Counted from the first letter of the stretch, positions 1 through 64,000 are shown. The stretch is 64,000 nucleotides of DNA from an uncultured Acetobacteraceae bacterium (GCA_937873205.1 CALMVO010000018.1:697-64696); one strand, 5' to 3'. The notes: generated by a model from the letters alone, not told the origin. A program made the numbers and translations.

Positions 1-341
1 CGGACCACGCGTGGGTCGACGGACCCTCTCGTTCGGCAGCTGCGAGTCCACTCTGACGACGACGTGATCGACAGGGCGCGACGAGATCACCTTCTGGCGT
101 AGGTCGAAAAGGCGCCGATCCCACCTGGCGAACGACCTCTGGCGACGAGACCCACCCTTCGTCCCGCGTTGGACCGGCCCGCCTCCCGGACGTCCCGTCG
201 GCAGGCAGTCCGACGCCGCGCGGGTGACTGAGGTGCTGCCAGGCGGTGAGGCGGCCATGCCGCGGGATCGATTCCGTGACATTCTCCCGGCACGGCGCGA
301 GGGGATGGTTCCCTCGGCCCCCGCCTGTCCGGAGATCCGCC

Positions 342-2012
342 TTGCCCCGACATCCGATCCCGTCGCGACGCACCCTGCTGGCCTCGGTCGCCCTGCTGAT
401 GGCCCCCCTGCTGACGACCGCCGCCCCGATCCGCGCCATCGCCGCCGACGATGCCGGCGTCGCGGACAAGGGGGCGCCGAAGCCGCCGCACTTCCTGCCG
501 ACGCAGCGGATCTCCGATGGCTCGGTGACGGTGCGGGGCCAGCGGATCGACTACCAGGCGGTGGCGGGCACGCTGGTGGTGCACCCCAAGGGCTGGGACG
601 ATTCCGATCCCGACACCAGGCCGGACTCCAAGAACCCGGACGCCGAGGCGGCGATGTTCTATGTCGCCTACTTCAAGAAGGGCGTGCGGCCGGAGGCGCG
701 GCCGATCACCTTCGTCTATAATGGTGGCCCCGGCTCGGCGACGGTCTGGCTGCACATGGGCGCGTTCGGGCCGCGCCGCATCGTCACCGCCGACGACACC
801 CACACCCCGGCAGCGCCGTATCAGGTGGTGAACAACGACGACAGCCTGCTGGACGCGACCGACCTCGTGTTCATCGACGCGCCCGGCACCGGGTTCGGCA
901 GGATCGAGGGCCGCGACAAGGAGAAGTCGTTCTACGGCACCGATCCGGACGCGTACGCCTTCACCAGCTTCATCGTGCAATTCCTGGGCCGCTACGGCCG
1001 CTACAACTCGCCCAAGTACCTGTTCGGCGAGAGCTACGGCACCACCCGCTCGGCGATCCTGGCCTACGAACTGGAGCACGAGAAGGCCATCGACCTGAAC
1101 GGCGTCATGCTGCTGTCGCAGATCCTGGACTATGACAACAGCATCGACGGGCCGCAGTACAACCCGAGCGTCGACCAGCCCTACATCCTGGCGCTGCCGA
1201 GCTTCGCGGCCACCGCCTTCTACCACCACAAGCTGGCCAACCCGCCCGCCGACCTGCGCCACTTCCTGGACGAGGTGGAGCGTTTCGCGCTCACCGACTA
1301 CGCCGCCGCGCTGAGCCAGGGCACCGCGCTGTCCGACGCCGACCGCGACCGCATCGCGGGCAGGCTGCACGACTATACCGGGCTGCCGGTCGACTACATC
1401 AGGAAGGCCGACCTGCGGGTGAACGGGGGTGACTTCGAGCAGACCCTGCTCGGCGACCAGGCGCAGGACACCGGCCGGCTCGACAGCCGCTTCTCCGGCC
1501 CGGCGATGGACCCGTTGGGCGAGCGGCCGGACTACGACCCGCAATCCGCGGCGATGTCTTCTGCCTACGTCGCCGCGTTCAACGACTACGCGCGCAAGAC
1601 GCTGCATTACGGCGATGGCGGCCCCGACGGATGGATGGAGTACACGGTAAGCGCCAACAACATCGCCACCTGGTCGTTCACCCACCAGCCGCCGGACGCG
1701 CCGCGGCCGGTGCGCGGCGCGCCGAACGTGCTGCCCGACCTGGCGGCGGCGCTCAAGTACAACCCGCGCCTGAAGGTCCAGCTCAACCAGGGCTATTACG
1801 ACCTCGGAACACCCTATTTCGAGGGCGTCTACGAGATGCGCCACCTGCCGATCCCGAAGATCCTGGCGGCCAACGTCGAGATCCGGCAGTACCAGTCCGG
1901 GCACATGGTCTACGCGCACGAGGACGCGCTGCGCCAGCTGCACGACAACTCCGCCGACTTCATCCGCCGCACAGACAACCAGGGCGCCGGACCGGCGCCA
2001 CAGGCGAGGTAA
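342..2012 (+). CDS. Serine carboxypeptidase, peptidase S10 family, probably Tat-exported
   Basis: Motifs YNGGPGS, FIDAPGTGF, nucleophile GESYG and C-terminal SGHMVY. TTG at 342 follows GGAGA (331-335) and gives MPRHPIPSRRTLLAS, a twin-arginine signal. The track start at 246 is probably too long. Confidence 0.9.
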   Translation: MPRHPIPSRRTLLASVALLMAPLLTTAAPIRAIAADDAGVADKGAPKPPHFLPTQRISDGSVTVRGQRIDYQAVAGTLVVHPKGWDDSDPDTRPDSKNPDAEAAMFYVAYFKKGVRPEARPITFVYNGGPGSATVWLHMGAFGPRRIVTADDTHTPAAPYQVVNNDDSLLDATDLVFIDAPGTGFGRIEGRDKEKSFYGTDPDAYAFTSFIVQFLGRYGRYNSPKYLFGESYGTTRSAILAYELEHEKAIDLNGVMLLSQILDYDNSIDGPQYNPSVDQPYILALPSFAATAFYHHKLANPPADLRHFLDEVERFALTDYAAALSQGTALSDADRDRIAGRLHDYTGLPVDYIRKADLRVNGGDFEQTLLGDQAQDTGRLDSRFSGPAMDPLGERPDYDPQSAAMSSAYVAAFNDYARKTLHYGDGGPDGWMEYTVSANNIATWSFTHQPPDAPRPVRGAPNVLPDLAAALKYNPRLKVQLNQGYYDLGTPYFEGVYEMRHLPIPKILAANVEIRQYQSGHMVYAHEDALRQLHDNSADFIRRTDNQGAGPAPQAR

Positions 2013-2116
2013 CGGAAGTCGAACGTTCCGGTATCGCAACTGCGATGGGCGGCTGCGATCTCGACGGGAGCCATCGCCTGTGGGATCGTCCGCTTGGATT
2101 CTCGGACGGAGCGACC

Positions 2117-4108
2117 ATGCACGCAGACAGCAGAGGGGCGGTGCCAGCACCCGTCCGCCGGCGGGGACGGGCGCTGTTCCGCGGGGCGCTGGCGGCGGCG
2201 ATGCTGGCCGCGGGCGCCGTCCGGGCCGCCCCGGACCCGACCCTGGTCGCCGTCGGCAACGACATCCCGCCGCACTTCGTGCGGCCGACCGCGGACTTCG
2301 ACTACGTGCGCCGCGAGGTCATGATCCCGATGCGCGACGGGGTGCGGCTGTACACCGTGATCGTGGTGCCCAAGGGCGCGCACGGGGCGCCGATCCTGCT
2401 CACCCGCACGCCCTACGACGCCGGCAAGCGGGCCCAACGCGCGGACAGCCCGTCGATGGCGGCGACGCTGCCGGAGGGCGACGACGTGTTCGTGGCCGGC
2501 GGCTACATCCGGGTGTTCCAGGACATCCGCGGCAAGTACGGCTCCGAGGGCGACTACGTGATGACGCGGCCGCCGATCGGGCCGCTCAATCCGTCCAACA
2601 CGGACGACACCACCGACGCCTGGGACACGATCGACTGACTCGTGCGGAACGTCCCCGAAAGCAACGGCCGGGTCGGTATGGTCGGCTCCTCCTACGAGGG
2701 CTGGACCGTGGTGATGGCGCTGCTGCATCCGCATCCGGCGCTGAAGGTGGCCGCCCCCGAGAGCCCGATGGTCGATGGCTGGATGGGCGACGACTGGTTC
2801 CATTACGGGGCCTTCCGGCAGCCGAACTTCGACTACTTCACCGGCCAGATGACGAAGAAGGGCGAGGGCGACGAGGTGCCCCGTCCGCGCTACGACGACT
2901 ACGAGACCTTCCTGCTGGCGGGCTCCGCCGGCGACTATGCGCACGCCAACGGGCTCGACCAGCTGCCGTTCTGGCGCCGCATGGCGGCACACCCGGCCTA
3001 CGACGCGTTCTGGCAGGATCAGGCGCTCGACCATCTGGTGGCGGCCCACCCGTCCGACGTGCCGACGCTCTGGGAGCAGGGGCTGTGGGACCAGGAGGAC
3101 ATGTGGGGGGCGGTGCATAGCTGGCTGGCGCTGAAGGCGGCCGGCCACGAATCCAACAACGTCCTGATCATGGGACCGTGGCGGCACAGCCAGGTGAACT
3201 ACGAGGGCGACGGGCTGGGCCCGCTGACATGGGACGGCGACACCGCGCACCAGTATCGCGCCACCATCCTGCGGCCGTTCTTCGACCAGTACCTGAAGCC
3301 GGGCTCGCCGAAGGCCGACGTTCCGGCCGCCTTCATCTACAACACCGGCCTGAACCGCTGGGACCGCTTCAGCCAGTGGCCGCTCGCCTGCCAGGCCGGC
3401 TGCGCCGCGCCGATGCGGCCGCTCTACCTGCAGGCGGCGCACGGGCTCTCGTTCAAGCCGCCGGCTGCCGTCAATCCCGGAGCGGGGGCCGGTGCCGACC
3501 GCTACGTCTCGGACCCGGCGCGGCCGGTGCCCTACCTGCCCCGGCCGGTGGCGTTCTCCGACAGCGCCCGCTGGAAGCCCTGGCTGACCAGCGACCAGCG
3601 CAGCGTCGTCGACCGCGGCGACGTCATCAGCTACGAGACGCCGGTGCTGACAGCACCCGTGCACATCTCCGGGGAACCGGCCGCGGACCTGTTCGCCGCC
3701 ACCACCGGCACCGACGCCGACTGGGTGGTCAAGCTGATTGACGTCTATCCAGGCATCGTGACCGAGAACCAGGTCGTCGGCCCCGCAATAGGCGGCTACG
3801 AGCTGCCGGTCGCCATGGACATCTTCCGCGGCCGCTACCGCGACAGCGTTTCGAAGCCGGAGCCGATCCCGGCGAACCAGGTCGAGCGCTACCGCTTCAC
3901 GCTGCCGCCCACCAACCACGTGTTCTTGCCGGGCCACCGGATCATGGTGCAGATCCAGTCGAGCTGGTTCCCGCTCTACGACCGCAATCCGCAGACCTAC
4001 GTGGACAACATCTTCCACGCCGCGCCGTCCGACTACGTCGCGGCGACGCAGAGCATCGTGCACAGCCCGGGACAGGCGAGCGCAGTCTGGCTGCCGGTGG
4101 CACCCTGA
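2117..4108 (+). pseudogene. CocE/NonD-family alpha-amino acid ester hydrolase-like gene interrupted by a single in-frame TGA (2636-2638)
   Basis: Continuous frame through REVMIPMRDGVRL, LTRTPY, QDIRGKYGSEG, DAWDTID*LVRNVPESNGRVGM, nucleophile GSSYEG and a C-terminal jelly-roll domain. The stop sits where the family has Trp (DTIDWLV). Confidence 0.85.
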
Positions 4109-4129
4109 CGCCGAGCGGCCCGGCCCGAC

Positions 4130-4994
4130 TCATCGCCCGGAGCGGGGCCAGGGGGCGGGCGACAGCGCGCGGTGGAAGAACTCCAACGCTGCCACCACCC
4201 TCGCCGGCCGCAGCGCCGTCGGCGGCATCACCAGGCTGAGCGGCGCGGCCGGCAGCGACCAGTCCGGCAGCACCCGCACCAGACGGCCAGCCTCGAGCTC
4301 GCGCCACGCCACGAAGTCCGGCGGCACCGCGAGCCCCAGACCGGCTCGCAGCGACGGCATCACGGCCTCGGCGTTGTTGAACCGCAACGGACCGTCGATG
4401 GCGACGGACGCCTGCTCGCCGAAGGCGTGGCCGAACAGCCAGCGGTTGGCGGAGGCATGGTCGGCATAGCCGAAGCAGGGCAGCCCCTGCAGCTCGCGCG
4501 GATGCGCCGGCAGCCGGCCGGCCTCGACATAGGCCGGGGAGGTGACCAGCAGCAGCCGGACGTCGCAGATCCGCCGGCTGCGCAGCGACCAGGTCTGCAG
4601 CTGCGCGATCCGCAGCGCGAAGTCGAAGCCGCCGCCGATCAGGTCGACCAGCTCGTCGTCGAGATGCAGATCGATCGACAGGCCGGGACATCGGCGCCGC
4701 GATGCGGACCAGGCCGCGCGGGGTCGCGGTGCGGTCGAGTGCGTCCGCCGCGAGTTGCTTGGCGTCGGCCAGCAGCAGCGCCGCGCGGTCGGCGGGTTCG
4801 CGCCCCACGGTGGTCAGCGCCACCCGGCGCGAGGTGCGGCTCGGCAGTGCTGCGCCAACCTGCCGCTCCAGCCGCGCCACCGCCTTCGAGACCGTGGCCG
4901 TGGACAGGCCCAGCTCGGCGGAGGCCGCCGCGAACGATCCGGTCCCGGCGATGCGGGCGAAGATCGCTCACGCCTCCAGGTCTGGCAGGGTCAT
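4130..4994 (-). pseudogene. LysR-family regulator, inactivated by a nonsense codon and a frameshifting deletion
   Basis: MTLPDLEA*AIFARIAGTGSF...ELGLSTATVSKAVARLERQVG HTH with TGA at 4968-4970. The frame breaks after RIAAPMS (~4685) and the substrate domain resumes in another frame (PGLSIDLHLDDELVDLIGGGFDFALRI ... RFNNAEAV). Confidence 0.85.
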
Positions 4995-5189
4995 GGCAAT
5001 TCCAGCAATGATGTCTTTCCAATGTTTCTGTTTGGGAGAGTCCCCTCAAGCCTCAGGGTTCGCCGGGAGCAGGAAGCCGGGGCGTCCCGACGCGCCCGAC
5101 TTTGCCGTCGCCTGGGCATGCCCCTCGCGATCCAGGCGCCGCGTCCTCCCGCAACCCCAAGCCAGCTCCAGCCAGATCGGATGACCGTC

Positions 5190-5804
5190 ATGAAGACCTC
5201 GCTCCACCTCGCCGCCCTCTGCGCCGGCGCCCTCGCCGCCATGCCGCCCGCCCTCGCGCAGGACGCGACGCATGTGGCGTCCACCGTCCAGAGCGGCACC
5301 TACGCGGTCGAGCCAAGCCATACCCAGGTCGGGTTCAGCCTGCTGCACCTGGGCTTCAGCTACTATTCCGGCGTGTTCTCCAGCGTGTCCGGCACGCTGC
5401 AGCTCGATCCGGCACATCTGGCCGACACCAGGCTCGACGTCAGCATCCCCATCGCCTCGGTTTCCACCACCAGCGCCGAGCTGGACGGCAAGCTGAAGAG
5501 CCCGGCCTGGTTCGACGCCGCCGCCTACCCCAACGCCACCTTCGTCTCGACCAAGGTGACGCCGATGGGCAAGACCCGCGCCCAGGTCACCGGCACCCTC
5601 ACCCTGCACGGCATCTCGAAGCCGGAGACGCTCACCGCGACCTTCGTAGGCGCCGGAGTGAACCCGCTCGACAAGAAGTACACGGTCGGCTTCGAGGCGA
5701 CCGGGACCATCCGACGCGGCGATTTCGGGGTCAGGACCTATCTGCCGCTGGTCGGTGACGACGTGCGCCTGACCATCGCCGGCGCCTTCGAGCTGCAGGG
5801 CTGA
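5190..5804 (+). CDS. yceI: YceI-family polyisoprenoid-binding periplasmic protein
   Basis: Signal peptide, GTYAVEPSHTQVGF, HLGFSYYSGVF, WFDAAAYPNATF, GTLTLHGISK, RGDFG; alternative ATG at 5181. Confidence 0.9.
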   Translation: MKTSLHLAALCAGALAAMPPALAQDATHVASTVQSGTYAVEPSHTQVGFSLLHLGFSYYSGVFSSVSGTLQLDPAHLADTRLDVSIPIASVSTTSAELDGKLKSPAWFDAAAYPNATFVSTKVTPMGKTRAQVTGTLTLHGISKPETLTATFVGAGVNPLDKKYTVGFEATGTIRRGDFGVRTYLPLVGDDVRLTIAGAFELQG

Positions 5805-5833
5805 CATACCGGCGCGGCCCGGGCGACGGCCAT

Positions 5834-5858
5834 GCATCCTTCCGCGCCGCCGAGCGTT
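5834..5858 (+). promoter_or_regulatory. Possible EcfG/SigT (general stress response) promoter, GCATC-N16-CGTT
   Basis: Two mismatches to the alphaproteobacterial GGAAC-N16/17-CGTT consensus, 35 nt upstream of a DUF3309-like gene. Confidence 0.3.
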
Positions 5859-5893
5859 ATGGGATCGACACAATCCAGTCGAGAGATTATCCC

Positions 5894-6067
5894 ATGATCA
5901 CCATCCTGATCGTCATCCTGATCATCCTCGCGCTCGGCGGCGGCGGTTACGGTTTTCGGTCCGGCTGGTACGGCGGCTCGCGCGGCACCGGCTTCAACGG
6001 GTTGGGTCTGGTGCCGCTGTTGCTGATCATCATCGTCATCGTGCTGCTGTTCCGCGGCGGCGTCTGA
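5894..6067 (+). CDS. Small two-TM membrane protein, DUF3309-like (57 aa, absent from the ORF track)
   Basis: Hand translation MITILIVILIILALGGGGYGFRSGWYGGSRGTGFNGLGLVPLLLIIIVIVLLFRGGV*; GAGAG upstream. Confidence 0.75.
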   Translation: MITILIVILIILALGGGGYGFRSGWYGGSRGTGFNGLGLVPLLLIIIVIVLLFRGGV

Positions 6068-6093
6068 CACATCCGGATTGGGGGACACGCTGC

Positions 6094-6285
6094 ATGAAGA
6101 CGCTCGTCACACTCGCCGCGGTCCTGCTGGTCGCCTCGGGGGGATCGGCGTCTGCCGCCTCCTGTCGTGACGGCAAGGGCAAGTTCATCGCCTGTCCCCC
6201 GCCGGCGCCGGCCGCGTCCGCCAAGTGCCGGAACGCCGCCGGCAAGTTCGTGAAGTGCAGCGCGCCGGCAGCCGCACCGAAGTAA
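6094..6285 (+). CDS. Small secreted protein with two Cys-x4-GKF-x2-Cys repeats
   Basis: Signal peptide ending ASA; CRDGKGKFIAC and CRNAAGKFVKC separated by a Pro/Ala linker; GGGGGA RBS. Confidence 0.75.
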   Translation: MKTLVTLAAVLLVASGGSASAASCRDGKGKFIACPPPAPAASAKCRNAAGKFVKCSAPAAAPK

Positions 6286-6441
6286 CCGGTGTGCTGACTC
6301 AGGAATCGGTTACGAACAGTTACCAACTGTGCAGTTTGCGGCGGCATCCAGTTCCTACGGCCTGATCGTTAATTTTGTGTTATAGATTTCTTGCCATAAG
6401 GTTGCCTCGGAGCGGCGACACTGTTCGCCAAGCGAGTGGGC

Positions 6442-7452
6442 ATGGCGGAAACGGAACTCAAGAACCGAGGGCTGATCAGGCTTCACAAGACGCACTCTCT
6501 GGTCGAGCACACAGCTGCCCGGACCCTGATCGTGTCAGGCGTCGCGAGATCAGGGACCAGCATGGTCGCCCGCGTGCTCGATGCGGCCGGAATCCCCATG
6601 GGCGACCGGATCGACGACGTGGTGTATGAAGACCAGGATTTCGCCCAGCTGTTCAACCGGCCGACCCTCGACCAGGATGCGCTGGATGGTCTGATTCGTC
6701 AGCGCAATGACGCAAATCCGGTCTGGGGCTTCAAGCGGCCGCAGATGCACCTGCTGGGTGCTGAGACGATTTCCCGGTTCCGCAGCCCGCTGGTCATCGT
6801 GACGCTGCGCGATCCGGTCGCGATCGCCGAACGATACGCCATCGCCGAGCAGATCGACGCACGGACCACGCTGTCGATGGCAATGGGCGACCTGCAGGAA
6901 ATGGTGCTGTTCGCGCAGCGGCTGGCCTGCCCGGTGCTGCTGGTCAGCTACGAGAAGGCGGTGCGGGACCCGGCGCGCCTGGTCGAGCGGCTGCTGGAGT
7001 TCTGCGGCCTGCAGCGGTCGCCAAGCGAGCGCCAGCGGCTGCGCCGTCTCGTCGAGCCCGATCGTCCCGCCTACATCGAGAGCGCCCGCCGCACCTTCGG
7101 CGGCTACATCGACGGCATCCAGGGCACCGTCCTCGGCGGATGGGCCTATGAGCGCTCGCTGGGATTGCCGCTGGCGATTACCGTGTTCCGCGACGACGTG
7201 CCGGTCCTGGACGGCGTCGCCGACCAGTATCGCCAGGACCTGGCCGACGCCGGCATCGATGACGGCCGGCACGGCTTCTCGGTCGACCTCGCCGGCTGCG
7301 GCTTCGTGCCGACCTCGCGCGTGACGGTCCGGGTCAAGGGCCGCAACTTCGCGCTCAACAACAGCGGCGCCAGCGCGGCCGAACTCGGGGCCGATCTCCA
7401 AGCCGAACTCCGCGAGCCGGGCCGCTTCTGGGCCTTGACGCCGTTCGGCTAG
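6442..7452 (+). CDS. Sulfotransferase-like P-loop protein with a C-terminal domain of the type seen in glycosyltransferases
   Basis: VSGVARSGTSM (5'-PSB-like), WGFKRP, VTLRDP (3'-PB-like), VSYE; C-terminal GYID...GGWA...ADQYRQDLADAGI..GRHGF. Confidence 0.65.
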   Translation: MAETELKNRGLIRLHKTHSLVEHTAARTLIVSGVARSGTSMVARVLDAAGIPMGDRIDDVVYEDQDFAQLFNRPTLDQDALDGLIRQRNDANPVWGFKRPQMHLLGAETISRFRSPLVIVTLRDPVAIAERYAIAEQIDARTTLSMAMGDLQEMVLFAQRLACPVLLVSYEKAVRDPARLVERLLEFCGLQRSPSERQRLRRLVEPDRPAYIESARRTFGGYIDGIQGTVLGGWAYERSLGLPLAITVFRDDVPVLDGVADQYRQDLADAGIDDGRHGFSVDLAGCGFVPTSRVTVRVKGRNFALNNSGASAAELGADLQAELREPGRFWALTPFG

Positions 7453-7611
7453 AGGCCGGATCCAGACTTCGCCCAAGGGGCAGCGCTATCGGTCGGCGCC
7501 GTTCGCCGGCCGAGGGCGCTGCCACGCCGCCGCTCCGGCACCGCGCCGCACCCCGAAATGATGTCTCGCGGCGATGGCGGCGGCACCGTAGCCTGGGCGG
7601 ATGAGGACGAC

Positions 7612-8631
7612 ATGGCGGCGCGGGATGGCTATGGCATGAGCGGCGGCAGGCTGTCCCGGCGGCGCCTGCTGACTGCCGCGGCGACGCTGCCGCTGCTGCA
7701 GGCACCGTCGCTGCGTGCGCGCGCCAGCCAGCCGCAGAGACTGCGGCTGCTTACCAACTGGTTCGCCCAAGCCGAGCATGGCGGCTTCTACCAGGCGGAC
7801 GCGCTGGGGCTCTACCGCAACGCCGGCCTCGACGCCGTCGTGGCCATGGGCGGCCCGCAGGTGAACGGCGTCCAGCTGCTGCTGGCCGGCGCCTGCGACA
7901 TCGTGCTGGCGCAGCCGGAGCAGGTGCTGAAGGGGATTCAGAACGGGCTGCCCCTGGTCGCCATCGCCACCACCTTCCAGAAGGGGCTGGGTGGACTGCT
8001 GACGCATCCCGACATCACCGCGCTGGAGCAGCTGCGCGGCCATCCGATCCTGATCAGCACCGAGGGCCGCACCTCCTTCTGGCCGTGGTTGCGCCGCACC
8101 TACGGCTTCGCCGATGCTCAGGCCGGCACCTACACCTTCAACATCCAGCCGTTCCTGTTCGACCCGCGGCTGGCGATGCAGGCGTTCGCGACCTCCGAGC
8201 CCTTCGCCGTGCAACGGCGGCACGTGCCCTACCGCTTCTTCCTGTTCGCCGATGCCGGGTACGCCGGCTACGGCAACATGCTGGTCACGACGCGGGCGAC
8301 ACTCGCCGCGCGCAGGCCGGAGCTGGCCGCCTTCTTGCATGCCAGCATGACCGGCTGGATGTCGGTGCTGACCGGCGACCCGGCACCGGCGCGGCGCGCC
8401 ATCATGGCGGCGAACCCGGCGATGAGCGCCGACCAGATCGACTGGTCGTTCGCCGCACTCCGCCGGCTGCAGGCGGTGGGCGCCCCGGGCCAGGCGATCG
8501 GCCGGTTCGACCCGGCCCGCTGGGCGCGCATCCGCGCGATGGACGTGTCCACCGGGCTGATCCCGGTCTCGCTCGACTGGAGCCAGGCCTTCACCACGGA
8601 GTTCGACGGCGCGATGGACGTGACGCTGTGA
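7612..8631 (+). CDS. ABC transporter substrate-binding protein, NMT1/THI5-like, Tat signal
   Basis: LSRRRLL signal; TNWFAQAEHGGFYQA, MGGPQVNG, YTFNIQPF, SEPF; GAGGA RBS before ATG 7612. Confidence 0.88.
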   Translation: MAARDGYGMSGGRLSRRRLLTAAATLPLLQAPSLRARASQPQRLRLLTNWFAQAEHGGFYQADALGLYRNAGLDAVVAMGGPQVNGVQLLLAGACDIVLAQPEQVLKGIQNGLPLVAIATTFQKGLGGLLTHPDITALEQLRGHPILISTEGRTSFWPWLRRTYGFADAQAGTYTFNIQPFLFDPRLAMQAFATSEPFAVQRRHVPYRFFLFADAGYAGYGNMLVTTRATLAARRPELAAFLHASMTGWMSVLTGDPAPARRAIMAANPAMSADQIDWSFAALRRLQAVGAPGQAIGRFDPARWARIRAMDVSTGLIPVSLDWSQAFTTEFDGAMDVTL

Positions 8632-9467
8632 CGACCGGTCCCCGCCTTCCCCGGCGCCTGTGGCAGGAGATGAGCTGGCCCGAGTTCCGCCGGCTGCCAG
8701 CCGACACCGTGGCGGTGCTGCCGGTCGGCGCCATCGAGCAGCACGGGCCGCATCTGCCGGTGTTCGTCGACAGCTGCATCAACGGCGAGCTGCTGGCCCG
8801 GGCGCTCGCGGCGGCACCCGACGACCTGCCCGTGACCGCGCTGCCGATGCAGAGCGTCGGCAAGAGCGAGGAGCACATCGCCTATCCGGGCACGCTGCTG
8901 CTGTCGGCCGACACGCTGACCCGGGTGCTGGTGGAGCTCGGCGAGAGCGTGGCGCGGGCCGGGGTGCGCCGGCTGCTGCTGCTGAACTCGCATGGCGGCC
9001 AGCCGCAGGTGCTCGACATCGTCGCCCGCACCCTGCGACGGACGCATTCGATGTTCGTGGTCAACGCCAGCTGGATGCGGCTCGGCCTGCCGGACGAGCT
9101 GTTCTCGGACAGTGAGCGCCGGCACGGCATCCATGGCGGCGAGATCGAGACCGCGCTGATGCTGCACCTTCGGCCCGACCTGGTGCGGATGGAGCTGGCC
9201 CGCGACTTCCGCCCGGCGACGTTGGCCCTTGCGGACCGCTGCGAGATCCTGGAGGCCGAGGGCCGGCTCGGCTTCGGCTGGCTGACCCAGGACCTGCATC
9301 CGGCCGGCGCCTGCGGCGACGCCCGGGCCGCAACCGCGGAGGCCGGCCGGCTGGTAGCCGAGCACCAGGTCGGCCGCTTCCTTCGCCTGGTGCGTGAGAT
9401 CGCGGACTTCGACCTCGCCCGCCTGCGGCCGAACGATACCATCGACGAGAACGGGGACGCGCCATGA
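8628..9467 (+). CDS. Creatininase / ArfB / MftE-family metal amidohydrolase
   Basis: LPVGAIEQHGPHLP, GKSEEH, NSHGG, HGGEIET; GTGA overlap with the upstream stop. Confidence 0.9.
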   Translation: MTTGPRLPRRLWQEMSWPEFRRLPADTVAVLPVGAIEQHGPHLPVFVDSCINGELLARALAAAPDDLPVTALPMQSVGKSEEHIAYPGTLLLSADTLTRVLVELGESVARAGVRRLLLLNSHGGQPQVLDIVARTLRRTHSMFVVNASWMRLGLPDELFSDSERRHGIHGGEIETALMLHLRPDLVRMELARDFRPATLALADRCEILEAEGRLGFGWLTQDLHPAGACGDARAATAEAGRLVAEHQVGRFLRLVREIADFDLARLRPNDTIDENGDAP

Positions 9468-10843
9468 CCGGACAGCGCAAGGACATCGCCGGCTTCCTGG
9501 CCGCGCTGGGCGACGTGCCGGTGCAGACCGAGCCGGCGCTGGTACGGCGCAAGAGCCGCGACTTCTTCTGGTACAGCCCGGTGCTGTCCCGCCAGCTCGA
9601 CGGCCTGGTAGCCGATCTGGTGGTGCAGCCGCGCGACGAGGCCGAGCTGCTGCGGGTGGCGGTGCTGGCCCGCCGTCACGGCGTGCCGCTCACCACGCGC
9701 GGTGGCGGCACCGGCAACTACGGACAGGCGGTGCCGCTGGACGGCGGTGCCGTGGTCGACATGGCCGGCTTCGACCGGCTGCTCTGGGCGCGGGACGGCG
9801 TCGCGCGGGTGCAGGCCGGCATGAACATGCTGGCACTCGACCGCGCCCTGCGCGCCCATGGTCAAGGCCACGAGATCCGGCTCTATCCCTCGACCAAGCG
9901 CACCGCCTCGATCGGCGGCTTCGTCTCGGGCGGCTCCGGCGGGATCGGCTCGGTCAGCTGGGGCGGCCTGCGCGACCGCGGCAACGTGCTGGCCGCGCGC
10001 GTGGTGACGCTGCAGGACCCGCCTGCCGCGATCGAGCTGCGCGGCGCCGAGACCGACGCGATCAACCACACCTACGGCACCACCGCGATCGTCACCGAGC
10101 TCGAGATCCCGGTGCAGCCGGCGGTGCGCTGGCGCGAGCTGGCCTGGAGCTTCGCCGACTTCCCGGCCGCCGCGGGCCTCGGCCTGGCGTTGGCCGCCGC
10201 GTCCGGCATCGAGACGAAGCTGGTCACCGCCACCGACGCGGCGCTGACCCCGTTCTTCGGGCCCCTGCGGGACACGGTGCCGCAGGACCGCCCGCTGATC
10301 ATCGCCCTGGTGGCGCCGGCCGGGCTGGAACCGGCGATGGCGCTGGCGGCGCGCCACGGCGGCACGCTGTGCCACGACGGCGACCTCGCCGACGCCGAGG
10401 ACGATCCGGCCCGCGTGCCGCTCTACGAGCTGACCTGGAACCACACCACGCTGCAGGTGCTCAAGCGCGACCGCGGCCACACCTACCTGCAGTGCCTGTA
10501 TCCGCCCGACGGGCTGCTCGAGCGCATCGAGCGCATCCGCGCGCTGTTCGGATCGGAGCTGATGATGCACCTGGAGTTCATGCCGTCGAGCGGCTCGGCC
10601 GGCCGCATGACCTGCTCGGCCCTGCCGGTGCTGCGCTACACCGACGAGGCGCGGCTGGCCGAGATCATCCGGCTGCACGAGGCCGAGGGCGTGATGATCG
10701 CCAACCCGCACGTGTTCACCATCGAGGATGGTGGCATCCACCGCGTCGCCTCGCCCGATCTCGCCAGCGCCAAGGCCCGGCTGGATCCGCTCGGGCTGCT
10801 CAACCCGGGCAAGATGCGCAGCGCGCCGGCGCGGGCCGCATGA
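9464..10843 (+). CDS. FAD-binding oxidoreductase (FAD-linked oxidase fold), intact copy
   Basis: RGGGTGNYGQ, PSTKRTASIGGF, HLEF, NPHVF, DPLGLLNPGK; ATGA overlap. Confidence 0.9.
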   Translation: MTGQRKDIAGFLAALGDVPVQTEPALVRRKSRDFFWYSPVLSRQLDGLVADLVVQPRDEAELLRVAVLARRHGVPLTTRGGGTGNYGQAVPLDGGAVVDMAGFDRLLWARDGVARVQAGMNMLALDRALRAHGQGHEIRLYPSTKRTASIGGFVSGGSGGIGSVSWGGLRDRGNVLAARVVTLQDPPAAIELRGAETDAINHTYGTTAIVTELEIPVQPAVRWRELAWSFADFPAAAGLGLALAAASGIETKLVTATDAALTPFFGPLRDTVPQDRPLIIALVAPAGLEPAMALAARHGGTLCHDGDLADAEDDPARVPLYELTWNHTTLQVLKRDRGHTYLQCLYPPDGLLERIERIRALFGSELMMHLEFMPSSGSAGRMTCSALPVLRYTDEARLAEIIRLHEAEGVMIANPHVFTIEDGGIHRVASPDLASAKARLDPLGLLNPGKMRSAPARAA

Positions 10844-10849
10844 GAGGGA

Positions 10850-10962
10850 AGGCCAGGGCGCTGCCCTGGACCCGCTCAAGGCGAAGCCTTGAGAATCCGA
10901 TCCTTCAAGTAAAATGGTTTCCAAAGGCCGAGGCCTTTGGCGGGTCTGGGCAGAGCCCAGCC
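10850..10962. repeat. Two inverted copies of a double-hairpin REP-like element
   Basis: Plus copy 10850-10898 AGGCCAGGGCGCTGCCCTGGACCCGCTCAAGGCGAAGCCTTGAGAATCC; minus copy 10914-10962 GGCTGGGCTCTGCCCAGACCCGCCAAAGGCCTCGGCCTTTGGAAACCAT. Confidence 0.85.
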
Positions 10963-10982
10963 TTTTTTCCCAGTGGGCAACC

Positions 10983-12650
10983 ATGAGCCGGCTCGCGGTA
11001 CGGCCGAAGCGCACGGAGGCGATGACCACCCGCGACGGCGTGGTCCTGGTCGCCGATATCTGGGAGCCCGCCGAGGGCGGTCCCTATCCGGTGCTGCTGA
11101 TGCGCCAGGCCTATGGGCGCGGGATCGGCCCCGCGCTGTGCTACGCGCCGTCTGCCTGGTACGCGTCGCACGGCTTCATCGTGGTGATGCAGGACGTGCG
11201 CGGCCGCGGCGACTCCGGCGGACCGTTCGAGCTGTTCCGGTTCGAGGCGCAGGACGGCGCCGACACCGTCGCGTGGGCGGCGACGCTGCCGAACGCCAAC
11301 GGCCGGGTCGGCATGTTCGGCTTCTCGTTCCAGGGCACCAACCAGTTGCTGGCGCTGAGCGAGCCCTGCCCGGCGCTGCGCGCGGTGGCGCCGGCGATGC
11401 TCGGCTGGGATCTGCGCACCGACTGGGCCTACGAGAACGGCGCGTTCCCGCTGCGCCTCAATCTCGGCTGGGCGACGCAGCTGATGACCGAGACCGCGCG
11501 CGTGACCGGCGACACCGCGGTGCAGGCCGAATTGTTCGCGATCGGCCGCGCGCTGCCGCTGCATGGCCCGACGCCGGGCCGGCCGGAGTTCATGCGTCGG
11601 CTCGGCCATTGGGGCCACTATCCGGGCTGGGCGGACCGTCCGGACGACGATGCCGGCTGGCGCGCCATCTCGCCGTCGGCGCATCTCGACGCGATCGTCG
11701 CCAACCAACCGGCGGTGCTCCTGGTCGGCGGCTGGTACGACAGCCACCTGCCGGGCACGCTGGCGGCCTGGCATGCGCTGCACGGCCGCGTGCCGCTGCG
11801 CTTCGTGGTCGGGCCATGGGCGCATTTCCCGTGGGACCGCCGGGTCGGCGACCGCGATTTCGGCGCCGAGGCCGTCACCGACATCGACCAGCAGCAGGTC
11901 GCGTGGTTCGACCGCTGGCTGAAGGGCGACGCGCCGCCGGTGTCGGACAGCTTGGGCCCGGAGAGTGTGGTGCGGCTGTTCGACATGGGGACCGCGTCGT
12001 GGCGCGAGATGACGGCGCTGCCGGATGCGACCACGCCGATCTGGCCCTCGGGAAGCGGACGCGCCGCCATCGACATGCGCGACGGCGCCCTGGCCGAGGC
12101 CCTGGCGGCGGCGTCCGAGGAATACCTGGTGCACGACCCGTCGCGGCCGCCGGCGCCGTGCGGCGGCAGCTTCGGCCTGCCGCCGGGCCCGATCGACCGC
12201 CACGTCACCGATTCGCGCTCCGACGTGCTGACCTTCACCACCGAGCCGTTCGCGCGGCCACGCATCCTGTGCGGGGCGGTGACGCTGCAGCTCGACGTCG
12301 AGAGCGACGCGGCCGCGTTCGACCTGCACGCGACGCTGTCCGTCGTCACCACCGCCGGCGCCGCCTACCCGCTGGCCGAGGGCTATGGCAGCTTCGCCGC
12401 CGACCAGTCGCCCTGCCGGCTGCCGATGCGTGCCACCTGCGTCACGCTGCGACCGGGCGAGCGGCTCCGGCTGTCGGTCGCCGCCGCCTGCTTCCCGGCG
12501 TTCGCAATCAATCCGGGCAACGGCACGCGGCCGTGGGACGCGGCCCTGGACAGCCTGCGCGTGATCACGCTCAAGGTCCGCACCGGCACGGGGACGGAGT
12601 CAGTGCTGCACCTGCCGCTCGCACCCGCATCCGAGGAGCTCCCGTCATGA
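10983..12650 (+). CDS. CocE/NonD-family serine hydrolase (peptidase S15-like)
   Basis: TRDGVVLVADIW, QDVRGRGDSGG, QDGADTVAW, nucleophile GFSFQG, GGWYD, VGPWAH and a C-terminal domain. The track start at 10914 lies inside the repeat. Confidence 0.9.
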   Translation: MSRLAVRPKRTEAMTTRDGVVLVADIWEPAEGGPYPVLLMRQAYGRGIGPALCYAPSAWYASHGFIVVMQDVRGRGDSGGPFELFRFEAQDGADTVAWAATLPNANGRVGMFGFSFQGTNQLLALSEPCPALRAVAPAMLGWDLRTDWAYENGAFPLRLNLGWATQLMTETARVTGDTAVQAELFAIGRALPLHGPTPGRPEFMRRLGHWGHYPGWADRPDDDAGWRAISPSAHLDAIVANQPAVLLVGGWYDSHLPGTLAAWHALHGRVPLRFVVGPWAHFPWDRRVGDRDFGAEAVTDIDQQQVAWFDRWLKGDAPPVSDSLGPESVVRLFDMGTASWREMTALPDATTPIWPSGSGRAAIDMRDGALAEALAAASEEYLVHDPSRPPAPCGGSFGLPPGPIDRHVTDSRSDVLTFTTEPFARPRILCGAVTLQLDVESDAAAFDLHATLSVVTTAGAAYPLAEGYGSFAADQSPCRLPMRATCVTLRPGERLRLSVAAACFPAFAINPGNGTRPWDAALDSLRVITLKVRTGTGTESVLHLPLAPASEELPS

Positions 12651-13069
12651 TGCACGCCGTCACCAAGCGCCCGGTCTCCGAGGTCGAGGCCTTTCGCATC
12701 GCGCCCGCCGACAGCAACTACTTCGCGCTGCTGCTCGACCGCCAGGCCGGCGGCACCGAAGCCGTCTGCGTGGTCGAGATCTTCACCGTCGGCGGCCGCA
12801 CGCCCCCCAACACCCACGCCGCCGCCGACGAGTTCTTCTACGTGCTGAGCGGCACCGGCGTCGCCCGCTGCGACGGGCGCGAGGTGTCGCTGAAGCGGGG
12901 CGACGCGCTGCTGGTGCGGCCAGGCTCGGAGCACGTGATCGAGAACACCGGCGAGTCCAAGCTCTACACGCTGACCGTGATGACGCCGAACGAGGGCTTC
13001 GCCGAGCTGATCCGCGCCGGCGAGCCGGTTCGGCTCGACGCCGAGGACCTCGCCGTGCTGTGCGGCTGA
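12647..13069 (+). CDS. Cupin-domain protein
   Basis: GGRTPPNTHAAADEFFYVLSGTG and GSEHVIEN cupin motifs; ATGA overlap. Confidence 0.88.
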   Translation: MMHAVTKRPVSEVEAFRIAPADSNYFALLLDRQAGGTEAVCVVEIFTVGGRTPPNTHAAADEFFYVLSGTGVARCDGREVSLKRGDALLVRPGSEHVIENTGESKLYTLTVMTPNEGFAELIRAGEPVRLDAEDLAVLCG

Positions 13070-13075
13070 GCGCCG

Positions 13076-13867
13076 ATGCGGCCGCTCGGCAGCAGCCCGC
13101 GCAACACGTGGCAGGTCTCGCCGGACTTGGTCGACACCGTGCGCCCGCGGCCGCAGCAGCATCCCTTCCTGCTCGCCGCCGAACCCCGGCCGCTGCGGAT
13201 CGACCTTGCCGCCGCAGCGTTGCTGGTGATCGACATGCAGAACGATTTCTGCCACCCGGACGGCTGGCTGGCGGGTATCGGCGTCGACGTCGCACCGGCA
13301 CGGGCGCCGATCGCGCCGCTGCAGCGGCTGCTGGCCGCGCTGCGCGCGCAGGCCGTGCCGGTGCTGTGGGTCAGCTGGGGCAACCGGCCCGACCGGCTGA
13401 ACCTGAGCCCGTCGCTGCTCCACGTCTATGACCCGCACGGCACCGGCGTCGGCCTCGGCGCCGCACTCGCCCCGCAGGGGTCGCGCGTGCTGGAGGCCGG
13501 CGGCTGGAGTGCCGCCATCGTCGACGAGCTGACGCCCGCGCCCGGCGACATCCAGGTCGCGAAGTACCGCATGTCCGGCTTCTGGGACACGCCGCTCGAC
13601 AGCATCCTGCGCAACCTGCGCGTTGACACCCTGCTGTTCGCCGGCGTCAACGTCGACCAGTGCGTCATGGCGACGCTGCAGGACGCCAGTTGCCTTGGCT
13701 ACGACTGCATCCTGATGGATGACTGCGCTGGCACCACCTCGCCGGCGTTCTGCCACGAGGCGACGCGATACAACGTCAGGCAGTGCTACGGCTTCACGGC
13801 CCTTTCTGAAGACGTCATCAAGGCAACGGGCGTCACGCGCCGGCGTGCTTCGCACGACGCCCCTTGA
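13076..13867 (+). CDS. Cysteine hydrolase, isochorismatase superfamily (RutB/biuret-hydrolase-like amidohydrolase)
   Basis: LLVIDMQNDF (Asp), KYRMSGF (Lys), GVNVDQCV (Cys) catalytic triad. Confidence 0.9.
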   Translation: MRPLGSSPRNTWQVSPDLVDTVRPRPQQHPFLLAAEPRPLRIDLAAAALLVIDMQNDFCHPDGWLAGIGVDVAPARAPIAPLQRLLAALRAQAVPVLWVSWGNRPDRLNLSPSLLHVYDPHGTGVGLGAALAPQGSRVLEAGGWSAAIVDELTPAPGDIQVAKYRMSGFWDTPLDSILRNLRVDTLLFAGVNVDQCVMATLQDASCLGYDCILMDDCAGTTSPAFCHEATRYNVRQCYGFTALSEDVIKATGVTRRRASHDAP

Positions 13868-13900
13868 CCCCGTCGAAGGCGGAGCCTTTGAAATCCATTT
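13859..13900 (+). repeat. Degenerate partial copy of the REP-like element spanning a gene junction
   Basis: GCCCCTTGACCCCGTCGAAGGCGGAGCCTTTGAAATCCATTT versus consensus GCCCCTGGACCCCGCCAAAGGC..GCCTTTGGAAACCATTT. Confidence 0.7.
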
Positions 13901-14385
13901 CTTCAGCAGGAAGGATCGCAAAGATCGGCATGGTGCTCGGCCTTGCGACGTTCGCGCTCCTGGTCGGCATCGACAACCTCACCGACTACGGCTCCAACTT
14001 CCTGTTCGTGCGCCACGTGCTCAGCATGGACACGACCTTCCCGGATAGCGCGCTGCGCTGGCGCGCACTGACGCCGCCCTGGAGCTGGCACGCGGCCTAC
14101 GCCCTCATCATCGCCGGCGAGCTCGGCACCGGCGCGCTCTTCGCCGCGGCCGGCCTGCGCATGCTGCGCGACCGCGTGGCACCGCCGGAGGTCTTCGCGC
14201 AAGCCCGGAACTTGGCGCATTACGGCGTGCTGGCCGGCTTCCTCGTCTGGTTCCTGGGCTTCACCGTCATCGGCGGCGAGTGGTTCGCCATGTGGCAGTC
14301 GCCCCGGTGGAACGGGCAGGAGCCGGCGTTCCGCTTCCTGGTCGCCATCCTGGCGGTCGGCCTCTACGTCCAGCAGCCCGACTGA
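13864..14385 (+). CDS. DUF2165-family inner membrane protein
   Basis: NLTDYGSNFLFVRHVLSMDTTF, GGEWFAMWQS..WNGQEPAFRF; start codon uncertain (TTG 13864 or 13888). Confidence 0.85.
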   Translation: MTPSKAEPLKSISSAGRIAKIGMVLGLATFALLVGIDNLTDYGSNFLFVRHVLSMDTTFPDSALRWRALTPPWSWHAAYALIIAGELGTGALFAAAGLRMLRDRVAPPEVFAQARNLAHYGVLAGFLVWFLGFTVIGGEWFAMWQSPRWNGQEPAFRFLVAILAVGLYVQQPD

Positions 14386-15665
14386 AGCCCGTCCAGCTCG
14401 CGGTAGCGCGGCGGCACCGCCCCGGTGGCCCGGCCGCCGCGGATGACCAGCCGGTCCGCCTGCGGGCGCGACAGCAGCTCGTTCAAGCTACGCGCGTCGA
14501 ACACCACCAGGTCCGCCGCGTCGCCGACGGCGAGGCCGCCGCCCCGACCCATCCAGCCCGCCGGCGTCGCCGTCACCGCGCGCGGCCAGTCCGCGAACGG
14601 ATGGTCAAGATGGCCGATGCGCGCCGAATGGCCGAACACCTCCAGCATGTCGAGGTCGCCATAGGCATGGAACGGGTCGCGCGTGTTGTCGCTGGCCAGC
14701 ATGACCGGCACACCCGCCGCCACCAGCTCGTGCAGCAGCGTGACGCCGCGCCAGCGCGGCGTCCGGCCGACCCGCCGATCCTGCAGATAGAGGTTGCACA
14801 TCGGCAGGCTGACGACGCCGAGCCCGGCCTCGGCCACCAGCGCGATCGTCTCCCGCCGCCGCGGCGGCGGCTGTACCGCCAGGCTGCAGCAGTGCCCGCA
14901 CAGCACCCGCCCGCGGAACCGATGCCGCAGCGCCGCCCGCGCCACCTGCTCGAGCCCGGTGCCTGCGGCGACGCCGTTCTCGTCCACGTGCAGGTCGAGC
15001 TCGAGCCCGTGCGCCGCGGCCAGCGCGAACAGCCGGTCCAGCCGCTCCGGCAGTCCCGGCTCATGGACCACCAGACCGCCCAGCACGCCGCCCTCGGTCG
15101 CCGCCACCTCCGCCGCGATCGCGTCACCCGCGGCGCCGGCGAGCTGGTCCAGCAGGCAGAGCGAGACCGCCTGCAGCGCGATGCGTCCGCGCCAGCGCGC
15201 CTGCACCGCCCGAAACAGCGGCCACACCACCGTGCGGTGGTCCCCGAACGTGTCGAGATGGGTGCGGATCGCCGAGGTGCCGTGCGCGTAGGCAGAGCGC
15301 AGCGCGAACTCCATGCGCGCCTCCATGTCGTCCCGCGTCCAGTGCGCCGACCGATCGGCGCCCGCCGCCGCCAACGCCGCCCCGAAGCTGCCGTCTGGGT
15401 TCGGCGCGCGCGGCCAGATCTGGCCCTTGTCGAGATGGGTATGGACGTCCTGAAACGCCGGCCAGACCAGCGCGCCGTCCAGCTCCAGAACCGGCACGTC
15501 GGCCGCGATGCCGGCGCCGATCCCCGCCAGCCGGCCGTCCTGCACCAACAGGTCGAGGCGGGCCAGCCCGTCCCGGTCACCGTGATCCAGCAGGCAGGAC
15601 GGCACCTGCCCGCCTCGCAGGAGCCAAGTGTCGCCGGGGGGAAGATCCAGGAACGGCGTGATCAT
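14364..15665 (-). CDS. Cytosine-deaminase-like amidohydrolase (candidate pterin/nucleobase deaminase)
   Basis: DVHTHLDKG, AIRTHLD, DLHVDE, GHCCSL, SLPMCNLYLQDR, SDNTRDPFHAYGDLDMLEV. Confidence 0.88.
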   Translation of the reverse strand: MITPFLDLPPGDTWLLRGGQVPSCLLDHGDRDGLARLDLLVQDGRLAGIGAGIAADVPVLELDGALVWPAFQDVHTHLDKGQIWPRAPNPDGSFGAALAAAGADRSAHWTRDDMEARMEFALRSAYAHGTSAIRTHLDTFGDHRTVVWPLFRAVQARWRGRIALQAVSLCLLDQLAGAAGDAIAAEVAATEGGVLGGLVVHEPGLPERLDRLFALAAAHGLELDLHVDENGVAAGTGLEQVARAALRHRFRGRVLCGHCCSLAVQPPPRRRETIALVAEAGLGVVSLPMCNLYLQDRRVGRTPRWRGVTLLHELVAAGVPVMLASDNTRDPFHAYGDLDMLEVFGHSARIGHLDHPFADWPRAVTATPAGWMGRGGGLAVGDAADLVVFDARSLNELLSRPQADRLVIRGGRATGAVPPRYRELDGLQSGCWT

Positions 15666-15684
15666 CCGGGCGAGCAGACCGTGC

Positions 15685-15700
15685 TGGCATCCCATGTGCA
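15685..15700 (+). promoter_or_regulatory. Possible sigma54 (-24/-12) promoter TGGCATCCCATGTGCA
   Basis: GG and GC are correctly spaced, with two mismatches to TGGCAC-N5-TTGCW, in the 47-bp divergent gap. Confidence 0.4.
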
Positions 15701-15712
15701 AGCGGACCGGGC

Positions 15713-16546
15713 ATGAGTCATCCGCAACGGTATCCTGCCGACATCTCCGAATCCGGTGCCGATCGGCCGCCGGTGGTGGCGCTGCGGGCGGTGGAGATGG
15801 TGTTCGCCCGCCACGCGCGGGCTTTGGCGCCGACCGAGCTCACCATCCGGTCGGGCGAATTCGCGAGCCTGATCGGGCCGTCCGGCTGCGGCAAGAGCAC
15901 GCTGCTCAAGCTGGCGGCACGGCTGCACGAGCCATCCGCCGGCCAGGTCGAGTGGTGGGGCGGGGACTTTCGCCGCGTCGGCGAGGCCGGCCGGCGGCTG
16001 GCCTTCGTGTTCCAGGACCCGACCCTGATGCCGTGGGCCGACGTCGCCAGCAACGTCCGCCTGCCGCTCGACCTCCGGCGCGTGCCCCGCGCCGAGGCAT
16101 CGGAGCGCGTCGCGGCGGCGCTGCGCCAGGTCGGGCTCGCCGACCGTCATGCCGAGCGGCCGCACCGCCTCTCGGGCGGCATGCGCATGCGGGTCTCGAT
16201 CGCCCGCGCGCTGGTCACCGACCCCGACCTGCTGCTGATGGACGAACCGTTCGGCGCCCTCGACGAGTTCACCCGCGACCGGCTGGACGAGGACCTGCTG
16301 GCGCTGGCGGCGCAGCGGCAGCTCACCACCCTGTTCGTGACCCACTCGATCGGCGAGGCCGCGTTCCTGTCCTCGCGCGTGCTGGTGATGGCGTCGGGCC
16401 CGGGCCGGATCTTCGCCGAGTATCCCGTCCCCGACCCGTTCCCGCGGGACGAGGCCTACCGGCTCGGCAGCCGCTACGCCGAGCATTGCCGCTGCCTGTC
16501 GCGGCTGCTGCACGAGGCGTCCCGCAGCGGCGAGGTCCGCGCATGA
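15713..16546 (+). CDS. ABC transporter ATP-binding protein, NitT/TauT family
   Basis: Walker A GPSGCGKST, signature LSGGM, Walker B LLLMDEPF, H-loop VTH. Confidence 0.93.
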   Translation: MSHPQRYPADISESGADRPPVVALRAVEMVFARHARALAPTELTIRSGEFASLIGPSGCGKSTLLKLAARLHEPSAGQVEWWGGDFRRVGEAGRRLAFVFQDPTLMPWADVASNVRLPLDLRRVPRAEASERVAAALRQVGLADRHAERPHRLSGGMRMRVSIARALVTDPDLLLMDEPFGALDEFTRDRLDEDLLALAAQRQLTTLFVTHSIGEAAFLSSRVLVMASGPGRIFAEYPVPDPFPRDEAYRLGSRYAEHCRCLSRLLHEASRSGEVRA

Positions 16547-17310
16547 TGGCGCTGCCGCGCATCCTGGCCCCTGCCCTCGTCGGCGTGCTGTTGCTGGCAC
16601 TGTGGCAGGCAGGCTGCGTCGCCTGGCACGTGCCCCCGTACATCTTCCCGGCCCCCTCCGCCATCGCCGCCAGCCTGTGGCAGAACCTGGGCGCGCTGCT
16701 GCACGCGCTGCGCAGCACCATGGCGGTGACGCTGACCGCGCTGGCGCTGGCGGTGCTCGCCGGCACCGCGATCTCGTTCCTGTTCGTGCAGAGCCGGGCG
16801 ATCGAGGCCAGCCTGATGCCCTATGCGGTCATGCTGCAGGTCACCCCCATCGTCGCGGTGGCGCCGCTGATCATCATCCTGGTGAAGGACACGTTCTGGT
16901 CGCTGGTGCTGTGCGCCGCGGTGATCGCGCTGTTCCCGGTCATCTCCAACACCACGCTCGGCCTGCGCAGCGTCGATCCCGGGCTGCTCGCCTTCTTCCG
17001 CATGAACAAGGCCGGGCGCTGGCAGACCCTGTGGCGCCTGCGCGTGCCGAGCGCGCTGCCGTTCTTCCTGGCCGGGCTGCGCGTCGCCGCCGGGCTCGCC
17101 CTGGTCGGCGCGGTGGTGGCGGAGTTCGTCGCCGGCACCGGCGGCCGCAGCGCCGGGCTCGCCTACGAGATCCTGCAGGCCTCGTTCCAGCTCGACATCC
17201 CGCGCATGTTCGCCGCCCTGGTGCTGATCACCCTGGCCGGCATCGCGCTCACACTGGCCACCGCCGGGCTGAGCCGCCGCATGCTGCGCGGCCGCGAGCC
17301 GGACGCGTGA
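16543..17310 (+). CDS. ABC transporter permease, NitT/TauT family
   Basis: PPYIFPAPS, QVTPIVAVAPL, FPVISNTTLGLRSVD, VVAEF; hydrophobic segments. Confidence 0.92.
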   Translation: MMALPRILAPALVGVLLLALWQAGCVAWHVPPYIFPAPSAIAASLWQNLGALLHALRSTMAVTLTALALAVLAGTAISFLFVQSRAIEASLMPYAVMLQVTPIVAVAPLIIILVKDTFWSLVLCAAVIALFPVISNTTLGLRSVDPGLLAFFRMNKAGRWQTLWRLRVPSALPFFLAGLRVAAGLALVGAVVAEFVAGTGGRSAGLAYEILQASFQLDIPRMFAALVLITLAGIALTLATAGLSRRMLRGREPDA

Positions 17311-18359
17311 CCGGCGCACCCGACATTCGGGCACTGGTCCGAGCGCTGGACGGAATCGCGCTGGCGCTCGACCTGCCGACTCGTCGGCGCAAGAGCCGCG
17401 ACTTCTTCTGGTATAGCCCGATCCTCCGCGAGCGGCTGGACGCGGCCTGCGCCGACCTGATCGCGAGCCCAGCCGACACCGGCGAGGTTCGCCGCGTCCT
17501 CTCCGCCTGCGCCGCCCTCGGCGTGCCGGTGACCGCCCGCGGCGCCGGCACCGGCAATTACGGCCAGGCAACCCCGCTCGCCGGCGGCCTGGTGCTCGAC
17601 ATGACCGGGCTCACCGGCATCGAGTGGCTGCAGGACGGCGTGGTGCGGGTGCGCGCCGGCACCAACATCCTGGCACTGGCGGATCAGCTGCGCGGCGAGG
17701 GCGCCGAGCTCCGGCTGTATCCCTCGACTAAGCGCACCGCCACCATCGGCGGACTCGTATGCGGCGGCGCCGGCTCGGCGAGCTGGGGCATGCTATGGGA
17801 GGCCGGCAACATCGTCGCGATCGACCTGCTGACGATGGAGCCCGAGCCGCGCCCGGTCACGCTGCGCGGCGAGCGCTGCCGCCTCGCCAGCCGGTGCTTC
17901 GGCACCACCGGCATCGTCACCGCCGTCGAGTTGCCGGTGCAGCCGCTGGTGGCCTGGCGCGACGTGGTGGCGGCCTTCGACACGCTGGCCGCCGCCGCCC
18001 GCTTCGGCCGCGCCTTCACCGCGGCGCAGGGCATCGGCAAGGCGCTGTGCTCGGTCTCCGAGGCTGCCATCGTCCCCTACCTGGAGCCGCTGCAGGGGCG
18101 CGTCGCCGCCGGCGATGCCGCGGCGCTGCTGATGATGGCGCCGCACTCCATGGACGCCACCGCCGACCTGGTACGCCGGCACGACGGCCGCATCGCCAGC
18201 GACGAGGACGCGCTGGACAACGAACGCGACCCGGAGCGCACCCCGCTCTACGAGATGAGCTACAACCACACGACACGGAACGTGCTGAAGCGGGACCGCG
18301 GGCGCTCCATCACCGGACCCGCACGTCCGCGGCGGCGGCACGTCCGTCCGCATCGGTGA
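17307..18359 (+). pseudogene. Second FAD-binding oxidoreductase paralogue, 3'-truncated at ~18314
   Basis: Collinear with 9464-10843 (RRKSRDFFWYSP, GTGNYGQ, PSTKRTA) up to LKRDRGRSIT, then runs antisense into pbpC. The HLEF/NPHVF C-terminal part (~125 aa) is missing. Confidence 0.8.
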
Positions 18360-20307
18360 CCGCGACGTGGGCGAAGCCGGGCCCGTCGGGTGACCAGGCC
18401 GGGGTGCCGCCGGGCAGCGCCGTCACCGGCGCGCCGTCAACCATCCAGCGATAGGGCGGGGTGCCGCCGGAGGCCTCCAACCCGATCGGCTGCATGTGCC
18501 CGTCGCCGTCGCCGCTTTCGACGACCGCGCCGGGCGCCGGCGCCAGCACACGCGGGCCGCCGTCGATCCCGAGCACCTGCAGCGCGGGCGATAGGTCGCG
18601 CGGACGGATGCGCGCGGCGTCAACGCCAAGGTCAGGTGATGCCCGACCGTCCGGGTTCAGCACGTCGAGCAGGCGGCCCAGAAGCGGGGCGGCGGTCTCG
18701 CGTCCGGTGATCCCCGGCGAGGCGGTGCCGTCCGGCCGTCCGGCCCAGGCCACCACCGTCCAGTCCGGCGTGGCGCCGGCGGCCCAGGCGTCGCGCTGGC
18801 CGTAGGAGGTGCCGGTCTTGAAGGCGACCGATCGGGCGCTCCAGTCGCCGACGCCGGGCGGCGGCGGCGTGCCGCGCAGGATCTCAGTCACCTCGCGCGC
18901 GGCGCGGGCATCCATGACTCGCATGCCGGCCGGCACGGGGCCGGGCTCGACCCGCACCGGACGGACGATGCCGCCGTCGGCCAGCGCGCCGTAGAGGCCG
19001 GCTAGGTCGAGCATGCTGATGCCGGCACCGCCGAGGATCACCGGCAGCCCGGGGGCGGCGCCGCGCGGCAGCGCCAGGCGGACGCCGCAGGCAGCGAGCA
19101 TGGCCACGAAGCGGCCGGGGCCGACGCGCCGCAGCACCTGCACGGCCGGAAGGTTGTAGGATTGCTGCAGGGCGACCCGGGCGGTCGTTCCGCCGTGGAA
19201 ATGGTGGTCGTAGTTCCGCGGCGCGTAGCTGGAGAACCCCATCCGCTCATCGCGCAGCAGGGTGTCTGGCGTGAGCTCGCCCGCCTCGAAGGCCATGCCG
19301 TAGGCGAACGGCTTCAGCGTGGAGCCCGGCGATCGGCGGGCCGTCACCATGTCGACGCCGCAGCCGGGGCAGTCACGTGACCGTCCGGTGCCGGCCGGAC
19401 CGGCGCCGCCGATCCAGATCGCCGCGGTCCGGTCGCGCCGAGCGACCAGCACCGCATATTCGCCGCGCGGGGGTGGCGGCATCGACCGGACGATGCGGAG
19501 CGCGGTGCGCTGCAGGTCGCCGTCGAGGGTGGTGCGCACGATCCCCCTGCGGCCGAACGCCCACTCGCGCCCGAGCAGCGCCGGCGCGTCGTGCGGCATC
19601 GGCGCCCGCCCGACCGGTTCCGCGTCACCGTTGGGTCCGGCGCGGCCCAGCACGCGCGCGGCGGCGAGGAGCGCCGCACCGGGATGCCGGTCGGGACGCC
19701 AAGCTTCCGGCCGCCGCGGCAGCGCCACCAGCAACGCCGCCTCGCGCGGCGCCAAGTGCAGCGGATCGTGCCCGAGATAGAGCAGCGAGGCCGCACGGAT
19801 GCCCTCGACGTTGCCGCCCTCCGGCGCCAGCGTGAGGTAGATGTCGAGGACCCCGGCGCGGCCGTAGCGGGCCTCCAGCTGCAGCGCACGCAGGATGTCG
19901 CGAGCCTTGCCGGCGAGGTCGTGCGGATGCGGCGACAGCAGCCGCGCCGCCTGCATCGCCAGCGTCGATCCGCCGGACACCACCCGCCAGCGTACCGCGA
20001 GCTGATACGCCGCCCGGACCAGCGCCAGCGGATCGACGCCCGGATGCGCCGCGAAGCGGCGGTCCTCGGTGTGCAGCAGCAGCGCGACGTAGGCCGGGTC
20101 GACGTCGGCGCGACGGGTGGATAGGCGCCAGGCGCCGTCGGCGGAGGTCCGTCCGTCGAGCGGCCGTCCCTCGTCGTCGAGCAGCACCAGCGACGTCGCC
20201 CGCAGGCGTGACAGGTCGGGCGGAAAGGCGCGATCCAGCGCGATGACGGCGAGGCAGCCCGCTGCCAGCAGCGCCACAGTTGGTGCCAGCCGGATGCGCC
20301 GCCTCAC
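18310..20307 (-). CDS. pbpC: Penicillin-binding protein 1C
   Basis: Transglycosylase EDRRF and GGSTLAMQ; transpeptidase SPGSTLKPF, SYN, KTGTS; C-terminal BiPBP-type domain; follows the macroglobulin gene. Confidence 0.93.
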   Translation of the reverse strand: MRRRIRLAPTVALLAAGCLAVIALDRAFPPDLSRLRATSLVLLDDEGRPLDGRTSADGAWRLSTRRADVDPAYVALLLHTEDRRFAAHPGVDPLALVRAAYQLAVRWRVVSGGSTLAMQAARLLSPHPHDLAGKARDILRALQLEARYGRAGVLDIYLTLAPEGGNVEGIRAASLLYLGHDPLHLAPREAALLVALPRRPEAWRPDRHPGAALLAAARVLGRAGPNGDAEPVGRAPMPHDAPALLGREWAFGRRGIVRTTLDGDLQRTALRIVRSMPPPPRGEYAVLVARRDRTAAIWIGGAGPAGTGRSRDCPGCGVDMVTARRSPGSTLKPFAYGMAFEAGELTPDTLLRDERMGFSSYAPRNYDHHFHGGTTARVALQQSYNLPAVQVLRRVGPGRFVAMLAACGVRLALPRGAAPGLPVILGGAGISMLDLAGLYGALADGGIVRPVRVEPGPVPAGMRVMDARAAREVTEILRGTPPPPGVGDWSARSVAFKTGTSYGQRDAWAAGATPDWTVVAWAGRPDGTASPGITGRETAAPLLGRLLDVLNPDGRASPDLGVDAARIRPRDLSPALQVLGIDGGPRVLAPAPGAVVESGDGDGHMQPIGLEASGGTPPYRWMVDGAPVTALPGGTPAWSPDGPGFAHVAVTDADGRAAAADVRVR

Positions 20308-23300
20308 CGGGGCGCCACCTCGGTAGTCGAGGCCGCCGTCCGCCCGGTGATGGTCGGCCGATAGCGGTCCGTCACCACCGTCTCCGGCCGGATGAACGAG
20401 CCGGGCGTCACCGCGCGGACGATGTAGGCCAGCCGGAACTCGTTCGGCCCGAGCGACCCGGCGTCACGGTCGTTCCGGACCTTCATCGGGTCGGTCGCGA
20501 AGATCGCCACATAGCGATCGTCCTGAGCCTGCGCCGACTGCGTCCCGGTCAGTTCGCCCAGGAAGTCGAAGCCTTCCTGCCCGGGCCTGATCGCGCTCTC
20601 GATCTCCCAGCCGGCCGGCAGCATGTCCACCAGCACGGTGCGGTGGACGTCGTGGCCGTCGGCCTGGCCGGACAGCAGCACGATGAAGCGGTCGTTCTGG
20701 CGCAGGTGCCGGGTGTCGAGCGGCTTGCCCGCCATCGTCCGCGCCTCGACCGCGACGGCGTAACCCGAGTCGGCCGCGGGCGGCGCCTGGCTCGGCGTCC
20801 CGGTGACCGTCGTCGTCAGCCAGAGCGGCTTGCTGCCGGTATTCGAGAGCGCGTAGCCGCGGCCGATCTCATCGGCGTTCGGCGTGAACGCGGCCGGGAG
20901 GTGGACGGGGGTCGGCACCGCCCGGCCATTCAGGGCGATGCCCACCGCCGGGTCGTCGCGGTCCAGCGAGGCGGCGGCGTCGAGCAGGCCGGCCTTCTCC
21001 TGGTCGTTCAGGTCCGGCGGATCCAGCTGCATGAGGCCGAAGCGGTCCACCAGGCTCTGCGCCAGCGCGTCGTCACGGACGTCGGCGGCGAGCGCGGTGA
21101 CGCCGGCGAGGTCGCGCACGTAGATCCAGTAGGTCCAGTCGAATGGGGGCGGCCGGCCGATCCGCGCAGGGCCCAGATCGTCGACCGCGCCGACGAAGCC
21201 GTCGCGGGCGGCGTCGGGCTGGTCGGCCAGCGCCAGGGCGGCCGCCATGTGGCCGAGCGCCAGCGGCTCTGCGAGCGTCTGCTCGGCGCCCGTGCCGCCC
21301 CACAGAAAGCGCGTGCCGGCGCCGCTCCCCTCCTGCACCACGTCGTCGTGCATGGTGCGGATCGCGGGCGTGTCCAGCCGTCCGGCCCGCGCCAGCACGA
21401 ACAGCGCGTAGGCACGGCTCTCCGGGGTGACGGCATCGTCGTCGCTGCGGCGGACGCCGCCCTGCACCTGGCTTTCCTCCAGCCAGTCCAGCGTGCGGCC
21501 GAGCGCCGGCCCGGGGACCCTGAAGCCGGCCGCCTGCGCCCGGGTCAGGAAGTCGACCAGGTAGATCTGCGTCCAGGGCAGGGTGCCGCCGTCGTTCAGG
21601 TGCCACTCGCCGATGCGGCCGCCGGCATCCTCGCGGTCGAGCAGGGTATCGACCGCATCCTGTACCCGCCCGAGCGAGCCGCCCGGGATCGGCAGCCGGC
21701 CCAGCAGCTCCGGTTGGTGGAAGTGGATCAGCGGCCACGCCTGCGACGCCAACCCCTCCGACGAGCCCCACCCGCCGGCCTCGAGCGACTGCAGCAGCCC
21801 GATGGTGTCGATGCCGGCAAAGCCCGAGTAGCCCAGCGTGAGGGTGGTGCTGCCGGCGTCATAGCCGGCGAGCAGCGCCGGGTCGGCTCGGTACGAGGCG
21901 CCCGGCGCCTGTCGCATGATCGTGGAGGTGGTCGTCGGCAGATGGGCCGGGCGGACCAGGATATCCCAGCCGCGCGTCAGCGGATGACGATGCAGGCCCG
22001 GCCCGGTCAGGGTCGCCACCAGGTGGCCGACGCCGGCGGTGGTGCCGGCGAGCTCGGCCTTGAACTGCCGGCGCTGCCCACGCTTCAGCGGGCCGTCGAA
22101 GCTCGTGGGTCCGTCCACCCGCAGGCTGCCGGTCGCGGCCAGGGTTACGGCGTAGGTGCCGTCGGCGCCATCGGTGTCGGCGATCGAGACCGCGTCGCGG
22201 GCGGTATCGCCGGGAGCCAGGAAGCGGGGCAGTGAGACGTCGGGGAACACCGGGTCGCGGATCGTCGTCCCACCGGTCGCCGAGCCGACCCCGGTCTGCG
22301 ACCAGGCGGTGGCCATCAGCCGCAGCCTGCCCTCGAAATCCGGCACCGGCAGCGCCACGGTGCCACGCCCCTGCGAGTCCAGCCGTACGTCGCCGGAGAA
22401 CAGCGAGACCACCCGCGTGCTGGTGACGGCGAGCCCGGTGGGTCCCGATCCCTCGTCGCCGCCCTCGCGGATGCGTCCGACCGCGGCGGTCCCGTCGAGC
22501 AGGCGCGCGTAAGTATCGGTGACGTCGATGCCGAGCTGGCGGCGGCCGAACAGCAGCTCGAACGGATCGGGCTGCACGTAGCCGGTAATGCCGAGGATGC
22601 CCTCGTCCACCGCGGCCAGCGTCAGGTGCACCGGCCCGGCGCCGCCGCGAACCAGCACCGGCACGCGCAGCATCCGCCGCGGCAGCGCCAGCTCCGGCGC
22701 CTGCAGCGACACGGCCAGCCGGTGCGATGACTCGTCGAGGCCGATCCAGGCCAGCCCCACCGCGCGGACCGGATCGTGCGGCCGGCCCGGCTGGCCCAGT
22801 GGACGGTAGAGGGTCACCAGCGCGTAGGCCCCGCCCTGCCATCCCGCATCCGCCATCACGGGAATGTCGGCACCGCCCACCGGAACGTGCAGCGTGCGGG
22901 TCGAAAAGACGCGGTCACCGGCGATGGTGACCTGCGCCTCGCCGGCGAAGTGGGCGGCGATGTGCAGGATGGTGCTGCCGCCGGACGGAATGGTGTGGTC
23001 GCGGACGGCGACGTCGAGCTGGTCCGGCGACTGGTCGGTCTCCTGCGGCGCCCACCAGCCGACATGCACCTCTGTCGAGGTGGCAGCCCCGGAGGCGGTA
23101 TCGGTCACCACGACCCGGTAGCGTGCCTGGTCCAGCATCGGCGCGATCGCGGCGTGCCCATCGGCGCCGGTCTCGACGGTGCCGCGGGCGACCGGCTCGT
23201 CGATCGTGGTCTCGTGGAACGACCAGCCGCCATTGCTGCCGAACCAGTCGAACACCTCGTTCTCGCGGATGACGGTCCAGGACAGGCCGTGCACCGGGAC

Positions 23301-25184
23301 CGGGTGGCCATCCGGATCGAAGGTGGCGATCTCGACCGCCGCCGCCTGGGTCTGGGCGTCGCCGCCCGCATCATGCGCCCGCAGCCCGATCAGAGGCCGG
23401 GTACGCCGCACCGGGATGGAGATCCGCTTGGTGACCGATCGCCCGCCCGGGTCCTGCATGCCGGCTTCGACGGCGATCACCATCGGCAGCGACAGCCCGG
23501 TCGGCAGGTGCGGCGACAGTGCGATGCGCGAGATGCCCGCCGCGTCCGCGTCCGGAACCTGCAGCGTCTCGACGGTGCCCGGCAGCGTCTCCGAGGCAAG
23601 GCCGAACACGTAGCCGGCGATGCCCGGGACCGGCGACGGGTCCGCCAGCACGCGCAGGCTGCCGTCGCCGTGCAGTCCGGCGGCTGGAGCGCCGTACAGG
23701 AAGCGCCCGGTGAGCGTGGCAGCGCCGCCGCCGCCGGGGAGGATGAAGGGCTGGTCAGCGGCGAGCGTCACGCCCAGCACCTGCGGCACGAAGTCCTGCA
23801 CCTCGAAGCCGGCCTCGCCGATCGGCTCGGAGGTCGGATCAGCGTAGGCGCGGAGCGTCCAGGTGCCCAGCGGCGCGCTGCGGGTCAGCGCGACGGGCAC
23901 CACGAAGCCGCCCTCGGGCCGCGCCGGAAGCGTCATCCGCCGCTCCTCGAGCCCGTCCGGCCGGTCGAGCACCAGCACCAGCGGCTGGTCGCCGATCGCG
24001 GCGCCCAGATGGTCGCGCAACAGCGCCGTCGCCTGGACCGTCTCGCCCGGCCGGTAGATGCCGCGCTCGGTGGCGACCACCGCCTGCTCCGGGCCGACGA
24101 CCGGATGGCCCTCGGCGCCGCGGTCGGAGAAGTCGAACCAGGTGCCGAGATGGATCTGGGTGAAGTCGTTCGCCGGCCCGGCGGCGACGATCGCTTCCGG
24201 CGCCTCGGCGCCCGTGCCGCGCGCCAGTCCTGGCGCGAACGCGACGGCGCCGTCCCTGTTGGTGGTGGCGGTGCCCAGCACGTCGCCGCCGCGCGCGGTC
24301 AGCACCACCCGCACGCCGGGCATCGGCAGGGCGGTGGCCAGCGAGCGGGCATAGACGTGCAGCCCGTCCGCCCCCCGGATGGTGCCGAGCCCGATGTCGC
24401 TGACATCGACCCAGTGCGCCGCGACGCCCTCGTAATCCTTGCGCGGAACAGCCGGCAGGTCGCCATTCTCGGCGGTCAACAGGTAGAGGCCGGGATGCTG
24501 GTCGTGGATGATGCCCGCAATCGGGAAGGCGGTGCTGACGGTCGTGTTACGCTCGCCACCCGCCTGCATCGTCCCCTGCCAGACCGGAACCAGCTGGTTC
24601 TGCAGGAGGGTGTTCAGTTGGTAGCCGTCGATCCGCGTGGTGGCGAGGTCCGGCACGGGATAGCCGGAGTTGGGTCCGGTCTGCTCGACGGCATGCTGCC
24701 GCGACATGCGGAACACGCGGATGCGCACCCGCGCCATGTTCACGGTCTGCACGTCGACGCCGGTCGCGGCCGTCCGCGGCAGGATATAGCCGGAGCCCGC
24801 GATCGCGACGGTAGCGGGCCGGTCGGCGAGCGATGCGGCGAGATGCAGGTCGGTTCCAAGCCGCTGGCCGCCCGCGGCGACGATGCCCGCTAAGACCGTG
24901 ATCGCGTAGCGCCTGCCGAAGCCGAGGCCGCCGAGGCAGAGGTTCCTACCCTCGATCCGGATCGACGGCTTCGCCGCCGGCACCAGCGTCACGTGCGCTG
25001 CGTAGTCCGACGCCTTGCCGTCATCCAGATTCGCATCAAAGCGGAGGCAGATCTCGGCGCTCTCGCTGCCGGTGTTGAGCAGCAGACGCTGGAACGCCAG
25101 AGGTCCCTGCCGGGCCATCGCGGCTTGGCCGAGCGTGCCGGATGCGACGAGCGTCAGGATCAGGGCGAAGAGGCGACGGATCAT
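20304..25184 (-). CDS. yfhM: Bacterial alpha-2-macroglobulin (YfhM-like) lacking the CxEQ thioester motif
   Basis: TERGIYRPGETV, FEVQDFVP, LAAVDEGIL, PDFEGRLRLMA, DMLPAGWEIE, AQDDRYV; the thioester position reads GSSEG; coupled to pbpC. Confidence 0.92.
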   Translation of the reverse strand: MIRRLFALILTLVASGTLGQAAMARQGPLAFQRLLLNTGSESAEICLRFDANLDDGKASDYAAHVTLVPAAKPSIRIEGRNLCLGGLGFGRRYAITVLAGIVAAGGQRLGTDLHLAASLADRPATVAIAGSGYILPRTAATGVDVQTVNMARVRIRVFRMSRQHAVEQTGPNSGYPVPDLATTRIDGYQLNTLLQNQLVPVWQGTMQAGGERNTTVSTAFPIAGIIHDQHPGLYLLTAENGDLPAVPRKDYEGVAAHWVDVSDIGLGTIRGADGLHVYARSLATALPMPGVRVVLTARGGDVLGTATTNRDGAVAFAPGLARGTGAEAPEAIVAAGPANDFTQIHLGTWFDFSDRGAEGHPVVGPEQAVVATERGIYRPGETVQATALLRDHLGAAIGDQPLVLVLDRPDGLEERRMTLPARPEGGFVVPVALTRSAPLGTWTLRAYADPTSEPIGEAGFEVQDFVPQVLGVTLAADQPFILPGGGGAATLTGRFLYGAPAAGLHGDGSLRVLADPSPVPGIAGYVFGLASETLPGTVETLQVPDADAAGISRIALSPHLPTGLSLPMVIAVEAGMQDPGGRSVTKRISIPVRRTRPLIGLRAHDAGGDAQTQAAAVEIATFDPDGHPVPVHGLSWTVIRENEVFDWFGSNGGWSFHETTIDEPVARGTVETGADGHAAIAPMLDQARYRVVVTDTASGAATSTEVHVGWWAPQETDQSPDQLDVAVRDHTIPSGGSTILHIAAHFAGEAQVTIAGDRVFSTRTLHVPVGGADIPVMADAGWQGGAYALVTLYRPLGQPGRPHDPVRAVGLAWIGLDESSHRLAVSLQAPELALPRRMLRVPVLVRGGAGPVHLTLAAVDEGILGITGYVQPDPFELLFGRRQLGIDVTDTYARLLDGTAAVGRIREGGDEGSGPTGLAVTSTRVVSLFSGDVRLDSQGRGTVALPVPDFEGRLRLMATAWSQTGVGSATGGTTIRDPVFPDVSLPRFLAPGDTARDAVSIADTDGADGTYAVTLAATGSLRVDGPTSFDGPLKRGQRRQFKAELAGTTAGVGHLVATLTGPGLHRHPLTRGWDILVRPAHLPTTTSTIMRQAPGASYRADPALLAGYDAGSTTLTLGYSGFAGIDTIGLLQSLEAGGWGSSEGLASQAWPLIHFHQPELLGRLPIPGGSLGRVQDAVDTLLDREDAGGRIGEWHLNDGGTLPWTQIYLVDFLTRAQAAGFRVPGPALGRTLDWLEESQVQGGVRRSDDDAVTPESRAYALFVLARAGRLDTPAIRTMHDDVVQEGSGAGTRFLWGGTGAEQTLAEPLALGHMAAALALADQPDAARDGFVGAVDDLGPARIGRPPPFDWTYWIYVRDLAGVTALAADVRDDALAQSLVDRFGLMQLDPPDLNDQEKAGLLDAAASLDRDDPAVGIALNGRAVPTPVHLPAAFTPNADEIGRGYALSNTGSKPLWLTTTVTGTPSQAPPAADSGYAVAVEARTMAGKPLDTRHLRQNDRFIVLLSGQADGHDVHRTVLVDMLPAGWEIESAIRPGQEGFDFLGELTGTQSAQAQDDRYVAIFATDPMKVRNDRDAGSLGPNEFRLAYIVRAVTPGSFIRPETVVTDRYRPTITGRTAASTTEVAPR

Positions 25185-25346
25185 GCGGAGCAGCCTGTGG
25201 TCGATGCAAAATTGGAACGATCTAGCATCGGCGGTCGGCGCGTATCGGACAAGCCAGCCGACTTGGCCACGTCTTCTCCGCATCGGCCGAACCTGATCCC
25301 GGCAGGCTAGACGTCCACGATTACCAACTTCTCAACAACAGGATGT

Positions 25347-25374
25347 AGGGCTCTGCCTTTGGCGGGGTCCAGGG
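25347..25374 (-). repeat. Partial REP-like element
   Basis: Reverse complement CCCTGGACCCCGCCAAAGGCAGAGCCCT matches the core of the copy at 29542. Confidence 0.7.
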
Positions 25375-25434
25375 ACGTCTTGCGAACCACGCCTGGCGCG
25401 ACGCTCCTCGCCCCCTCCTCTTCCGAACGGCCTG

Positions 25435-26164
25435 TCAGATCCCCGCCATGCCGCCATCGACGAACAGCTCGCCGGCCGTCGTGAAGGACGAGTCGGCCGA
25501 GGCGAGGAACAGGGCGGCCGCGGCGACCTCCTCCGGACGGCCGACGCGGGCCAGCGGGATCGTCTTCAGCATGTCGCCCACATGGCCTCCATCTGCGCGG
25601 CCGGGATGCCGATCTTGCCGAAGATCGGCGTCTCGATCGGCCCGGGGCTGATGGTGTTGACCCGGATGCCGCGCGGCGCCAGCTCGGCGGAAGGCGCGTC
25701 CGAACGAGCGGACCGTGGCCTTCGTCGCGCCATAGACGGTCTGGCCGTGGCCACCCCTGACGCCGGAGACCGATGCGGTGAGGATGATCGAGCCGCCATT
25801 TGACATTGCCTCCGCCGCAGACCGGATCGCGAAGTAGGCGCCGCGCACGTTGACGTTGAACTGCGCGTCGAAATGGTCCTCGTCCACGTCCGAGCTCGGC
25901 ATGAACCGGGCGATACCGGCGTTGACGAACAGCACGTCCAGGCGACCGTGGCTCGACTGGATGTCGTGGATCAGCGCTTTGGTCGCGGCGACGTCGGCGG
26001 CGGCGGCGACCACTTCGATGCCCCGCAGCTCATGGCGCGCCGCGTCCAGGGTCTTCAAGCTGGAACCGTTACACCACCGTCGCACCCTCCTGCCTGAACA
26101 GTCTCACGGTCGCGGCGCCGATGCCTCCGGTGATCAGCGCGACCTTGCCATCGAGTTTCGCCAT
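25435..26164 (-). pseudogene. SDR-family oxidoreductase with multiple lesions
   Basis: MAKLDGKVALITGG-IG (shortened glycine motif), TAA at codon 32 (26069-26071), then LFVNAGI, NVNVRG, YGATK. Frame changes near 25690 and 25582 around RVNTISPGPIETP. Confidence 0.85.
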
Positions 26165-26413
26165 GGCGTCCTCCTGTGCGACCGGCGAGCGACCAGCTGC
26201 TCCCGTTACGTCGAATAACCAGCTGATCATCTGCCGCTTCAACCGTGGGCGCCGTGCACGGCAGAGGGGCGCTTGCCGTCCCGGCAGATCTCGATCAGCC
26301 CGGCGGTCTCGCGTCCGTCAGCGTTGCGGAAACACTTTGCCGGACGACGGCGACGGTGCACGCTCGACGCAATCGGCGGCCCAAGCCAGCGGCCCTAAGC
26401 CGCATGGGGGAAA

Positions 26414-27214
26414 ATGATGCCGGAACCCCAGCCTGCCCGCGTGGGCACCGTCCAGCTCTACCACTTCTGGAGCTCCGTCTGCTCGGTCCGCTGCAGGTTC
26501 GCCCTGGAGGAGAAGGGCGTCCGCTGGGAGAGCCGGTATGTCGACCTGTTCGCCTTCGACCAGCTGACGCCGGACTACCTGGCGATCAACCCCGACGGCG
26601 TGGTGCCCACGCTGGTCTGCGACGGCCAGCCAATCCGTGACTCCGTCATCATCAACGAGTTCATCGACCAGGCCTTCCCCGGCGCGCCGCTGGTGCCGGC
26701 GGACCCGTTCGCCGCGGCCAGGATGCGGGAGTTCGTCCGCAGCTGCGAGCAGGCGCTGACGCCGATCGCGCTGCTGACCTACGTGAAATACATCCTCCCC
26801 AAGCTCCGCCGCCGCTGGTCCGACGAGGAGCTCATCCGGCAGGCCGACCGGCGGCCGACCCGCTTCCTGCGCGACCTGCACAGCCGCGGCATCCGCAACC
26901 AGATCGGCGAGCAGGAGCTGGCCCAGGCCGCCCTGGACCTGGAGCTGTTGCTTGACCAAATTGAGGCGATGCTGGCCGACGGCCCCTGGTTGATCGGCCC
27001 GTTCAGCCTCGCCGACATCACGGTGGCGCCCTACATGTTCCGGCTGGACGCGCTCGGCCACGGCCGCTTCTGGTCGGCGCGGCAGCGGCCACGCGTCAGC
27101 GACTGGTATCGACGGCTGTCCGACCGGCCGGCGTTCCAGGCGGCAACGGGCTGGCCGGACGAGAGCGGCGGCGGCTACCAGGAGGTCGGCCTTGCCAGCC
27201 ACGGCACCGCCTGA
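26414..27214 (+). CDS. Glutathione S-transferase family protein
   Basis: SVCSVRCRFALEEKG, INPDGVVPTL, DSVIINEFID, WLIGPFSLADI. Confidence 0.9.
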   Translation: MMPEPQPARVGTVQLYHFWSSVCSVRCRFALEEKGVRWESRYVDLFAFDQLTPDYLAINPDGVVPTLVCDGQPIRDSVIINEFIDQAFPGAPLVPADPFAAARMREFVRSCEQALTPIALLTYVKYILPKLRRRWSDEELIRQADRRPTRFLRDLHSRGIRNQIGEQELAQAALDLELLLDQIEAMLADGPWLIGPFSLADITVAPYMFRLDALGHGRFWSARQRPRVSDWYRRLSDRPAFQAATGWPDESGGGYQEVGLASHGTA

Positions 27215-27221
27215 TCCCACC

Positions 27222-29533
<2,312 letters not shown>

Positions 29534-29541
29534 AACAGGGT

Positions 29542-29596
29542 AGGCCAGGGGCTCTGCCCCTGGACCCCGCCAAAGGCTTGCCTTTGGAAACCGTTT
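29542..29596 (+). repeat. Full REP-like double-hairpin element downstream of katG
   Basis: AGGCCAGGGGCTCTGCCCCTGGACCCCGCCAAAGGCTTGCCTTTGGAAACCGTTT; stems CCAGGGGC/GCCCCTGG and CCAAAGGC/GCCTTTGG. Confidence 0.85.
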
Positions 29597-29619
29597 CGAC
29601 GCGGGGGCCGGGGTAGACC

Positions 29620-29826
29620 ATGCGCAGCTCGTGGCCGATCGTCATCGGGGTGATTGCAATCGGCCTCAATGGGCTGGTCTTCGTCCAGGAATGGTATGCT
29701 TACCGCACGGCCTTGCCGGGCACCCACATAGGGTTCCCGATCTGGACGCTGCTCACCCTGATCGCCGCCGCCGCCTACCTGCTAGGCGCCGGCATCCTCT
29801 ACGACCGCGGCCGCCGGAACCGGTAG
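29620..29826 (+). CDS. Hypothetical two-TM small membrane protein
   Basis: 68 aa, two hydrophobic helices and a basic tail; no motif recognised. Confidence 0.55.
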   Translation: MRSSWPIVIGVIAIGLNGLVFVQEWYAYRTALPGTHIGFPIWTLLTLIAAAAYLLGAGILYDRGRRNR

Positions 29827-30290
29827 GGCTGCGTCAGCACCGCTCCGGCCGTCAGCCCGAGCGCCAGCCCGCCATAGACCACCGCCATGCCCCACCTGGA
29901 CAGCACGAGTTCCCAGCCCGGCGTGAAGCGCCTCGGCGTCGCCCCGTAATCCACCGCGGCCGCCACGACCGACAGCACCAGCGCGTCCCGCAGCATCGGC
30001 AACGGCCTGGCCGGACCCCGCCAGGCCCGCCAAATTTCGAAGAACACCGCCCAGAAGATGCTGGCTGCCTGGTTGGTCAGGAAACCGACGAGGGTATGCG
30101 TGCCGTCGAGGCCTTCGTAGTTCCCTGCGGCATCCCCGTTCAGCCAATGGCTGGTCGCGTTGATCGGCCGAATCCCCGCCTTGCCCTCCACTCTCGCCGC
30201 TGCGGCCAGCGCCGCGGCGGACCCGAGACCGGCGCAGCTCCCCGAGACGACGGCGGCGCACAATATCCTGGTCCAACTGGTCATCGCCAC
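29799..30290 (-). CDS. Conserved-looking hypothetical membrane protein
   Basis: PINATSHWLNGD, DYGATPRRFTPGWE, about four TM segments; start abuts the clpB stop (GTG 30290 or ATG 30284). Confidence 0.7.
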   Translation of the reverse strand: MAMTSWTRILCAAVVSGSCAGLGSAAALAAAARVEGKAGIRPINATSHWLNGDAAGNYEGLDGTHTLVGFLTNQAASIFWAVFFEIWRAWRGPARPLPMLRDALVLSVVAAAVDYGATPRRFTPGWELVLSRWGMAVVYGGLALGLTAGAVLTQPYRFRRPRS

Positions 30291-32884
30291 TACGCCGCCT
30301 CGGTCAGCCGGCCACCCAGGACCAGGCCGCGCTCGGTCGCTGAGACGGCGATCGTCTCGCCATCATGCAGCGATCCCTCCAGCAGCAGGCTCGCAAGCGG
30401 GTTCTGAAGGCTGCGCTGGATCACCCGCTTCAGCGGACGGGCCCCGTAGATCGGATCATAGCCCTCGGTGGCCAGCCAGTCCTGGGCCGCCTGATCGAGC
30501 GCCACGGCGATCTTGCGATCGGCCAGCAGGCCGCGCAGCCGTGCCAGCTGGATGTCGACGATGCGCGCCATGTCGCTCCGCTGCAGCCGCGAGAACAGGA
30601 TCACCTCGTCCAGCCGGTTCAGGAACTCTGGCCGGAAATGCTCCCGCACCACGCGCATCACCTGCGCTTGCACCAATGCCGTGGTCTCGCCGTCGGACTG
30701 CGCGGCCAGCAGGTCGGAGCCCAGGTTGCTGGTCAGCACGATGATGGTGTTGCGGAAGTCGACCGTGCGCCCCTGCCCGTCGGTCAGCCGCCCGTCGTCC
30801 AGCACCTGCAACAGGATGTTGAAGACGTCCTCGTGCGCCTTCTCCACCTCGTCGAACAGGATGACCTGGTAGGGGCGCCGGCGCACCGCCTCGGTCAGCG
30901 TGCCGCCCTCGTCGTAGCCGACATAGCCCGGGGGGGCGCCGATCAGCCGGCTGACCGCGTGCTTCTCCATGAACTCGCTCATGTCGATGCGCAGCAGCGC
31001 CCGCTCGTCGTCGAACAGGAACTCGGCCAGCGCCTTGGTGAGCTCGGTCTTGCCGACTCCGGTGGGCCCCAGGAACAAAAACGAGCCGACCGGCCGGTTC
31101 GGGTCCTGCAGCCCGGCGCGGGCACGGCGCACGGCGTCCGCCACCGCCCGCAGCGCCTCCTCCTGGCCCACGACGCGCTGGCGCAGCTTGTCCTCCATGC
31201 GCAGCAGCTTGGATCGCTCGCCCTCCAGCATCCGGTCGACCGGCACCCCGGTCCAGCGCGACACCACGGACGCGATCGCCTCTTCGGTCACCGCCTCGTT
31301 GACCAGATGGGGCCCGTCGCCGGCACCGTCCTGGTGCAGCGAGATCTCGCTCTGCAGCGCCGGGATCACCCCATACATCAGCTCGGACGCGCGGCCGAGA
31401 TTGCCGGTCCGCTGCGCCACCTCTACTTCCGACCGCGCCTGGTCGAGCCGCTCCTTCAGCTTCTGGGTCTCGGCCACCCGGTTCTTCTCCAGCCGCCAAC
31501 TGCCCGTCATCGCATCCGACCGCTCCTGCAGGTCGGCGACCTCGCCCTCGAGCCGGCCCAGCCGGTCGCGGCTGGCGGAATCGTCTTCGCGCCGTAGCGC
31601 CTCGCGCTCGATCTTGAGCTGCAGCAGCCGGCGATCGAGCTCATCCAGCGCCTCCGGCTTGCTGTCCACCTGCATCCGCAGCCGGCTCGCCGCCTCGTCC
31701 ATGAGGTCGATCGCCTTGTCGGGCAGGTAGCGGTCGGTGATGTAGCGGTTCGACAGCGTCGCCGCCGACACCAGCGCCCCGTCGGTGATGCGGATGCCGT
31801 GATGCAGCTCGTACTTCTCCTTGATGCCGCGCAGGATCGAGATGGTGTCCGCCACCGACGGCTCGCCCACGAACACCGACTGGAACCGCCGCGCCAGTGC
31901 GGCATCCTTCTCGATATACTTGCGGTACTCGTCGAGCGTCGTCGCCCCGATGCAGTGCAGCGTGCCGCGCGCGAGCTCGGGCTTCAGCAGGTTGGACGCA
32001 TCCATCGCCCCGTCCGCCCGGCCGGCGCCGACCAGCGTGTGCATCTCGTCGATGAACAGGATTACCTCGCCGGCCGCGGTCTCGATCTCCTTCAGCACCG
32101 CCTTCAGCCGCTCCTCGAACTCCCCGCGGAACTTGGCGCCCGCCACCAGCGCGCCGAGATCGAGGGCGAGCAGCCGCTTGCCCTTCAGCGCCTCCGGCAC
32201 GTCGCCATTGACGATGCGCGACGCCAGCCCCTCCACGATCGCGGTCTTGCCGACGCCGGGCTCGCCGATCAGCACCGGGTTGTTCTTGGTGCGCCGCGCC
32301 AGCACCTGGATCGTGCGCCGGATTTCCTCGTCGCGGCCGATGACCGGATCGAGCTTGCCGGCTCGCGCCACCTCCGTCACGTCGCGCGCATATTTCTTCA
32401 GCGCATCGAAGCTGGCCTCGGCATTCTGGCTGTCGACCTTTCGGCCCTTGCGGATCTCGGTGACGGCACGCTCCAACGCCTGCCGGGGAGCACCCGCCTG
32501 CACCAGCGCGCGCCCCGCCGGCTGGTCGAGACCGGCCAGCGCCACGAGCAGCCGATCCTGCGCCACGAAACTGTCGCCGGCCTTCTGCGCATCCTGCTGC
32601 GCGCCATCGAGCGCCCGTAGCAGCTCCGGCGTCGCCTGCGGATGGCCCGCACCGGTCCCCTGGACCTTGGGCACGCGGGCGAGCTCGGTCTCCACGGTCT
32701 GCCTGGCCTTCTGCGGGTCGCCGCCAGCCGCCCGGATCAGCCCAGAGGCCGCCCCCTCCCCGTCGTCCAGCAGCGCCTTCAACAGGTGCTCCGGCGTCAG
32801 CCGCTGATGGTAGTCCCGCATGGCGATGGTCTGCGCGGCCTGCAGGAAGCCGCGGCAGCGTTCGGTGAATTTCTCGAGGTCCAT
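30290..32884 (-). CDS. clpB: ATP-dependent chaperone ClpB
   Basis: Two AAA+ modules ([16 protein letters not shown]), [13 protein letters not shown], middle coiled coil, RIDMSEF. Confidence 0.98.
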
Positions 32885-32976
32885 GTATCCTGTCCCTTTG
32901 CATCAGGCGACTGGTCGTGCAGATCGGCGGTATCTCGTCCCTGAAGAGGCGACGAACGCCGATCGGTTCAGCCTAG

Positions 32977-33005
32977 AATTGGGCCAACATCACCCGGCGC
33001 TCAAG
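32977..33005 (-). promoter_or_regulatory. Possible RpoH (sigma32) promoter for clpB
   Basis: Minus strand CTTG-N18-CCCAATT resembles the alphaproteobacterial CTTG-N17/18-CYTATNT consensus. Confidence 0.35.
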
Positions 33006-33037
33006 AGCCGCCGCCGAGACTGGAGGCCCGACAGGTC

Positions 33038-33658
33038 GTGACCCCCCGCATCACCAGGACCGAGACCCTCTGGGCCGGCCATGTCAGCCTCCGCCGGCTG
33101 ACCATCACCGGACAGCCGCTACCGCCGTCTAACAGGGATCGGACCGCGGGAGCGCTGGTGCGCGAGGTCGTGGTCTCCCCGATGAGCGCCGTGATCCTGC
33201 TGCGCCGACAGAACGGCCGGCTGATCCTTATCCGACAGTTTCGAGCGCCGGCGCTTCTGGAGCAGGACGATGGCAGCCTCGTCGAATGCTGCGCCGGCAA
33301 CGTCGATGCCGAGCCGTCCGGCTCACCGGCCACGATCGCCGATGCCGAGCGCGCCGCACGCCGCGAGGCGGAGGAGGAGACCGGATGGCGGGTGGGCATG
33401 ATCCGGCACCTGTTCACCCTCTATACGAGCCCCGGCATCAGCACCGAGCGGCTGGCCTTCTTTATCGGCGAGGTGGCCGAACGAGTCGGTCCCGGCGGCG
33501 GTCTCGCCAACGAGGGCGAGAGCATCGAGACGCTGGAGCTCGGCCTCGACGAGGCCTGGACCATGGTCGGCGACGGCCGCATCCGCGATGCGAAGACCGT
33601 CATGCTGTTGCAGCACCTCCGCCTGGAGGCCGCCGCAATCGCGCATTCAGCCGCCTGA
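33038..33658 (+). CDS. NUDIX hydrolase, GDP-mannose/ADP-ribose pyrophosphatase (NudK-like)
   Basis: LIRQFRAP, Nudix box ECCAG...ARREAEEETG, SPGISTE, EGESIE, IRDAKT. Confidence 0.88.
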   Translation: MTPRITRTETLWAGHVSLRRLTITGQPLPPSNRDRTAGALVREVVVSPMSAVILLRRQNGRLILIRQFRAPALLEQDDGSLVECCAGNVDAEPSGSPATIADAERAARREAEEETGWRVGMIRHLFTLYTSPGISTERLAFFIGEVAERVGPGGGLANEGESIETLELGLDEAWTMVGDGRIRDAKTVMLLQHLRLEAAAIAHSAA

Positions 33659-34744
33659 CGCTCCCGCCGCGGCCGCCAGGTTGGCACGCTTCAGCGCTGC
33701 CGCCGCATCGTCATGAACGAACGGCAGGCAGGCGAGGCGCCGGCCGGTGGTGACGGGAGTCACCTGGTGCATGAGCGAGCAGGAAAAGATCAGCGCGCCC
33801 CCGGCACCCGGCCGGTAGCCACGCCGGCTGAACTCGGGAAAAACCAGCTCGCCGCCCTCGAAATCGGCGTTCAGGTTAATCGAGACGGCAAATCGGCGAT
33901 GCGCGGCCGCCGTGACGGTATTGTCGCGATGCGGTCCGAAACAGCCGCGATCGGCGGCGTCGTAGGAGGCCAGGATCAGGCGTTCGAGCTGCGTCGCCTC
34001 GAAGTGATGAACCTTGCGGATCTCCGGGACCACGCGCCGGAAGATGCGCGCCTGGATCTGCTGGGCCAGCGCCTTATCGCGCACCGGGCAGTCTCGGCGA
34101 CGCTTGAAGTTCATGTCGGCCACCGTCTGCGAGGGCCCGGCCGCCGTTTGCGTGAACACGCCGGAGAGCTGGCTCTCCGAGCGATCGTAGTAGGCGCTGA
34201 GCCGTTCGCAGAATTCCGGCTCGAAGACGTCCGGCAGCATCAGCACCGGAGCCGGCAGCGCCTCGATGGCCCGGTCCAGCGCCGGCAGACGCCGTAGCGC
34301 CGCCAGCACCCGTCCAGCCGCCAGCGCATCGTCTTCAAGCACGCCGCAAACCCTCAGCATCGGGTCCAGGATATACCACAGAGCCCTCACGGCGCCGGGC
34401 ACGCCCTCTGGTAGCCGGCTGCCGTACAGCCGTCCGACCAGCCCGTCGGCGTCGAAGAAGTGTCGGATGCCCGGCAGGGCCGCCTTCAGCCTTCCCGGGG
34501 CCGCGTCGGCCGGATCGGCGCTCACGCCGAAGAAGCTGGTCTGCCTGTCGTCGAACAGCTCCCGGTTTGCCAGGATCTCGCCGAGCCCCGCCTGCGTCGA
34601 AGCCTCGGACGAGGAGGCGAAGAGGTAGAGCACGACATGGCGCCCCGCCGTCATGTCGAATGTATAGTCGCCCTGTGGCGTGGTGCAGCGCTGCCTGAAC
34701 CAGGGCGCCGGGTCACCGACGAAGAGCGAGGCAGGGCTGGCCAT
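33647..34744 (-). CDS. 2OG-Fe(II) oxygenase with N-terminal AhpC/TSA-like domain
   Basis: N-terminal GDPAPWF...GRHVVLYLF...FFGVSAD; C-terminal FGPHRDNT (HxD), EGGELVFPEF, LMHQVTPV, distal Arg. Confidence 0.85.
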   Translation of the reverse strand: MASPASLFVGDPAPWFRQRCTTPQGDYTFDMTAGRHVVLYLFASSSEASTQAGLGEILANRELFDDRQTSFFGVSADPADAAPGRLKAALPGIRHFFDADGLVGRLYGSRLPEGVPGAVRALWYILDPMLRVCGVLEDDALAAGRVLAALRRLPALDRAIEALPAPVLMLPDVFEPEFCERLSAYYDRSESQLSGVFTQTAAGPSQTVADMNFKRRRDCPVRDKALAQQIQARIFRRVVPEIRKVHHFEATQLERLILASYDAADRGCFGPHRDNTVTAAAHRRFAVSINLNADFEGGELVFPEFSRRGYRPGAGGALIFSCSLMHQVTPVTTGRRLACLPFVHDDAAAALKRANLAAAAGASGG

Positions 34745-34865
34745 CCGGAGAAGATCCCCAGGTCGGCGGCTGCGGGGCGGGGAGGATGCCCGACCTGCGC
34801 CCCGTATCCATACCAACACTATGTTCGGTCTGTCCTGACCCGGCAATCGGCGTCGGGCTGGAGCG

Positions 34866-35261
34866 TCAACTCGCCAACGCGACGAAGCCGGCATGCACGA
34901 GCGGTCCGGTAATGCTGCTGTTGGCTCGCAGGGCCGCGATCATGTCGTCGTTCACCTCGATCAGGGGCAGCAGACGACGCTGCCGGTCGCCCATGGCGGC
35001 GATCGTCTGGCGCATCATCCAGAAGCCGAGCCGTGCCAGATCGCCCTTCAACACGCTGGGCAGCCGGTTACCGGAATTGCCGACATCCTTCAGCAGCAGA
35101 GACCAAAGCTGCTGGTTCTTGACGAGACCGGCCATGCGGACGTCCGCATTGTCCTCCTGGATCATCAGGCGGTTGACGAAGACGAACGCCGCGGCCTCGG
35201 TCTCCCTAGGCGGCAATGCGCCCCCCTCGGAGCGGCGATATTGGTTGGCGCCGTAATTCAT
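34866..35261 (-). CDS. flaF: Flagellar biosynthesis regulator FlaF
   Basis: PRETEAAAF, NQQLWS, NRLPSVLKGDLARLGFW, LIEVNDDMIAAL; adjacent to flagellin. Confidence 0.88.
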   Translation of the reverse strand: MNYGANQYRRSEGGALPPRETEAAAFVFVNRLMIQEDNADVRMAGLVKNQQLWSLLLKDVGNSGNRLPSVLKGDLARLGFWMMRQTIAAMGDRQRRLLPLIEVNDDMIAALRANSSITGPLVHAGFVALAS

Positions 35262-35343
35262 GCCCGGATCCGTATCCTCTCGAGGGACATGATCGATCGA
35301 TCAAGCCTCGTGCTTTGCAGGAAGCGGCGCGCCAGCGGCGCGC

Positions 35344-35394
35344 CGGCATCGCGTGATGAGATGCCGCGGGGGCCGGGTTCTCGCCCGGCCCCGC
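35344..35394 (-). terminator. Two tandem GC hairpins downstream of flagellin
   Basis: CGGCATC/GATGCCG (35344-35366) and GGGGCCGGG/CCCGGCCCC (35369-35392); no clear U-tract. Confidence 0.45.
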
Positions 35395-35401
35395 GCGCCG
35401 A

Positions 35402-36655
35402 TTAGCCGCGGAACAGCGACAGGATCGACTGGGACTGCGAGTTGGCGATCGACAGCGACTGGATCGCCAGCTGCTGCTTGGTCTGCAGCGAGGTGAGCTT
35501 GGCGCTGGCGGCCGACAGATCGGCATCGGTCAGGCCACCGACACCGGCGGTCAGCGAGTCGCTGAGGTCGCTGGTGAAGCTCTGCAACCCGGTGATTTCC
35601 TGCGTGGTGGCACCCAGCGTGGTGCTGACCGTCTCCACCTTCGCGATCGCTCCCTGGACCGTGGTGATCGCGGCAGCGCTGGAGCTCAGTGCGGTTCCGG
35701 CCGACAGGCCGGTCACCGAGGACGAAGAGGCGGTGATGCCCTCGCCGGTGACGTTGAGCGAGCCATCCGTCTGCAGGGCGGCGTTGTAGCCGTTCTGATT
35801 AAGTGAATTGACCAATTTACCGAGTGTAGTCGCGGCCGAGTCAGTCGCAGACGTCAGAATAACGACCGTATGGTTCGCATTCGCACCCGTCGTATCTTCG
35901 GAGGTTACCTGGGTGGCGGTAGGATCGAACTCGAACGTCGTGGTGCTGCCGTCGCCGTTGGTAAGCACCACGTTCGTACCTGCGCTGAAGGAGGCTTCGG
36001 CCAGACCGCTGGTGGTCGCGATGTTAACTCCCGTTGAAGTAGCACTCAGAACCGTCTGCGTGGATGACGTCGCGGTGGCGCCGGCGCCGAAGGAGGCGCT
36101 CGCCGTCAGACCAAGCGCATTGCTCAGCACGCCGCCGGTGCCGCCGCCGCCCAGCGCCGTCACTTGGTTCCCGATGGTCAGCGTCGAGCCTTGCAGGCCG
36201 GTCACGATGCTCGCGGTGCCGTTGGCAGCACCACTGTCGGCGGTCGAGGTCAGCACGTTCACCCCGTTGAAGGTCGAACTGCGCGCGAACGCGTTGATCT
36301 GGTTGACGGCGTCCGCCACTTGGCTCTGGAGGGTGGTCTGGCTGAGGCCAGTGGTGCCTGCGTCGGTCACCGTCTGCTGCAGCGTCTGCAGCGTGGACAG
36401 GATGTCCGCCGACGCGGAGGTCGCGGTGTTGACCACTTGGGCCCCGAACGACAGGCTGTCGGACACCGCGGACAGGCCGGCGATGTTGCCAGTGATCGTG
36501 GAGGCGATCGCGTAGATCGCGGGATTGTCGGACGCGGACGAGACCTTCAGGCCGGTCGAGACCTGGTTCTCGGTCTGGTTCAGCGCCGACGTGGTTGTGG
36601 AAAGGGACTCGAGGGCGGCCAGGGCCGCGGTGTTCGTGTTGATGGACAATGTCAC
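35402..36655 (-). CDS. fliC: Flagellin
   Basis: SINTNTAALAAL, VSTGLKV, STFNGVNVL, LTDADLS...KLTSLQTKQQLAIQSLSIAN; GTG start. Confidence 0.96.
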   Translation of the reverse strand: MTLSINTNTAALAALESLSTTTSALNQTENQVSTGLKVSSASDNPAIYAIASTITGNIAGLSAVSDSLSFGAQVVNTATSASADILSTLQTLQQTVTDAGTTGLSQTTLQSQVADAVNQINAFARSSTFNGVNVLTSTADSGAANGTASIVTGLQGSTLTIGNQVTALGGGGTGGVLSNALGLTASASFGAGATATSSTQTVLSATSTGVNIATTSGLAEASFSAGTNVVLTNGDGSTTTFEFDPTATQVTSEDTTGANANHTVVILTSATDSAATTLGKLVNSLNQNGYNAALQTDGSLNVTGEGITASSSSVTGLSAGTALSSSAAAITTVQGAIAKVETVSTTLGATTQEITGLQSFTSDLSDSLTAGVGGLTDADLSAASAKLTSLQTKQQLAIQSLSIANSQSQSILSLFRG

Positions 36656-36721
36656 GATGGTTACTCTGCCTTTGGGGTTTTCAGACGACGCAACTCAACA
36701 TGGCTGGGGTTAACAATAGCT

Positions 36722-37126
36722 CTACGGAACGAAAGACTCCGGCTTGTCGAGACTTTTTTCGCTCTGAATCATGATGCGAAGCAGTTTGAGCGCCTTATAG
36801 AAGTCCTCGTTGGCGAACGCGTCCTCGACGAGACCGAGCGCCGTGACGATATCCGCCCTGGCTTCGTCTCTAAGTCGCTGCAGCAGATCGCGCACGGCGA
36901 GGGTGGCCTCCGCACGCTCTTCTGCGGGGCCGACATAGGCGGTTTGCAGCTGAAAGTAGAGCTGGCGGATCATGGTCTCGGCCTCGTGCTCGGCCATGAT
37001 CTGCTTGCCGAACAGGAAGCGCGCGTGCGAGACGAGTTCGACGCGACATTTGTTGCGAAACCGGATAGTCGCGCCGTTGACGACCATCATCTCGCCAGGC
37101 CGTAATTCAAGAACGAGATGAGACAT
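36722..37126 (-). CDS. flbT: Flagellin translational regulator FlbT
   Basis: LVLELRPGEMMVVNGA, FLFGKQIM, FYKALKLLR. Confidence 0.92.
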   Translation of the reverse strand: MSHLVLELRPGEMMVVNGATIRFRNKCRVELVSHARFLFGKQIMAEHEAETMIRQLYFQLQTAYVGPAEERAEATLAVRDLLQRLRDEARADIVTALGLVEDAFANEDFYKALKLLRIMIQSEKSLDKPESFVP

Positions 37127-37191
37127 GCCGTTACCGTATCTCGCCGCAACCGGATCGTTGCGGACGCAGCCTCAGGATACAACGACTTCCC

Positions 37192-37206
37192 TTAATCGGC
37201 GGTAAA
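37192..37206. promoter_or_regulatory. Near-consensus CtrA box upstream of flbT
   Basis: TTAA-TCGGCGG-TAAA (one mismatch to TTAA-N7-TTAA). Confidence 0.55.
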
Positions 37207-37222
37207 GGGAGCCACGACTGCT

Positions 37223-38296
37223 CTACAGGTAGGAGGCCAGCGTCAGGCCCTTCAGATCGGCAATCAGACTGTAGGACGCCTGGAGCTGGTTCTGAGTCTG
37301 TGTCAGCTGTGTCGACAGCAGTGCCGGATCGCTGTCCTTGACCAGACCAAGCTGGTTGGTCAGCGCGTCGCTCGTGGCGGACAGGTCGTTGGTCTGGGTG
37401 GTCAGCTGCGCCTGCGTCTGCCCCAGCGTCGCGACCGAGGTCGTGAGGCTTGCCGTGACGCCGGCAAACTGGCTGCTAGTATCGCTCACCAGCGTGGCAA
37501 AGCCGCTGCTCGTCGCATCGGCCTGATCGAGGCTGCCGACCGTCCCCAGCGCCCGTGCCAGGTCGCGGATCGCCGAGCCCGTCGACGTGTCGGTCGCTGA
37601 CCCGCCCGCCGTCGCGACGAACCCGACGGTGACATGGTCCTGTTCACCCACGGCGATGGTATGCGTCAGAGCAGTGGCACTGGTTCCGTTGACGCTGAGG
37701 GCGGAGGAAAACGGCGATGTGCCGGGGTCGTTGTCCGCCGCAGCGGCCAATGTGGCGGTCTCGGCCGCTGCGGCACCGGTTGTGCCGACCGCGGCGACGC
37801 TGCTGGCGATGGTCGTGAAGAAGCTGCTCTGCAGGATGGAGCTCGGATCCGTCACCGGAGCGTTGGCTGAGTCGTTTCCGGCGAAGACGTAGCCGGCGCC
37901 GTCCTGTGTGTTCAACAGCGATCCGAGCTGGACGAGCGACTGGCGAGCCTGCAGCGCTGCTGTCGCGACGTTGACGCTACTTGAATCACCCTTCAGGCTT
38001 AATAAGGATGTCTGCAGGTTGGTGGCGATGGTCGTGATCTGCGACAAGGCCGTCTGGCTGACGGTTAGGGTATTCTGCGCCGACGTGACATTCTGCTGCC
38101 AGGCGCCAAGTTTGGTGATCTGCGGCTGCAGGTTCAGCGCCTGGTAGCGCTGGTCACCCAGCCCAGCATAGCTGTCGGACGTGACTCCCGAGGAAAGGGC
38201 AGCCTGCTCGGCGCTGTACTGGCTGGTCAACTGGTCGGCGGCCTGGGTCAGCGACGTCAGTGTTGGCGGCAGGTAGGTGGCGGCCTGGATCGTCAT
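37223..38296 (-). CDS. flgL: Hook-associated protein 3 (FlgL-like)
   Basis: LSSGVTSDSYAGLG, LLNTQDGAGYVFAG, QLQASYSLIA; position after flgK. Confidence 0.85.
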   Translation of the reverse strand: MTIQAATYLPPTLTSLTQAADQLTSQYSAEQAALSSGVTSDSYAGLGDQRYQALNLQPQITKLGAWQQNVTSAQNTLTVSQTALSQITTIATNLQTSLLSLKGDSSSVNVATAALQARQSLVQLGSLLNTQDGAGYVFAGNDSANAPVTDPSSILQSSFFTTIASSVAAVGTTGAAAAETATLAAAADNDPGTSPFSSALSVNGTSATALTHTIAVGEQDHVTVGFVATAGGSATDTSTGSAIRDLARALGTVGSLDQADATSSGFATLVSDTSSQFAGVTASLTTSVATLGQTQAQLTTQTNDLSATSDALTNQLGLVKDSDPALLSTQLTQTQNQLQASYSLIADLKGLTLASYL

Positions 38297-38304
38297 GAAA
38301 TGCC

Positions 38305-39864
38305 CTAGGGGGTGATGGCGGCAAGCAGATCGGTGAATAGGGCCTGCACCGCCGTGACGACCTTGGCGTTGGCCGCATAAGCGTTTTGCAGCGTGACGAT
38401 CGACGACAACTCGTCATCGACCGACACCCCGGAGACGCCGGCGACCTTGGACGAGAGCGATGACTGGACGGCGGTCTCGTTGGTCAGATTGCTGGTGACG
38501 TCGTCGATGGTCTCCGCCTGGGCGCCGGTCAGCGCCGAGGCAAGCGATGTGAGGTCGGTGCTGCCAGAATACGGCGAGGATAAGGTGCCGCTGACCCCGA
38601 GACCACTCGATGCGGCCGCGGTCTGGGAAACGCCGCTCTGCACGTCGGAGCCCAGTGCATAATCGAGCACGCGGTCGAGCAGGGTTGTGTCGTCGGCGCC
38701 GCGACTCGTGTTGACGGTGAAGTCGGTGGCACCGCTGGACGTGCCATTGGAGGCCACGATGCCCCCGGTGACATCGGTCGTGCCATCACGGATGGCACTG
38801 GGATTGCTGATGACCGCCGGGTTGACCTGGATGACGTTCGCGAACCCGACCTGACCAGCCGGTGTCGTTGCGGTGGTTGAGCTGCTGGGGAGGTTGCCGT
38901 TGCTGTCGGTGAACAGCGTCAAGCCCTGCGCGTTGAAGCGGCTGGCGAGCGTCTGCGAGAACGAATCGAGCTCGGCCTGTGCCGTCGGCAGGATCTGGTC
39001 GCGGAGCTGGATGTTGGCGCCGAGGCTGCCGCCGGTGAGGCTGGTGGTGACGTCACGGCCATTCAAGGTGATGGCCGGTATGGTGCCTGGATATGCGTCG
39101 CCGACACCGATGGTGGCGTCCGTGGTCTCGAGCGGTCCCGGACCCGCCGTCGTGGGCAGTGCAAGCCCGTTCGCGGTGGTGACTAGGACGTTCCCGCTAC
39201 TGGTCTCCGTAAACTTCACCGACAGCACGTTGGAGAGCGCGGTCTCAGCGACCGCGCGCTGATTTTCGAGGTCTGCGGTGCTGATGTTGTTGATTTGGCC
39301 GGCGACGATCTGCTTCGACAGCGATCCGATCAGCTGTAGGTTGGAGTTCGCCGTATTCACGTCGTCCGCAAGTGAGTCCTGAGCTGCCTGACGCTGCGTC
39401 TGATAGGCAGACGCTGTATCTTGAATGTTCGAGCTTAGCGTCTGTGCAGCGGAGATGACAGCACCCTGACCGGCGTCGTTGGATGGCTCGGTCTCAAGCG
39501 TGATCAGGCTGGTCTGCAGGTTGCCGACGGAGTCGGACAGCGTATTGCTGCTGCCGGAGTCCGCGCTCGTCGATCCCTGCAGGGCCTCGATCGGAGCCAG
39601 TCCATTATTGATCGTGCTGAGAGCGGAGACGGTGGCGTTCTGGCTGTAGAGACTGTTCTGGAGCGCAGTGTCAACGGTCCGCCCGGTCAGCCCGACCAGC
39701 ACACCATCCGGCTGTCCCCCCGCCGTGAGCGACGAGACCGCCGACGTCTCCACAGCATAGCCCGCCGTGTTCGCGTTGGCGACGTTCTGCGATGCCACCG
39801 CCAGCTCCGACTGGACGGCGGCAAGCCCGCTGGTTGCAATCGAGAGAGACGCGTTGAGACCCAT
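38305..39864 (-). CDS. flgK: Hook-associated protein 1
   Basis: SQNVANANTAGY, DLENQR, GGSLGANIQLRD, GVSVDDEL..IVTLQNAYAANAKV. Confidence 0.93.
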   Translation of the reverse strand: MGLNASLSIATSGLAAVQSELAVASQNVANANTAGYAVETSAVSSLTAGGQPDGVLVGLTGRTVDTALQNSLYSQNATVSALSTINNGLAPIEALQGSTSADSGSSNTLSDSVGNLQTSLITLETEPSNDAGQGAVISAAQTLSSNIQDTASAYQTQRQAAQDSLADDVNTANSNLQLIGSLSKQIVAGQINNISTADLENQRAVAETALSNVLSVKFTETSSGNVLVTTANGLALPTTAGPGPLETTDATIGVGDAYPGTIPAITLNGRDVTTSLTGGSLGANIQLRDQILPTAQAELDSFSQTLASRFNAQGLTLFTDSNGNLPSSSTTATTPAGQVGFANVIQVNPAVISNPSAIRDGTTDVTGGIVASNGTSSGATDFTVNTSRGADDTTLLDRVLDYALGSDVQSGVSQTAAASSGLGVSGTLSSPYSGSTDLTSLASALTGAQAETIDDVTSNLTNETAVQSSLSSKVAGVSGVSVDDELSSIVTLQNAYAANAKVVTAVQALFTDLLAAITP

Positions 39865-39928
39865 ATTGATATCCCGACCGTTTCGCCACGTACTCCGCGA
39901 GACGGGAATTCAGGATGACGACTAACGC

Positions 39929-39943
39929 TTAACAAACCCTTAA
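39929..39943. promoter_or_regulatory. Perfect CtrA box upstream of flgK
   Basis: TTAA-CAAACCC-TTAA. Confidence 0.75.
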
Positions 39944-39947
39944 ACCA

Positions 39948-41252
39948 TTACTGCTTCATCGCCAGTGCCGTCTGCAGCAGCTCGTTCGCCGTTGTCACAA
40001 CCTTGGCATTCGCACCATAAGCCTGCTGCGCCGTGATCAGCTTGGAAAGGTCAGTGTCCAGATCGGTCGTGGAGTTCTCGACCGAAGACGTCTCCAGATT
40101 GCCTGCACCGTTTTCACCCGCCAAGGTGAAATTGGCTGCGCCGGATTGTGCTGTCGCCGTAAAGGCTTCGCCATCCTGCGTCTGCAGCGAGTCGGGGCTG
40201 GCAAACATCGCCAGCGGGACTTTGGCGACGAGCTGAGACACTTCGGTGTCGTTGTTCTCGAAGGTCGCCAGGACGCTGCCGTCGGAGGCTATGGTGACAC
40301 CGGAATAGGTACCGCTGGTGACGCTGTCGGTGCTGGCCGTCGTCACCGCTCCAGCGCCGCCTGCCGTAGCCTGGGTGGTGGCCGAGGTGGAACCGATCTG
40401 GCCCAGATTGACCGTCAGTGCCCCAAGCGCGCTCCCGGCCGTGGCCGGGATGCTGAAGCTCGCGTTGGTCCCGCCGGTCGTGTTCGCGGTGCCACCGGCA
40501 GGGGTTATCGAGCTCAACGCGCCGGTCGAGTCGAACTGGACGGTGGCGGTCGTGCTAGGCGTGGCGGCACCGTCCAGGGTCGCCGACACGGTCCAGTTCG
40601 AGTTGCCGTTGTTGGTCCAGGACAGGTCGAGGCTGTGCTCCTTGCCGGCAGAGTCGTAGACCGTCGTGGTCTGGTTGGTCGCGCCGGCCGTGGCAGTACC
40701 GGCGGCCACGGCAGCATCGCTTGGAAGATTGGCGGTTTCAGTCACGGTCGTCGTCTCGGTGGGTCGGAAGGCGATATTCGCGACATTGATCGGCTGGAGC
40801 GTCTTGGTGTTGAGGGCGCCGGTGCTGGGATCGACCGCGTAGCCGTTCAGGTACTCGTTCGAGGAGTTGACGAGGTAGCCGGACTTATCTGCCGTGAAGT
40901 CGCCGTTCCGGGTATAGTAGGCCGTATTCTGGAACGTGGGCGTCGTGCTCGTCGAGCTGCCGTCCTCCTCATCCACCGAGAAGAAGCCCCGCCCAGAAAT
41001 CGCCAACGCCAGCGCGTTCGTTGACGACGTGATCGTACCCTGCGCCTCGTTTTGATATGCTGTCGTTGCGCGTACGGTGCCGTTGGTGCCCTCGGCATCG
41101 GTTGAGGTGACCACATAGTCGGAGAAGTCGGTATCCGTGGCCTTGTAGCCGACGGTCTGGCTGTTCGAGATGTTGTTGCTGATGTCGGTGAAGGCGTGAG
41201 CCTGGGCCGTGAGGCCGCTCACCGCGGTGTTCAAGGCACCAAAGATCGACAT
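39948..41252 (-). CDS. flgE: Flagellar hook protein
   Basis: MSIFGALNTAVSGL, SNNISNSQTVGYK, LAISGRGFF, YTRNGDF, SSVENSTTDL, QQAYGANAKVVTT; GGAG RBS. Confidence 0.94.
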   Translation of the reverse strand: MSIFGALNTAVSGLTAQAHAFTDISNNISNSQTVGYKATDTDFSDYVVTSTDAEGTNGTVRATTAYQNEAQGTITSSTNALALAISGRGFFSVDEEDGSSTSTTPTFQNTAYYTRNGDFTADKSGYLVNSSNEYLNGYAVDPSTGALNTKTLQPINVANIAFRPTETTTVTETANLPSDAAVAAGTATAGATNQTTTVYDSAGKEHSLDLSWTNNGNSNWTVSATLDGAATPSTTATVQFDSTGALSSITPAGGTANTTGGTNASFSIPATAGSALGALTVNLGQIGSTSATTQATAGGAGAVTTASTDSVTSGTYSGVTIASDGSVLATFENNDTEVSQLVAKVPLAMFASPDSLQTQDGEAFTATAQSGAANFTLAGENGAGNLETSSVENSTTDLDTDLSKLITAQQAYGANAKVVTTANELLQTALAMKQ

Positions 41253-41309
41253 GTTCAGGACTCCTGCCGTGCACACCAAGGGGCATGCTTTGCTCTGGAT
41301 CCGACCTCA

Positions 41310-41324
41310 GCAGAAACCATGCCA
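41310..41324 (-). promoter_or_regulatory. Probable sigma54 promoter for flgE
   Basis: Minus strand TGGCATGGTTTCTGC with correct GG/GC spacing, ~58 nt upstream of the ATG; a sigma54 activator (flbD) is in the cluster. Confidence 0.6.
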
Positions 41325-41444
41325 ATGCAATTTCAAGTAGGATCTGCGTCTTGAAGGTGTTTTAGACGTCTGAGCCTGCTCAACCGGTGCCGGCCGGCAG
41401 ATTCTACCCGGCAAGAGCTGCCGCAACGATGCGGATCGGGCGGG

Positions 41445-43160
41445 ATGTCCAGGGATGTAGGCCCTGCTCTCCTGGCCCGCATCTTGCAAAAGCCAGAGCA
41501 GGAGATTTCCGCCATGCCCGCGCTCGCACTTGACCCGACCGCCCCTCCGCCCGGCGGGTACGATGGTGTCGCATCATCATCTGGTAAGCCTTTATCAGAC
41601 GACGGAGACACCGCATCCTTCATGTCCCAATTAGCAGAGGCGGCGCGCGAGAGTAATCCTGCCACAGCACAACCGTTGTCCGCCACGCAATCTTTGCTAC
41701 CCGTTAACGGATCTCCGCTATCCTCCCTTGGAGCACGATTGAATGTCGCGCCGAATTTAGGCCAGATACCAGCCACTCAGTACGACGCGACGGCGACAGT
41801 CGGCAGCAGGTTCATTCAAGGGAGAGAGACGATACCCTCGCCGTCTGCCCAGATCGCGGCCTCCGTTGATCGGAAGCCAGACCTCGTCACTAACCCCGAT
41901 CCGCAAGATCAGGGCGGGTCGCCGATAGCTGCACCCCGTCGGTCCCCTACACCATCGGAAGCGACAGCAAAACGACCCTCAACGCAGACCTCGCATGACA
42001 CGGACGGTCCTCCAGCGGATCCGGCAGCCGCGGCGATGCTGGCGAACGGCCTGATGCCGCAGGGCGCGCCGCCGCCCGTCTTGGAACCGGACGTGCTGAT
42101 CGCGCAACCGGGTCAGAAGGCCACAAAGCCAAGCAGCACGTCGGGAGATGCTGGCGACAGCGCGGTGATCGCCTCAGGGTCGTCAGCCGCAGCGGCCTCT
42201 TCCTTGTCCTCAAGCAGCATGGCAAGTGAAGCGGCAGTCCGAGCAACGGGAACCGCAGGCATCGTATCGAGCGCCTCAGCAGATCCCGCGTCAGACGCTT
42301 CTGTTGCCGATGTCACGTTGACGAGACCCGCTTCCACCGTCGCGGGTGCTGCCACTTTGCCTGGCGAGACCCATTCCCAGCCAACCTCGTCGAAAGCAGA
42401 TCAGATCTCGGCCTCGTTCCAAGACGACTTTCAGACGGCAGCCTCGGTGTCGGAGACTTCCACGATCGCTGACGCCTCTGCCATCAGTCTTCAGCAGCTC
42501 GTGGCCCCAGATGCCGTTCAGACGGCGGTGCTGGGGCGGGACGGGGCCCCGTCGACGGCGATGCAGGCTGCCTCGGCGGCTAATCTGCCGTTGGAACCGA
42601 ATGCCGCTCAGCTAGACACCTCCGGGGCGCTTGGGCAGGTCGGTGCCTCGCTCCTGACGCTTGCCTCGTCCGCCGACGGGGCCCGCCAGATATCGGTTTC
42701 GTTGCACCCAAAGGAACTGGGCGCGGTGCGCGTGCAGTTGGAACTGGCGCCTGATGGCACAACAAAGATCTTGGTCACCGCAAGCGAGCCTGGCACCTTG
42801 CGGAGCCTGATGGCCAACCAGGATCATCTACACGCGGCGCTGGACGCAGCCTCGGTCTCGACGGAAGGCCGCCACCTGAGCTTCGAGCTCGAGTCTGCTT
42901 CCGCCACCACCCATGGGAGCGCCGATGATCCCGGCGGCTCTGGAACCTCACCGGCGGCTGATGGCCAAGCGAGCGCGAACATGTCGGGGTCCAGCCAGTT
43001 TGGCCGGCAGGGCCAGGGCGGCCCGGGCAACGGAAACGCATCCCGCGACTCTACAGGTTCCGCTGGCAACCAGGGCGACAGCGCCGGCTCGCCGCTCCAG
43101 GCCATCAGAACTTTCACCGCTCGCCTGCTGCCGACCGGCAGCATCAACATAACCGCCTGA
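41445..43160 (+). CDS. fliK: Hook-length control protein FliK-like
   Basis: Long Ser/Ala/Pro-rich N-terminus; C-terminal QISVSLHPKELGAVRVQL...LRSLMANQDHLHAALD; precedes flgD; start uncertain. Confidence 0.8.
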   Translation: MSRDVGPALLARILQKPEQEISAMPALALDPTAPPPGGYDGVASSSGKPLSDDGDTASFMSQLAEAARESNPATAQPLSATQSLLPVNGSPLSSLGARLNVAPNLGQIPATQYDATATVGSRFIQGRETIPSPSAQIAASVDRKPDLVTNPDPQDQGGSPIAAPRRSPTPSEATAKRPSTQTSHDTDGPPADPAAAAMLANGLMPQGAPPPVLEPDVLIAQPGQKATKPSSTSGDAGDSAVIASGSSAAAASSLSSSSMASEAAVRATGTAGIVSSASADPASDASVADVTLTRPASTVAGAATLPGETHSQPTSSKADQISASFQDDFQTAASVSETSTIADASAISLQQLVAPDAVQTAVLGRDGAPSTAMQAASAANLPLEPNAAQLDTSGALGQVGASLLTLASSADGARQISVSLHPKELGAVRVQLELAPDGTTKILVTASEPGTLRSLMANQDHLHAALDAASVSTEGRHLSFELESASATTHGSADDPGGSGTSPAADGQASANMSGSSQFGRQGQGGPGNGNASRDSTGSAGNQGDSAGSPLQAIRTFTARLLPTGSINITA

Positions 43161-43179
43161 TCGCCGGAAGGGACACGTC

Positions 43180-43944
43180 ATGAGTGGAACCATCACCTCG
43201 TCTGGAACCTCCAGTTCCACCAGCCTGCTGACGGCGACCGAAGCCGCAGCTAAGGCTGCGAATGCGACCAACACGACCTCCAGCGCCTCGACCACGAGCA
43301 GCAGCAGCGATGCCCTCGCGTCGCTAACCAGCAACTACAATCAGTTCCTGAGCCTGTTGACAGCGCAGTTACAGCATCAGGACCCCACCAGTCCGATGGA
43401 CACCGATAGCTTCACCAGCGAGCTGGCACAATTCGCAGGTGTCGAGCAGCAGATCAACACGAACGCCAACCTAACCCAGCTGCTGTCTCTCAGCCAGGAT
43501 ACCCAGGTCAACCAGAGCACAGCGCTCGTCGGTCGGCAGGCCGTCGCGAACACCACCGAGCTGCCGCTACAGGATGGTTCTGCTGAGCTGCAGCTCAACC
43601 CGACCGCCCCGGGCACGGGGGAAATCGCGATCACGAACAGTGCCGGCACGGTCGTGAAGACACAGGCCCTCAACCTGGCTGCCGGCACGACAAACTGGAG
43701 CTGGAATGGACAGGACGATTCCGGCAATCAGCTGCCCGATGGCACCTACACTGCTGCCGTTTTAAGCTCAGACAGCGCCGGCAACACAACCAGCGTGCCC
43801 TTCAACGTGATCGGGACCATTACCGGAATCAGCAAGGATGGGACCACTGGGGTCAACGTCCAGCTGGGCAGCACCACCGTCGAGATGACGCAGGTGTCGT
43901 CGCTGGTCGGCTCCAGCAGCGCCGGCTCCGATACCACATCCTGA
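43180..43944 (+). CDS. flgD: Hook capping protein
   Basis: FLSLLTAQLQHQDPTSPMD, ELAQFAGVEQQINTN, WSWNGQDDSGNQLPDGTY. Confidence 0.95.
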   Translation: MSGTITSSGTSSSTSLLTATEAAAKAANATNTTSSASTTSSSSDALASLTSNYNQFLSLLTAQLQHQDPTSPMDTDSFTSELAQFAGVEQQINTNANLTQLLSLSQDTQVNQSTALVGRQAVANTTELPLQDGSAELQLNPTAPGTGEIAITNSAGTVVKTQALNLAAGTTNWSWNGQDDSGNQLPDGTYTAAVLSSDSAGNTTSVPFNVIGTITGISKDGTTGVNVQLGSTTVEMTQVSSLVGSSSAGSDTTS

Positions 43945-43954
43945 CTTGTCACCA

Positions 43955-43977
43955 CGCCCGGCAAAAAATGCCGGGCG
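43955..43977 (+). terminator. Hairpin after flgD
   Basis: CGCCCGGCA-AAAAA-TGCCGGGCG, followed by GTT. Confidence 0.55.
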
Positions 43978-43978
43978 G

Positions 43979-43993
43979 TTAACGGTCCGGTAA
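43979..43993. promoter_or_regulatory. Near-consensus CtrA box upstream of fliF
   Basis: TTAA-CGGTCCG-GTAA. Confidence 0.6.
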
Positions 43994-44092
43994 GGCAGGA
44001 AGGGCAAGCTCTCCCTACCGGCAACAGGCCGGTCGTTGGAAAGAGACGATGATCCGGATCCTGCTCTCGGAGCTAACCCCTACGAGACCGTT

Positions 44093-45730
44093 ATGAAGCC
44101 GCTCCTCGAGGGGCTGAAGGGGCTTGGAGCCGCAAAGCTCGGCGCCCTAGGAGCTGTGGCGGTCGGTATTCTCGCCATGCTCGGCGTACTTGTCTCGCAG
44201 GGCGGTGGCCATCAGCAGATGGCTCTTCTCTATGGTGATCTTGACCTGCGCGAGGCCGGTCAAATGGCCGAGCAGCTCGAGAAAGCCCATATTTCGCATG
44301 AACTCGCCGGCCAGGACGACCGGCTTCTGGTCCCGGCCGATGAGGTTGCGACGGCTCGCCTGCTACTTGCCAAAAGTGGCTTGCCGTCGGGCGGTTCGGT
44401 TGGCTACGAGATTTTCGACCGCGGGGACAACCTGACCGCAACGCAGTTCGAGCAAACCATCAACCAGACGCGTGCGCTGGAGGGGGAACTATCGCGCTCG
44501 ATTCGATTGATCAGCGGAGTGCGCGCGGCGCGGGTACATCTGGTACTGCCGCACCGGGAGCCGTTCGCGTCCGAGTCCATGCCGGCCCAGGCGAGCGTCC
44601 TACTCTCAATGGCGGGCGCCGCGCGAATGGACCCGGAGGGAGTTCAGGCAATCATCAACCTCACCGCCGCCGCGGTCCCTGGGTTAAAGCCACAAAACAT
44701 CGCCATCGTCGATAATCGTGGCTCGGTCCTGGCCCGCGCCGGCAATCCCGTGGGCGCAGGCGGCTCGGCACAGAGCGTCGACGAACTTCGCCAAGCCACC
44801 GAACTGCGCCTCGCACGGGCGGTGGAAGAGATGCTGGAGCCATCCCTCGGCGCGGAGCACGTTCGGGCCGAAGCCGCGGTGACCATGAACGTCGATCAGA
44901 TCCGCGAAACCCAGGAGAGTTATGACCCGAACCAGCAGGTTCTCCGCAGTCAGCAGACGGTCTCGGACAAGAACCGCAACAGCGACGGCCAGGCCAACAC
45001 GTCGGTGCAGAACAACCTGCCGAACGCTAATGCCGGCCAGCCGCAGTCCGGCAGCCAGCAGGATCGACAAGAGGAAACTAACAATTACGAGATCGGCAAG
45101 ACCGTCCGCACCCTGATCCAGGACCAGCCGAGACTGGCGCGGATCAGCCTCGCCGTCATGGTCGACGGTACGACGTCGAGCGCAGCCGGCGGTAAGACCA
45201 TCTGGCAGGCGAGGAGCAAGGACGATCTCGACCGGATCTCGGCGCTGGTGAAGAGCGCGATCGGGTTCGACGAGAAGCGCGGGGATACCGTCACCGTAGT
45301 CTCGATGCAATTTGCCACACGCGACCTTCCGGAGGCTCCGGCTCCCTCGGGCCTGCTTGGGCTTCACCTCGGCCGCGACGACATCGTGCATGTCGGCCAG
45401 AACCTGCTCCTTGGAGTGTTCATGCTGTTGGGCCTGATCTTCGTGGTCCGACCCATGATCGTCCGATTGACGGACACGGCGGCATTGCCGGCGCCAGGCC
45501 ACCCGGTCGCACTTGGAGCAGAAGGCAGCGCACGGCCCGCCCTAAGTGGCCCGGCGGGCGTCGGCGGCACCGAAATCGCCCTGCTCGAGGATGAGAGCAT
45601 GATCAGCCTGGCCAACATCGACGGACGACTTCGCGCCGCCTCGATCCGACAAATCGTTGAGCTTGTCGGACGACATCCCGAAGAAAGCTTGACCATTGTC
45701 AGGGGCTGGCTCGCAAAGGAGGCCACGTGA
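44093..45730 (+). CDS. fliF: MS-ring protein
   Basis: [57 protein letters not shown]. Confidence 0.96.
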
Positions 45731-46731
45731 TGAATCAACAGCAGCTTCCCGGCGTGCAACGCGCCGCAATCCTGATGCTAGCCCTTGGCGAGGAACAGTG
45801 CAGTCAGCTCTTCTCGATGATGCACGAGGAGGAGATCAAGGACATCTCGCTTGCGATGTCGCAGCTGGGTAGCGTGTCGGCTGATACAGTCGAATCCCTC
45901 TGCTCTGAGTTCTCGCAGAGCATCAGCTCGGCCGGGATGCTGGTCGGCAGCTTCGACAGCACCGAGAGGCTGCTACAAAAGTCACTGTCCCGTGAGCGCG
46001 CCTCGCAAATCATGGAAGAAATCCGTGGGCCGGCCGGTCGCACGATGTGGGACAAGCTCGGCAACGTAAACGAAGCTGTGCTGGCTAATTACCTAAAGAA
46101 TGAATATCCCCAAACCGTTGCGGTAGTTCTTGGAAAAGTGCGGCCGAGCCACGCGGCGCGAGTACTGAGCTTGCTACCGGACAGCTTCGCAATGGAAGTT
46201 GTCATGCGGATGTTAAGAATGGAAAGCGTTCAGAAAGACGTGCTCGATAGCGTAGAGAAGACACTGCGATCGGAGTTCATGTCGAACCTAGCGCGGAGCA
46301 CCAAGCGTGACAGTCATGAGCTGATTGCTGAGATCTTCAATAATCTCGACCGCCAGGTCGAGGGCCGCTTCATGACGGCACTTGAGGAGCGTAACCGTGA
46401 GGCTGCGGAACGTGTGAAGTCGCTGATGTTCACCTTCGACGATCTGGCTAGGCTGACACCGGACGCCGTTCAGAAACTCATGCGTGCGGTCGAGAAGGAA
46501 AAGCTACCGATTGCACTGAAGGGCGCCTCCGAGGATATCCGGACGCTCTTCCTCGGCTGCCTGTCGGAGCGCGCCGGCAAGCTGCTGCGCGACGACATCG
46601 CGGCACTTGGGCCCGTCCGGCTTCGTGACGTCGACGAAGCGCAGTCGCAGATCGTTCTGATCGCCAAGGAGCTCGGTGCTCAGGGTGAAATCGAGCTTAA
46701 CGAGCGTCAAGACGAGCAGATGGTGGCGTAA
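45727..46731 (+). CDS. fliG: Motor switch protein
   Basis: [50 protein letters not shown]. Confidence 0.97.
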
Positions 46732-46732
46732 G

Positions 46733-47404
46733 ATGCGATCCCGTTCACCCGCCGGCGTCCTCTATGCGGAGGATTTCGACGACCCGCAACCGGTCGTGGA
46801 GCTTGCGCGACCGTCCGCACCACCAGCGGAACCGATCGTCATCGATCCGACCTTCAGCTTGGCAGACCTCCATCGAGCGGCCGAACGCGCGCAAGAGGAA
46901 GGCCGCGCGCTGGCCCATCAGGAGGCCGAACTCGCCACGACCGCGCTTCGGGCGGCTGCCCTTTCTGAGATCGCATCGGCGCTGCAACGGAGCCGGAACG
47001 ATCTTGAAGCGGTCGCCGAGCGGTCGGCATGCGCCACGGCAAGCACGCTTCTGGCCATGATGGCGTCCCTGTTGCCGGCCTTTGCGCGCTCGCAGGCTCC
47101 GGACGAGACGGCAGCACTGCTCCGTCTGCTGCTTCCGGCGATGTTGCATGAACCCGATCTCAGCATTCGAGTTCATCCCGCAGTGGCCGATGGCTTGCGC
47201 CAGGACCTTGCAGCACTTCTGGCTGGCCAGACGAACGTGACCTGGGTCACGTCCGACAGCATGGAGCCCGGTGACGTCAGCGTGCGCTGGAACGGCGGCA
47301 CGATGGTGCGCGACACGACGGCCTTGTGCGCCCAGGTCGCGGCCCTCGTCATGCCGCACAAGACGCCGTCCGACACCAACCAGGAGAGCCAAGATGGCCA
47401 ATGA
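46733..47404 (+). CDS. fliH: Flagellar assembly protein FliH-like
   Basis: Position between fliG and fliN; LYAEDFD, EPDLSIRVHP, GDVSVRWNGG. Confidence 0.75.
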   Translation: MRSRSPAGVLYAEDFDDPQPVVELARPSAPPAEPIVIDPTFSLADLHRAAERAQEEGRALAHQEAELATTALRAAALSEIASALQRSRNDLEAVAERSACATASTLLAMMASLLPAFARSQAPDETAALLRLLLPAMLHEPDLSIRVHPAVADGLRQDLAALLAGQTNVTWVTSDSMEPGDVSVRWNGGTMVRDTTALCAQVAALVMPHKTPSDTNQESQDGQ

Positions 47405-47717
47405 GATCGATCTCGCAGAACTCGCCGAGTCGCCAATGCCGCAGGATAACGGCGCGCCGCGCAGCGCGCAGGACCTAGAGGCTGTCTACGACATCCCGGT
47501 CACGGTGAGCGCCGTTTTGGGTAAGTCAACGATGCAGGTGAGCCAGCTGCTGAAGCTCGGTCGCGGCGCCGTGGTCGAACTCGATCGCAAGCTCGGCGAG
47601 GCGATCGATATCTACGTGAATAACCGCCTTATTGCGCGCGGGGAGGTGGTGATGGTCGACGACAATCGTCTCGGCGTCACAATGACGGAGATCATCAAGT
47701 CTGAGCGCGGCTTCTGA
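47394..47717 (+). CDS. fliN: Motor switch protein
   Basis: DLEAVYDIPVTVSAVLGK, LDRKLGEAIDIYVNNRLIARGEVV, LGVTMTEI. Confidence 0.96.
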   Translation: MANEIDLAELAESPMPQDNGAPRSAQDLEAVYDIPVTVSAVLGKSTMQVSQLLKLGRGAVVELDRKLGEAIDIYVNNRLIARGEVVMVDDNRLGVTMTEIIKSERGF

Positions 47718-47757
47718 TCATGTGGCCGATCTCCAACCTTTCGAGCGGATCCACAGC

Positions 47758-49119
47758 ATGCGCGTCCTGATCATCGGCTCGCTTGGCGGTGAACTCGGCA
47801 AGGCCGCGCAGATCGCGACCGCTCGCGGCGCGCAGCTCGACCATGCGGACGACATCGGCAGCGGGCTGGCCCATTTGCGCCGCAATGGCCGCTTCAACCT
47901 TGTGCTGTGCGAACTTGGCATGCCGATCGCCGAGCTGGTGCAAGGCCTGTTGCGCGAGCGGATCGCCGTGCCGGTGGTGGCCTGTGGCGCCGAGGACGAT
48001 CCGGACGCAGCCGTGCGAGCCGTCCGCGATGGTGCGCAGGATTTCCTGCCCCTGCCACCTGATCCTGAGCTCATTGCGGCCATGCTGCAGGCGGCGTCGG
48101 GCGAAAGCCATGCGCTGATTGCTCGAGACCCAGCGATGCTGGCCACTATCCGCGGTGCCGAGCAGGTCGCGCGTTCGGATGCATCGGTGCTGATCACCGG
48201 GGAGTCCGGGACCGGCAAGGAGATCATGGCGCGGCACATTCATCGCCGCTCTCGGCGCGCAAACGGCCCCTTCATCGCGCTCAACTGCGCCGCGATCCCC
48301 GAGCACCTGCTGGAGTCGGAGATGTTCGGCCATGAGAAGGGCGCCTTCAGCGGCGCCGTGGCTCGGCGGATCGGCCGTTTCGAGTCGGCCGAGGGCGGCA
48401 CTTTGCTGCTCGACGAGGTCAGCGAAATGGACATCCGGCTGCAGGCGAAACTGCTGCGGGCGATCCAGGAGCGCGAGATCGATCGCCTCGGCGGGCAAAG
48501 CCCAGTGCGCGTGGACGTGCGCATCTTGGCGACGAGCAACCGCGATCTCGGCACGGCAGTCGGTTCGGGCCGCTTCCGCGAGGATCTCTATTTCCGGCTG
48601 AACGTCGTTGGCATCGAGATCCCGCCGCTGCGTGACAGACCAGGTGATATCGCGGTCCTGGCCGCCCACTACGCACGCCATTACGCGCAGACAAATGGGA
48701 TCCAGACCCATCTCCTGTCGGACGCGGCCCTTGATCGGCTAAGCCGGCATGCCTGGCGCGGCAACGTGCGGGAGCTCGAGAACGTCATGCACCGTGCGGT
48801 GCTGCTGGCGGACGGACCACTCATTGAGCCGGCCCATCTCGGCCTTGCCGCGGCAAAGACAGCTGAGCCGGCGTCCGCGACGACAGTCGATACGAGGCCT
48901 GCCGGCGACGTCGCGGGATTTGTTGGACGGCGCATCGAAGAGGTCGAGCAGGCCCTCATCCTGGGTACGCTGCACAGCACTGCGGGCAACCGGACCCATG
49001 CTGCGACCATCCTTGGGATCTCGATCCGGGCTTTGCGCAACAAGCTGCGCGATTATGCAAGCCAGGGGGTGGCGGTACCTGCACCCCTCGCCGGTCTCGG
49101 CAACGGCGTGGCGGCCTGA
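47758..49119 (+). CDS. flbD: Sigma54-dependent flagellar activator FlbD
   Basis: Receiver-like N-terminus, GESGTGKE, NCAAIP, GHEKGAFSGA, LLDEVSE, WRGNVRELEN, C-terminal HTH GNRTHAA. Confidence 0.9.
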   Translation: MRVLIIGSLGGELGKAAQIATARGAQLDHADDIGSGLAHLRRNGRFNLVLCELGMPIAELVQGLLRERIAVPVVACGAEDDPDAAVRAVRDGAQDFLPLPPDPELIAAMLQAASGESHALIARDPAMLATIRGAEQVARSDASVLITGESGTGKEIMARHIHRRSRRANGPFIALNCAAIPEHLLESEMFGHEKGAFSGAVARRIGRFESAEGGTLLLDEVSEMDIRLQAKLLRAIQEREIDRLGGQSPVRVDVRILATSNRDLGTAVGSGRFREDLYFRLNVVGIEIPPLRDRPGDIAVLAAHYARHYAQTNGIQTHLLSDAALDRLSRHAWRGNVRELENVMHRAVLLADGPLIEPAHLGLAAAKTAEPASATTVDTRPAGDVAGFVGRRIEEVEQALILGTLHSTAGNRTHAATILGISIRALRNKLRDYASQGVAVPAPLAGLGNGVAA

Positions 49120-49122
49120 TCG

Positions 49123-51249
49123 ATGAGCGATGTGAGCACCGTTCCCGCCGGCCCTGCCGGCGGCGGCCTCCTGCTACGCGGGTTCACGCTGCCGGGCGGC
49201 CGTTGGCGCGCCTATCTACCCGGGACCGATGTCGGGCTGGCGCTGGCGGTCGTGGCACTGCTCTCAATCCTGATCCTGCCGCTGCCGACGATGGTGCTCG
49301 ATCTCGGCCTGGCGCTGTCGGTGACGGCATCGGTGCTGGTGCTGATGGTCGCCCTGTTCCTGAAGCGACCACTCGACTTCACCAGCTTCCCGACCCTGCT
49401 GCTGCTCACCACGCTGCTCCGGCTGTCGCTCGAGGTCGCGACCACGCGCCTGATCCTCAGCCGCGGAAGCGAAGGGCCACTCGCCGCGGGGCACGTCGTG
49501 GCCGCGTTCGGCGGCTTCCTGATGGGCGGTGACGTCGTGATCGGCCTGATCCTGTTCACCATCCTGCTGGTAGTGAACTTCATGGTCATCACCAAGGGCT
49601 CCGGGCGCATCGCGGAAGTTGCTGCCCGCTTCAGCCTGGATGCGATGCCCGGCAAGCAGATGGCGATAGATGCCGAACTCTCGGCCGGCGCCATCACCGA
49701 CAAGGTCGCGCGCGTGCGCCGCCGCGAGCTCGAGGAGGAGAGTGGCTTCTACGGCGCGATGGACGGTGCCGCGAAGTTCGTGCGCGGCGATGCGATCGCC
49801 TCGCTCATGATCACCGTCATCAACATCATCGGCGGGCTGGCAATCGGCATCGGCCGGCACGGCATGGCGTTCGGGGATGCGGCCTCAACCTTCACGACGC
49901 TGACCGTCGGCGACGGGCTGGTCTCCCAAATTCCAGCCCTCATCGTTTCCACGGCCTCGGGCATCGTCGTCACCAAGGGCGGCACCGAGGGTGCCGCGGA
50001 CGTGGCGCTCGTGCGCCAGCTCGGCGGCAATCCGAAGCCGATGGCGATGGCCGCCGCTACGGCGGTGGTGCTGGCGCTGATGCCGGGCCTCCCCGCACTT
50101 CCATTCCTAGCCTTTGGCGGCCTCGCTGGAGGTGCGGCCTGGCTGCGGCACCGCACGCCGGCGCGTATCGAGAGTGAGGACGAGGCGGCCTCGATCGTCT
50201 CGACAGCGCCGGCGGAGCCGCCGATCGCAGATGCCATGCGCATCGATATGATCCGGCTCGAGCTCGGCTACGGGCTGCTGCCGCTGGCGGGCGGCGATCA
50301 GCCCAAGCTTACGGAACAGATCCGGGCGCTGCGCCGCACCATCGCCACCGAAATGGGCTTCGTGCTGCCGCCGGTCCGCATCCAGGACAACATGCAGCTC
50401 GGCGCCGACGGGTATTCGATCCGGATCAAGGAGATCGAGGCTGGCAAGGGCGAGCTGCGGCCGACCCGCTTCCTCGTCATGGACCCGCGTGGAGGCGTGC
50501 CCGACCTGCCGGGCGAGCGCACCACGGAGCCGGCGTTCGGTCTTACCGCGCTCTGGGTCGATGCGGCGCATCGCGAGGAGGCGATGGTGCGCGGATGCAC
50601 CGTCGTGGACCCGGTCAGCGTGCTGACCACCCACCTGACCGAGACCGTGCGCGAAACGATGGCAGAGCTGCTGTCCTATTCCGAGACGCAGAAGCTGCTG
50701 GACGAGCTGCCGCGCGAGCAGCAGAAGCTGGTCGCGGACCTGATCCCGTCGCAGATCTCGATGGGTGCCGTGCAGCGCATCCTGCAAGCGCTGCTGTCGG
50801 AACGAATCTCTATCCGCGACCTACCAACCATCCTGGAGGGCATCCAGGAAGCATGCGGTGCCGGCCTGCGCGCCGTGCCGTTGGTCGTGGCGCACGTCCG
50901 CGCGCGCCTGGCCCGCCAGATCAGCGACGCTCTCGTGGGCGCCGCTGGCTATATCCCGCTGATCCCGCTCTCGATCGAATGGGAGGAGGCGTTCCTGGAG
51001 AGCCTGGTCGGACCGCCCGAGGACCGTCAGCTGGCGATGGCCCCGAGCCGGCTGAACGAGTTCATCGGCCGCCTGCGCGCCGCGCTCGACGCCGCGTCGG
51101 CGACCGGCGAGTCGCCGGTGGTGCTCACCAGCAGTGGGATTCGCGCACCGGTCCGTGCCATCGTCGAGCGGCTGCGGCCGGCGACCCCGGTCCTGGCGCA
51201 GGCGGAGATCTTTCCGCGTGCTCGCATCCGCACGATCGGAACGATATGA
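49123..51249 (+). CDS. flhA: Flagellar export gate protein
   Basis: FPTLLL, ITKGSGRIAEVAARFSLDAMPGKQMAID, FYGAMDGAAKFVRGDA, VGDGLV, ERISIRDL. Confidence 0.97.
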   Translation: MSDVSTVPAGPAGGGLLLRGFTLPGGRWRAYLPGTDVGLALAVVALLSILILPLPTMVLDLGLALSVTASVLVLMVALFLKRPLDFTSFPTLLLLTTLLRLSLEVATTRLILSRGSEGPLAAGHVVAAFGGFLMGGDVVIGLILFTILLVVNFMVITKGSGRIAEVAARFSLDAMPGKQMAIDAELSAGAITDKVARVRRRELEEESGFYGAMDGAAKFVRGDAIASLMITVINIIGGLAIGIGRHGMAFGDAASTFTTLTVGDGLVSQIPALIVSTASGIVVTKGGTEGAADVALVRQLGGNPKPMAMAAATAVVLALMPGLPALPFLAFGGLAGGAAWLRHRTPARIESEDEAASIVSTAPAEPPIADAMRIDMIRLELGYGLLPLAGGDQPKLTEQIRALRRTIATEMGFVLPPVRIQDNMQLGADGYSIRIKEIEAGKGELRPTRFLVMDPRGGVPDLPGERTTEPAFGLTALWVDAAHREEAMVRGCTVVDPVSVLTTHLTETVRETMAELLSYSETQKLLDELPREQQKLVADLIPSQISMGAVQRILQALLSERISIRDLPTILEGIQEACGAGLRAVPLVVAHVRARLARQISDALVGAAGYIPLIPLSIEWEEAFLESLVGPPEDRQLAMAPSRLNEFIGRLRAALDAASATGESPVVLTSSGIRAPVRAIVERLRPATPVLAQAEIFPRARIRTIGTI

Positions 51250-51291
51250 GCGCTTCCGCTGCCCTGATCGCGTCCGGCTGGAGCCGATCCG

Positions 51292-52365
51292 ATGCGCATT
51301 AGGATCTTCCGGGCGACCAGCCTGGCCGAGGCGATGGCTCAAGTGCGAGACGAGCTCGGCCTCGACGCGCTCATTCTGTCCACCGCCAACCAGGGTGGCC
51401 TGGTGGAGGTGACTGCGGCGCTAGAGCCCGAGGATGAACCGGAGCCGCTCGAGCTACGCGGGTCGCGTATGCTGCCGGAACGGCCTGTCTTCGACACGCC
51501 GGAACCCGTCGCTGCGCTTGCACGACACAACCTGCCTCCTGCCCTGCTAGCCGCGCTGTTGTCGGCAGCGCACACAACGACGCTCGAGGTCGGCTGCAGC
51601 CGGCTGTTCCGCTTCGGCCGGTTGCCGCTCGACGCCGACGGGCCGCCGCTCCTGCTGGCGGGGCCGCCGGGCGCCGGCAAGACGCTCACGGTTGCCAAGC
51701 TGGCGACGCGACTGGTCATGGATGGCCATCGGCCGCTCGTGATCACCGCGGACGAGCAGCGCGCCGGAGCGATCGAGCAGCTGGCGGCCTTCACGCGCCT
51801 GCTCGGCCTCACGTTGATCGCGGCCGGCCGTCCCGAGATGCTGGGGCGGGCACTGTCGCGCCGCGAGCCGCGCTCGCCGGTGCTGGTCGACGCGCCGGGG
51901 CTCGACCTCTTCGATCCGGCGCAGAACGATCTGCTGACCAGCCTCGTCGCCGTGTCCGGCGCTCGCATGGCGGTCGTGCTACCGACGGGGATCGATCCGC
52001 TGGAAGCGGCCGACATCGCCGCCGCGCACGCGGATCGGGGGGCCGAACTGCTCGTCGCGACCAGGGTCGGACGGCATGGCCGGCTCGGCGGCTTGCTGGC
52101 GGCGGCGCACGGCGCCGACCTGGCGCTGACCGAGGCCGGAACCAGTGCAGACGTGTCCGACGGCCTAATCACGTTCACCCCAGCTGTCCTGGCCGCGCAG
52201 CTCTCGCAGCCGCTTCCGGCACGGGACGTGCCGCCGCGACGGCCGGCCGATGTGGCCGCGCCAGCACCCTTGGCCGTTCCGCCCACGGGCCGCGGCACGC
52301 TTGCCCTGCACATTGCCGCCCAGGCCGGCGGCGCCCGACTCCCCTTGTGGAAGACGAACCCATGA
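51292..52365 (+). CDS. flhF: FlhF-like SRP-family GTPase
   Basis: MRIRIFRATSLAEAMAQVRDELG, GPPGAGKT, RAGAIEQL, LVDAPG; between flhA and a MinD-like gene. Confidence 0.85.
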   Translation: MRIRIFRATSLAEAMAQVRDELGLDALILSTANQGGLVEVTAALEPEDEPEPLELRGSRMLPERPVFDTPEPVAALARHNLPPALLAALLSAAHTTTLEVGCSRLFRFGRLPLDADGPPLLLAGPPGAGKTLTVAKLATRLVMDGHRPLVITADEQRAGAIEQLAAFTRLLGLTLIAAGRPEMLGRALSRREPRSPVLVDAPGLDLFDPAQNDLLTSLVAVSGARMAVVLPTGIDPLEAADIAAAHADRGAELLVATRVGRHGRLGGLLAAAHGADLALTEAGTSADVSDGLITFTPAVLAAQLSQPLPARDVPPRRPADVAAPAPLAVPPTGRGTLALHIAAQAGGARLPLWKTNP

Positions 52366-53234
52366 TCTCCATGCTGCAGGTCAAGCCCGATCCGTCGGAC
52401 CGGCTCGACGCACCGACGGCGGTCGCGAAGCCGGCCGCGGCTCGCCTGATCGCCGTAGCCTCCGGCAAGGGCGGCGTCGGTAAGACCTGGCTGTCGATCA
52501 CCTTGGCCCAAAGCCTGGCGGCGCGGGGCAGTGCCGTTCTGCTCGTCGACGGCGATCTCGGGCTGGCGAACGTCGATATCCAGCTCGGCTTGACGCCGCG
52601 CCAGGACCTGTCCGCGGTGTTGTCCGGACGACGCCGCCTGGACGAGGTCATCGTGCGGCACGCTCCCGCAGATACGCCGGCGATGGCATTCGACATCCTG
52701 CCAGGCCGATCGGGCGCCGCCTCGCTGGCCTCGCTGGAGCTCGGGCTGCTTGACCGGCTGCTGCAGACAATCCGTGGCCTCGACGGCTATGACGTGGTAC
52801 TGCTGGATCTGGGTGCCGGCATCGATCCCGCCACGCGCTTCATGGCCGCATGCGCCGACACGCTGCTGGTGGTCTCAACCGACGAGCCCACAGCCCTCGC
52901 CGACGCCTATGCAGTCCTCAAGCTGCAGGCGCGCGACCGGCTGGCACGCAGCACCGGACCGGGAACGATACCGCCCTCATCCTCCGCGTCGGACGTGCGC
53001 CTGGTCATCAACCAGTCGAGCAGTCTCGCGAGCGGACGACGCACCTACGACGTGCTAGCACGCGCCTGCGTCACCTTCCTGGGCGGAGCGCCGCCCCTGG
53101 CCGGCATCATCAGGCGCGACGGCCGGGTCAGCGATGCAATCCGGCGCCAGACGACGCTGCTGGCACGTCATCCCAACGCGCCGGCTGCGGAGGATGTCGG
53201 CCGAATCGCCGACGGCCTGGCCGCCGGACGCTGA
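52362..53234 (+). CDS. flhG: MinD/ParA-family flagellar number regulator (FlhG/FleN-like)
   Basis: ASGKGGVGKT, DGDLGLANVD, LLDLGAG, EPTALADAYA, DAIRRQ. Confidence 0.88.
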   Translation: MISMLQVKPDPSDRLDAPTAVAKPAAARLIAVASGKGGVGKTWLSITLAQSLAARGSAVLLVDGDLGLANVDIQLGLTPRQDLSAVLSGRRRLDEVIVRHAPADTPAMAFDILPGRSGAASLASLELGLLDRLLQTIRGLDGYDVVLLDLGAGIDPATRFMAACADTLLVVSTDEPTALADAYAVLKLQARDRLARSTGPGTIPPSSSASDVRLVINQSSSLASGRRTYDVLARACVTFLGGAPPLAGIIRRDGRVSDAIRRQTTLLARHPNAPAAEDVGRIADGLAAGR

Positions 53235-53350
53235 CCGGCACCCGGATGTCGCCATGCGACGGACGCGCTATCTCAGGCTGCAACCCATGTGAACTTCAAA
53301 GCGATGAACCCAGCATGGCAATCCAGACTGGCAGCGGCAGGCGACAGGAC

Positions 53351-53488
53351 ATGGCGACGGTCAACCCGTTCTTCGAGTTGTGGTTGGAAAACAATCTACA
53401 GCGTCTGTATAACCAGGCGCTCGCCGAGCCGGTGCCGGAGGAGTTGCTGCGGCTGATTGCCCCGCTCGGGGACATCCCGCACTCTTGA
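53351..53488 (+). CDS. NepR-like anti-sigma-factor domain small protein
   Basis: FELWLENNLQRLYNQALAEPVPEELLRLI resembles the NepR core (L..LY..V..EP.P..LL.L); alternative ATG at 53315. Confidence 0.65.
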   Translation: MATVNPFFELWLENNLQRLYNQALAEPVPEELLRLIAPLGDIPHS

Positions 53489-53551
53489 TGGGTTGGCTCC
53501 GGCCCGGCACAGTTTCGCGACGCTCAAGACAGATGTCGAGGAAGTCACGAT

Positions 53552-54400
53552 TTGCGCATCAGCGTGCTCCAGATGTCGCCCGGTAGCATCAAGTCCGACA
53601 ACATCGCGCAGGCGCGGCGACTGATTGAAAACTGCGTCATGAGCGATCGTCCAGATCTCGTCGTCCTGCCGGAAGTTTGGAGCTGCCTCGGTGGCGATCG
53701 GGAGACCCGCTTCGCCGCGGCGGAAATCATCCCGGCGATTGGGTCGAACGAAGTTGGCGGTGACGCCTTCGAGTTCTTGCGTCATACCGCCGCCACACAC
53801 GGGATCCACGTGCATGGCGGATCGATCGGAGAACGGGACGGTGACCGTCTGCTGAACACGAGCCTGCTGATCGACCCTTCTGGTCGATTAGCAGCCCGAT
53901 ACAGCAAGATCCATCTCTTCGACATCGTGACGCCAGGCGGTATCGGCTATCGCGAGAGCGATCTCTACCGGGCCGGCAAGGATGTGGTCACCACCGCGGT
54001 GACCGGGTCATTTGGGACCGTGCGTATCGGCCTTGCCATCTGCTACGACCTGCGCTTTGGCGAGCTGTTCCATCGGCTGCGGCTGGATGGCGCCGAGCTC
54101 ATAGTCTTGCCGGCCGCCTTTACCGCCGAGACCGGTGAGGCGCATTGGGAGACGCTGCTGCGTGCGCGCGCGATCGAGACCCAAAGCTGGTTCGCCGCTG
54201 CCGGCACCGTCGGGGCCCACTATGACGGCACCGGACGGCCGCATCAGACTTATGGACACTCCATGGTGATCGATCCGTGGGGCGTCGTGATTGCGCGAGC
54301 CTTCTCGGGCACCGGTTGGGCGACCGGGCGGCTCGACCAGGAACGGACGCGCCGTATTCGCGCCAACATGCCTGTCATGGATCACCGGCGGCTGCTTTGA
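53552..54400 (+). CDS. Carbon-nitrogen hydrolase, Nit1-like (deaminated glutathione amidase-like)
   Basis: Triad [18 protein letters not shown]; [24 protein letters not shown]; TTG start. Confidence 0.9.
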
Positions 54401-55218
54401 GCCAGCCTGCCCGATCAGGCGAACCTCGCGCCGCGCTGTGGTCGCCGGACGCCGTACCCACGCGGCTCGCCTTCGTGGCGGCTGCAAACACGCTCTCGCA
54501 GATGGCGATGCGGCGGTTCGAGATGCTCTATGGCAACGTTCCGGTCGAGCAGGCTGAAGCTCTGATCTGCCTGGGCGGTGACGGCTTCATGCTGGAGACG
54601 CTGCACACCGTCCTGCTATGCGGCACGCCGGTCTACGGCATCAATTGCGGCTCGGTCGGCTTCCTGATGAACCCGTTGATTGAGGAGAACCTGCCGCAAC
54701 GATTGGCGCGTACCCAGGCAGCGGTGCTGCATCCGCTCAGGATGCATGCGGTCACGCAGTCCGGCTTGGTCGAGGAGGCCCTGGCGTTGAACGACGTGTT
54801 CCTGTTCCGGCAGACACGTCAGGCGGCCAAGATCCAGATCATGGTGGATGGCCGGATCAGGCTCCCCGAACTGGTCTGCGATGGCGTGCTGGTGTCGACC
54901 CCCGCCGGCTCGACTGCCTACAACCTATCCGCGCACGGCCCGATCGTGCCGCTCTCGGCCGACCTGCTGCCGCTGACGCCGATCAGCGCGTTCCGACCGC
55001 GGCGCTGGCGCGGCGCACTGTTGCCGAGTTCGGCCGACGTCGAGTTCAAGATCCTGGAAGGCGAGAAGCGGCCGGTGGCGGCGGTCGCGGATTTCACCGA
55101 GGTGAGGGACGTGGTGTCGGTGGCGGTCAGCGAGGATCGCAGCCTGGGCACCGTCGTGCTCTTCGATCCGGACCAGAGCCTGTCCGAGCGGATCATCGTC
55201 GAGCAATTCACCGTCTGA
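54397..55218 (+). CDS. nadK: NAD kinase
   Basis: [42 protein letters not shown]; start uncertain. Confidence 0.93.
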
Positions 55219-55253
55219 GCGCATGGACGCCCAGACGGTGTGATGCTTCGCGT

Positions 55254-55991
55254 TCAGGCGACGGACAGCATCGAGCGTTCGATCTCGGCGACTGGGCGGG
55301 CTGGTGCCGCGGTCGGCACGGCGTCGTCGCGGAGCATGTAGCCGCGTCCCCAGATGGTGCCGATGAGGTTGCCCGCGCCGGCCAGCTGCAGCTTCTTGCG
55401 CAGCTTGCAGATGAAGACGTCGATGATCTTCATCTCGGGCTCGTCCATGCCGCCGTAGAGGTGGTTCAGGAAGGCGTCCTTGGTCAGTACGATACCCTTG
55501 CGGAGCACGAGCAGCTCAAGGATCGAATATTCCTTGCCAGTGAGGTGGACGGTTCGGCTGTCCACCGTCACCTCGCGGCTGTCGAGGTTGAGCTGGAGGT
55601 TGGAGACCTGCACCACCGGCGCCGCATAGCCCTTGCTGCGCCGCAGGATGGCGTGGACCCGCGCCATGAGCTCGGTCGGGTCAAATGGCTTACTTACCAC
55701 GTCGTCGGCGCCAGCGGAGAAGGCGCGGATGCGGGCGGCGGCCTGGGTGGCGTCGGACAGCACGATGGCCGGAACCGGATGGCGGGCGTGGCGCATACGG
55801 CGGACGAGGTCGGCACCGTCCATGTCCGGCAGCACGAGATCGAGCAGCGCCACATCGTAGTCGTAGTGGCGGAGCATCTCGAGCGCCTCCTCGCCGAGAT
55901 CGGTATGATCGACCATGAAGCCGGCATTTTGCAGGATCCGGGTCAGGCCCTGCGCGGCCGCGACGTTACCCTCAACGAGAAGAACCCTCAT
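55254..55991 (-). CDS. ctrA: Cell-cycle response regulator CtrA
   Basis: D51 in LLDLVLPD; DNA-binding domain LTGKEYSILELL, FLNHLYGGMDEPEMKIIDVFICKLRKKL, IGTIWGRGY; divergent from fliI. Confidence 0.95.
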   Translation of the reverse strand: MRVLLVEGNVAAAQGLTRILQNAGFMVDHTDLGEEALEMLRHYDYDVALLDLVLPDMDGADLVRRMRHARHPVPAIVLSDATQAAARIRAFSAGADDVVSKPFDPTELMARVHAILRRSKGYAAPVVQVSNLQLNLDSREVTVDSRTVHLTGKEYSILELLVLRKGIVLTKDAFLNHLYGGMDEPEMKIIDVFICKLRKKLQLAGAGNLIGTIWGRGYMLRDDAVPTAAPARPVAEIERSMLSVA

Positions 55992-56083
55992 GACTGCTAC
56001 CCCTGGTTTTGTTGACCGAAAGTTACTACCTATGGGTGTAGTCGGCAAGCGGTTTCTGTTTGGGTAGCGAATTATTTCGGTCG

Positions 56084-56098
56084 TGAACGTCTCGTTAA
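56084..56098. promoter_or_regulatory. Near-consensus CtrA box between ctrA and fliI
   Basis: TGAA-CGTCTCG-TTAA. Confidence 0.55.
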
Positions 56099-56163
56099 TG
56101 TTCTTCTGGTGAAATGCTTCCGGCTCGTCGCATTTTTCGGACGATCCAGCCGCCGCTGGAGTG

Positions 56164-57549
56164 ATGCTGCATATGCCAGATCTGGAAACCCACCTCGAGG
56201 CCGTCCGCGACAAGCTGGCTTCGCTGCCGCCGGCTTGGATCGCTGGTCGGGTCGCGGGGATCTCTGGGCTGACGGTCGAGCTGGCGGGCCTGAACAACCA
56301 CGTCACGGTCGGCGATCGCATCGCGCTGACCCCCAGAGCCGGGCCGTCGGTGCCGGCGGAAATCATCGGCTTCCGCAATGGACGCGCCAGCGCCATGGTC
56401 TATGGCGCGGTGGACGGGTTGGGCCCCGGGAGCGTCGCTGACGTGCCGTTCGGCGGTGGCGATGCCACCCGCGGTGGCAGCCTGGCGGTTTCCGACCGCT
56501 GGCTCGGGCGCGTGATCGATCCGCTGGGCCGGCCACTCGACGGCAAGGGTCCGCTGCCTCGCGGCACCAAGCCGCGCTCCTTGAAGGCGACTCCGCCGGA
56601 CGCCACCACGCGGGCGCGGCTTGGGCCGCGGCTGGACCTCGGCGTGCGTGTGCTCAACAGCTTCACGACCTGCCGAACCGGGCAGCGGTTGGGGCTGTTC
56701 GCCGGCTCGGGCGTCGGTAAGTCGACGCTGCTCTCGATGCTGGCCCGCCACACCGACTGCGATGTGGCGGTGATCTCACTGGTCGGCGAACGCGGCCGCG
56801 AGGTCAGGGAATTCCTCGAGGACGATCTGGGCGAGGCCGGGCTGGCGCGCTCGGTCGTGGTCGTCGCCACCTCGGACACGCCGCCGCTGATGCGCCGCGA
56901 GGCGGCCTATGCGGCGATGGCGGTGGCGGAGCATTTCCGCGACGAGGGCAAGTCGGTGCTGCTGCTGATGGACAGCGTCACCCGCTTCTGCCTGGCGCTG
57001 CGCGAGATCGGGCTGTCCGCGGGAGAGCCGCCGGCAACACGCGGTTATCCCCCCAGTGTGTTCGCGGAGCTGCCGCGCCTATTGGAGCGTGCGGGGCCCG
57101 GTCCTCTGCTGCCTGACCGTATGGCCGGCCAGATCACCGCCCTTTTTACCGTGTTGGTGGAGGGGGACGATCACAACGAGCCGGTCGCGGACGCGGTGCG
57201 CGGCATCCTCGACGGTCACGTCGTGATGGACCGGCGCATCGGCGAAGCGGGCCGCTATCCGGCTGTAGACGTGCTCCGCTCGCTCTCGCGTTCGGTGCCT
57301 GGTTGCAACAGCGACGACGAGAACGGCATGACCAGGCGGGCGCGGGCGCTGCTGGCGCTGCATGCCGACATGGCGGACATGGTCCGGCTGGGCGCCTACA
57401 AGGCCGGAAGCGATCCCGCCGTTGACGAAGCTGTAGCGCTGGCGCCGCGGATCGAAGCGATGCTGCGGCAGGGACGCGCGGATTACAGCTCGATCGCTGA
57501 GAGCTTCGCGGCGCTCGCGGCCGCAATGAGCCCGGGACGTACGGCGTGA
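56164..57549 (+). CDS. fliI: Flagellar export ATPase
   Basis: GLFAGSGVGKS, GERGREV, LMDSVTRF, GYPPSVF, RGILDGH. Confidence 0.96.
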   Translation: MLHMPDLETHLEAVRDKLASLPPAWIAGRVAGISGLTVELAGLNNHVTVGDRIALTPRAGPSVPAEIIGFRNGRASAMVYGAVDGLGPGSVADVPFGGGDATRGGSLAVSDRWLGRVIDPLGRPLDGKGPLPRGTKPRSLKATPPDATTRARLGPRLDLGVRVLNSFTTCRTGQRLGLFAGSGVGKSTLLSMLARHTDCDVAVISLVGERGREVREFLEDDLGEAGLARSVVVVATSDTPPLMRREAAYAAMAVAEHFRDEGKSVLLLMDSVTRFCLALREIGLSAGEPPATRGYPPSVFAELPRLLERAGPGPLLPDRMAGQITALFTVLVEGDDHNEPVADAVRGILDGHVVMDRRIGEAGRYPAVDVLRSLSRSVPGCNSDDENGMTRRARALLALHADMADMVRLGAYKAGSDPAVDEAVALAPRIEAMLRQGRADYSSIAESFAALAAAMSPGRTA

Positions 57550-57965
57550 AGCGCGATCCGCTGCGAACCATGCTGCGCATCCGCAAGGCAACCCTGGACG
57601 AGGCGCAGAAGGCGGTCGGAGAGGCATATCGACGAGAACAAGAGGCCGGCACCCGCGCGCAGGCCGCTGCAGCCTCCCTCGAACGCGAGATGAAAGCGGC
57701 CACCAGCCTGGTCGGCGGTGACGACGCCGTCGAAAGCTTCGCCCGCTGGCTGCCGGTCGGCCGCCGGACGGTCGCGCAGGCTCGGGATGCGCAGAGGGCG
57801 GCCACGACCGAGCTGGACCGGGCACGGGCCGTACTCGCACTTGCGCGTGCGGCGGTCAGCGCAGTCGAGTCGCTGATCGAGCAGCGTCAGGTAGAGGAGC
57901 GCGCCGAGGAAGGGCGAAAGGAGCAGCTTATTCTAGACGAGGTAGGACGTCGCCAACCATCATAA
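57546..57965 (+). CDS. fliJ: Flagellar export protein FliJ-like
   Basis: Coiled-coil ORF overlapping the fliI stop; RKEQLILDEVG tail. Confidence 0.8.
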   Translation: MKRDPLRTMLRIRKATLDEAQKAVGEAYRREQEAGTRAQAAAASLEREMKAATSLVGGDDAVESFARWLPVGRRTVAQARDAQRAATTELDRARAVLALARAAVSAVESLIEQRQVEERAEEGRKEQLILDEVGRRQPS

Positions 57966-58020
57966 GGACATCGCGACGCCTTCCTTCAACGCCGCAGGCC
58001 TCAGCTCTCGCACCAAGCAA

Positions 58021-58068
58021 ACGGGTCCCAAGGCCAGCTTTTGGCGGGATCCAGGGGCGGCGCCCCCG
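58021..58068 (-). repeat. Diverged REP-like element between convergent genes
   Basis: Reverse complement GGGGGCGCCGCCCCTGGATCCCGCCAAAAGCTGGCCTTGGGACCCGT. Confidence 0.7.
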
Positions 58069-58074
58069 TCCTCC

Positions 58075-58500
58075 CTACTTTCGCCGACGGCGCAACACCC
58101 AGCGCACCCCGGACCAAGCCGTCCGGCCGGCGTAACGGCCGGCAGGGCCTGTCACCGCCGTCAAGGCGACGGCATTGCGAAGCTCGGACAGCGACCTGTC
58201 CCGCGTGATACGGGCCTCGACTTCGATCGGATCGGCGAGTCGGCTGCGGCCGAGGAGCAGCAGGATGCCGATTGTCACCACGTCGACCGCGAGCACAATC
58301 ACGGTGGCCCAAACCCGGCCTGTATTCCAGGGCCCGTCGCAGACCACCCACAGCAGGACGTGAACCACCCCCAGGGCGAATAGACCGACGATGGCGGCAG
58401 CGGCCAGGAACGCGACCTGTTTGCCGTAACGCAGGATCTGCCGCTTGATCCGAAGTGCCTCGGCGGCCGCGGCAATCCGCGTGAGATCGACGACCTTCAT
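58075..58500 (-). CDS. YqjE/phage-holin-like two-TM membrane protein
   Basis: AAAAEALRIKR, two TM segments, DPIEVEARITRD; typical partner of DUF883 genes. Confidence 0.75.
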   Translation of the reverse strand: MKVVDLTRIAAAAEALRIKRQILRYGKQVAFLAAAAIVGLFALGVVHVLLWVVCDGPWNTGRVWATVIVLAVDVVTIGILLLLGRSRLADPIEVEARITRDRSLSELRNAVALTAVTGPAGRYAGRTAWSGVRWVLRRRRK

Positions 58501-58510
58501 GCGCGCGCAC

Positions 58511-58792
58511 TCATCGCGCGATGCGACCGAGCAGGTAGCCGACCGCTGTCGCGATGCCGATGGCGATGATCGGCTGGCTGCGGACCTGCGCCGACACGGT
58601 CTCGACCTGATTGGTCGTCATGGTCCGGGCGTTGTTGACGGCGGTCTCGGCGCGACCCGCCACATCCGCGATCGCCGGGGTGACGCGCTCGCTCAAAAGC
58701 TGCTCAACCTGATCGCGCAGGCTCTGGATCTGGTCCTGAGTGCTGTCGGTGACGTCGCTTACCTTGTCGGAGACCTTCTTGGAGAAACCCAT
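58511..58792 (-). CDS. DUF883/ElaB-like tail-anchored protein
   Basis: IQSLRDQVEQL, VRSQPIIAIGIATAVGYLLGRI. Confidence 0.82.
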   Translation of the reverse strand: MGFSKKVSDKVSDVTDSTQDQIQSLRDQVEQLLSERVTPAIADVAGRAETAVNNARTMTTNQVETVSAQVRSQPIIAIGIATAVGYLLGRIAR

Positions 58793-58821
58793 CGCCGCAT
58801 CCTCGCTGAACCGTGCTGTCG

Positions 58822-58846
58822 AACGTGGAGGTCCTGATCGGGTTGC
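58822..58846 (-). promoter_or_regulatory. Probable EcfG/SigT promoter GCAAC-N16-CGTT
   Basis: One mismatch to GGAAC-N16/17-CGTT, 30 nt upstream of the DUF883 gene. Confidence 0.5.
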
Positions 58847-58856
58847 ATCGACAACG

Positions 58857-59975
58857 ATTGGCGGCACGGCGGCGGCGCGACTGCGGATCGAGGGGGTGAG
58901 CGCTTTGCGGCCGGGCGACCCGGGCGGCCTGATCCGTGAGATCTCCCTCGCCGTGCAAGCTGGGCGGTGCCTGACGCTGCTGGCGGATCGACGCTCCGGA
59001 GCCTCGCTGCTGCTCGACGTGGTGGCCGGCCATCACGCGCCCGCCAGCGGACGGGTGCTGCTCGACGGCACCTGCGTCGAGCGCATGCGGCCGGGCAGCC
59101 GCCGACTCGGCATGGTCTCGGCGCGCGATCCGCTATTCCCGAACCTGGACGTGCGGCGCACCATTGAATTCACGTTGCGGGCGGCCGGCACCAGCGGCGC
59201 GATACGGCGCCGGCGGGTGGCGGAAACGATCGCGCTGCTCGGTCTCGATGCCGTCGCGACGCGGCGCCCGGCGGAGCTCGATCCGGAGGCGACGGCACGG
59301 CTGGCGATCGGACGGGCGATCGTGGCCGAGCCGCGGCTGCTGCTGCTGGACGATCCATTCGCGCAGCTGGAGCGGCTACCGCGGCAGGCGCTGCAGCGCA
59401 CGCTGCAGCGGCTGGGGCGTGCACGTGGCCTGACGATGCTGCTTGCCACCGGCGACCGCAGCGAGGCGCTGCTGCTGGGCGACGAGGTCGGCCTGCTGGA
59501 ACGCGGGCGGCTGCATCAGGTCGGGCCGCCGCCCATGCTGCTCGACCGGCCTGCGGATGCGATGGTGGCGCATCGGCTGGGCGACGCCAACCTGCTGACC
59601 GGGCGGATCGTACGCGTCGACGACGACGTCGCGCTGGTGCGGCTGGCCTGCGGCCACGAGGTAGAGGCGGAGCTGGGCGACGAGATCGGCGAGTCGGCGC
59701 TCTGCATGCTGTGCGTGCCGCCGGACAGGATCGCCACGGCCTTCCCTGGTCGGCCGGGGGGCGAACCCGGCCCCGGAATGCTGCCGGCGACGCTACAGGA
59801 GGTGGTGCATCTCGGCGACCACCTGCGGTTGCGGTTCCGCCTCGAAGACGGTGGTGAGGTGACGGTACGGCGGCCGCCGGGGGCGGTGGCGGTCGAACTG
59901 CGGCAGAACCGGCCGGCGCTTCTGGCCTGGCAGGCGCATCACGCCCGGGTCTTTGCGACCGCGCCCGATGCGTGA
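58857..59975 (+). CDS. PotA-like ABC ATPase with TOBE domain, catalytically degenerate
   Basis: ABC fold landmarks present but Walker A reads ADRRSGAS, signature LDPEA, Walker B LLLDDP, H-loop ATGD; start codon uncertain. Confidence 0.8.
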   Translation: MGGTAAARLRIEGVSALRPGDPGGLIREISLAVQAGRCLTLLADRRSGASLLLDVVAGHHAPASGRVLLDGTCVERMRPGSRRLGMVSARDPLFPNLDVRRTIEFTLRAAGTSGAIRRRRVAETIALLGLDAVATRRPAELDPEATARLAIGRAIVAEPRLLLLDDPFAQLERLPRQALQRTLQRLGRARGLTMLLATGDRSEALLLGDEVGLLERGRLHQVGPPPMLLDRPADAMVAHRLGDANLLTGRIVRVDDDVALVRLACGHEVEAELGDEIGESALCMLCVPPDRIATAFPGRPGGEPGPGMLPATLQEVVHLGDHLRLRFRLEDGGEVTVRRPPGAVAVELRQNRPALLAWQAHHARVFATAPDA

Positions 59976-60140
59976 GCCGTCTCACGTCAAATCGCCGGCC
60001 GGCGATTTCCATCGGGGTGGTGCTGCTCTAGGTTCCGGCGCTTCCGCTCGGCCATGCGCCGGGTCCGTCGACAAGCCGGCCTGTGCTGATCCGGCCGACC
60101 TCCAGCCGTGCCGAGACAGATCGCCGTGACCCTGCCTTCC

Positions 60141-61277
60141 ATGCCGGCGGCCCAGCAGCGGGCGCAACGCGACCCGAGCCGGTTCACGGCGCTCGCACTG
60201 GCCGTTTCGATTATAGCCTCGCCCGCCGCCGCCGATCATGCCCATGAAGTCACGCCGCGGCCGCTTACGGTCGCGATTCCGGGGGGTGCGCTACAGGACA
60301 CGCTGCAGAGGGCGTTCTTCGGACCGTTCACGGCGCAGACCCATGTCGGCATCAGGGAGGTGGCCTGGGACGGCTCGCTGCCGACGCTGCAGCAACGCGC
60401 ACGGTCGGGCGCGGACGTCGCCGACCTCGTCCTGATGGACGACAGCTCGGTGCTGATCGCCTGCCGGCAGGGGCTGCTGCTGCCGCTTGGGGCGGATGCC
60501 GAACCGGCGGGCAACGCGCCAGATGCGACCGGCCGCTGCGGCCGCGACGCCCTGCGGACGACGCTGGTGCTGGCCTGGGACAAGAGCCGGATCGACGTGG
60601 CGCCCGGCTGGGCGGAGTTCTGGGACGTCGCCCGGCGGCCGGGCCGGCGCGGACTCGAGCGCGGCCCGCGTGGCACGCTGGAGATCGCGCTGCTCGCCGA
60701 CGGCGTGCCGGCCGACGAGATCTACGCAGCACTCGGCAGCCCGGAGGGGGTCGATCGCGCCTTCCGCAAGCTCGACCAGCTGAAGCCCTACATCGTCTGG
60801 TGGACCGGCCCCGCCGACGCCACCCGGATCATGCAGGCGGGCGGGGTGCTGATGACCAGTGCACCCAGTGGCGACGTGCAGGTCGCCGACCTGGCGGGAC
60901 ATCGCGACTTCGCGGCGCAGTGGCAGCAGAGCATCAGCACGCTGCTGAGCTGGGCGGTGCCGGGGCGGCCGCCGGCGGAGCGGTCGCCGTCGGGCTCGGT
61001 TCCGAGCGATCGCGTCGCCCGGGCCGGCGCGCTGCTGGCCTTCATGGCCGATCCGGCGCGGCGAGCGGCGTTCGCGGCACTCGATCCGGCCGCGGGCCCG
61101 ATCGGGACGCTGCCGCCCGGTTTGCCAGCGCCGGCCGAGGACGGTCCGGCGACGCCGCAGCATCTGCACGAGGCGTTGCGCCAGGACGACGCCTTCTGGG
61201 CCGGCCATCTGGAGGCCCTGCAGGCCCGCTTCGACGGCTGGATCGGCCAGCCGGCCGGCGCCAAGCCCGGCCCCTGA
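60141..61277 (+). CDS. PotD/PotF-like extracellular solute-binding protein
   Basis: PGGALQD..QRAFFGPF, FWDVARRPGRRGL, LEIALLADGV, GVDRAFRKLDQLKPYIVWW. Confidence 0.85.
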   Translation: MPAAQQRAQRDPSRFTALALAVSIIASPAAADHAHEVTPRPLTVAIPGGALQDTLQRAFFGPFTAQTHVGIREVAWDGSLPTLQQRARSGADVADLVLMDDSSVLIACRQGLLLPLGADAEPAGNAPDATGRCGRDALRTTLVLAWDKSRIDVAPGWAEFWDVARRPGRRGLERGPRGTLEIALLADGVPADEIYAALGSPEGVDRAFRKLDQLKPYIVWWTGPADATRIMQAGGVLMTSAPSGDVQVADLAGHRDFAAQWQQSISTLLSWAVPGRPPAERSPSGSVPSDRVARAGALLAFMADPARRAAFAALDPAAGPIGTLPPGLPAPAEDGPATPQHLHEALRQDDAFWAGHLEALQARFDGWIGQPAGAKPGP

Positions 61278-61289
61278 CAAGCACGCGCA

Positions 61290-61757
61290 ATGCTCAATTC
61301 CGCGCTGCCTGGGTTGGCGCTGCTCGGCACGCTCGCGATGGGCATACCGGCCACCTGCACGCTGGCGCTGCTTCCGACGGCTCGGCGGGAGGCGGCCCGG
61401 CTGGCGCTGGTCGCGACCGTCATCCCGGCCGCCGCCGTGGCGGTGTGGCCGGCTCAGCTGCCCCCGGTGCTGTCGCGGCCGCTGTCGCCCATAGCCGGCC
61501 TCATGACCGCTCGGGGTTGGCCGCCGCTGCACCTGATCCTGGGCGCGCTGCCGATGCTGCTGCTGCCACTTGCCCGCACGCTGGCGCGGCTGCCGGCCGG
61601 ACAGCGCCGAGCCGGTCGCGGCCTGGGGGCTGGGCCGTTCACGATGCTGCGGCTGGTCTGGCTGCCGCAGCTGGGCGCGCCGCTGCTGCTGGGTGCGGCG
61701 CTGGCAGCGCTGCTCGACCTCGTCGCCACACTTCCTTATCCGGGTGGTTCACCGTAG
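61290..61757 (+). CDS. Short degenerate ABC permease fragment (PotC-like)
   Basis: 155 aa; LPMLLLPL...[29 protein letters not shown] resembles an eroded EAA loop. Confidence 0.55.
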
Positions 61758-61767
61758 GGTCGGTCCC

Positions 61768-62388
61768 ATGGGAGCGTCGGCACCGTTCTGGAAGACCAAG
61801 CGCCTCGCCGAGATGACGGATGCGGAGTGGGAATCGCTCTGCGACGGCTGTGGCCGCTGCTGCCTGCACAAGCTGCGCGACGACGACACCGACGAGATCC
61901 ACTACACGAACGTCGCCTGCCGGCTGCTTGATATCGAGGGCGGCGGCTGCTCGGACTATGCGCGGCGGCAGCGCAAGGTGCCGGACTGCGTGCGGCTCAC
62001 GCCGGACGCCCTGGCCGGGATCGACTGGCTGCCGCCCTCCTGCGGCTATCGCCGCGTGGCCGAGGGCCGCGGCCTCGCCTGGTGGCATCCGCTGGTGTCG
62101 GGGCGCACCGAGAGCGTGCACGAGGCCGGCATCTCGGTGCGCGGGCGGGCTATCAGCGAGCGCCAGGCCGGGCCGCTCGAGCACTATGTCGTGGACTGGC
62201 CCGGGCGGCTGCCGCGGGCTGTCGGCCGGGGCGGCGCTGCAGCGGCCAATGGTCGCGACTCCGCTCCGGCGCCTCTTTGTCGCGATTCCGCTCCGGCGCC
62301 TCTTGGTCGCGACTCCGCTCCGGCGGCCCCGGTGATCCGGCGCCGGCCGGCCGGCGATCTCACGGACCGCGACGCCGGCGGCCGATGA
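61768..62388 (+). CDS. ycgN: YcgN-family (UPF0260) cysteine-cluster protein with repeat-extended C-terminus
   Basis: [50 protein letters not shown]. Confidence 0.92.
62251..62325 (+). repeat. 27-bp in-frame tandem repeat, 2.8 copies
   Basis: Unit GGTCGCGACTCCGCTCCGGCGCCTCTT encodes GRDSAPAPL / CRDSAPAPL / GRDSAPA. Confidence 0.9.
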
Positions 62389-63158
62389 CCGGCACCCGCG
62401 GCCGTCCGTCCCGCCGGTCGTTCAAGGCGGATGTCCGGCCGGCCGTGGGGCATCCGCGGCAGCCGACGCCGGAGCTGCTGCGACTGCCGGCGGGCGAGGC
62501 GCCGGTGCAGTGGCGGCGCTGCCGGCGGGCGCGCCGGGTATCGCTGCGGATCGACCTCCGGGCCGGCGCCGTGGTGGTGACGTTGCCGCCGCGGGCACCC
62601 CGCGAGGCCGGGCTGGCGCTGCTGCGGGCGCATTCCGACTGGGTGACCGGTCGACTGGCCGAGCTGCCGCGGCCGGTCGCGTTCGAGGACGGCTCGGCAG
62701 TGCTGGTGGCGGGCCAGCCGCACGTAATCCGGCATGCACCGTCGGCGCGGCGCGGGGTTTGGATCGAGGCGGACGAGATCAGGGTCAGCGGCGAGAGCCG
62801 GTTCCTGGCCCGGCGGGTCGGCGACTTCCTACGCGCCGAGGCACGATCGCGGCTGGCGGCCCTGGCTGCGGGCATCGCCGCCGGGGACGCCGGGTTGCGG
62901 CCGGCGCGTCTGGCGATCAAGGACACCATGACGCGCTGGGGCAGCTGCTCGTCGGAGCGGGCCGTCATGTTCAGCTGGCGGCTGGTGATGGCGCCAGCGT
63001 CCATCCAGCACTACGTGGTCGCGCACGAGCTGGCACACCTGCGCCACCTCGATCACGGGCCTGGCTTCTGGACCCTCGTGGACCGGCTGACGCCGCACCG
63101 GACCGAGGCCGAGGCCTGGCTCAAGCGGCACGGCCCGGCGCTGCTGCGCACCGGCTGA
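62385..63158 (+). CDS. M48-family (YgjP-like) zinc metallopeptidase/hydrolase
   Basis: [44 protein letters not shown]. Confidence 0.92.
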
Positions 63159-63220
63159 CGCGACCGGGACGATGCTCTAGGACTCTAGTATGCGGCGCCG
63201 ACCGACACGGCAACGCAGTC

Positions 63221-63304
63221 GCCCGCCTGGCGGAATGGTAGACGCAGCGGACTTAAAATCCGCAGCCCTCGGGCGTGCCGGTTCGAGTCCGGCGGCGGGC
63301 ACCA
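63221..63304 (+). tRNA. tRNA-Leu, anticodon TAA, CCA encoded
   Basis: Acceptor GCCCGCC/GGCGGGC-ACCA, D-loop GGAATGGTAGAC, anticodon stem GCGGA-CTTAAAA-TCCGC, long variable arm, T-loop GGTTCGAGTCC. Confidence 0.97.
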
Positions 63305-63326
63305 TCCGACCGGACAGCCCCGGCCG

Positions 63327-64000
63327 CTACGCCGCCTTGGCATGGCTGGTCCCGCCGAGCTCCTTCAGGGCGGCGATCATCTGCACCAGCACCGCCTGGG
63401 CGTCCCTGTACACCAGGTTGCAGTTGTCGGCGTAGAACAGCAGGTTCTCGACGCCGGCATAGCCCTTGCCCTTGCCGCGCTTGATCACGTAGGCCTGCCG
63501 GGCGTGGTCGACGTTCAGGATCGGCATGCCGTAGATCGAAGCCCTTGCCGGTTCGGGCCAGCGCCTGCAGCCCGGCCACGCCCAGCCCCATCACCAGGAC
63601 CCGGGCCGGCCGCAGCGAGCCGACCGCGGTGGTCATCATCGGCAGGATGCGCGGCAGCCTGGTGACGCCCAGCAGCGGCGCGCAGTAGCCGGCCAGCGCC
63701 GCCTGGCTCGTCAGCGCGTCCAGCGACTGCGCCCGGCTGATGCGCGGCACCCGCTCCATCGCGAAGCAGACGATGCCGCCCGCCTCCAGCGCCTCGGCCA
63801 GCCCGGGCTCCTTCTGCGGGTGCACGAAGCAGGCAAGCACGGTGCCGGGCCGCATGGCGCCGACCAGACCGACGGAGGACGGCGCCACCGCCAGCACGAT
63901 GTCGGCGTCGGCCACCGCCGTCCCGGCGTCGGGGCAGAGGTCGATGTCGGCGTAGGCCGCGTCGGGAAAGCTCGCCGCCACGCCGGCCCCGGTCTCCAGC
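63327..64000 (-). pseudogene. pntA: NAD(P) transhydrogenase remnant: pntA 5' part fused by deletion to the pntB 3' end (5' start outside the window)
   Basis: LETGAGVAASFPDAAY, AMERVPRISRAQSLDAL, AALAGY, VLVMGLGVAGLQALA (PntA), joined at ~63557 to ARTGK, then shifted into IYGMPILNVDHA..VIKRGKGKGYAGVEN (PntB dIII). Confidence 0.88.

Follow-up and report, generated by a model that had tools for sequence, protein, structure and literature searches.

A gene cluster proposed to take up and degrade pterin-type N-heterocycles in an uncultured Acetobacteraceae bacterium

The window analyzed here is a 64,000-nucleotide stretch of DNA from an uncultured Acetobacteraceae bacterium (GCA_937873205.1 CALMVO010000018.1:697-64696). 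We called genes at positions 7612-18359 using GC3 frame analysis together with Pfam and NCBIfam scans. The region begins with a plus-strand gene for the periplasmic binding protein (SBP) of a NitT/TauT-type ABC importer, which has an NMT1/THI5-like fold (7612-8631; alternative start at 7558). It is followed on the same strand by genes encoding a creatininase-family metal-dependent hydrolase (8628-9467; Pfam Creatininase, E = 1.9e-71) and FAD1, a 459-residue FAD_binding_4 flavoenzyme of the VAO/PCMH fold (9464-10843). After an intergenic gap of 139 nt (10844-10982), the plus strand encodes a CocE/NonD-family alpha/beta serine hydrolase (10983-12650; the reading frame opens at 10914, with 10983 as the likely start), a small single-domain cupin (12647-13069; Pfam Cupin_2, E = 2.8e-16), the RutB/BiuH-like cysteine hydrolase IsoC of the isochorismatase fold (13076-13867; Pfam Isochorismatase, E = 7.8e-35) and a small integral membrane protein of the DUF2165 family (13864-14385; E = 3.8e-58). 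A cytosine deaminase-like (CD-like) amidohydrolase (NF005759/PRK07583) is encoded on the minus strand (14364-15665). Its reading frame reaches 15701, and we took the ATG at 15665 as the start because it agrees with the N-termini of homologs. The region closes with plus-strand genes for a NitT/TauT-family ABC ATPase (15713-16546; Pfam ABC_tran, E = 3e-33), an ABC permease (16543-17310; Pfam BPD_transp_1, E = 6.2e-25) and FAD2, a truncated FAD_binding_4 paralog (17307-18359).

Every gene named in the initial annotation is present, and its gene families stand, but the actual gene order differs from the one it listed. It had also described the junctions as mostly 4-nt stop/start overlaps, which is the case at six of the ten (8628, 9464, 12647, 13864, 16543 and 17307) and not at the other four. 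The deaminase gene converges on the DUF2165 gene with a 22-nt overlap and diverges from the ATPase gene across a 47-nt gap. Between FAD1 and CocE, repeat alignment placed a copy of a short dispersed repeat at about 10853-10912, and a terminator scan detected a terminator-like hairpin at 10946-10960 with a T-run extending to 10969. The cluster probably comprises four transcription units. As for the two FAD oxidoreductases of the initial annotation, FAD1 is intact, but FAD2 is a truncated, degenerate paralog. Its identity to FAD1 is 47% across roughly 335 residues. Three residues of the invariant GGSGGIG loop are deleted, and the final ~120 residues are missing, among them the invariant Q343, E371, H416 and DPxGLLNPGK. 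The FAD2 and pbpC genes overlap at their 3' ends (18310-18359). No FAD2 remnant was found downstream of its reading frame, and loci L001 and L002 have no FAD2. Judged by these features, FAD2 is probably a remnant.

We surveyed 62 full-length loci, each anchored on the creatininase gene. The partner genes recur in shuffled order in Acetobacteraceae, Alcaligenaceae, Bradyrhizobium, Methylobacteriaceae, Solirubrobacterales, Dormiibacterota and Methylomirabilota. The ATPase was found at 51 of these loci, the permease and FAD genes at 48 each, the SBP at 44, the CD-like gene at 39, the cupin at 29, CocE at 28 and IsoC at 26. DUF2165 was present at nine, all from Acetobacteraceae, the only group in which it was found with the cluster. 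We also examined one genome from each of 70 genera of Acetobacteraceae, the family to which the window belongs. FAD genes were detected in 13 genomes, creatininase genes in 14, CD-like genes in 17 and cupin genes in 11. Every one of the 13 FAD-positive genomes has a creatininase gene and 12 of them also have a CD-like gene, while FAD and creatininase genes are both present in all 11 cupin-positive genomes. By Fisher tests, which ignore phylogeny, this clustering lies far beyond chance. CocE, cupin and IsoC behave as a unit (cupin with IsoC at 23 of 29 loci, CocE with cupin at 22 of 28). RidA is found at 0 of 28 loci with CocE versus 12 of the 34 without it. The window carries an "extended" cluster type, in which CocE, cupin and IsoC stand in place of the RidA and flavodoxin-like reductase of the core type. 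Seven extended-type loci add an NF009059 amidohydrolase, for which the next-best NCBIfam match is 8-oxoguanine deaminase; we take this group to include isoxanthopterin deaminase as well.

The nearest solved relative of FAD1 is PDB 6v42, a protein of the VAO/PCMH fold whose similarity to FAD1 spans the whole chain (phmmer E = 3.1e-114). The AlphaFold model of FAD1 (pLDDT 90.7) superimposes on 6v42 in Foldseek with a TM-score of 0.92, an rmsd of 2.2 and 43% identity. The PDB title of 6v42 describes a flavin oxygenase "involved in folate catabolism"; this label is the entry title, and we found no open publication behind it. A Hoeflea protein shares 90% identity with the 6v42 protein and a Mesorhizobium relative 77%, and the corresponding loci are laid out as creatininase, RidA | NMT1-type SBP, ATPase, permease, CD-like amidohydrolase, FAD protein, Flavodoxin_2. 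Across the clades of the FAD1/6v42 family, 39 residues are invariant. The tree assigns FAD1 to clade II but 6v42 to clade I, so FAD1 belongs to a sister subfamily and is not an ortholog of 6v42. At two loci (L062 and L069), a clade I gene and a clade II gene stand in tandem, and because sister-clade members occur together in this way, the reactions of FAD1 and 6v42 may differ.

The deaminase scores 572.6 bits against NF005759 (cut-off 403). It shares its fold and its metal and catalytic residues with E. coli CodA (PDB 1k6w): H87, H89, H238, E241, H270 and D338 align to CodA H61, H63, H214, E217, H246 and D313, and the mononuclear metal site (HxH, H, D) and catalytic Glu/His are invariant in 42 family members. 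The overall match to CodA is weak, however. CodA Gln156, the residue with which that enzyme recognizes cytosine, aligns to Leu183 and Asp314 to Asn339, and the Gln156 position is occupied by L, M, P or G in all family members examined. Moreover, the protein scores only 89 against PRK09230 (cut-off 483), and its family has an invariant Lys/Trp/Arg/Cys signature of its own, which is identical in core and extended cluster types. Together, these differences argue against a plain cytosine deaminase. With deaminases from five chromosomal core-type clusters the window deaminase shares 51-58% identity, and with plasmid-borne Rhizobium deaminases about 47-55%; in the tree, all of these form one family. 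It is the sole CodA-type gene in the genome. On the R. leguminosarum plasmids, the core cluster adjoins a PaoABC-like molybdenum oxidoreductase, and a UniRef entry 95% identical to the plasmid deaminase is named "Pterin deaminase". A 2025 paper describes Rhizobiales lumazine clusters with a "CDA-like" deaminase (PMC12391406, section 12) and cites pterin deaminase activity for the CDA-like protein Arad_3529. That paper and the single UniRef name tie the window deaminase indirectly to Arad_3529, and we propose that it is a pterin-type deaminase (EC 3.5.4.11 for the Arad_3529 type).

Catalytic residues are intact in all of the cluster's enzymes, as judged from alignments to CodA and to orthologs. 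In the importer, the SBP matches Pfam NMT1 (E = 6.9e-21) and has only remote PDB relatives, 4nmy and ThiY (3ix1). In NCBIfam, the ATPase comes closest to taurine, nitrate and SaoA types and the permease matches SaoP, NtrB and SsuC types, in every case below cut-off. In the creatininase-family protein, E37, H39, D48, H122, H169 and E174 are invariant among 60 orthologs. Despite its strong Pfam superfamily match, it scores 97.1 bits against TIGR04448 (cut-off 235), so we rejected true creatininase (EC 3.5.2.10) and propose a ring-opening or deacylating hydrolase. The CocE protein exceeds the TIGR00976 cut-off (342.6 versus 66.3 bits) and matches cocaine esterase (E = 1e-52), with S138, D276 and H304 invariant in 26 orthologs. 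The metal site of the cupin is intact (N55, H57, E62 and H96 vary little or not at all among 22 orthologs), suggesting an Fe(II)/Mn(II) enzyme that could act as a ring-cleaving dioxygenase or an aminohydrolase. IsoC retains D53, K163 and C196, invariant in orthologs, and matches RutB in the PDB (E = 3e-33). It falls below the equivalog cut-offs for both RutB (131.9 versus 377.95) and BiuH (NF050097, 122.8 versus 370). The latter score, together with the absence of cyanuric acid and allophanate hydrolases from the cluster, led us to reject a BiuH/s-triazine route. IsoC may instead hydrolyze an amide or ureido group with release of ammonia.

With moderate confidence, we interpret the region as an island of catabolic genes directed at a pterin-type (pteridine) N-heterocycle such as pterin, pterin-6-carboxylate or another breakdown product of folate or pigments. 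The analysis establishes the genes, their intact catalytic residues, their conserved association and their homology to a cluster linked to pterins and folate. What the enzymes act on, in which sequence and by what reactions is inferred, the more so for exact substrate and step order because FAD1 falls in a sister subfamily of 6v42. The NMT1-type ABC importer would take up a pteridine compound, from which the CD-like amidohydrolase would strip the exocyclic amino group, converting pterin to lumazine and ammonia. FAD1 would then oxidize or oxygenate the ring, and the creatininase-family metallohydrolase would cleave the cyclic amide open. The metal cupin, the CocE-type serine hydrolase and the RutB/BiuH-like cysteine hydrolase would complete the breakdown, so that the rest of the nitrogen leaves as ammonia or carbamate; this trio would act in the manner of the ring-cleaving dioxygenase, deformylase and amidase of the lower nicotinate pathway, or of RutB. 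A bolder and quite tentative proposal is that the window type is a complete, undescribed, molybdenum-independent route of pterin mineralization, running from deamination through a flavin oxygenase of EncM-like fold and a creatininase-type ring hydrolase to the dioxygenase/deacylase/amidase trio. The route would form a downstream branch alternative to the RidA/flavodoxin branch of Rhizobiales, and gene transfer would have spread it through several phyla of bacteria associated with soil and plants. The initial annotation had read the region as an N-heterocycle uptake and catabolism cluster, pterins and folate products included. The match to 6v42 and the partner genes of 6v42-type clusters support that reading. 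Its genes do co-occur in other genomes, as both surveys found, and the missing Gln156, the sub-threshold PRK09230 score and the distinct signature speak against a plain cytosine deaminase.

The same enzymology might serve another substrate. In that case the extended type would degrade a related heterocycle that is not a pterin, for example a lumazine or flavin fragment, an oxidized purine such as 8-oxoguanine or a modified pyrimidine, and only the core type with RidA and Flavodoxin_2 would act on pterins. We regard this as possible though doubtful. FAD1 lies in a clade paralogous to that of 6v42, and the SBP is only 31-37% identical to those of 6v42-type clusters, which may import a different ligand. 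The accessory genes also differ systematically, CocE and RidA never being found together. In addition, eight extended-type loci (L019, L021, L029, L033, L064, L070, L075 and L079) have no CD-like gene within 10 kb, so the pathway need not involve an amino group in every case. On the other side, neither the signature nor the pocket-region residues of the deaminase vary between the two cluster types. This speaks for a shared first substrate class at all loci that have the deaminase, and the NF009059 deaminase at extended-type loci still suggests bicyclic purine- or pteridine-like rings. The region might alternatively hold two independent modules that happen to be neighbors, one made up of importer, deaminase, FAD and creatininase genes and the other of CocE, cupin, IsoC and DUF2165, the latter with an unrelated compound as its substrate. 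The CocE block is probably transcribed as a unit of its own, with a terminator-like hairpin ahead of it and short repeat copies at its borders, and CocE, cupin and IsoC travel together. However, none of the genomes from the 70 genera has the cupin without FAD and creatininase genes, and where the cupin lies far from FAD (G006, G007 and G014) it still adjoins the creatininase and/or CD-like gene. In Komagataeibacter oboediens (L034), moreover, nine cluster genes lie together: eight follow one another on the same strand, and the deaminase gene lies upstream of them in divergent orientation. These arrangements make two unrelated modules unlikely.

A pyrimidine route, in which a plain cytosine deaminase would feed a Rut-like ring opening of cytosine, uracil or methylated cytosines, is suggested by the database name "cytosine deaminase", by the closeness of the cysteine hydrolase to RutB, by the RidA (RutC-like) and flavin reductase-like genes of the core type and by the lack of any other CodA-type gene in the genome. 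We consider this route very unlikely, because Gln156 of CodA is missing from every deaminase family member examined, the PRK09230 and RutB scores fall far short of their cut-offs (89 versus 483 and 132 versus 378), the cluster contains no RutA-type monooxygenase and the nearest FAD relative is labeled with folate catabolism. More improbable still is a creatinine route, passing from a creatinine deaminase through a cyclic amidase acting on N-methylhydantoin to N-carbamoylsarcosine amidase. The family types (CD-like, creatininase-family and isochorismatase-fold amidase) match it superficially, and N-carbamoylsarcosine amidase (1nba) is a weak match to IsoC. Yet IsoC is far nearer to RutB and BiuH (E = 3e-33 versus 2e-10 for 1nba), the creatininase equivalog score is 97 versus 235, and no sarcosine oxidase is present.

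The pterin-type reading can be compared with several known systems. Cluster I of Cupriavidus sp. LA-1 degrades lumazine and pterin, starting with a pterin deaminase and proceeding through a molybdenum lumazine dehydrogenase, an amidohydrolase-2 isomerase and a prFMN (UbiD-type) decarboxylase to xanthine; its Rhizobiales counterpart has a CDA-like deaminase, as the window does (PMC12391406). None of the reading frames at 6436-20307 encodes a molybdenum lumazine dehydrogenase, the isomerase or a UbiD decarboxylase, and four molybdenum hydroxylase loci lie elsewhere in the genome, on other contigs. The E. coli Rut pathway (RutA-G) also opens a ring amide and then hydrolyzes a ureido group, and it resembles the clusters in the RutB-like hydrolase of the window and in the RidA (RutC-like) and flavin reductase-like genes of the core type. 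In contrast to that pathway, Pfam scans revealed no luciferase-like monooxygenase (RutA) among the cluster reading frames, the RutB score is far under the equivalog cut-off, an ABC importer replaces RutG for uptake, and the window adds a deaminase and a VAO-fold flavoenzyme. The lower nicotinate pathway uses the dioxygenase NicX, which is not a cupin, the alpha/beta-hydrolase deformylase NicD and the isochorismatase-fold amidase NicF. This trio of enzyme classes, which covers ring cleavage, deacylation and amide hydrolysis, may parallel cupin, CocE and cysteine hydrolase as a functional analogy only. The Rhizobiales CDA-like/6v42-type clusters (Hoeflea L085, Mesorhizobium L086 and R. leguminosarum plasmids L087 and L088) have four building blocks in common with the window: the NMT1-type ABC importer, the CD-like amidohydrolase, whose signature residues are identical, a VAO-fold flavoenzyme from one and the same family, and a creatininase-family hydrolase. 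The window differs from them in lacking RidA and Flavodoxin_2, in adding CocE, cupin, the RutB/BiuH-like hydrolase and DUF2165, and in its sister-clade FAD1 and divergent SBP. The initial annotation knew of no described pathway with this full gene set, but the core is not wholly undescribed, since Arad_3529 and 6v42 already link it to pterin and folate breakdown. The window cluster is an undescribed, extended version of a partly characterized cluster.

We called genes in the 7612-18359 cluster from third-position GC, which gave one clear frame per segment, combined with inspection of start codons and Pfam/NCBIfam scans; the G+C content of the window is approximately 72%, and spurious ORFs are numerous. 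Genes on the plus strand encode an NMT1-type substrate-binding protein (SBP; 7612-8631), a creatininase-family protein (8628-9467), the 459-residue FAD_binding_4 enzyme FAD1 (9464-10843), a CocE/NonD hydrolase (from 10914 or 10983 to 12650), a cupin (12647-13069), an isochorismatase-fold cysteine hydrolase (IsoC; 13076-13867) and a DUF2165 protein (13864-14385). The cytosine-deaminase-like (CD-like) amidohydrolase follows on the minus strand (14364-15701), and the plus strand then carries an ABC ATPase (15713-16546), a permease (16543-17310) and a second FAD_binding_4 ORF of 350 residues, FAD2 (17307-18359). These calls match the families named in the initial annotation, all of which were found in this interval, and its gene list is therefore right. 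The CD-like start that matches homologs is the ATG at 15665, 47 nt from the divergent ATPase gene. Six junctions have 4-nt overlaps, and the single sizeable gap (10844-10982) contains a hairpin and T-run in a terminator scan. The cluster probably comprises four transcription units. A promoter scan of the cluster found no sigma-70-like match. An Rfam search of 5800-18800 returned no match of note, hence no THF or other riboswitch. An apparent IsoC-DUF2165 fusion in L001, one of the two closest relatives, was rejected as an artefact of ORF extension.

FAD2 is 47% identical to FAD1 across approximately 335 residues, yet it lacks three residues from an invariant glycine loop, and its C-terminus is missing ~120 residues that contain further invariant motifs. 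No remnant of the missing part was found downstream, and neither of the two closest relatives has FAD2. Judged by its sequence, FAD2 is a remnant. Its 3′ end overlaps that of the pbpC ORF by 50 nt (18310-18359), and a rearrangement seems to have cut the cluster at its right-hand edge. The flanks appear unrelated to the cluster, with a sulfotransferase-like gene upstream and, on the opposite strand downstream, pbpC and an alpha-2-macroglobulin gene. Pfam matches of the sulfotransferase-like ORF (6436-7452) are only weak, and NCBIfam gave none. The pbpC/alpha-2-macroglobulin pair (18310-25283) also adjoins the Mesorhizobium australicum cluster, which is of the core type described below (L086, 1-4060), and this adjacency in two different orders could reflect chance or an old linkage. 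Further upstream, an ORF at 2642-4108 aligns to the Peptidase_S15 profile only from position 90 on, as might be expected of a second CocE/S15-type hydrolase that is interrupted or has lost its N-terminus. A repeat of ~60 nt, with copies ~73-83% alike, occurs in the FAD1/CocE gap (10853-10912), at the IsoC/DUF2165 junction, where it spans the TGA stop and TTG start (13852-13913), and as a partial copy just past the macroglobulin gene (25349-25384). We rejected insertion of the CocE block between repeats, given that the flanking copies are only ~73% alike over ~60 nt and that the third, partial copy lies elsewhere. The repeat is best read as a short dispersed type, with no clear evidence of insertion.

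A genome-collection scan with the creatininase-family protein yielded 80 loci, onto which the window proteins were mapped by tblastn. The same families recur together, in shuffled order and orientation, across Acetobacteraceae, Alcaligenaceae, Bradyrhizobium, Methylobacteriaceae, Solirubrobacterales, Dormiibacterota and Methylomirabilota. Partners were counted in the 62 loci of at least 19 kb, all anchored on the creatininase gene. Importer genes were frequent (ATPase 51/62, permease 48/62, SBP 44/62), as were those for FAD (48/62) and CD-like (39/62) enzymes, followed by cupin (29/62), CocE (28/62) and IsoC (26/62). Flavodoxin_2 was present in 30/62, a Rieske oxygenase in 20/62, RidA in 12/62 and DUF2165 in 9/62. 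The Rieske/VanA-type gene lies inside the importer operon in L015 (7121-8161) and 19 other loci, about one-third; the window has none. Nine cluster genes stand together in Komagataeibacter oboediens, eight of them forming a run on one strand, and the deaminase gene lying upstream in divergent orientation. Because these 62 loci were anchored on a single gene, we extended the search to whole genomes, taking a single one per genus from 70 further genera in the family to which the window belongs. Thirteen of these genomes had FAD genes and 14 the creatininase gene; CD-like genes were present in 17 and cupin genes in 11. The creatininase gene accompanied FAD in 13 of 13 genomes and the deaminase did so in 12 of 13; all 11 cupin-positive genomes had both FAD and creatininase genes, and the deaminase occurred alone in five. 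The cluster genes in these genomes were mostly less than 10 kb apart. Co-occurrence elsewhere, on which the initial annotation had staked its grouping of these genes, was thus found both in the 62 loci and across the 70 genera. Given the genome-level pattern, the cluster is an accessory unit that is patchy in its distribution, and its components travel as a set.

Within the 62 loci, cupin and IsoC occurred together in 23 and CocE and cupin in 22, and RidA was found in 0 of 28 loci with CocE versus 12 of 34 without it (Fisher tests on this table ignore relatedness and are indicative only). CocE, cupin and IsoC act as one unit, almost never with RidA, and so we distinguish two cluster types. The core type, with RidA and Flavodoxin_2, is found in Rhizobiales, Inquilinus and Ancylobacter. 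The extended type, with CocE, cupin and IsoC, is that of the window and occurs in Acetobacteraceae, Verticiella, Pigmentiphaga, Bradyrhizobium and Solirubrobacterales; DUF2165 joins it only in Acetobacteraceae. In seven extended-type loci there is also an amidohydrolase assigned to NF009059; its second-best NCBIfam match is 8-oxoguanine deaminase, a group that also includes isoxanthopterin deaminase.

The sole close solved relative of FAD1 is PDB 6v42/6v43 (E = 3e-114), and the AlphaFold model of FAD1 (pLDDT 90.7) matches 6v42 with a TM score of 0.92. The 6v42 entry is titled "flavin oxygenase ... involved in folate catabolism", and the protein shares 90% identity with one from Hoeflea and 77% with Mesorhizobium proteins. 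The Hoeflea and Mesorhizobium loci combine creatininase and RidA genes with a group encoding NMT1 SBP, ATPase, permease, CD-like deaminase, FAD enzyme and one or two Flavodoxin_2 proteins. The same core is present in Ancylobacter, Inquilinus and one betaproteobacterium, and on Rhizobium leguminosarum plasmids, where it adjoins a PaoABC-like molybdenum oxidoreductase and a LysR regulator. In UniRef, the name "Pterin deaminase" is given to one entry with 95% identity to the R. leguminosarum deaminase, but this is a label rather than a test. Rhizobiales lumazine clusters have a "CDA-like" deaminase instead of the Cupriavidus pterin deaminase, and pterin deaminase activity is cited for the CDA-like Arad_3529 of Agrobacterium radiobacter (PMC12391406). 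In Variovorax, a verified pterin deaminase gene is followed by a RidA-type "endoribonuclease" gene (PMC9513972). Identity to the counterparts in these core-type clusters is 51-58% for the window deaminase, 49-55% for the creatininase-family protein, 43-44% for FAD1, ~50% for the ATPase and permease and 31-37% for the SBP. We infer a pterin-type substrate from the title of the PDB entry, a statement in one paper and sequence homology at the ~45-55% level.

The deaminases of both types form one family by tree analysis, whereas the flavoenzymes do not. FAD1 groups with Acetobacteraceae, Bradyrhizobium and Methylobacteriaceae relatives in clade II, and 6v42 falls in clade I. Loci L062 (10437-13060) and L069 (9590-12237) carry tandem FAD_binding_4 genes, one per clade, and L016 (15048-19209) has three tandem paralogs, in each case downstream of the deaminase. 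The tandem paralogs suggest sequential oxidations or a heteromeric enzyme. Given the separate clades and the tandem pairs, FAD1 and 6v42 would serve the same kind of pathway, though they need not catalyze the same reaction.

The enzymes appear to be intact. By alignment, the catalytic and metal-site residues known from E. coli CodA are retained in the window deaminase, but Leu183 and Asn339 stand at the positions of CodA Gln156 and Asp314. Gln156 is the cytosine-recognition residue; the equivalent position was L, M, P or G, and never Q, in 42 family members. These 42 share an invariant signature of K92, W96, R98, N101, R129, R146, H148, C271/C272, N303, Y305, Q307, R309, R318, N339, D342 and F344. 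The window's CD-like gene is the only one in the genome, and there is no paralog of the CodA type. The cupin metal site (N55/H57/E62/H96), the IsoC triad (D53/K163/C196) and CocE residues S138/D276/H304 are all present, as are the metal ligands of the creatininase-family protein, which scores 97 bits against a creatininase cut-off of 235. What these comparisons establish is the intactness, association and homology of the cluster parts.

Together, these data are consistent with a pathway in which the ABC system would import the compound, a 2-amino-4-oxo ring would be deaminated (pterin to lumazine), FAD1 would oxidize or oxygenate the ring, and the creatininase-family enzyme would open the cyclic amide by hydrolysis. 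The cupin, serine hydrolase and cysteine hydrolase could then break down the fragments. The nicotinate pathway proceeds through a ring-cleaving dioxygenase, a deformylase of the alpha/beta-hydrolase type and an amidase with the isochorismatase fold, and by analogy the three proteins may form a similar dioxygenase-deformylase-amidase trio. Alternatively, a ureido group may be hydrolyzed in the manner of RutB, the closest sequence relative.

The same enzymology could act on another, related ring. We consider this reading possible but rather unlikely; in its favor are the paralogy of the FAD enzymes, the divergence of the binding protein and the difference in accessory genes. That two unrelated modules merely lie side by side is improbable and is contradicted by the genome-level co-occurrence. 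Plain cytosine or Rut-like pyrimidine use is more doubtful still, with scores below the family cut-offs and the defining partners absent; the same shortfalls make creatinine use the least credible of these alternatives. Creatinine, Rut, plain cytosine deaminase and biuret/s-triazine assignments were each rejected as falling under the family cut-off or lacking defining partners.

Pterins and fragments of folate are rich in nitrogen and ubiquitous. The family represented by this cluster is very large: the 6v42 flavoenzyme is matched by over 7,000 database proteins at E ≤ 1e-100. Most of the CD-like deaminases carry the plain annotation "cytosine deaminase", a name that is probably wrong for the whole family. 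Establishing the functions of both cluster types would correct widespread annotation and account for bacterial recovery of nitrogen from pteridines. It would also show what DUF2165, the small cupin, one subgroup of the creatininase family and one subfamily of VAO-fold oxygenases do. The literature searched contained no description of the window's extended gene set and no openly published full pathway for either type; full-text searches of the open literature found no paper behind 6v42/6v43 and none on this gene combination. The 2013 abstract of Fan et al. on Arad_3529 reportedly refers to an "undescribed pterin degradation pathway". The one worked-out bacterial route for breakdown of pterin or folate fragments in the open literature searched is that of Cupriavidus, from 2025, which uses molybdenum enzymes. 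The core of the cluster is already tied to pterin/folate breakdown, and so the window does not encode a new kind of system.
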